This document shows, one piece after another, positions 1 through 64,000 of a DNA stretch of 64,000 nt; the stretch's first letter is position 1, and each line of letters begins with the position of its first letter. Source of the stretch: Balanoglossus misakiensis (lineage: Eukaryota; Animalia; Hemichordata); assembly GCA_040954595.2 (NCBI GenBank), contig CM082578.2, positions 15,112,998 through 15,176,997 on the forward strand, in the 5' to 3' direction. A program made the position numbers and the translations under genes. Under the pieces are notes generated by a model. The model ran no database searches and was not told the origin of the DNA. It was given only the letters and a program-made list of their open reading frames with translations.

Positions 1-74
1 GTTCTGGCCTTGGCAGCGTTGATCATTCTCAGCACTATAATTACACTTCTTGTTGCCAACAGGTGGCGGCTGAG
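1..74 (+). CDS. 3' end of an upstream TLR-like ectodomain/transmembrane exon (paralog of 1390-2384), truncated by window edge
   Basis: Frame 1 reads VLALAALIILSTIITLLVANRWRLR, 15/25 identical to LLAVVAVLIISVMITLLVYNRWRIR at 2311-2384. It ends at the same point, AG|GTAGGT (phase-2 donor at 75-76). Confidence 0.85.
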
Positions 75-1389
75 GTAGGTCCTGTTTCAGATGAACTGCT
101 ATCAATGTCAACACCATCAACTTCCTCAAACTTGACATTCACTCGTCAATAACATCTGTTCCACTGCTTTTAGCTCTTAATGATAATTTCATTGTTGGGG
201 TTTATTTCGAACAAAGTACAAATTCCGTCCAAAGTTTGACATGTGCCAACGTACCATGTGTGAATAGTCATACACAAATGAGCACAAGGACGAAACGAAA
301 CTCCTGCGCTTTGGCGCTATGCACCACAGAGGTGTGATCACCAAAAAGTTTAAGTTATCTCCCTTCGTCAGAACAGATACCTTCCTGAAAAATACTGAAC
401 GAAAACAAGACCGAATAATGCGAAATACGTCACAACTTAAAGTTGTTTTTGCATTGGCCGACATCATGGCAACTTAACTATGTAAACATGAAATGACATG
501 ATCTAGTCTTGTCTTGTCTTAGGTCAGGTATGTACCAGATTTCCAGCATAACAACTAAAACATTTACCGTCGTCACTGAAGAATCCTTATTTTGCTATGT
601 ATAGACATTAACTGGTTACGACCGTACCATAACATTTCCTCATCGATGCGTGCATAAAATATCAGTTTAGGTACCTTTGTAGGGTTGGGGAAAAGGTTGC
701 TAGATTTAAAACTACATTTACTCATTCTTGCAATATAGAACAAACTATGGCCTGACACTCTTCCGCCAGACTGTTTGTTCCTTCCTGGTATGATAGTCTC
801 GGTACAGTTTGTTGTTCTCAAACCCTGGCATATTTCGTGCATTTTGTCCAAACAACATTGAAGTCGACACGAAAGTAGCTCGAACACAATTAGGTGTATT
901 GAAGTCATGGGAAAATGTGTTAATCTCTAGGGTCAGGAAATCCGCTGTTTTCTTTCTTTCGGGAGATCGGAAAACAGGCATGACAAGAGAAAGACTCGCT
1001 CTTGTCACCTGACATTTTAAATACGAGTCGTCACGTTCAAATGTTTTGAGCATTGTCGCCTCATGACAGACAGATGTCAAAATCTTTGTTTGTGAAGAGG
1101 CTGTTGAGGTAGAGGTTGCGGCGCATATGTGTAACCATTGCAAATATTTTAGATAAGAACGTCTGATTAATTACAACTTGATCCATATGGATTGGACTTA
1201 GTACTAATATTCAGTCAAAAGATTTGCATGCACCAGCTGGAGTATTGCGCCCTCGACGGGCTTGTTGAGCACCGCCTCCTATTCTGTATCTAATACTAGA
1301 AATCACATGACCACTACAACTTTTGCGTGGTTTGCCCAGACCGATTTATAGGAAGTTAGTGTACAGTTAGACTTTTGTCAGCTGCAGCG

Positions 1390-2384
1390 ATGGTGATCAA
1401 AACATCTGCTTTAACCCTGCTTTGCCTCTTAGTCTTGGGTTACACGCGTTACGCGAATGCCGGCAGTTGTGTTCCAGCGACGAACGTGTCTTGCCCAAAT
1501 GTGTGTATTTGCGAGTACTGCGACATGCCGTGGCCGTTTAAAAGGCTGAGGGTTGACTGTGCATCAAGAAAGCTGAACGCTGTACCAGACAATATACCGC
1601 TGGAAACGGAATCTTTGAACCTGGCCCAAAATGGTATCGGCCGACTTATAAAACCTGGCGATATCTCGTATTTGAAGAGACTCTACCGACTGGACCTGAG
1701 CTACAATCTTTTGGACAGCAACGCAATGTATCCCGGGGTTTTTGAAGGCCTCGAAAATCTGAATAATCTTATTTTGAAGTTTAACCGAGCTCTGAAGACG
1801 ATCCCTAACCAGTGGTTCCGAACTTTGAAAAATCTCTGGAAAGTTGATCTCGAAAGAGCACACGTAGTAACGATTGAAGAAGACGCCTTTCGATTTAATT
1901 TGAAATTACGATTCATTGTTCTTCGCGACAATCAGATAAAGCACATCGCACCTTCGCTTTTTCGGGGACTTCCGTCACTAGAGAAAGTTTTGTTGCAAAC
2001 GAATCAGTTGAAAACACTTCCTCACGACATGTTCAATGGGTCTCTAAATACAGACGAACTAAATGTCTACAACAACAAAATTACAGTGATCTCACCGACA
2101 ACAGGACTTCAGAAGATGGAGAACTTGAAAAGACTGTCCGTGTATCAGAACCCCTTGGATTGCGGCTGTGATCTTGTCTGGTTTCGTCGGTGGATTGACA
2201 CTGTTGACGTCATCGTCAAGGTTCACAACACGACGTGTGCATCGGGAGAAAATATCATGAAGTTCAATCCCGATGACCTGGTGTGTGAATTTCCCGTCGT
2301 CATGGTGACCTTACTGGCTGTTGTAGCTGTTCTCATTATCAGTGTCATGATCACATTACTTGTCTATAATAGGTGGAGAATAAG
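1390..2384 (+). CDS. Toll-like receptor exon: signal peptide, LRR-NT, ~8 LRRs, LRR-CT, transmembrane helix
   Basis: ATG 1390; hydrophobic signal (LTLLCLLVLG); LRR-NT CPNVCIC...VDCASRKLNAVP; LxxLxLxxN repeats; LRR-CT NPLDCGCDLVWFRRWI...C...C; TM helix; phase-2 donor AG|GTATGG at 2385. Confidence 0.93.
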
Positions 2385-3508
2385 GTATGGCCGAAATCTA
2401 ACTGTGAAACTGAAAGTTGATTGCGCTGGTATTTAATGGTGCAGCTAGTACAAAATTTTAGAAATATTCTAACTTGAAAAAAATGAACAGTCTGCGTTGT
2501 GCACCTCCTTTATAAACTTGAACGTGCTCGTTTTGAAAATATGCATATAGATTTGTGGCTACATCATGAGCTGGACGTCGTTAAAATTCAGCCATAATGC
2601 GGGATAAAGCTTAGCATTCTGACCCCTGTTGTTTGCAGAATGGCTCGCCTCTTCGTGAACTCCAGTGACCCTTTTGTATCAGACCCTTTTCAAGATCCGT
2701 GCAACGATTTCGTGGTCCTCACCCCCGTACGATACACAAGTATTATAACTTTGTGGTACGTTGGGTTTGTTGAATGCAAATGCCTGCCAGCAGTTGTTAA
2801 TCTTTCACTGGGGTTTGTAGTAGGTTGAGATCACCATGTTGCAACCATGGTTACGCCATTTTGAAATGCGGTCTGGCATATCAGATTCGAATTTATTGAC
2901 ATCGTCCGTTTCAACATGACCGCATATACAGTGCCCTGAAATCCTTGAAAAGAAAACTCACTGAACACACGTCGCGTATTGAATTGCCAGATGAAAAGAG
3001 GAACTTCGCGAATTTTCAACGGGGAAATTTCTTTTTCCTACTCTCAAGTACTTCTCATATTGTGTCGTTGCATAAGAAAGAAACCAGCATATCGCATGTC
3101 GTAATATCTCCATGCATTTTGAAAACAGTCTAAGTAATAGGAGAACAATTTCGGTTTTCTTACCAACGCGATTAGCTGTAAAGTACTGAGCATCTTTCTA
3201 TTGTTGGTGGGGTGCGTGTGTGGGCGAACAGGGTCAATCACATGACCCGGCTCTTGATGATTTGTCGGAAAAATCCGGTTTTTCGGTCTGCACTGACAAA
3301 CAGGTTATTTTGGGTTGTTTCACTCTTCTGCTTTCTTGTCCATGTACATGTATTTCAATTTCGATCATTTCACTCGTGACTATGATTAGCCAAGAGCTTG
3401 GGTACCCTTACACCCACTGCAAGACAATTGTAACACACTTATTTGCTACGTTTATTTCGCAGGTTCTTTTCTCTAAAAGTTGCTTCTTGTCTTTTTATAC
3501 ACGTACAG

Positions 3509-4034
3509 ATACTATCTATTTCGCATCAAGGTATTCTTCAAAGGGTACATTCCCTTTGATCATAAGGAGGAACTTCCCAGCGAGTATAAGTATGACATTT
3601 TTGTGTCACACTCTAACAAAGACGAGGACTGGGTTCTTCAAGTTCTGCGGCCAACACTCGAAAGTCCGCCTTACAACTACAGACTATGCCTGGACTTCCG
3701 CGATTTCATCGTCGGCAACCACATTTCGGAGAATATCCTGGCTGCTATCAACGAGAGCCGAAAGACGGTTTTTGTGGTCACCAAGGAGTTCATCGTCAGC
3801 GAGTGGTGCTATTTCGAGCTGGAGATGGTTCGCCAGAAGATGTTTGACGAGCACCGAGACGTGGCCGTGTTGATTCTCAAGGAGAACGTGCCAACCGCCA
3901 GAATGCCGGGCCTACTGCAGTACCTGATGAGGCGCGGAAATCACATCGAATGGAGCGATGATAAACAGGGACAGAAGTTATTCTGGAAGAAACTGGAAAA
4001 CTCCGTCAAAGAAACCGCGGTCAACATGGTTTGA
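3509..4034 (+). CDS. TIR-domain exon of Toll-like receptor (joined to 1390-2384 gives a 506-aa TLR)
   Basis: Acceptor ...tttttatacacgtacag|A completes an Arg codon in phase 2. Box1 YDIFVSHS, box2 RLCLDFRDFIVG, SEWCYFEL, box3 FWKKL, stop TGA at 4032-4034. Confidence 0.93.
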
Positions 4035-5394
4035 TCGGGTAAACTTGAATGAAAGACTATCTCAGTAGAGTAAAGACAATTTGCCCAGAATCATTATTCT
4101 GTGATTTCTATATAGTTAACGACACAGCTCATTCTCTTTCGTTTTTGTCCTTCCAGGAATTACCTATACATGTAGTGTTTTCATTATCAGTATAAATCTA
4201 CATCTGGGGTCCACAGATCCGAGGAACTCTAATACTTTGATACCCCCTAGCCGGGGTTATAAAAGTCAATGACGTCGGATTTATCCACCTTTAAGTTCAA
4301 AGTTATACCAATTGAGTTAACAGATTTCGTCATATTTCCAGCATGATAGTTCAGAATTTTTGATAGCATCGCGACTAATTTGCATAACAATACACGCAAT
4401 TGTAATGTTAGTTAGATCCAATTGTTTTCCTTAAAGTAAATGGTAGCTCTGCAGAGGAGAACACCGCTAATTATGGTTCTCGTTGTAGTTATACAGGTTA
4501 TAAAGGCCGCCGTGTAGTGAACATGTTTTTTAGAGTAATTACTACAGATGTAAGGGCTTATAATTAACATATCTGTCTATGTTGTGACATAATGACTACG
4601 ATAAAATTGAAAGAAGTAGCATGCTAGGTTTTTCGTGTCAATTTTCAATCACGACACAGGAATTTTATGTGAACTTTGTGCCGTTTCCAGATAAACACGC
4701 AGAATTAGCTTTACATACGCGATACAAGCTCTTCGGGGTCGTTTTCAGGACAAGATACTTTGTATATTGACTTACGAGTCCTACACTGTCCATGACGTTG
4801 GGGGCGCTACGCATGGGTCGATCAAACGATGCGTGGTCACAGATGCTGTGGTCGAAAAGTTGACCAACCTTCACTGAAACGGAAAACAAATCAACATGTT
4901 TTCACTATTTCCTATTGATAGGAAATTCGTTATATAAGATATATCCTACAGCTGGCGTAGTTTGGATAGTTGAGCGACATAGTACGCACCTCAAAATCTT
5001 TTAGTCAATAGTTTTGTGTACGTTGTTACCTGTTTTCGTGTCTGTCATCAACGTGTACCTGAACGGGCAGAGGACCCACTGACAGAGACTCATTCACCTG
5101 TGAGTTGTGAGTCGAGAACGAGGCAAAGAGAGATATGAGGGAAATTAGCTCGCTGACCTGAAAACTTTACAATAGATCTATAGATAGTTGTAATACTGTT
5201 AATGTCTTAAATCACATTTAGTGGTATTAACAAAATAAAAATCTTATAATTATAACGATAACATTTCCATTTGGGATAGGGTGACGAATGGTGACTTGTT
5301 CATTTGTGATGATAGCGGGCGGGGTTATTTAATCTGAGTTCTGGGTCAAACATTCCGATTTCATAGATAACAGCCCCAATTTTGGTACAATTGT

Positions 5395-8300
5395 ATGTCG
5401 CACAATCAAACAGTTTTGTTCAAATCAAACATGGAGTCGTACGAAGTTGGCGGCACTGGAGAAGTGCATTCCGACGCGAAACCCAAGAAGGGATGCTTCG
5501 TGACCAGACAATCGGCAGTGCTGATCACCATCGTTGTCATTTTCTTTTTCTTTCTCGTTGCGGTATTATTCTACTTCTTGCCATTATACAGCACGCTTCC
5601 AGATGAGGAGTGCACACCGGCCCCAGAAGAAGATCTGGATCCCTTGCCACCGATACCAGCCGATCCAGTGCCCACGGAGGACCCACGTGGTCCCTACGAA
5701 GGCAGACTACCAGACTCTCTTCTACCCGAACACTACAATGTTTGGATAAAAACATATCTGGATGACGAGGATGGAGACAAGAAATTCACGTTTGACGGTT
5801 CGGTTGACATACACCTGAGATGTGCCGAAGACACAAACATCATCAAAGTCCACTTTTTGCGTCTGAACATCGACTATCAATCGATAAAGGTTACCCACTT
5901 ACAGACGAACAACAACCAAATAGACCAAACCATAAGGGACATATACACTGAAGAAATATACGACTTTTTGGTGATTGAACTTGAAGAGGTGTTACTGACT
6001 GGAGAATTATACTCACTAAGCATAGACTATAATGCTACTCTCCCAAACCAGCCCTATTTCGGCTACTATCGGTGTAAATATGACGTTGGCGGAGAAACGA
6101 GGTATTTGGACTGTCATTCATTGTTTATTTCATGTTTCCATTTTCACGATGTTGAACGTGTTAACCACCCTATTATACACTGAACGGCACCTTTGGCCAC
6201 TAACTATGCATGCACACGGGAGACACACGCGCGACCACCATGGGTACTGATGACATCACTGGAATGAAAGATTAACTTAATGGCGATGTCTCTGACCTTT
6301 AGACAGCTAATTTTATAGCGCAGGGTAAAGAGGATAAGACCTATCAAAGCAAATATTATTCTGTCATTCATTAAACATGAACTCATGATGTTTTTGCTTT
6401 TGGGGTCAACTCAGTCTTTCCCTCTTCTTGACAAGATGGCAGAGAGAAAATTAAAATACTGTCGAGTCCTACAATATCGTTGTTCTTTTTGTTATTTTCA
6501 GATGGATTTCTGGCGCTGTTTTCGAACCGCACGGGGCAAGGATGACCTTTCCGTGTCTTGATGAGCCTCACCTGAAAGCCACGTTCGACATAGTCTTGGT
6601 GCACAGACCAAAACGAAGAGCTTTGGCAACTATGAACGAGGTGGCGTTTGAAAGCGACGGAGAATGGAACACGACTTATTTCAACCGCAGTGTGATCATG
6701 CCAACTTATACTCTGTCTATCTCTCTGACTGATTTTGCAAGTTTGGAAATGACGACGCCGAATGATATATTGGTGGGTATAAATGTTTTATGTAGCAAAC
6801 GCTTCTTATGCAAACTATGAAGACTGCGGTTTTTGCTTTTAACCACGTGCGCGTATTATGTATGACGGGCCAATATCACTTCAGCTTGATTGACTCTTAA
6901 AGTTACATTTCATTTTATTCACAGTTTCGTGTGTGGGCAAGTGAGGAGGACATCATGGCCGCCAATTATTCCCTGTACATAGGATCTGCCTTGTTGACAT
7001 ATTTCGAAGATTACTTCAACCAAAGCTACACAATACCAAAGATGGGTTAGTTTAAAAATGCAAAACTGATGTGATGTGATGTGATGTGATGTGATGTGAT
7101 GTGATGTGATGTGATGTGATGTGATGTGATGTGATGTGATGTGATGTGATGTGATGTGATGTGATGTGATGTGATGTGATGTGATGTGATGTGATGTGAT
7201 GTGATGTGATGTGATGTGATGTGATGTGATGACCAGTAATATTTTTTCATAGATGCAATATTTATAAGTACTGTAAGACATATCCTTCCCCCCACCAGAT
7301 ATGCTGGCCTTCCCCGAGTTTGCTTCTGGTGCTTTGGAATGCTGGGGGCATGTAATGTACCAAGATAGCGCCATGTTGTATGATCCTGAGGCAGATCCTC
7401 CAACACAAGAAAAGAGGGTTGCGTCGATTGTCGCACATGAAATATCTCACATGGTAAGTTCCTGTTGTCAGATTTTCAGTGAATTTCTTGAGGAGCGCCC
7501 CCAACGACAAATGTTTATGCAATATTTTCTCTTTTTGTATTATTTAATATATAGTGAATGAATATTTTGAATTTTTATCATTACAGTTATTGCGAGTATG
7601 TGTATTTTTATGCGGTGACTTTACATGACAATTTTTTGCAACTTAAAAAGTTATTTTGTTTCTTTCAGTGGTTTGGTAATTCAATTACTCCAGAGTGGTG
7701 GGACCATCTTTGGCTCAATGAAGGATTTGCCACTTTCATTCCATACATAGGCCTCGAACGATTCTACCCAGAATGGAAAATTGTAGGTCATATCAAGTTC
7801 TCCATTGAGATGATTTGATTTTTAGAATTCTCTCCGTCGACGACTTATTAGAGAAAGGTTAGGATTCATTCTCCATATTATCTCATTTCATGTCACTCTT
7901 ATGTCTTATGGTGTTTGTTCTTCTCCTTAACAGTGGGACCAGTTTCTTACCGATGATCTCGCTCCCGCATTTTCGGTGGATTCTACATATCAGTCAAAAC
8001 CACTGATCCGAACAACTGAATGGGTGGACGAGATATTTAGTATGTTCGATACAATATCATACAGCAAGGTACGCCGTAGCTATCATAATTACACATTCGA
8101 ATGTTTGGTATGTTATTAGGCCTAAATGAAGTCTTGAAAACAAACGAAATATATTGCAAATTTAATTCATTGTGACTTGAAAATTGTCAAATAACACTGT
8201 CGGTTTCTCTCTAGGGAGGTTCTGTTTTGCGGTCACTTAACACCTTCCTACGTAACGACACCATTTCCGAAGGCATAAAGCGTTATCTCCAAGAACATGA

Positions 8301-11300
8301 GTATGGTTCCGTTGTTACAGACGACCTATGGGATGCTTTAGCCAAGGTACGTTTTTGTAAAACAAGAAGAAAATGATATTTAAATGTGTAAAGCCCTAAA
8401 TAAATGAGTAGGGTTGCATTCCCACTAAACGAACAGTCGTCACCATGGAATTGACACAATCTAGCGAAATAAACGACTGTTGTAATAATCGTTGAACTAT
8501 ATTTCTCTGTAGGCTGACGAAAACGACCAAAATACGGATGTCAAGCAAATCATGGATACTTGGACACTACAGTCAGGTTACCCCGTGGTCACTGTCATTC
8601 GCACTGGCGTAAATACCGTAGAAATCAATCAAACACACTTTCTTCTGGACCCAAACGACGAACCCACAGACGAGTACCCAAATCTAGGGTATGTTGCATA
8701 TAGTTTTGTTACCATGATATTAGTGAAAGAATACCCACATTTTCGACCCTTTATTCAATTTATGGTATGCAAAAATCATATACATTTTGTTTTCTTGAGT
8801 TTTCACAGTTCACCTCACAAACTACACGTGTATCTGTATTGTTTGTAGGTACAAGTGGTACGTGCCGTTGACCTACACACACCAATCTGATATCAATTTC
8901 TATTCACCCTCGTACGACATGTTATCACCGGAGGAAGATACAAGTGAGTAACTGTGTGTGTTGTGCTTGTCGTTGCTGTTTTTGTTGTTGTTGTTGTTGT
9001 TGTTGTTGTGGTGGTGGTCGTGATATCTTTTGCTATCCTAGATAGCGTTTAGACCGAATGGATTATGTATGTCAACACACAGTGACCAAAGCCTTTGAAT
9101 TTCACACGTTTGTTTGTAGAACCAGTACACTTGGAAGGGGCGAAGGAAGATGACTGGGTCTTATTCAATATTGACCAAAGAGGCTACTTTCGCGTGAACT
9201 ATGACAACGATAACTGGGGGAAGCTTTCGGAACAATTAAAGACCGACCACAAGGTTCGTACATTTACTGTATTCTATAAATATAAATTAATTCTCAAGTT
9301 AAAATTCTGAAATTGTTGGCTTATTACCTGAATAAAGTGCATCTCCACGTTATAATGTCACCGCTATCGAATATCAACGGTAAAATAACTACCAAAGATT
9401 TGATTAAATTGTCACGATTTCCTGTTTGCAGGTGTTCCCGGCCCAGACACGGGCCAGTCTCCTAGACGACTCTCTCACTATATCACAGCCTGGATATGTA
9501 GATCATGTATACGGACTGAAACTGACAGAGTATATGTACTATGAAGAAGAATACGCACCTTGGGAACTTGTACTGGATGCGATCCCTTTCACACATGGAA
9601 TGCTATTGAGAACGTCGGAGTTCGGATTATTTCAGGTATTGGCCTTTCTTCGTGATGCCGTTTCAAATATTGTATTGAATGAACTATGCATATATCCCAT
9701 TTCGTTGTGTTTTGGTCCCTCCATCACCAGGGTTGTGTCAACAAAAAATTGTACACTCACGAATAAGTGGCTTTTCCTACGTAGTTTTCGAATTTTTCAC
9801 GTTTATACGATACTCTCTATAGAAATATTGGAGAAACCAGATTTTACCGCTGTATCTGACACTGGGATGGAATTTTACCAATAGTGACCTTCTTGATTAG
9901 TAAGTTACGTTGACTTTGTTTATATAGCAGAAGTAAGGTTCATTAATGTTAGTTAACGGGATTGTGGTGGTGTTATCGTGTATGGTGTAGTGGTGAATTG
10001 TCCGGGGGCAGTTGTCCGGGGGGGGGGCAGTTGTCCTAGAACCGTATTGTTGGTATTGGTAAATGGTGATGTGTCTATGCGACAGTGGTGTTGTGTAGTG
10101 ACGGTGGTGGTGTTACCACTGGCAGTAAATTGGTGTTGTATGTGGTGCCCTTAGAAACACAAGGACAGTATGTGAGACACCCCCCCCTCTTTAATGTCTC
10201 TTTAACATAAAACGTCGGACAAATGTACCTCCGGTCGGAATAACATTGACTAATTACAATCCCTTAATCGTCTCCGCCAACTTCCCGCCAAAAGTTACCA
10301 AAGAATCAATGCCATCGAAACTTCCTGTCTCTATGGAAACGAAGATTGCATCAGCGTTGCCAGATCATTGTATCAAGCTTGGATGGAAAACCCGGACGTC
10401 GATCCGTAAGATTATTGTTTTTTTTTATATTTTCAATGGATCTTGATTTTATCACTTTTGATGTGAGCTTTCGAGGGTCACATGACTTTAAAGTTGTTTA
10501 TATGTTATTATGTTAAACGTTAACAAAATAGTGACTGCATTGATTTCGCATTCTGCTTACAAGTTCACGATCTAATCACAGTTGTTATGACTTTTCCATC
10601 TTATTCCGTTTACTTCACTGTTTGCTGTATAGAATAAACAACATGAGGGATGATGAGGCAATGCGTGGTCTGTTCTGCAGTTCCCGATGAGCAGATTCTG
10701 GGCCAAGTTCCCCATAAATCAGAACTTTGACCGTCGCTATGTTTTGTTTATTGCAGGATTCCACCGGAGGTTGACGAGATTGTTTATTGTACGGCCATAA
10801 GATACGGAGGTTCTGCAGAATGGCAGTTTGCCTATGACCAATCGAAGTCGTCAGATTCCAGTAAGAGAAGTTTGCTGGAGAGCGCCATGGGTTGCTCCAG
10901 AGACGACTGGCAACTACAGAGGTAAGAAAAATTCCATGCATCATTCGATTCACAGATGTTAAGTGCGAAAAGATGTGAGCTATTAATATAACTTTCACAT
11001 GTTAAATTATTTTTATCGAATGCTTTGTAAACTACAAGGAATTTCTGGCATGTGACGCGCTTTTGTTTTTTAGTTGTCAGCGCTGGTGTCTTTGCTTCAG
11101 CACGTCACTCAACATCACTTCAATCTGTGTTCATGCTCTGCATCAGAGTTAGGGGGTTTCAAGTTGAAACGTAAAACTTCGAAAGTTTTAATTTGAAATG
11201 CCCTTTTTTTATTTTAGCTACCTGGAAGATTATCACACCGACGATAACAGTCGAGTTGCAATCAACAACATCCGGGAAAAGTCATCGCTGGGCTTTGCAA

Positions 11301-12102
11301 CTACATGGGAGTTTACCATGACAAATTTTGAAGAACTTCAGCAAATGTAAGGGTCGGAATACAATTATAATTATTATCCGAAGTGATATAAAGTTAAAAA
11401 ACTATCAACAATAATATTTCGAATTGAAACATCGCCTGTGTTGGCGATGTTGTTGTAAAATCTAAAATCTATTATTGTTCATGTTATGCATTTTCAGTCA
11501 TTGATACTTCATGTACAACCTTTTCAAAAGTGTGACCCCAACTGCAACCTTTCAGTTCGGGAATTTCCGTTTTGAAGATCGGGTTGCTATTGGCTACATT
11601 ACATGACCTTATCTATTCTAACATTTCTTTGTTAAAGATATGGTGATTCTGCCTTCGACATTGTATGGGACTTTGCCGATCTGATGACAACCAAGTACGA
11701 CCTCGACAAGGTATGAAAATCGATGTACTCTTTGTTTGCCAACATCTGATAGGTCTCGTCAGGTACTGTAAAGTTGGTTTCACGCTTAATATTTTTGTCT
11801 TTCGTCAGATTAACATGTTCGGCATGAAATACAATGACATGCCGGAGTCAGCTGCAAGCGGGTTCTACAGAACGATCGAAATAGTTGAAACCAACATTGC
11901 TTGGATGAACAGGAATCAAAACAGCATACGTGATTGGCTCGGTGACGTCACTAAAGACATGACCGATATGACGATGCGTGCGCATTCCGTCGATGATATG
12001 CTGATTGAGAACATCAAATCGACAGTGACAAAACGTAGGGCTCCTGTTCGCGATCTTCCGAAAAAGAAACCATTTTGGAACTTTGCACGAAATAGCGAAT
12101 AG
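5395..12102 (+). CDS. M1-family zinc aminopeptidase (aminopeptidase N-like, type II membrane), ~17 coding exons
   Basis: N-terminal TM anchor; RLPDSLLPEHYNV; FEPHGARMTFPCLDEP; GALEC in place of GAMEN; HEISH-x18-E; SYSKG catalytic Tyr; MDTWTLQSGYPVV; GYFRVNYD. Exons approx 5395-6101, 6502-6772, 6925-7045, 7299-7453, 7669-7782, 7934-8068, 8215-8346, 8513-8688, 8849-8944, 9120-9253, 9432-9635, 9822-9899, 10295-10405, 10757-10921, 11218-11346, 11638-11710, 11809-12102. Alternative start at ATG 5431. Confidence 0.92.
7067..7232. repeat. Perfect pentanucleotide microsatellite (GTGAT)~33 in aminopeptidase intron 3
   Basis: Directly visible; fills about two thirds of the 253-nt intron 7046-7298. Confidence 0.98.
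8983..9018. repeat. (GTT)n/(GGT)n microsatellite
   Basis: tgttgttgttg... followed by gtggtggtg, intronic. Confidence 0.85.
9995..10043. mobile_element. Probable terminal fragment of a non-autonomous DNA transposon (tandem GGGGGCAGTTGTCC units ending CCTAGAACCG)
   Basis: Three imperfect (A/G)TTGTCC units separated by G-runs, resembling subterminal repeats of invertebrate MITE-like elements. No partner end seen. Confidence 0.4.
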
Positions 12103-12383
12103 ATGCGAATGCACATATAATGTTCGACTCACAACCAGAATTAAACGGTGACTCCCCAACGTATTATTTCTTTTAGAAAGAAATTAATTAACACGCGTAA
12201 AAGAAGAGTCAATATTTCGAATTAAATTCTTTCTGTATGTTTCCTATTCTGCCATCATTCTTTCTATTTAACCTATGCAAGTTAAATGTGATATTTTGTG
12301 AGATAGACTGGGTATGTTTAGCGAATTTAGAAGTTTAGATTTAAGTATTAAAATCATTATATACCAGAATATTAGATTGTAAT

Positions 12384-15300
12384 TCAATCATCCTTGTACC
12401 GATAAAGAATAGTCGGTATGGTGTTAGACACAGCATCGTACAGGTTGCCAAGGACAACGTGTTGGTTACCGCTGTCCGTGAAGGTTTGACAGAAAGTTGC
12501 ACCATGGGACGAAAGTTCATCGAACATTTTAAATGATTTCCCGTTGAATTTGTATATCACCGAGTTGACGTCATAGGACGTGCCGTTAAAGTGATTGGAT
12601 ACGAGCAAGTACTGCTCGCCATCCATTTGGAAAGGGCACGCCATCTCGGCACCGACGGTGGCGATTGTTCTCTTCGGATAAAACCGGCCTTCCCTCCAGA
12701 TGTACACCGGAGAACGCTGGACATACTGCATTCCGAACTTGTAGTGGTAGCGTTTATTGATGACGGAGAGCAAGTACATGTTACCGGCGAAGTGGAACGG
12801 CACCGATCCAGTCGACACGTGAGGTTTGCGAATAGGCAGCGTTTGGTGGTACACAAAAGAGGGCGTTTCAGTCTCGGTGGTGAACTTGTAAATCGTCGTC
12901 GGATTCGTCTTGTCGATGTCGGATTTAGTCAGCGCCAAGTACAAATCGACGCCGACGAAGAAACTGGACGACTGGACAGTGGCGGTTTCCCTGATGGTCT
13001 GCATCAGTTCAAATGTCACGCCACTCCACTTGTAGATCAAATGATGGGTGTCCGGCCACACGGCCATGGAGATGAAACTCATCTGTCCGTTCAATGTGCT
13101 GGTGGCAAAGCTGTGTAGGTGTACTACCAGTCCGTGTATAACAGTCTCCGTCCCGTATTCGACAAACTTGTGGCCGTTCCACCTGTATTTGAACAGCTTG
13201 GTCCCAAAATGGATTGACTGCTGCATGGCTATGACGTAGTGGCCGCCATCCATTTTGGCGTAGTCGCATTCCACCAGTTCCATCCCTTTCATGAGCATTT
13301 GAAACTGTACAAATTTGCCGTCCATTAGCTTTAATACGTTACACCTGTCGTCGAATTTTGGCATTGTCAGGTATGTTGTGCCGTCGATAGAAAACGCAAC
13401 AGCTTCCTCGCTTCCCATCAGCTGTTGTACAGGAGTGAAGTGTTGGCTGACACTGTCAACTAAGCCAGCACTTATAGTTGTAGCAGATGTTGTCGCTTCT
13501 ACCTGCACCTGGTGACGTGTGGTCAATCTGATACGTTTGGTTTGAGTTTCAGTTAATGTTCTCGTGTTGGGGTTAGTAGTAATTTCTGGTCGTTTACCGT
13601 GCGTTGTTGGGTTAAATACAGATAACAATGCATTTGTTGTCTGTGGTTGTTGAAGTGTATTCGGCATCTTAGTTTTTAAGGCGACATCTCTGGCATTTTC
13701 AGTTGATGATTGCACCGTCTCTGTGTGATAGGCATATGGCTCCGAGCTTGTCGGCCATTTGTCAATAGTCGTCACAAAATGGCCGACTGGTTCCGTCATC
13801 ACCGGAACACTTTCACTGGGGATCTGGACAATTGCATCGGAACCACTCGGTATTTTTCGGGTAGACGAAGGCCTTCGGCTTGCTTCAGAAACCGGGGATC
13901 GGCTTGGAGCGCTGTGTTCAGTAATGCGGACCACATCATCTTTTTGAAGCGAATGGTGGTCAACCGAGAATCTACTCTCGTTGATTGATAACGTGCTAGA
14001 AACTATCCCCGTCACTTCAGGGATAGGACTGTTTATCCGGGACCTTTCTGGAGTCGTTTCGTCAGCAATGCTTTCACTGGCAGTTGTCGCCTTTGGCAAT
14101 ATCTTACTGGTAGATGCAGGAGTAGGTGACGTCATCTTTGAGTGCCTTGGTGGATACGTAGAAAATTGTATTTCTTCCATGAAATCTGAACTAACCCTCG
14201 GTTGAAGGATACTACCAGCTACACTGTTGACGACACGGCTAGTTTTGCTTACTTGAAGTTCCTCGGTTGCTGAAGACACATTTTGTTGTTGTCTTGTCTC
14301 CTCAACGAAGTCGTCACCGACATCGTTGGTTGTGATGGATGACGTTCTGTCTGTCATTTCATCCGTTCTGTCTACAATTAACGGCGCAGGCGTGTTGGTT
14401 ATTGATGTATTCCTGATACTTTGGTTACCCGCAATGGGAGAGACGCTGTCTTTATCGTTGTCATTCTCGAGCGACAGCGATAACTCACTCGCGCTGTTAT
14501 TGTAGAACTTTTCAGTGGCGTCAACTGGCAACGGATAGTTTCCTATTCTGTCAGTAAATGCTCGATTCAGATAACTCAGTTTGTGGTCCGTTTTGCCAGT
14601 GTACCCGGTCACTCCCGTGGGTTGACTTGTTTTTGTTGTTTGGATTTGAAAACGTGGAGTCGGAATACCCGAGGTCGCGACGAGCGAAGTTTTGTTCAGA
14701 TCCGTGCTGATCTCTTCGTGCATTGCTTGTGACGTCACGTTACGTGTAAAACTTGACGTTTCTGGGCCAGGCTGTTCTAGCTTGTCATCTGTCGGACGGA
14801 TGACTTTCCCCTCAATTGTCGACATAACCGTGACGTCACTAACAGGGGACAGATGCATCGTGGCATTCACGCTTCTTTCCTCCCCTCGCCGATAACTGCT
14901 GACAGGAGCTGTGTTGACTATATTATCGTCGATTGGCATGCTGGTTTCTCTGCGGGGCATGTTGTCTTGATCATTAAACCCTGCCAAGTGAAATAGAACA
15001 CATATTTCAGCTCACCCGTCTTACCCCGTAATTCCATCCCTACGGTGTCGATGTAATTCAAATCGGTTCTTCTCTTTAAAGTTAATAGCCACACCCTATC
15101 ATTTGGCCTGCCGTGTTTATCTTTTTGCCAGATTAATTTCAGTGATTTATTATAAAATGTCAAGGAACAAATCTACTGTTTGCTAACATAATAATAGTTA
15201 AATAGCAAAGTTGTTAGATCACCGATTGCCCATATTAAAACAAGCAACTCCTGAAGTTACTGGTAGCGGAATATGTGTCTTTCAAGCGTATGTAGGTTGC

Positions 15301-15940
15301 AATTGGGTGACCTACAAAACAGGGCTGACACACTGACAGAAAACTCGGCAGCATTTATATACATAACCAACTGTTTAGTTGTCAAATCTTGTAAGAATTG
15401 CATGAGAAGGGTGCTTTTGCATCAGAAACTGACGACTATCTAGGCAAGGTTGACTAACCTTGTCAATCAATTCCGTATTCATGTGGGGTACGTGTATTTC
15501 AAAGTGTGCAAGTCAAAGTGGACTTGATCATCAATTGCATGACCCACTCGACAGGCCGACCCATGGAATGAAATCGCTGTGCCCATAGACACACACTCCT
15601 TGAAAAGTTAAAGTTGATGTCATGCCATACCTTGTGTTTGGGTTCCATGCATACACAACATCAACAGATCACGCAGCTGGAACACCGTGGTCTGAAGTAC
15701 GGCTATCATCTGTGTCTGTAGAACGTTTTCCGATTGCAACGCCATCACAGTCTCTCTGATCTCCGCGCCGTTGCCAGTCAGTTGATTCAGTCTCGCCTCG
15801 TAGGTCACCATCAAGTCTCTGCAACGGACGCGCTTCTGTTTCGGCGCACGTCCAGACTTGGCGATTTCATCGGCGCCGGCGAGGGCACACGCAATCCACA
15901 CGCTCAAACAGACAGAAAGCAACGTCTTACCACTTGCCAT
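12384..15940 (-). CDS. Secreted protein: signal peptide, short coiled coil, ~500-aa Ser/Thr-rich mucin-like stalk, C-terminal EAR/EPTP repeats (TSPEAR/LGI-type beta-propeller)
   Basis: Two exons, 15940-15631 and 14980-12384, joined by a phase-1 GT-AG intron; 968 aa. Repeats such as SPVYIWREGRFYPKRTIATVGA..PFQMDGEQYLLVSN and SVIYKFNGKSFKMFDELSSHGA..FTDSGNQHVVLGN match the EAR/EPTP pattern. Confidence 0.85.
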
Positions 15941-17774
15941 GATTCCCGATCAACTGGCGAACGGTAGCTTAATTGGCTGCTGGTAATCGTACCCACCCGA
16001 CGTAGAGCCAGGGTTTATGCATCCACCAACTGTCATAATATTAGCATGGAAATACCGTATACATTCATTTCTCTTCTCTCCCGTTAAAAAATACATGTTC
16101 ATGTGAGAACACGTTGTACAAAATTAAACACTAAGCTTACTGTTTCAAGCAGTCTAGAAAAAATATTGTTTTCGGCTTTGACTAATAAAACTCAGAAATT
16201 GAAGGACATACACATACCGTGATAATAAACGCTTTACGGTATGCTGTGGTTACATGTACTTGGTTTATCTCTTAGTCTGATGGAGAGCATATGTTGTCCT
16301 TACATGACCCTTACGTATATTCGTTATCATCGGCGAGTAGTACTTAACGTGCGTTTATTATCTTTTCCCGTTTATAGATTGGACCTATTTTAGAAGTGGG
16401 CCACTCTTTCAGACACCCTTGTCGGTTTATTTGCCTTCGATGTAAGATGTAATCCCGTAATGTGAAGTTGGTACTTGTATTATCTGTGTCTGCCAATTTT
16501 GCGATACAAATTATCTTCGAGTTTCCATAAGAGCTTTTATAGGCTGCTATAGTGGGATTAATTGCTACCAATTCCAGCCAGATCAACTCCTTCATAAACC
16601 ACTCATTGATTACGTAAATGCAAACCTTCAAACCAAATCCAATAGAATATATAAATAAGTCACTTAGCCTCGCCACATTTTGATATATGGCGATTCTCTA
16701 CCCTTTTACTTCAATTTTGAATTATAGTCATTCTTGTTCAATTGATCAATATATTTCTAGAAGATATAAATTGAGGTATTTTATAACCCATTTCAGTGTG
16801 ACCAACTACAATCCGTGTCTCGATTGAGTCCATTGTACCACAGCCTGAGGTATGCAGGTGTTCTCCGAAAAGTGATCAACCAATCGCGTAAGTCTTTTTA
16901 TATGAGGTTCACTCCACACAGGTACAACAGGTGTTTCTGGTAAGTCGGAAGAGCGGCTAGGCGTCATTGGTCAGCAAAATAGCACGTGTTTCTCCACGTC
17001 GAAAGGTAGGATACAGAGAGGACGTTTTTCATTTGTAGTCGCAGAATTTTGGCTAGTTTCTATATTTTCAAACCCCCTTGAAGATTTTTCAACAGAGCCG
17101 TGCATTCAAAATTATGTGGTGAGAGAACTCTGTCTTTATTTTAAGAAAATTACGACATGCTCTCTCAAATTATGGAGACTGTTCTCGTTGTAGTGACTCG
17201 CCATTTCTCTTCTGCCGCAGGACCGACGTCGGGGCAACGATTTTCCTGCTAGTGTGTTCGCCCCAGTGAGGATATCGCTTTCTGCCCGAGAACCTGTGCC
17301 ATCTCCTTCGTCGTTGGCTCTCCTCGCTGCGGCTGGTGTTATGAGGTAGGCATTTCTCCTCTTGTTGTTGGCGCTTTTAGAAAATCTCTTTTCAAAATGG
17401 TGGTTATCGCCGAGTGGACACGAAGCAGACATTGGCAGAGTGGCTGTGCGTTCTCACTCGGTCTACATTGAAGTGACTTCAGACATAACGAAGGTCGGAA
17501 AATATAGGTGTATGTACCTATAAGCGACACACGCCCAGGATTGCTTTCCTCAAATACTTTATTTTTGTCTGCCTGTATTTTCAAAGGAGTCCTTCTGATT
17601 ATAAAGAAGTATCGATGCCACCGAATCCTTACTGACATTTTGAATTAATGGTCTCGTCGGTTTGGCATTGAATTCAACAGGATATGCACATAAACTGACT
17701 TTTATGTTTTCATGCAACTTGAACGTGGCATAATATTCGATTCCAGGAGATGAAATGGTCTGTTCTGTACCAGC

Positions 17775-20700
17775 ATGCCACTGAAAGTAGATGAGGAGGT
17801 CGCATCCGGGGCAGCGGCGAGGAGTCAACATGGTCAACGACTGAATGATGGAGATGACATAGAAAACAAGGGCAACACGTCATCTCCACGTGAGATTGCC
17901 AGACTACCATGGAAGAAGGTAAGAGTTTTCCATAAACATCTTAATTGAAGGAATTGAGGATAAACGAAACGGTATTCTACATGCAAGATTACTTACATTA
18001 CAATCAAGAATATGATATGCATCATATGCTCTCAGCAAATGACTTGTGTCTATAGGACAATCGAAAGTCACAAAGGCAGATGCCATCTTCAATTTTAATT
18101 ACTGTAGCGATTTTGTCCACAGGTTACGGCCATCTGTTTAATCCAGTATACCAATTCTTTCAGTTTGACTGTTGTGTACCCGTTTCTACCCTTCATGGTT
18201 CATGATTTCTTTCCCTATCTGCAATCATCAGAGTTGGGTGAGTACACTTTTCTCTGACAAGCCATCTGTCTGACCGACACAAAGCATATGTAATTATAAT
18301 AACAAACTTCATAACATCCTAATTCATATGTTTGTTTTCTTAGTATTGTATTTCATGTACGTTGAATAATTGAATGACATTTCACAGATAAAATTGTTCA
18401 GGATAGACTGCGCACTATAAACATACCCTGGTTCGGCCAATAGGGTGTCAAGGTTCAACACGCCACCACCCTATACCATTTTGACAGTCTGAAATGCAGT
18501 TTCTGTATCTATTCTTTGTTGCGTTTAATAATTGCCCTACTCTTTTCACTTCCAGGTTTTTATGCGGGATTTCTCGGGGGTGCGTTTTCTGCTGGGAGTA
18601 TATTTGGTAATATTATTGTAAGTTGCCTTTTAACATTAAATATCATGTAAAACACGATGCATTTGAATATATATGGAGTAATTCCCTCGACACGGCGTTG
18701 TGAAACACTTCGTTTATATAAAATACGCTAACTTCTGTTTCAAACCCGTGTTTAATATTTCAGTGGGGAAGATTTTCTGACCGTCATGGTCGTAGACCCG
18801 CTTTACTGCTGGGTATATTGGGAACGGTGGTGTTTATTATGCTTTTTGGTTTTAGGTGAGTAATTATTTGTGTATTGATTTATTAAAAGCCTGTCAGTCT
18901 GTCTGTCAAAAACCCACCTCTGGTTTTTGTGTCCACCCCACCCCCATTTAAAATTATTACATGATTTGTAACCATGTGCAAGTCTAATCAATGGTAGTTT
19001 CCACATATCTCTAAAGTTAACAAGTGGTATTGCCTACTCTTTTGCAGCATCTCTTTCATCTGGGCTGTATCATTTCGTTTTCTGTGGGGATTGTTCAATG
19101 GCAACACAGCAGTGGCGAAAACCTACCTGAGTGAAATCTGTGATGATACTAATGTGGCCAAAGGGTTCTCACTACTTGGCACCGCTGGAGCAGTTGCCAG
19201 ACTCACAGTATGTCTTATTAATAGAGTTGTACGTCTTTGGTCTTTTGTGTTGGGATCATTATTTCTCAATGAAAAACTGTGAACTTCAGAAAGACTGTTA
19301 GCCAGTTTCAAGTTCAGTCTTATTCGATACATGAATCATAGAATCTCAGATAACTACCACAAGTTGTAACTGTCGAATGAATACGCTGGACACATTAATG
19401 CATATGTCATATGTGTGCACACACGTTGAACACCTCATCTTACTGTTAATTTCTGTCTATCAAAGGCGCCAGCTGTATCTGGTTTCTTGAGTTGTGCCGC
19501 TGTCAAGTATCACGGACTGAATGTGCCTGTGTTGAAAAATTTCCCTTACCTGCTTCCGTGTCTGATCAGTGCTGGACTTTGCGTTTTGACTTGGCTAGGT
19601 AGGTAAATATTGTACAGTATTTTGTCTAACAGAAGGTGACGTCATACCTTCCATTATCCTTCAGTATGCACTACCCAAGATACACTCGTATTTTGTAGTT
19701 GGAACAATTATTCTCTAAACATTTCACGAGGGAGATAAAGAACCGCCATACTCATCCCTTTTCAGCTGCCTTCGTTTACCTCAAAGAGACTCTTCGAAAG
19801 GGTCAAAGGTCAGCCGGGGCTGGAGATTCTGCTGATGACGTAGATTGGGACAGCAGATCGTCTACTTCAAAACCACTTGCAGGGGACGGCGACTTACCCA
19901 AGGATGGTCCTTTGAAATCACGTGATAGAGAAAGATCGCCCTACGTTGTGAATAGGAGAGTACAGATTGTGTTTTGTTGGTTGTGTTCGTGTTGTTGTCA
20001 ACATCGCTATGAGCGGCTGAATGTGGATCAAAAAGGTGAAACTGAAAGCTGTTAATACTGTAATATAACTTGTATTTGTTTTAACATCCTTTAAATAGGT
20101 TGCTTGTCGATTGAAAAAATGTTAAAATCCCTTGCTACGGTTGCGAAAAGCAACGACTCTTTAAAAACTTTCTTTTGACACCAATAATGCTATATTATGT
20201 CTGTGGCATTTCAGATTCCTGTTGCAGAAAGTGCAGGTGTGGAATTACCAACGTGTGTTCACCTCTGAAAGACAGAAGAGTTTTTCTTGCTGTATCAATT
20301 CAATGTTTATTATCATTTTGCGGTTCAATACAGGCAGAGGTAAGCAATATTTAGTTTTTAGGAGTTTATTAGGGTAAGGATAATAATGGTAATATTATTG
20401 GCCATTCATAATCGGTATATGAGAAGAGTGACTGGCTTGTATGTCTAACTGGTGTTCACTACTTCACTGAATGGCATGAAGAAAGGTACTTATGTATCAA
20501 CAATTTCCCAAAAATTGAGATCAACTAAACATTTTATCATTTCATTTCAGATATTGCCACTATTGTTGGTGACAAACTATCAACATGGCGGCTATGACTT
20601 TGACACAACTGAAATCTCCTTGTTGTACAGCATGATGGCCATACCAGAGACTGTATACCAGGTAGGAGTCCGACAACGTCACACAGTTCACCAACATAGA

Positions 20701-22412
20701 TCTTGATAACTTTGAAGTTATGGCAAAGCGGTTTCAAAACGGTTTATACAACACAATAATATCCTCGAACCACTTTACCACATTTGTCTCCATGTGTCTT
20801 TCGTCTGTTCCCCTTTCCAGATTGTGATCTACCCAAAAACAGTGAGGATACTGGGTCTTAAGAGAGTTTTGCAGATTGGATTTTTGGTTGGTGCATGCTT
20901 TTTCGCTTTAATCCCATCCATCAACCGGATGACCGGCCCTATCATCAAAAACTGTAGTAACACTCACGATGTGAACACGTTACGTCCCGCAAGAAGCGTT
21001 GTTATGGCAATCGATCCTCATCCTCTGATAGTTCCAGTCAATGAAAGTCGACCATCGAGCAGTGAGCTCGCAAAGCTTTACTTTCAGAGCTCCAATGAGG
21101 ATGATTCCGACAGTTCACGTGACCCTGGAGAAGCTGACGGGATGCTGACTGGTAACAGAATAAAGATCGAACTGTTCAACGAGTCCCTCAACCCAGATAA
21201 TGAGTCCCAGCCCAAAGACGGACTGAAATTGTTAGATGAATACACCACCACGCAGGCGACAGCACCCGCTCGAAGTCAGAGCGACCCACCCACAGCCGAA
21301 CCATGGACTAACATCACCACTAACCTGATTAAACAGTGCAAGATATTATCTGACATTAACGACGATGGACCTGTGCCGTTGCAAAACGTACCTATGAAAG
21401 TGTGGGTCGTTCTCTTCGTGATCGTCTCGGGGAGTACACTTGCCAGGTAAGCGCTTTTATACGTTACTTTGACATGATATGGTATGATGGGTTCCGAGTT
21501 CGTATCCCTTGAAATACTAGTGCATTGTTAGAAAGAAGGTGTAAAAATATTCTCTGGCTTGAAGTGCACAGTGTTACACAGTCATTTTATCTGTCGTTCA
21601 CACACTCCAAATAAACATCTTTTCTTCATTAAGATTTTTCACTAAGTTCCCAATCCTCTCCCTTGTATATATTTAGGATGACGACAGAAATATCTTCAAC
21701 GATCATAACCGGTAACTCTTGTTTGGTAAGTTCAAACCTATATTTATTTTTGTTATTAAAATGTTCAGTTTGCTTCAAAGAACCTCGCATTAACTATGAT
21801 TATTCTGTAGGCCAATTAATCGCTACAAATAAATCGTTTTCGGTGAAATTATATTAAAAAAATAACTCAAAGTTTCTCTTTTATGGTTAACAGTCAAAAG
21901 ACAAGGGAACAGTTTATGGTATTGCACAGTCGATGACTTCTGCTCTCAGATCTGTTGGTCCGGCAGCTGGCGGCAGTTTCTTCGCTTGGACTGAAGAAAA
22001 AGGTAGGGTCAGTTTGTCAGATCGCCAATCCGTCTCTGTCTGTCTGTCTGTCTTTCCATATGCCTGTCTATCGGCCCGATTCCCTGCTTTACCTTTGGGT
22101 GTCACAGTGGCTCAAATTAGCGTCAACAATTATAGTACATTTACACTGTAGCGTCGGTATTGTTAGCTTTCTGGCGAGGTTTTCTGCTAAACTGCACGGG
22201 TACCCAAACTGGACTGCTGTTAAAACAGTTGTTTTGCTTTGCTTTGAATTTTAGGGTTGCCATGGCCATTGAGTTATCATTTGACTTTCTACTTGGTCTT
22301 CGTTATCTTGAATGTGATTAGTGGAGTCTGTTTCTTCCTGCCAAATTCCATCAATAAGAAGAGAGTCGAAGAAGACGAAAATCAAAATCTTAATCGTCCA
22401 GCTACTGCCTAA
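17775..22412 (+). CDS. MFS transporter, ZIFL/YCR023C-like, tandem copy 1 (~14 coding exons)
   Basis: MPLKVD...LPWKK start; MFS motif A WGRFSDRHGRRP; FRFLWGLFNGNTAVAKTYLSEICDD; FPYLLPC; KGTVYGIAQSMTSALRSVGPAAGGSFFAW; stop TAA at 22410-22412. GT-AG exons keep frame. Confidence 0.88.
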
Positions 22413-23822
22413 AAATAACCAATTAATTACGTCACTTGTTGGGTCAAATAAATCGATGTACTGCAAACCTACAAATGTCTGATTGTCGACATAATTTCCC
22501 CTTGACATTGAAATGTTTTGGAAAATAGACAAACTAAAACGCGTAATTCCTGATTGACGAAAAATCCTGGTTAATTCAATTCAGCTCATTAATTTAAAAC
22601 CACAGTTGGGATAGGGACAGATATTTCCTGATCTGACTCGTTTGTGTAGAGTAGAGTCCTAAGCAGCTAAAGCGCCCCCAACACTGGCATCTAACTAGTG
22701 ATGAAGTATCGGGCACGGAGCTGCAGCAGGTGCAACGTGTATATCGTACAATATGGCACATCATATAATATCCCTTATAGTTCCCCTTCTTCGATAAAAT
22801 TGAAGGTTAGTATTGTTTTGTAGTTGGAAGTTGAGTGACTGGGCCATGCCGTGAGGAGACGACTTCCAAACGCTCCTTTTCTCTTTCACTAGATCGAACC
22901 ATGATGGGTTTGGCAGAGGAGCGCCCAGCTCGACAATTCAGTCACTGTAGTCTGTAGGGTAGACATTTATGTGGTATTTTAATTGTGTGACAGAACGGTA
23001 AAAATTCCATGACGTGCATATTGTCATCTCGCGTCCATGAGCATGGTCAGACAGACATCACCGTCGAAAACTGCTCCAAATAAAGCTAATAGCTGTGCCT
23101 AACGGTACACGACTGCATGATGACGAAACATGATAAATAATAATCATGCGAGTTGCAACAGCTGTGTGCCCACTAACGGATTGTAGACTAAAAACGTATG
23201 TCGCTATTTTAATCTTGTACAAATTATTGACAGTAGAAGCGTCTACTGTTCAGTCTGCAATAATAGCAAGGAAAGGAATAATGCCTGAAAGAACAATAAT
23301 TAAAGATTAGCATTGCTTGGCAACAGTTGCTATGGGGAACATGCTGACCTGAAGGACAAAAATATATTGATATTTAAAAGTATGCGTGCATGTAGGTCTT
23401 TTGTAACACCAGATGGCCAGATGGGGGTGAGTATGAAATTATCATTTTATGGGAAGTGCAGTTGCACAATTTTTGTTCCTTTGCTATTATGGTACTGATG
23501 AGTGGAGGCATGGATATGTCCATCCTGCCTATTTCAGGCAGTCCTGTGTCTTTTACGACTGTTATTGTGTTTGCAATTTTTGTATGCCAAACAAGCTGAA
23601 CTTTGCCAGCATTCTGTTGATCACTGAAACAGAAAATAGCTTTTGCTCTTTAAAAAAAGACAATTTTCATTCTCTAATTTTGTATACTAGTATTCTTTGT
23701 AGATGTTATTAATGTTGTGTTTGTAAATGTATCATCGAGCAGGGTGATGGCTGGCACCGTTGATCAGACCACTCTAATATTGTCACACACATAGGCTTGG
23801 AATTGATATCTTCAGTGGGAAT

Positions 23823-26800
23823 ATGCCAGTGAATGGACAAACAGATAACTCGCCGATTGGAGTCGGAAGAACCGAAGGTAACATCAATGATGCAAATGAA
23901 AATGAATTGTTTTTAAATGATGACAACCCCACACCTGCTCAGCATGAAATGACACAGTTGCCATGGAAGAAAGTAAGTATAGACCATTTACATGACCCTT
24001 ACATGACCTTACATCATGACATTTTGTTGGTATGTTTAATCCACTATTTTGATTCAAAGCTTGGTAAATGCATAACCATAACACTTAGTTCTGTATTGAA
24101 TTGTCGTTTCGTCTTATTTTCATTTATGATTTTTGATTTCATATGGAATTTGTCATAAGTATTAATATTTCATTCAAATTTAAAAAAAAGATGCATATTA
24201 AATATAATGTTGATTTCTTGGATGAAATGCAAAATTGCTTCAATTTTTGGTTGTTCAATACAGAGACATATTAGAGTAATGTGTGTTCCAGGTACTACTT
24301 TGTTTTAATTCTTGAATTTCTTTCCACAGGTTGCTATCATCTGTTTAATCCAGTACACCAATGCATTCTGTCTGAATGTTGTCTTCCCATTTGTACCATT
24401 CATGACCCATGATTTCTTTCCATCTCTGAGAGCCTCACAATTAGGTGAGTATGTAATTGCCACTCTCTCAAACTTGACACTGTATTGATTTCATACTTTA
24501 TTAGTATATTAAACCATTTCTTATCAAATGGGAGTACAATGCTCTTGACGCTATTTTTTCTTAGGTTTCTATGCAGGGTTTCTTGGTGGTGCATTTGCTG
24601 CAGGGAGTGCATGTGGCAATATCATGGTAAGTATATTGTTTAATAGTGTGCAGTCCATCAAATGGAGGTCTAATGGAATAAAAATGTGTGTCCATGTGAA
24701 ACATAATATGATTAAAATTTCATATTTTTTTATTTTCTCATGAAATCTAGTGGGGTGCACTGTCTGACCGTTATGGTCGCAGACCTGTTTTTCTACTCGG
24801 GATTCTAGGATCAGTGGTGTTTATAATGTTCTTTGGTTTCAGGTAAGTGGTTGACCCTGTGATAGTAAATATCATCATAGTACTTACCAGGTATATATTT
24901 TCGTAATAAGTCGAATGTTGACAAAGTAAAATTACCAGGAATCAATACAAAATGAAAGTGAATTTATGCAGATTCCCCGCTATGAATATATCACCATAAT
25001 TAAAATTTCAAGGATAATTCTATCAATGTCATACTTGTGAGAAAATTTGTCATTTTATTTCTCCTTACAGCATCTCTTTCATTTGGGCCGTATCATTTCG
25101 CTTTCTCTGGGGTCTTGTCAATGGCAACATAGCTGTGGCCAAAACCTACCTGAGTGAAATCTGTGATGACAGTAACATGGCCAGAGGATTTTCACTTCTA
25201 GGGACAGCTGGAGCCATTGCCAGATTCACAGTAGGTTTCATTCACTACATGTTGTTTGGAACTTCTTGCCTCATTTTTTTGCTTTCAGGTAATGATTTAC
25301 TTTTAAATGTTTCAAACAATCACTTTCATTTCAGTAAAACTATTATTTTTTTCAGAATAGTATGTCAGAAAGCACATATTTTTGTTTGAAATACCTATAA
25401 TTGTCTTGTCAAGTGAATAATTTAAATACAAGTGAAAGTTTCTGAACTGACATTTAAATCAAATATGCTCTTGTTTTCTATCAAAGGCCCCAGCTGTATC
25501 TGGTTTCTTGAGTTGTGCCGCAGTCAAGTACCAGGCACTGAATGTGCCTGTGTTGAAAAATTTCCCTTATCTGCTTCCATGTCTGGTCAGTGCTGGACTT
25601 TGCATTTTGACTTGGCTAGGTAAGTGGAATAACTCTTTGGCTAGAATATATCAGCATGATTCTTCCCTGTTGGATGAAAATATTCTGCATGTTTTTATTC
25701 ACGATGAATTTAATGTTAAAGGGCTGATGCAAAGAATATTTTGTTCATTCAATAAGCCTATTCCACTTCATAAAGTTTAAACACAGGAAGGAAAGTCTCC
25801 AATTATTATTCTTGCCTCTTTGGTAAAGGCTTCCATTCCTTTGCCATTTGGGTTACATTGCCCTCCTGTAGGTTACGAAGCATTTTTATGTGTGGAGAAT
25901 GGCAAGGCTTAATTCTGACTGATCGTGATTCAATTTGGAGTTGTCCTCACTGTCTGTGTATTTGAGCAGCCTTTTGACAAGTCAACATATATTTATATGC
26001 AGTTTTCTAAGTCTTCCATGACTTGGCCTGTTGTCATAATAGTAGAATATAGTGTAAAATTCCTAATTAGTGGTGAAATCTTAAGCCTGCTAACCTCCTC
26101 TTATTGAAGATAGAACCATAACCAGCCTTCTTTTGATTGCTATGAAAAATGTCGATGCTGACACTTAATAGTAATCCACTTTTCACAGGTACTTTCTTCT
26201 ACCTCAAAGAAACTCTTCAAAGGGTTCCAAGAGATGCCTCATCTATCAGAGATGCAGTATCCACTAATGATGTGGATCAGGATGATAGACAGCTCCTTGG
26301 CAACTCAGAAACACATTCCGAGACAGATTTACCAGAAAGTTTAAGTGATGGAACGGGATTGCTTCCTAACATTCATTCCATCAACCAAACTGAAGATGAT
26401 GTTGTCAAGATAAGAAAGGGCTTGTTCTATTCGTGTTGTCCGTGCAGCCAGCGAAATCATTATGAAAGACTGGCAGAGGAACAGAAAGGTAGGAACAAAG
26501 AATTGACTTGTCCTGTAGTGATAATGATGTGAGCTTGTTGCAAGGCAAAGGCATTGCTACAAGTATTCTTGTATTGGTTTGCCTGTGTTCATTAGAAGCT
26601 TTTTTTCCATGACATTCTGCAATATTATACAGTTCCCTTCTTAGCAAACGTTGCCTTTTTGTTTAGTCATGTTATTACCTACATGTACTTAGCAGTTGAT
26701 TTCTTCCAACCTGTTCCATATGGCAACATAAGTAATGTTTTGGGTATAATTCTTCAAATTATGATGTCAAGTCTGCAATATTGTTTTTGGTCTGTTGTTT

Positions 26801-29403
26801 GATTACTTTCAAGTTTTGTTTGCAGGTTCTTTGAAATTTGAGAGGAAGGTTGCTTGGGATAATGTATGATGTGTTGAAAATGTGATGAAAACTTCATTCT
26901 GTTTTAAAAAAGATTTGTTTTTTTCTCTTTCAGATTCTGCATCGTGTTGTAGACAGAGTAAGTGTGGGATCAGCACCCTGTGTTTGCCCATGAAAGATAG
27001 ACGAGTTTTCCTTGCAATATTAATCCAGAGTGTCTTGGCATTTTGTGGCTCAATATTGTCAGAGGTAGGTGTTTAATCTGCTGTGTATTGCTTTCAATAC
27101 ACAGGTCAATTTAATACCTTGTATAGACTACAATTGTTCAGGTTAATTGTTGTGTGATACAAACAGTGCATTATCGAGTATTATATTATACCAGTATATT
27201 GATGGTGTAAATCACGCTATTTGATTGGTCGAGACACGACACGTGACCGTGATATATTAGCCATATACCACAGTCATATATCATAGTTAAAGAAAATGCC
27301 TTTTTAAAACGTTTTATGCAAAGTTTCAATATACTGGCATAATATAATAGCAATAAAACACCCCCAGCCATGGTATACCACTCGATTTTGACCAGTTCAA
27401 CTCCATATACGCACTCGCTATCGCTCGTGCGTATATGTCGTGAACTGGTCAAAATCTCGTGATATACCATGGCTGGGGGTGTTTTATTGCTTAAATATTC
27501 ATCTTTACAAATTTGGTGATTCTGATGTAAAATTCTCATTTCATTTCAGCTATTGCCACTGTTATTAGTGACAAACTATCAACATGGTGGATATGACTTT
27601 GACACAACTGAAATCTCATTGTTGTACAGCATATTGACAATTCCAGAGATGGTGTACCAGGTAGACAATCTTTCGTCTTGTTGCATAAATATGCTGTTTT
27701 TACCATTTTGACTAATTTGTAACAGTTAAAACAGTTTCATCAAAATTTCTGATGTCAAAAGTGTTTGACAACTGTTTATTTTCTCTTGTAGATACTGATC
27801 TACCCCAAGATGGTGAAGATTTTGGGACTGAAGAGAGTTCTGCAAATTGCTTTTGTGATTGGTTCCTTGTTCTTTGCTCTAATACCGTCCATCAACAGAA
27901 TCGCTGGTCCCATCAATACGAACTATAGTAGCAGTACTTACATCTTGGGACCTGCAAGGCATGTTGCTATGGCAACTGTTCCTCAGGTTTTTCCATCCCC
28001 TGAAAGTCAGACACTTAGCAGCCAGCAGGGGCAGCTTGACTTTGAAGTTTTGAATCACAGGAAGGAATCTCGTGGCCTTGAAGATATTGATAGGATGCAA
28101 AACGATCATGGAATTCATGTTGAACAATTTAGCCAGCTGTCTCAAATGGATTCACAGAACAATTTCGCCATTCAAGCAGCACAGAGCACCATGACGTACG
28201 GTGACTGGTCACCATGGACTAATATCACAGATAATTTGATTAAACAGTGCAAGATATTAACTGGGAGCAAGGGAGATAGACCTGTACCTCTGAAAAGAAT
28301 ACCCATCAAAGTGTGGGCCATTTTGGTTCTCGTTATCACAGGCAGTATAATGGCAAGGTAACATTGAGACGTTGGTTATAAGGTTGAATTATTTGACAGG
28401 ATGCTGGCCTCCTCTAGAGAGCAAATTGAAGTGATAGAATTAATGTTTGATGCATGTGTCCTGGGACAAGTGCCATGAAATATTTATTGCTGGAAAGTAA
28501 TCGCCATTATCAAGAAGTTTGGAGTAAAACGATTTTGATCTTCTATTTTCTCAGATTGTCAGCATTTATATCATCAACTATCATAATTGGAAATGTCTGT
28601 CTGGTAGGTTGAAATATCAACACTTTCTTACAATGCATGATGGGTGCTATTGTCATTTGAAGGTCATAGTAATGTCAGTGGTGATTGTAACAGTAGTGTA
28701 TTGTTCAGCCATTGTAGCAATTGTTTTTATATTTTAATTTTGCACTAGAAGAAAAAAAAGAATCTGTAAAATTGGGTTAGATGATGAAAACAATTTATTA
28801 GTGTTTACTGTTAATCTGTTGTCTTTGTTTTTTCTTTTTCAAGCCCAAGGACAAAGGAACAGTGTATGGAATTGCTCAGTCAGTGACTGCTGCCTTCAGA
28901 TGTGTGGGCCCTATAGCAGGAAGTAATTTCTTTGCATGGACTGAAGAAAACGGTGTGTTGGTTGCTTTTTCATTATCACTGTGGGATTAACAAAAATTAA
29001 TACAAGACATTTGATCAACAAAATAATCATACACTATGGGATGTGTAAATATGAGTCCTTTATTAAGACACAACTATAATGCATGACAGTGTCCACCATT
29101 CAGTTTAAAATTATGTGCAATAGACTGCAATTTTTGTAGCTTGGAGAATTTTTTTTATATATTAGGTGACTAGATATGAAATACTGTTATTTGACAATGG
29201 TCTCCAAGCCATTATCATTTTGTCTGTTTACTTGTTTGTGTTTGCTTACAGGGTTATCATGGCCGTTGAATTACCATTTGATATTTTATTTGCTGGCAGT
29301 AATCTTGAATGTGGCTTGTGGGATGAGTTTCTGTCTTCCAAACTCTATTAATAAAAAGAGAGTAGAAGAGGATGAAGATACAGATGAGAGGGTTACTGTG
29401 TAA
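23823..29403 (+). CDS. MFS transporter, ZIFL/YCR023C-like, tandem copy 2
   Basis: Same exon series and phases as copy 1: LPWKK, WGALSDRYGRRP, GLVNGNIAVAKTYLSEICDD, FPYLLPC, LPNSINKKRVEE; stop at 29401-29403. Confidence 0.88.
27181..27497. mobile_element. Non-autonomous element with ~70-bp-arm imperfect hairpin (Crypton-like/MITE-like), in an intron of MFS copy 2
   Basis: Inverted repeat at 27349-27491: AGCAATAAAACACCCCCAGCCATGGTATA...TATACCATGGCTGGGGGTGTTTTATTGCT. Absent from the shorter equivalent intron of copy 1 (20340-20550). Family assignment is by resemblance only. Confidence 0.65.
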
Positions 29404-31307
29404 CAGTGTATTTATGGCATGCATTGATGTTAATTTCATGTACAATGCATTGATCCAAGTCAGAATAAATGGTGGTGGGGATGGGGGTTACACCTGGTGT
29501 TGTACACCTGGTGTTGGGAACATTTCCTGGGTTATTGGCCGGTGAAACCAACCAATCCAAATATGTACATTTCATTACTCTTTTAAAAATCACACGTGCA
29601 GTCCCAGTGATTATGATTTCTCATGTGCAAAGTACATGTATACTTAAATTAATAATCACGAAAATAATATATTCAACGTTACAGTTTGCAGTATATGTTC
29701 TTGTTCTTGACCTTGTGTATGCGTAGAATTTCTCTGACCAAAGTAAGATTTTTTTTTAATACCATGCTTTTTCTGTAAGCTTAAAATTGGTCCCTTCAAA
29801 AACATCCCAAGACGTGTACGATTTTGTACTTAATATGGATTTGCTATTGGTGGTGAAATCCGTATTTTGTATTGTTTTATCAAAGTACACAAAAACAAGT
29901 TATAAGAAAAAATGTATTTTGAAAGAAATTGACATCTGAGATCAGCTTCAATGTTTAGACAGTATTTCGCCATTTGAATAATATCTTGTCACGTGCATCA
30001 AAATGCATCAATGAATTGTAAACAGTTTCAAACAGAAAATTTTATGGTTTACCACCATAGGTAAATGGGAACACGGACCGTCGATTGAGGGCGCTCTATT
30101 AGTCTCCACCATATCTAAAATCAGTTTCAGAAGACGATAGATAGTAGCCACATGTAATGAGATGTTTTGGAGACGCATACTATAATTTAATACATGTATA
30201 GCCTTTTCCGGTTTTATCGTAATGACCGAGTCACCCTATCGACGGAGTGCAAGTCCTACACACGACCAATCACACACTTCGTCGCAAACCATGCCAATGT
30301 GAAAATTGAGAACACGTGAGGATCCTCCTGGTGTACATGTGTTCTGGCAGACACGATGCAACGATTTATTTATTGTTACTGAAAATTATACGATAAATTG
30401 TCACGAATTCGTCAACAGCCTGCAACCACTACAAAGTAATGTGAAACATCCACAATTTGTCGAATATATAGGCCTATCTCTTTTTGTTACGGTATCGAAC
30501 CCGACAGGGGGAAATTATCACTCGTGCAGAAGCCTCAGCAAACAAATTATCGATAACAGTCTATAAATTATCTGTTGTTAGGTTGCAAGGTACCCAGCTC
30601 GACAGTACAGGCCGTGGAATTTTTAAGGCGACATAGCATGCATTCGACAACGGAAGAGCAGTGATTGGAAACCTTATTTCGGCGTTGAGGTATGGAATGA
30701 AGTCTCGCCAGTTTCAATGCCCCTTTGTTTAAATTTGTATTAATTTTCTGATAGGGATTCAGCGAAAGCTGCCAGAACCACATGGACAGCCCCAGTGCGC
30801 ATGCTTTGCTTGTGCGACATTCATCAGTGAAACGTCACATATAGGTGAATCTTCATCAGTTGTGCTGGATCTCTGAAGATTATTGCATCTAACTTTCAAG
30901 GTAATCAGCTTATCTAATACCATTTCTGACACGAAATGCATCATGCGTTATTGTTCCTGTGTTTGAATTTTGTAACTTGCTAGTCTGCAATGAGCTAAGT
31001 ACCCAGTGGCAACGTACAAGACATACTGTCGCCGGTTTACGGTATTTTGTGGTTTATCGCGATGCAGTACCCACCGGCAGACTAACGCTGTAGCGCGCAG
31101 ACCTGCAGCGTTTGATGCCGTCTCCCCGTTTTCACTGATTGACTTTGCAGTAACTCGCACAACTACTGCGGTTGTCTGAAGTTGGTTGAGGCAGGGTACA
31201 GCTCGAACAACACATCGCAACAAGAGAACAAGACGTTTTATTCAGTTATCGGTTATTTTTATCCCTTGTCATTTTTCCCTTCGCAGTGACGACATAGACG
31301 CCGAATA

Positions 31308-45040
<13,733 letters not shown>

Positions 45041-45183
45041 AACCATCTTGAATTTCTTTTCTATGAATGATTTGCTTATTCTATTAAGTAATTGATTGTC
45101 TGCTCCACACTACTTTGTCATCATGTATGGTGGCCATGCATGCCATTGAGAATTGCCAATTGCTACAAAACCAATTGTGTTGT

Positions 45184-45252
45184 ACCACCACCACCACCAT
45201 CACCACTACCACCGCTATACTACATGTACTACTACTACCACCACTATTACCA
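45184..45252. repeat. (ACC)/(ACT) low-complexity repeat downstream of the RTK stop
   Basis: accaccaccaccaccatcaccactac...actactactaccacc. Confidence 0.7.
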
Positions 45253-48200
45253 TTCTACATATTTTGTTTGAAACTATAAAATACATTTTAGAATGGTTAC
45301 CCTAGTATATTTAAGTGCAATATACTGCTGGACTCACAAAATTCCACCTGACTTAAGATTATGATGATCAGCACATACATGTATACACTATAATCAAGTT
45401 GGTACTCACTTTGCCCAAGCGTCTATATAAATGTTCAATTGACTGCTTCACATAAATGTAACTTTGTTATCCAGCTGTATTATCCTAATTCTTTTACATG
45501 ACTACAGTTCAAGAAATGCCCATCATAACCCAGAGAACAGTTGATGTCTCTATAAAGCTTCTAGTAACTGTGCATGAGGCAACTACTTGTGCCTTATTAA
45601 CATGGTTTGCGGTAGCCCTTCAAAGATAGACTCTATCCTAGAGGGCCAGATTTTAGTTTCATCAGACGTGTGATTAGTAGACAATACAAATTATGAAACT
45701 TTCCTTCTTATGCTGGTTAGTTGCTTAACCCAATCTAGGGGCAAGAATTCTATCTTGTGATTCAAACAATCAAATTATTTGGTGAAATTCTTGTGGCGAC
45801 CTTAAGTATATTTTTCTTTTAGTGCATGCGCTTGAGATTTCCATTAATCAATATTTCTGGAGTTGTTTTGTCATTCATTTCATGACAAGAAGTACATTGT
45901 TCTTTGTCCATAGTGGCGTGAATTTTATTTGGAAATGAAATGAAGAAACATCAGTGGATTTTCATACTATATATCATGGTTTATAAGTTTTAGGATATTG
46001 TGGTATATAAAACTTGTGAATGTTAAACAGCTTAATTGTAGTCTTCAAAATGAGTAATACTGTACTTTATTCAGTTTGTATACGGTGTTCAGAATAATAT
46101 ATGTGTGTGACATTTTTGTTGTTGTTGATAATATCTGACATTAAATTACAATGTGGGTTTGAATATAATGTACAAGTAGTTCTGCTATCAAATGAAGTCG
46201 ACACCAGACAGCCATTTTGTTTCAACATTTTTATGTCTAATACAATGTGCTTGAACCAACTTATAATACAATTAAGTGTACAAGGAAGATTTGCTGTGAC
46301 ATATATGTGCACATCAGTACACTTCATGATGTCAAGGAGAGCTTAGTCCAGCAAACATGAGTTCTTTTGAAGTTGGGACATCACAATCGTTTGGCAATAT
46401 AATCAAATATGGCTGCTGGTCGGTCAATTTTCCCCCATTTTTTCAAGAGTTGAGCTCTGACACATTTACTTCAAAACGGAAACATTTTCCTATTATCTGG
46501 ATTCATTAATTACTTGACCAGATGTGTGTTCCTTGATTTCTGACAAATTGTCGCAAAGGATGCATTGTTTTCAGATCATTTACTCAAAACAAGTATTTAG
46601 GGAAGTCACAGAAGTTCTATGATTAGTCATCCAGCAGTTGACAATGTAGTAGGCAAGCATTTTTTACTGGTGTGTGTATATGTAGCTAACTATGGTAATT
46701 TGAGATTTGCATGCAGAGAGTTGGTGGCCATGATGAGCTGTTTTCCTGCTCATTCATGTACATACATGTACATGTGTACGTACATTGTTCTCACGTCTCT
46801 CACATGTTTTTTTTATGGCTTATCCAAGAAAACATTAGAGACGAGAAGACGAGAGTGCAAGAACTGCTGAGCACTTTTATTGAGTAGGCATATTACAAAC
46901 TATAGTCACAGTTATCTCTGTAGACTAGGAAAATTCCATGACAACATACAGGAAATACAGAGGCAAGAAAGGCAGACAGCAAGATGGCCGCCAATATATA
47001 TTTCTAACGTTTCAAAAAATTTGAATATTTTGTCCCGTACCCCATTTACATGATTTCATCTGAAAACTGTTAGAGCATGACTGTACAAGATAATCGCCTT
47101 TGAGAACAAAAGGCAATAAATGTTGTATTTGGAATTTGTCTGTTGTGTTTTTCTTTACTGCCAAAACAATTTCCCCTCTTTTAACATAAACAGCTGCGTA
47201 TTAAGAACACTGTACATTATGTTAAATGGACTTATCTGCCACCAAATTGTTCACTAGATTATAGCTTTAATGGAAAATATAAACTAAGGCAGCTTTTAAA
47301 ATCCTTGTACAATGAACTTGGAACCCCTGGCACATACTCCGAGGGGCACCACATGTTAATTCCCTTACCACTCAACCATCAGAAGATGATTTCAGACCAG
47401 ACCCTGGTAAACAATTTGAATAGGATCTGGAACATTTTATGCTGGGTCTATAATTGGACATGATAATCTTGAAAGTCTTCTAAACAGCCTTTAAATCAGA
47501 GCATTATATTGCAGCCTGTGACTGCGATCTGTATACATTCCATTTACTAGTATGGGCTAATGTATCATTCATTCACCCGTATCCATTAGAAGTCAATTTG
47601 GCTGATGAAGAAAAGAGAGTGACATGGTTCCATCAGGGACAAAATGCCAATGCTTTCTATGGCTCACTGCACTGAACTTGTCTCTGTAATGTTCTCCACA
47701 TGAATGAATAGGATGGCCAAGTTAGTATTAGATGTACACACAGTATGACAGTAACTGTTCAATCAACTTGTACTATATATATTGTATTTTTCAGACCACA
47801 TTTTGCAACTGTTGTGCATTCTTTTATCATTGGAATACATGTCCAATCCATTGTTCAAAATGATTTTACTTATATGACCTGCTTCACCAGCCTTGGATTA
47901 AATAGCACTGATTTTTAATGTGAATTTTGGCAGTGTTACTGTAAGAGCAGTTCTTTACTAGTTAGAATCCATTTTATATCACAGAGCTGTAAGTTGAGAC
48001 ATTCCTCTCCCTGGCCTCTCCAACCACTGCCTGGGATGATACATAATAGCATAAGAAGAAGACTGGTGCGGTTTCTATGGATACCAAGTCAGGATATCCA
48101 TTTTCACAAAAATGCACAAAATTACAAAATAATAGTTTTCCAAGAAAATCTTCTTGCTACTTTTATTGAAATCTCCACATACAAAGTCATGTCATGGAGT

Positions 48201-48555
48201 CTGATAGAATGATACATTGATAACTGTAGCACTGGTTTTACAATCTATTTCATTTCAAAAACACACTAAAGTACATCATGTAATTAGTTGAATTTTAGAA
48301 AGCATGCCATTTATTAATGGTTATGATCTGAAGAATTTTACAGAAAGGTGCCAGTCTGATATTTTATGTAAAATGATCTTTACCAATACACACAATAACT
48401 GCTTGTGTTAAGTTCATTTTCAAATGCGAAATTGTCTAGCCAACACTGGCTACATCAAACAAAGCTCATATAGAAATGAATGGTTGCGTTTTCATTGATG
48501 TTAAAGTGTAGAAGACCTATGAATGCAAATGACCACACAGTCTATTGGATTAGCA

Positions 48556-50889
48556 TCACTGCTCAGCATCTGGATCACGTTTTCCTCTGTTTTGTCGTAG
48601 GATTTCTCCTGGACTTGGATACGGCCTTTGTTGGAAGAGTGGACCGTTGGCCGTAGTGTCTACTCCAGTCTTGGCCTCCCCTTTGATGACCATGCCAGAC
48701 GACCACGTACCTCTGTGAGAACAGGATGAAAGGTTTAGAGTTACACTGAGTTGCCAACTTGCAATTTCCTCTAATGTTCACACATTTTTTCTTGAGCCTT
48801 TTCACACAATTCAGTTAAGGCCATACAGGTATTTTCCTACATATGGCACTCGCACCACAAACTACATGATTTCCTGAATAAAAATTCAGACCCAAGATTC
48901 TGTTTGCATTGTCATCAAAACTGAGCACAAAAGCAGATACATGTAACATAGGATGGGTTGACTTACCTTGGTGTATCAGAGTATGCACTGGGATCCATGG
49001 GGTCCAACTCATCTTGAAATCTCCGCTTACCTAAAATCAAATATTTTTTTACTCAACTGTCAGTTATTAATAATAAGATTTGATTCAGAATTCAGCTATA
49101 ATCTTATCACATATTTTTGCTGGACTCAAATTGCACACATGGTAAATGTACCTTTTTGTGACTTCTGATATGGTGCACTGCCTTTTCTGGAATCATGAAA
49201 TCGTCTTTTCTCTCGAGTCGGTCCACCACCCGAGTCCTCCTGCAAGTACACAGATACAAATGTAGCAGACTCAAATCATTGTATGCTGGAGACAGCTCAC
49301 TTTGACACAAACATCATGGAGGTTTTGTCACATTCAGGCAATATGCATTTAAGACTCAGAATCTTATGGATACATGAATCCGTCCGTAACTCGTAATGAA
49401 ACAACACAACCTTTACATTTCAAAACAAAGTAAAAATTTAGGTGATTTTCTTACCAACTCACACACCCTACAGATTCCACTTGCATTGTGAATTTTTTTG
49501 CCACATTTCCAACAAGTTTCATGGATAACAGGTTCGGTGCCAGGTGGCTGTAGATCCGACTCGTCTGTGCTTCTACCATTGGTTGCATCTTCTGAATCTG
49601 AGTCGGTAGATTGTTGTTGCTGTTGTAGTTTGCTCACTGGCAGTGTGATTTTAGCATTTGGATCTAGATGGGAACAGTCATTCACAGAATTGTTACATGT
49701 ACAAGACCCACAAGCATAAATTTGTCTCCAGTCAACATCAGATTCAGTACCATACATGAATCAGTATAATCAACAATTTGTCAGAGATCATGTCCCACAG
49801 ACAACACTTGGTGTCATGGTGTAAGCAGAATGGACTCAGGAAACCAGACTTTTTACATTCTTCGTTCCTTACCTAATGGTGAAAGCCATGACACTTGGTC
49901 AGTAACAGTGTTCCAATAGTATGGCTGGCCCCTGCAGATGACAAAGATGCTTAACATTACCGGGATATCACAGTCTAATACTATTATATCAAAATTGTCA
50001 TGTACAAAGAGAATGAACTTGAAATTGACCACCAAATGGCAATTATCTCACTGAACTTTGTGTGCGCGTGTGTTTTATGACGTGGTAGCAAGTTACAGTT
50101 GAAATATATCATAGTGTCAAGTTGATATCTGTCCAAGTGCAAGTACATACGTGTTATCATCTACTGTTTTCACCCATCCTGGTGGCAAGTCTTCCCCACT
50201 AGTTGCCTTAGCTTGTTTCTTTCTTGGTTTTCCCCATCTCTCTTCACAAAACTTAGAACAAGTATGCCATTTATTCCATTTGTTCGGGCATCCTCCTTCC
50301 ATTTCTTCTTCTGTTTCATCATCACTTCCTTCAGAACTCTCACCATCCTCATCATCATGATCGTGGTGCTGATAGTAACCCGGGTTGACATCAGAATAAT
50401 CTTCTGCTATAATTTCTTCATTTGGATCTGATTCATGTGAAAAAAAAAAACCAACAACAATGTGGTACATGATGACTTGTACATGTATTCCCGTATCACT
50501 TTTATTATAAATGCAAAAGACCAGGGGGAGACGGACATCATGTTACCAATACAATGCCCTTGTATACCAGAGCTAAGTAATGCACCATTCATAGCAGTCA
50601 GTGATCAATGTGTAGGGTTCAAACGGAGAGGGGTTACCATTCACACACTGAAGGTGATTCTCCTTATTTAATACACTCTGGAAATTCTATTAATGATTCA
50701 CACAATCATATGCTATGACGTGACTAGTACAGTATATGTACATTCAGTTTAACTGAAACGTGCCTCGAATCGACAACCGGCGACTAAGCAACTAACGATT
50801 GTCGGCTACTGGGACGTACCTCCACTGTCATCTTGTTTGATTATGCCCCTCTTTTTTAACCTGGCGAGTAGTGTGGGCGGCAGTGGCAT
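48556..50889 (-). CDS. PQBP1: Polyglutamine-binding protein 1
   Basis: [17 protein letters not shown]; EEIIAEDY; WW domain [25 protein letters not shown]; [12 protein letters not shown]; [16 protein letters not shown]. Exons 50889-50820, 50427-50151, 49931-49873, 49663-49455, 49239-49152, 49030-48967, 48712-48556. Confidence 0.95.
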
Positions 50890-55454
<4,565 letters not shown>

Positions 55455-57317
55455 ATAAGTTTCTTGTCATCTTGCTATAAATTAATTGCCCTCTCGGCTG
55501 CTTTGTGAAATATCAGCCCAGGCAATTGTCTGCAAATTCTAGCCACAAACTTTGTTTTTATTTCTACAAAGTGTAAGTTATTTTTGTCAGGGCCTCAGCC
55601 AGCCTGGAACTGAATGAATACTTCAAATCTCAGTTATTTGAAGTGATGTTGGCATTTGAAAGATTTATTTTGGACCAGCGAGAATTTTTAATGTTTAATA
55701 TCAAGGACTTTCTAGATTACTATATTTTTTCTATAAATTAAGATCCGAATATGCCTCAAACCCTGGAACTAGACTGATAATAAACCATGACATTTCCTCA
55801 TTCACTGCAGTGTTCTATGATACCATGAAAAGACTGCCTAATAATAGCCTTCATCAATAACCCATTATTTACTGGCTCAATTTACACAAAGCTATCATCT
55901 GTAGAGTTGAAAGAAACATGATACGACAATTGTCTATCTTGTAATATGGAAGTCAATTAGATACAAGATCTTGACCAAATTGGGGTTGTATTGAAAATAT
56001 CCATGTAGTAGCAATATTTCTTTTCTGGGAGTTCCCTTAGTAGTTCTAATTTCAAAGGCTTTCAAAGTCAAATGTATGAGGCTCGACATTGATTTGGGTT
56101 CTTTAGTGCCTAATCTCATGTGGAGGTCTCAGTCAGGATTTTTGGTTAAATTGAGTGTATCAAGCATAAAACTACCACTAGACCTTTGCAGATGCTCACA
56201 TCACTGTGAAAATGCTATTTTAAGTACCTGGGTACAAGAAGTATGACTGAGACAGACTGTACGGTTAAGTTGACTTTATACAGAATCTGTATACCAAATT
56301 TTATTCAGTCATTCTTGAGATTTAATGTCACAAGTCACAAGTACAACAATCAATCTGGTGTGTGAACACGAAAGCTGAAAATGACAAACTCGCCCATCTG
56401 TATTGCTTCAGTATTGAATATGCATTGTGTAAAACATCACCAGATACACTTAATCTCTAGTTTTAGTGTTTTTTTTAAGTATTCATATTGCGTATCTCCG
56501 GATGAATCTATTTTGTATAACACTTTACAAATTTATAATGATTTATGGGGTAAGGTCTCAAATATATAGTCCAGACATTTCTAACAAGTCAACTGCTCTG
56601 CAAGTCAATTATTTTTATGTAGCCTATGTAAGGTGATACACCACTGAGAGAAAAAAATGAGCCCGTCTTTTGAAGGAGGGATACAATCATAGAGGACTAA
56701 CTACTGCATGCTGACAAAAACTGATGAAGGCCATGCCGTTTTTTTGCTAAGGTTGGGGAACATAGGTAAATGATTTGGGAACCCTGGTTACTCTTCTGCT
56801 ATCTATTCATATGTCTGCATTGATATACCGAAGGGAACCCAGATATTTACCTGTGTGTACCACCCTTAACAAAAACACTGTCACGTATCTTTGAAGGTAC
56901 ATAAAGTCAGAAAGATGTTACGAATTCGATATCACTAACAGAGAATGTAGTAAAACGTATTTATTTCACCTGCTGTGTGTTTTCCTGATTTAAAATAACT
57001 AGAATCATGAAACTGATATCTATTTACCGGTAAGATTCAACAAAACAACTGTAGACATGATAGAGTGACGTATGTTTATGAGAAACACATGCTGTCCTTT
57101 TTGTGTGCAATAGCCATTCTGTCCAATCACAACTACAGTCTAGTCACATTACATATTTTACAACACTGAAAGCCACATTTACATGTACAAACTGTATCTA
57201 GAGATGTAGTCTTTTCCACTTCTATAGCAACAAAGCACAACATGCAAGTAAAGAATTTGTTGCAACCACTATTTCATATTGATCTTCATTTTCTTGTCAT
57301 GTCTTTTTAGTCTCAGG

Positions 57318-60300
57318 TTACTTGTTTTTACTGTCTGGCTTCTTGTCTTGTGATTGTATTTCCTGCAATGAACAGAAATCTTGTCAAAGATTGAAACTGT
57401 GCTCAACAACAAACTTCGAAGTTTTTCATGTCAGATGAATAACCTATACAGGGTAGTTGGAAGCCAGGAACAATCCCATCATGGTCATTTCATGTCTTTT
57501 TCTCTACCTGGAAAAATAGAGTGTATGAGTTGGGACCAAGAAGATTAACCATTTATAATAAGTCTCCATTGTAATTCAATAAAGAAACAATGAACCTGGC
57601 TCAGAAGAAAATGCCTACTTAATGTCACAGGTCAGGCTACAGAAAGTTTATATTGTGATAAAAACCTCAATTCAAGGACCTACCATTTGTAAAAAGTCGA
57701 CTAGTTTATTGACGTCAGCTCCTGATCTCAGATCAACAAAGTCTTCTGGCATTCTGTGTATATGCAGTGGATTTGGTAGAATTCCTAAGGATGATTTGAC
57801 ATACCTCAACAATCCACACTGTAGAAACAAGATGATGAATTACTTTTAAATGTCCTGTTGTGCTTGTTCGGTAATTGAAAACTACTATTTTTACCGATGT
57901 CCAAATAACTACATTCTATGTAAATGCAGATATCTAGATGTTGATGTCCCAATAACTGAACATGAGATGGAATGCGGATATCAAAACATTGATGTACAGG
58001 TACCTGTGCAATGCCAAGTGACGCAGCACCATCCTCAGCAGTAGGAGAAGGTACCGGAAAATCAGTTGCAGCATTCAGTTCTTCCCAAGAGTATAACAGC
58101 GGATCAGTGGCTTCCCCAAATGGATTAAAATCAATTACCAGGATGCATTCCTTCGGGATAGGAGAAATTATAGTTCAGTTCAGAGGGTTCATATGCTCAA
58201 AGTCATCGAAACATGGGACTTGTGTGGAATCTTTTGATTTCCCACGAGTTTTTGGGGGTCAGAAATTGCAATTATATCAAGTTATTAATATAAGGCAGTA
58301 GTATCCCTTTGAAGATTTTTCACAATGACCAATATTTTCTTTTCCACCTTGGGAAAGGAATGTGGACCCCAAGTTCAATTCTGTTCACTGAAGTTTCTGG
58401 TGTTAGATTTTAAACCCACAAATCTGTAAAGTCTCTAGGAACCATGGTACAATGGTTAGAGAGGTCATGATCCAAAGGAAGCCCTGAATTGTTGTGTACA
58501 AGGCATTTATATTTACTTTTCATGGCAAACCAGAACTGTCTATTCAGAAATCTGATATGTTCGCCATCTTACCTCCCTCCTCCTGTAAACATCCATGATA
58601 ACTGCAAAATGAAACAAACAGATGTAGAAATCAACAATGCTTTCATAATTTGACGTAATATGCTTGAATTTCAGGACACTGACCAGCAAGCAATACTTAC
58701 AACTGTCATCAGGAAATCTCTCTTGTATATGTTCATTGAAGAAGTCTTCAATTTCTTGCTGGATTTCCTCTTTCATCTTATCAATGTGAGGATAGTGGTT
58801 TGTGTAGTGTCGCTGAGATATTCCTAGTTTGCAACAAAGGCAAAAACAGCCATTGTATCACAGACAGGACCCATTTTCCAGTTTTACTATAATGTCCTAC
58901 TGATCATACATGTACATGCAACTGAAAAACTCAAACTATTGGTAAGAATACATTCTCAACATACATCATGTATCTGGATCCTTCCTTACCTACAATAGTT
59001 CTGTTGTTGACAAACACTCTAAATTCCATGCCTTCTATGACATTCCGCCACTTCCTCAAAACTAACTGAAACAGAACACGAACACAAAAATTGAAAGTAC
59101 AAGTAACATTTACCAAGTACAGTTGAAAATAGAAGCTCAAAGCTCTTCAAACCACATCCCATTTCAATTCAATTCACTGACTACCCTGTTGCTGTACAGT
59201 GCATCACAAAAATTGACTTTACCTCATATTGCACGTTAATATTGTCTTGTCCATCTTCTAAACAACCAGAAAACCTGGAAGAAAAACATATTGAAAATTA
59301 AGATAATGACAGGTTAACTTTGATATCATGTACCCTTGGTGTACATATGGGCATTTTGTTCTTAAACTTTGACACAGTATTGAAAAATGTCTCTGTTCAC
59401 TATTTTTGTAAATAGTTCAAATGCATCTTGTTGTAAGAGTTAGTTTAAATATGTATGTACGTGATCATTTGTGACAGTACAGTAGACACGTGCAGCCATA
59501 CTAAAGTCTAAACCCAGATTTTTTTTCTCCATCAGCCACACTTCAGGCAATGTTACCTAATGTGGATGTACATGTATTTTTTTCTTTTCCAAAGTAGGCA
59601 TGGTGACATTTTGAAGTCCATAACACAGATCATGATACTGTTCAGGAAATGGAAATTTCACATCATCAATTCCTACTGAAATTTAAGCTGCAATGATATT
59701 GATGATTAAATGCTGGCGGCACCCAGTATTATTGGAAATCTGGAGAAATTGCATGGGAAAATCACGACTCTGTTCTAAATTTCAGAATTTGTCTCTATAA
59801 ACTTTGGTCCTTTGATACCAACAGTCAGTCAGACATGCAATCAATACGGGAGATGTCATAAAAAGTAATGCCTGTGGGAACTGAAAAAATTATCCCCAAG
59901 ACTGTTCATGGGAAAACAAATGGGGCTTCTGATTGATGCAATCAACTAAGTATACTATTACTGTGTTATTTGCAAGAGACGAGTATCATGTGTCACCTGA
60001 CAAACTAAAGCTGTTATGCACCCAATAAATATGATTAGAAAACTGATGTTAACTTCCTGATGTAATTTGTACAGATTCTATGATTATGTTTGATTATGTC
60101 ATGTACACTTCAGCAAAACCAAAGGGAGGGGTTATTTTCTTCCTAAAAGTACTTTGTATGTTTTAATGAATGTTTGATTTTAGATCATCTCAGGAGCAGA
60201 CATGTATAGGTTGAAATCATAAATTGCATGAAGTTAAGGATTTCCTGTTTTGGAAATATTTTACTGATCAATGAAGTGTAAGTTTAATTCACAAGGAATG

Positions 60301-61936
60301 TACTGACAAGTTGAATGATTTACACATGTTGGACACATGCTAAAATTGTACCCAGTACTTACGGTTTTGTTAGATCATGGGTGACATAATCAGAACTCTT
60401 CAGCAATAGATAGACATCGTTGGGACTGGTACACTTCAGGGAACCATTGAATGCTATCCATGTTGCATCCTATAAAATATTTACATGAGGTGCTTATTGC
60501 ACATAGTTTTGAGGCAAGAAAACTGAGTAAGAGTTTAATGAGTTGCTTTGAATGAATATACAGCAACCACAGTTGTGTTTGAGTACCACTATATCACATG
60601 TATTGAATTGATGACTGACCCTCACTTATGTACATCATGTTTAATGCAAATGATTGGCTAGTGCATGTGTGCATACTGATAGACTTGAACCTGTTTGTGT
60701 TGAGAGTGTGTGTGACTTACAGAATGTTCACTTGGAACTTACCCTGGGGGAACTCCAGTTAAGTTTAGGAAAGACACTGCCCCCAAGCTCTTCTATGGTA
60801 TCTTTCACCTTGCTGTTGAATTCTGGGAAATGGGGAACCTTGCAAAGAATAAAATGGGGAAAAAATGTTTTCAGATCATCCAACTGAAACAAACACAATC
60901 AAAACCTTTACATTACAGATCATTTGGGGGAAGTTTGAAAGAATAAAATTCATTTTTAAACCATGTTCCAAATCAGATGCTGTTACAACATACATTATGA
61001 ATAACATTTAACCAATGAAAACACATGTAACAGCTTACCCTGGCCTCTCCATAGTTTTCACCAACATTCTGAAAGAAAGAAAGACAGAGTCACTCTGTAT
61101 CACTACGCCTTCACATAACTTTTCAGGAAAAAAAGTGTTTCACTTCCAATTCTATTCTCATTATTAAAACTAATTCTTTATTCAATGAGATCTGAGGAAA
61201 CACATTTTTGGGGGAGTGTACTGTAACAAATCACTTTGAAGTTCCCATGGAAACTTAACAGAAGCCTTACCTCATCATCACTTGAATCATCTGTATCACT
61301 GTATGAGACAAAGAGATATGATTTCAGAGTGTTTTATATCAATGCATTGGGCTATCTCCCGTATATACATCTTTGACAAAAAAAGTCTTGAATAATGGAA
61401 AATTCATCAGTGGACTCTGGAGAGAGGCATATGTGATTGCTCTAAATGCTCTCATGGTCACCGATAAAAAATCGCACATATTGAGAAGTGGCAATTTTAA
61501 ATATCCATTACAGCATAGTCGAGTTACTTTCTTTTTATTCCTACCTTTGAGGCAAGACAAGACTGCCATCGGACATCAAATAATCATGGAAATCTTTAGA
61601 GCATGGTAAAACTTTGCTGTAACAGAAGACAAAAAAGCACATATTCCTTATACATGTACATGGCTTGTTTCACTTGCCCAGAGCTCAAGTGAGAAATTGT
61701 GCTGGTCACGGAGCCTACGCTCTATCCCAGTCTGGAGCCGAAGTCTACTACAGGTGTATCAATAATTTATCTCATTAACATGTTTAATGCATTTGCACAT
61801 GTTTTAAAATTTGAGAAATCTGCTACATTGACAACTGTCTCCATCCATCACTATGAACTTACCTCTTTATGCTGACGTGTTTAAAATGTGGATACCATGA
61901 CGAAAACATGCAGTTAAGTACATGTTGTTTCTTCAT
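57318..61936 (-). CDS. CDC123: Cell division cycle protein 123 (eIF2 assembly factor, ATP-grasp)
   Basis: [25 protein letters not shown]; [12 protein letters not shown]; [20 protein letters not shown]; [13 protein letters not shown]; [14 protein letters not shown]; ISQRH; [21 protein letters not shown]. About 13 exons; last exon 57362-57318, with an alternative at 57507-57490. Confidence 0.95.
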
Positions 61937-62552
61937 TTTTAATTGTTAGTGACAGTCTATACCATATATAAACGATGACAATGGGAATAGCAGCTGTTAC
62001 AGAAAGTTGTCGGATGGTGATTGATATTATGATGATAACAGAGATCGCTTGACGGGATCGTAACACTATCTGATTTCTTCGAATAGAGTATTCTCAAGCC
62101 ACTCTGGAAGCAAAATGCACATTACGCAAAAATGCAATATATTCATGTATATGAGATAAGCTGGACAGACAAAGAATAAGTTAATCTGACGTAATAGTTT
62201 GTCGAAATTGCAACACTGCTTTTCGTCGACCGGGCGCAGCCATCTTTGGTGTTATTAACACAAGTGAGGACAGAACTGGAAGCTGAGTCAGTTTCAGATG
62301 ACGAACGCTAGCATGGTTCCAGCTGATGGATTTGAAACCAAATCTTGTTCTAACGCTGATTGGACCTGGTGTTTCTGCTGCATACAACTGTACTGTATGT
62401 CTGTACCCAGAAGCTTATAATAGTCCCTGTAACGATATTTTGTGATATACAGACTTCCCTGGCCCCTGTGACAACGTTGTGAATACTAGTACACTTTGAA
62501 GAGGAAATGACATGAGAGGATAACTCGCAAATATGCACTCTCAAAAATAATC
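61937..62552. promoter_or_regulatory. Bidirectional promoter CDC123/VEZT with YY1-like motif
   Basis: 616 nt between divergent ATGs; GCAGCCATCTT at ~62236-62246 (AAGATGGCTGC on minus strand) resembles the YY1 motif. Confidence 0.5.
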
Positions 62553-63930
62553 ATGGAGTTGGAAATAAGCGATGGCGAGACGTGCGATGCGGACTTTGAT
62601 GAAGATGTAGTTTTTGAGGTAATGGAATTAGGTGTAAACTGTTTTGAGTTATTAATAGTCACACCTGTATTAAAGTGCTTGACAGTTAGATAGATTTTTG
62701 TTTATTTTGTGCGATGTACGTTATCGTGCGTTGGGTTGCTGTCAAACTTGGTGGTGGTTGCCCAGGCAACAGAATATGACGCCATACCTACTGTGCTGCA
62801 GTGTAGCACTGTTCATGTTTTAAACCAATAGTGATCCTGCACCTCTGAGTTTGCTTTGTATCATTCCTTCCAGAATTCACCGTTGTATCAGCACCTACAA
62901 GATGTAGGCCATCTGGATTTTGAATCTTCCCCCATGGCATCAGCAAGGGCTCAAGATAATGAAACTACCAAGCTTTCCATGAAAACCTGGTATGATCTTG
63001 TTCAGGTGTGAACTGTACAATATATTTTCCTCTATAAACTTTGTGTGCAAATTAAATCATTATTTATTATTTTATTGAACCACTCACTGTAAAATTGACA
63101 GATATTACATTTGTGTTTCAGAGTTTCTGCTAATTGTAAACCAACAAGATTGCATCAGTTATCTAAAGTATGCCATGAATCGGCAGAGTGATTCATATGG
63201 ATCAGTAAGGGACAAGAATGTTTGAAATTTTTACCTTTGCTTTCTTATTATGTCCCTTGCTAGGGAGTATCTACAGCTGGTAGACCTCTTGTTTGATTTG
63301 CATCAATGGTCTGTTTTATCTCAGATAAAAGCTGTGTCACTGAAACACAAGTTAAGTGGTATCCATGGAAACAGTTCTGGAACAACCCTGGAGGAAGAAG
63401 TGGTTAGTTTCACTCTTGTTGTATTGTCATTTAGGACAATTGCTGTGTCATTTAGAGTAATCAGCATGTAGAAAAAAACTGTGTTGATTATCCAAATGCA
63501 CTTTTGATTGCTTAGTAGAATTGAAGATAAATTTAGGTTAAATCTCAAATAGTGGAGGTTTTATCACTAATAGTAAATCATCTCTATGCCCATTCAACTA
63601 GAATGATAGATGTGTATCCAATTATCTGTTTTTTATATAGAAAATCCTACATAGATATTTGTCAAAGTATCGTGTCATTTAAGAGATAAACATTTAAACA
63701 GTCATGATTTTGACAAGTGATAACAGCAATACTGTGATTGTGGTAGTTGATTGTTACTGACCTTTCTGTCTCTTTATATTCAGAATTTGCAATTCCTACC
63801 AAGATATACGGTTGGTCTGTGTGAAAGTACAGGTACACTGCTGTTGCCGAGCGACAGAGAATTCTTACAGACTTATGGACCAAGTCTTTTCCATCGAAAA
63901 GTGTCAAGTGTGAAGAAACACGTCAGCATA
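62553..63930 (+). CDS. VEZT: Vezatin, 5' part (continues beyond window)
   Basis: Exons 62553-62618 and 62874-63005 give [26 protein letters not shown], matching the vezatin N-terminus ([20 protein letters not shown]). Later exons ~63102-63167 and ~63784-63930 (LLLPSDREFLQTYGPS) are less certain. Confidence 0.85.
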
Positions 63931-64000
63931 ATCATGTATGATTCCAGTTAAATTGCTAAGTTTTCTTTCCTCTGCTTTTTTTCTGGGAATTGAATAGTTT

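What the first reader, a model, noticed from the sequence alone, without database searches (positions are those of the whole stretch)
1..4034. TLR locus with tandem variable ectodomain-TM exons that appear to share one constant TIR exon
Seen: two paralogous TM-ending exons (1-74 and 1390-2384) stop at the identical codon position (NRWRLR / NRWRIR, AG|GT, phase 2). The only TIR exon (3509-4034) has a phase-2 acceptor that completes the Arg codon for either. No TIR exon is recognisable in the 1.3 kb between the first donor and the next ATG. Shared residues often use different codons (AAC/AAT, CGG/AGA, AGC/AGT, GTT/GTC, ATT/ATC, CTT/TTA), so this is an old duplication kept as coding, not a fresh partial copy. 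The TIR exon also looks more GC-rich than the ectodomain exon. Established: clustered protocadherins and UGT1A use variable first exons spliced to constant exons; expanded invertebrate TLR families are usually described as whole-gene duplicates. Inference: this is the 3' end of an array in which many ligand-binding ectodomains plug into one signalling module, a way to diversify innate immune receptors. Limit: only 74 nt of the upstream cassette is visible.
Basis: partly seen in the sequence, partly recalled or inferred. Interest (0 to 1): 0.88.

Follow-up and report, generated by a model that had tools for sequence, protein, structure and literature searches.

The report
Two receptor heads, one signalling tail
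In an acorn-worm-like animal, two neighbouring Toll-like receptor head exons lie in front of one signalling (TIR) exon, so both heads likely splice onto the same tail, although most relatives have their own TIR and no RNA was available to confirm sharing.

Summary
Exon ends 74 and 2384 are paralogous, both carry a phase-2 AG|GT donor, both join in frame to the only TIR exon (3509-4034), and no TIR remnant lies in 75-1389. The upstream tail shows purifying selection (pS 0.67, pN 0.29, p=0.005).

The locus belongs to an enteropneust (acorn worm) family of short TLRs. Gene models place the intron after RWxIR across the family, so a matching donor is expected of any paralog. Relatives are mostly whole-gene tandem duplicates: 6 of 8 Ptychodera flava ectodomain units and all 8 Glandiceps models found have their own TIR, and none of 15 TIR sequences are identical.

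Two results keep sharing plausible. TIR exons are homogenised within a species (93-98%) while ectodomains are old (54-89%). And one P. flava model has the same order: TIR-less ectodomain, type-A ectodomain, TIR.

Best reading (0.38): the upstream unit lost a redundant TIR and borrows the next one. Many-to-one protocadherin-like array: 0.12. Orphan or pseudogene 0.25, TIR-less decoy 0.18, misassembly 0.07. No RNA or upstream DNA could be examined.

The parts
1..74 (+). 3' tail of an upstream TLR ectodomain exon: transmembrane helix and juxtamembrane NRWRL(R), cut by the window edge
   Evidence: translation; 14/24 residues identical to the unit-2 tail, pS 0.67 v pN 0.29, Fisher p=0.005; matches the end of the family ectodomain profile, iE 0.003
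73..80 (+). Phase-2 donor AG|GTAGGT; read-through gives AGG then TAG stop (76-78)
   Evidence: Sequence; the AGGTRRGT pattern occurs about 0.11 times per kb on the + strand
75..1389 (+). Non-coding gap with no TIR exon or remnant and no AATAAA/ATTAAA; presumed promoter and 5' UTR of unit 2
   Evidence: Lack of a poly(A) hexamer is weak: 341/2000 shuffles and 10/45 same-size tiles also have none. Promoter role is inferred
1390..2384 (+). Complete ectodomain exon of unit 2: hydrophobic N-terminus, Cys-rich cap, about 8 LRRs, LRR C-cap, transmembrane helix, NRWRI(R); 'type A', closest to the P. flava P0001 first unit and P0004 second unit
   Evidence: Pfam LRR_8 E 4.6e-23; 78% and 75% identity to those units, tree support 92/92; signal peptide and LRR count by inspection
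2385..3508 (+). 1124-nt phase-2 intron, GTATGG...TACAG
   Evidence: Sequence; same intron position inferred in relatives from split or mis-spliced models P0002, P0014, P0016, P0018/P0020
3509..4034 (+). Only TIR exon in the window (juxtamembrane linker plus TIR domain, stop TGA)
   Evidence: Pfam TIR E 2.3e-20; single hit of the family profile; 77-79% identical to five P. flava TIR parts
5234..5239 (+). First and only AATAAA/ATTAAA on the + strand in 1-5400; candidate poly(A) signal for transcripts from either unit
   Evidence: use as a poly(A) signal is inferred, and variant hexamers lie nearer the stop

Best explanation
This is the 3' end of a tandem run of short, two-exon Toll-like receptor genes of an acorn worm, in which the second-last unit has no TIR exon of its own and likely splices its ectodomain-transmembrane exon over the next ectodomain exon onto that gene's TIR exon, so that two receptors would share one signalling tail. 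Shown: the anatomy, the in-frame junctions, the missing TIR, the selection signal, and the discordant histories of ectodomain and TIR in relatives. The result would be local sharing inside an array that probably still holds several TIR exons upstream.
For: No TIR or remnant between the two ectodomain exons. Donor intact and in phase; 24 codons with no stop or frameshift and a hydrophobic helix; synonymous changes exceed replacement changes (13/19.4 v 15/52.6 sites, p=0.005). No canonical poly(A) hexamer before 5234 (weak). TIR homogenisation: P. flava TIR parts are 93-98% identical to each other and 77-79% to the window's, while the window ectodomain is closer to P. flava type A (75-78%) than type A is to other P. 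flava types (60-71%); site-pattern tests give p 2e-8 to 2e-14 in 6 of 6 P. flava triplets and p 8e-7 to 6e-12 in 4 of 4 Glandiceps/Saccoglossus triplets. P. flava model P0004 has two ectodomains and one TIR, the second ectodomain being type A, the window's order; P0016 is an intact, diverged (54-62%) ectodomain ending exactly at WRIR with no TIR, and no TIR-only P. flava model was among the 2 hits of 36 candidates.
Against: No transcript evidence was obtained, and only 74 nt of the upstream exon are visible. The selection signal covers the pair's whole history, so a recent death of the upstream unit is not excluded. The P. flava TIR-less unit in P0004 is frameshifted in its transmembrane segment (alternative-frame score 49, 0 of 500 shuffles, best of 8 offsets tried), which fits decay or an assembly error. 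An ectodomain-only model can be an annotation failure: Saccoglossus XP_006825336.1 and XP_002741808.1 were split and are joined in XP_002741808.2. No annotated pair shares an identical TIR (0 of 105 pairs). AU tests did not reject the concordant trees (p 0.075 ectodomain, 0.33 TIR). Other YAG sites with equal or better pyrimidine tracts lie between 75 and 3508. The upstream tail could not be assigned to a P. flava type.
Confidence: 0.38

Rival explanations
1. Orphan or pseudogene. In a birth-and-death TLR array the upstream copy lost its TIR exon by deletion or partial duplication and is silent or decaying; the donor and helix persist only because the loss is recent.
For: Whole-gene units are the norm in relatives. 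Broken units are frequent in P. flava models: frameshift in the P0004 first helix, frameshifted TIR in P0015, helix missing in P0002. In sea urchin 67 of 253 TLRs (26%) are pseudogenes (PMC3367398, passages).
Against: Intact donor and 24 clean codons with pN well below pS. No trace of an old intron or TIR in the gap, which fits an old loss or a clean deletion. P0016 is an intact, long-diverged TIR-less model.
Confidence: 0.25
2. TIR-less membrane protein. The upstream exon is expressed unspliced and stops at TAG 76-78, giving an LRR-transmembrane protein ending RWRLR that would act as a decoy or co-receptor for the TIR-bearing neighbour.
For: Stop immediately after the Arg codon. Models with the same end exist: P. 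flava P0016 and crinoid P0034 and P0044. Purifying selection on the helix.
Against: The stop is a by-product of the donor consensus AG|GTAG. A strong donor would not need to be kept. No canonical poly(A) hexamer follows it (weak). One such ectodomain-only model in Saccoglossus was an annotation split.
Confidence: 0.18
3. Protocadherin-like array. Many ectodomain exons upstream, each with its own promoter, all splice to the single TIR exon at 3509.
For: The TIR exon is the last element of the run and the only one in view. Ectodomain types predate the split from P. flava while P. flava TIRs postdate it, which one ancestral TIR copied later would also give.
Against: Ptychodera, Glandiceps, Saccoglossus and crinoid models mostly pair each ectodomain with a distinct TIR. 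Gene conversion explains the same discordance more simply, as in mammalian TLR1/TLR6 (PMC2077338, abstract).
Confidence: 0.12
4. Assembly artefact. A misjoin in a repetitive TLR array removed the upstream unit's TIR exon.
For: Near-identical TIR exons and C-caps in the P. flava array invite collapse. The window's raw reads could not be checked.
Against: No N in the window. Collapse between two TIR copies would leave ectodomain-TIR, not ectodomain-ectodomain. The gap has no similarity to intron 2385-3508 and no notable repeats. P0004 shows the same order in another assembly.
Confidence: 0.07

Closest known systems
Enteropneust short TLR models (P. flava XP_070557310/311/402/403/404/406; Glandiceps talaboti XP_077977596, 598-602, 604, 605; Saccoglossus XP_002741806/808, XP_006825331/333/336, XP_002733943)
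   Same: About 500-residue TLR with a short LRR ectodomain; RWxIR|Y junction; near-consecutive accessions, those of P. flava and of Glandiceps each with one longest-contig length.
   Different: Most units have their own TIR exon. The window's upstream unit does not; nor do 2 of 8 P. flava units in the models.
Variable-first-exon clusters: clustered protocadherin alpha/gamma and UGT1 (PMC1885805, Background section)
   Same: Paralogous exons encoding the N-terminal recognition part, in tandem with same-phase donors, before a downstream exon encoding the common C-terminal part.
   Different: Those have about a dozen variable exons, conserved constant exons and proven splicing. Here two heads are visible, splicing is unproven, and related species keep many TIR exons.
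Mammalian TLR1/TLR6 gene conversion (PMC2077338, abstract)
   Same: Tandem paralogs with diverged N-terminal LRRs and homogenised C-cap and TIR; the same pattern appears in the P. flava units.
   Different: TLR1 and TLR6 stay separate genes. Here an intron separates helix from TIR, so the TIR exon can be lost and shared; the helix itself is not homogenised (48-70% in 6 of 7 P. flava pairs shown).
Insect PGRP-LC (PMC12459809, passages)
   Same: One innate-immune receptor gene gives several ligand-binding ectodomains by alternative splicing, signalling through one pathway.
   Different: PGRP domains rather than LRRs, and no TIR. Variable exons lie inside the ectodomain. That the signalling tail is N-terminal and common to the isoforms is recalled, not read.
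Sea urchin 'short' TLRs (nine LRRs) and 'intron-containing' TLRs (PMC3367398, passages)
   Same: Short ectodomain with N- and C-caps; a single intron occurs in the separate four-gene clade.
   Different: In sea urchin these are two small separate groups (5 and 4 genes). Orthology with the window's family was not tested.

Membership tests
Toll-like receptor, single cysteine cluster (unit 2 + TIR exon) | LRR ectodomain with terminal Cys caps | tested here: met
   Pfam LRR_8, LRR_4, LRR_5, LRR_1; caps CVPATNVSCPNVCIC and NPLDCGC read in the translation
Toll-like receptor, single cysteine cluster (unit 2 + TIR exon) | One transmembrane helix followed in frame by a TIR domain | tested here: met
   Hydrophobic segment by inspection; in-frame join; Pfam TIR 73.6 bits against a cut-off of 21.3; relatives co-linear
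Toll-like receptor, single cysteine cluster (unit 2 + TIR exon) | Ligand binding and MyD88/NF-kB signalling | not testable with these tools
   Inferred from family only
Variable-first-exon / constant-exon cluster (protocadherin, UGT1 type) | Tandem paralogous variable exons with same-phase donors that fit one acceptor | tested here: met
   Two exons, both phase 2, both in frame with 3509; but the phase is the family's normal intron
Variable-first-exon / constant-exon cluster (protocadherin, UGT1 type) | One constant region for the whole array, none between variable exons | tested here: inconclusive
   True for the visible 4 kb; upstream DNA not held; false for related species' arrays
Variable-first-exon / constant-exon cluster (protocadherin, UGT1 type) | mRNAs joining each variable exon to the constant exon | not testable with these tools
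   No reads could be laid on the locus; no annotated relatives with identical TIR (0 of 105 pairs)
Variable-first-exon / constant-exon cluster (protocadherin, UGT1 type) | Own promoter before each variable exon | not testable with these tools
   No eukaryotic promoter tool; weak candidate acceptors at 1381 and 1387 leave a non-coding 5' exon possible
Variable-first-exon / constant-exon cluster (protocadherin, UGT1 type) | Architecture conserved across related species | tested here: inconclusive
   2 of 8 P. flava units lack a TIR in the models, one frameshifted; 0 of 8 Glandiceps models found; protein models only, no genomic DNA

The most novel reading that the evidence does not exclude
Acorn worms have turned a TLR tandem array into a protocadherin-like locus: old, diversified LRR ectodomain exons act as alternative first exons that all splice to one terminal TIR exon. 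With the mixed E-T / E-E-T layouts of P. flava as the intermediate, this would catch a variable/constant receptor locus being built from whole-gene duplicates through TIR homogenisation and TIR loss.
Probability: 0.12. Interest if true: 0.85.

Novelty: new variant of a known kind. Interest (0 to 1): 0.5.

Why it matters
If sharing is real, a TLR locus would make several pattern-recognition heads from alternative first exons on one signalling exon. None of four searches aimed at this (0-20 listings each, seen as listings) showed such a TLR gene; the library lacks most subscription papers, and Tassia et al. 2017 on deuterostome TLRs was seen only as a citation. The comparative series (crinoid and Glandiceps: one TIR per head; P. 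flava: mostly own TIRs, nearly identical, with some heads lacking one; this species: head-head-TIR) offers a testable route from whole-gene duplicates to variable/constant clusters. One RT-PCR decides it. Even if the upstream unit is dead, old ectodomains riding on repeatedly renewed TIR exons is a clear result for hemichordate immunity.

Tried and rejected
Whole genome: none held, so nothing upstream of base 1 could be read. RNA runs: no RNA holder listed for 1-4300; this is no evidence either way. Metagenome scan with the ectodomain: 1 locus from 281 pattern matches, 31% identity, not used. Earlier scan findings: nothing by place, words or sequence; 8 loosely matching prokaryotic TIR notes, irrelevant. 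AU tests of tree discordance were not significant; the site-pattern test was run afterwards, on triplets chosen after seeing the trees, and treats sites as independent. GC richness of the TIR exon rejected as evidence. Lack of poly(A) hexamer in the gap judged weak. Two NF-kB-like patterns gave no match in 1-5400. The sigma-70 promoter scan does not apply to an animal. Repeat search gave only short two-copy matches. Assigning the upstream tail to a P. flava type failed: best scores 68, 67, 66, 63 against 76 for the window's own unit 2. Rows left out of the trees and identity tables: P0014 (truncated junction), the frameshifted TIR of P0015, and P0017-P0022, fetched later. The motif census misses TIRs and caps that depart from its patterns (for example the crinoid TIRs), so counts were taken by reading the sequences. 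Genomic DNA of the relatives could not be fetched, so their exon layout is inferred from protein models and accession order. No fold or complex prediction was run, as neither bears on splicing.
Full report
Observation. The window opens with the last 24 codons of a transmembrane-ending exon, followed by AG|GTAGGT. A complete 995-nt exon (ATG 1390 to 2384) encodes a hydrophobic N-terminus, LRRs, a C-cap and a helix and ends at the same codon position with AG|GTATGG. A TIR exon starts at 3509; its first base completes an Arg codon for either donor. Pfam confirms LRR and TIR domains. tblastn, a family TIR profile over six frames and local nucleotide alignments against 60 shuffles find no second TIR or remnant. 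The two tails share 14 of 24 residues, 8 through different codons; pS is 0.67 and pN 0.29 (Fisher p=0.005), and similarity ends at the donor.

What it is. All 14 TIR hits among 168 candidates and all 4 ectodomain hits among 1942 candidates come from acorn worms: Ptychodera flava (TIR 78-81%), Glandiceps talaboti and Saccoglossus kowalevskii. The window is therefore most likely from an enteropneust close to, but not, P. flava (inference). A profile of the C-cap and helix also reaches crinoid short TLRs. No genome is held for the window and no RNA could be laid on it, so what follows rests on protein models of relatives.

The intron is family-wide. Saccoglossus XP_006825336.1 ends at TNRWRIR and XP_002741808.1 is TIR-only; XP_002741808.2 joins the two. 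P. flava P0016 ends at WRIR, P0002 joins an earlier point to the same YRLY start, and Glandiceps P0014 breaks at RWKIS. Crinoid models P0034 and P0044 end at or next to the matching place. These break points fit an intron at the window's position (inference; no DNA seen). A matching donor is thus expected of any paralog and does not by itself point to cassettes. The Saccoglossus case also shows that an ectodomain-only model can be an annotation error.

Relatives are mostly whole-gene duplicates. Six P. flava models hold 8 ectodomain units; 6 are followed by TIR-exon sequence (one frameshifted) and 2 are not. All 8 Glandiceps models retrieved from accessions 596-605 carry a TIR; 597 and 603 were not retrieved. 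Antedon P0021 is three head-plus-TIR units fused. Of 15 TIR parts compared, no two are identical. Isoforms sharing a TIR but differing in ectodomain would probably fall below the 90% clustering level and be listed, but the fused models suggest that this annotation has little transcript support, so the absence is moderate evidence only.

Old heads, young tails. The window ectodomain is 75-78% identical to P. flava type A (P0001 first unit, P0004 second unit) and groups with it (92/92), while P. flava ectodomains differ among themselves (54-89%). The five intact P. flava TIR parts are 93-98% identical to each other and 77-79% to the window's. Site patterns differ sharply between ectodomain and TIR in all 10 triplets tested (p 8e-7 to 2e-14), although AU tests were not significant (0.075 and 0.33). 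The C-cap is 85-97% identical across the P. flava pairs shown. This resembles conversion between mammalian TLR1 and TLR6 (PMC2077338, abstract). Homogenised TIR exons are interchangeable, which makes loss of one and reuse of the next a short evolutionary step (inference).

A parallel layout. P0004 reads ectodomain, ectodomain (type A), TIR, the order seen in the window. Its first helix is frameshifted (0 of 500 shuffles, best of 8 offsets), so it may be dead or misassembled. P0016 is intact, 54-62% identical to the other P. flava units and has no TIR; its accession directly precedes P0001, which begins with type A, but strand and order are unknown. No TIR-only P. flava model appeared (2 hits of 36 candidates, both other species). 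The window's upstream tail could not be assigned to a type.

Mechanism. If the upstream exon is transcribed, nothing obvious ends the RNA before the TIR exon: the first AATAAA/ATTAAA is at 5234, though absence over the 1.3-kb gap is common by chance (341/2000 shuffles, 10/45 tiles). Use of the cap-proximal donor with the 3508 acceptor would give a full TLR. Leaving that donor unspliced stops translation at 76-78. Of 85 YAG sites between 75 and 3508, that at 3508 is the best-scoring one that opens a frame over 100 codons from a phase-2 donor, but ten others have stronger pyrimidine tracts. I put sharing at about 0.5 in all: 0.38 local, 0.12 many-to-one. Orphan 0.25, TIR-less protein 0.18, misassembly 0.07.

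Comparison and novelty. It would work like protocadherin/UGT1 clusters (PMC1885805, Background) and echoes insect PGRP-LC isoforms (PMC12459809, passages), but membership is unproven: no junction, no promoters, upstream unseen, and relatives keep many TIRs. Expanded invertebrate TLR families are reported as tandem gene duplicates (PMC3367398, PMC10279657, 10.1101/2025.07.21.665930; passages; the last counts 57 TLRs in P. flava). PMC6946030 and PMC6043800 (passages) added nothing on exon layout. Ten literature searches listed no TLR with a shared TIR exon and no study of this family's exon structure. No supplements were read; gene tables there could bear on the P. flava layout.

Verdict. A credible but untested case of TIR-exon sharing in an acorn-worm TLR array, with a solid side result of TIR homogenisation. 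Interest 0.5; new variant of a known kind.

Noticed in passing
window 5431 to about 12100, +: Multi-exon M1 aminopeptidase (aminopeptidase N-like) gene directly after the TIR exon; it marks the 3' end of the TLR run (Peptidase_M1_N; further ORFs).
   Followed up: partly
window about 31000-38650 and 42754-43059, +: Several short LRR-like pieces (weak hits) lie upstream of a tyrosine-kinase exon on the same strand (PK_Tyr_Ser-Thr E 1e-13); possibly one LRR receptor tyrosine kinase gene.
   Followed up: no
window 12384-15011, -: 875-codon uninterrupted ORF with a long Ser/Thr-rich region and a C-terminal EPTP-repeat region (Pfam EPTP E 3.5e-15).
   Followed up: partly
window about 19700-28400, +: Two tandem paralogous multi-exon membrane-transporter-like genes; ORFs at 20716 and 27792 are visibly similar; no Pfam hit at E 0.01 for three pieces tested.
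   Followed up: partly
window 51149-51640, +: Triose-phosphate-transporter-family (SLC35-like) exon, below the curated cut-off.
   Followed up: partly
window within 6919-7475: A five-base tandem repeat, seen as ITSHH repeats in minus-strand frames.
   Followed up: no
P0001, P0002, P0004, P0015 (P. flava); P0021 (Antedon): Public models of this family are often fused or broken (E-T-E-T, E-E-T, missing helix, frameshifted TIR), so TLR counts from these annotations are unreliable.
   Followed up: partly
P0034, P0044 (Anneissia japonica); P0042, P0082 (unnamed): Ectodomain-only proteins ending at or next to the juxtamembrane basic motif; the helix/TIR intron may be older than hemichordates, and crinoid arrays are worth the same head-versus-TIR count.
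   Followed up: no
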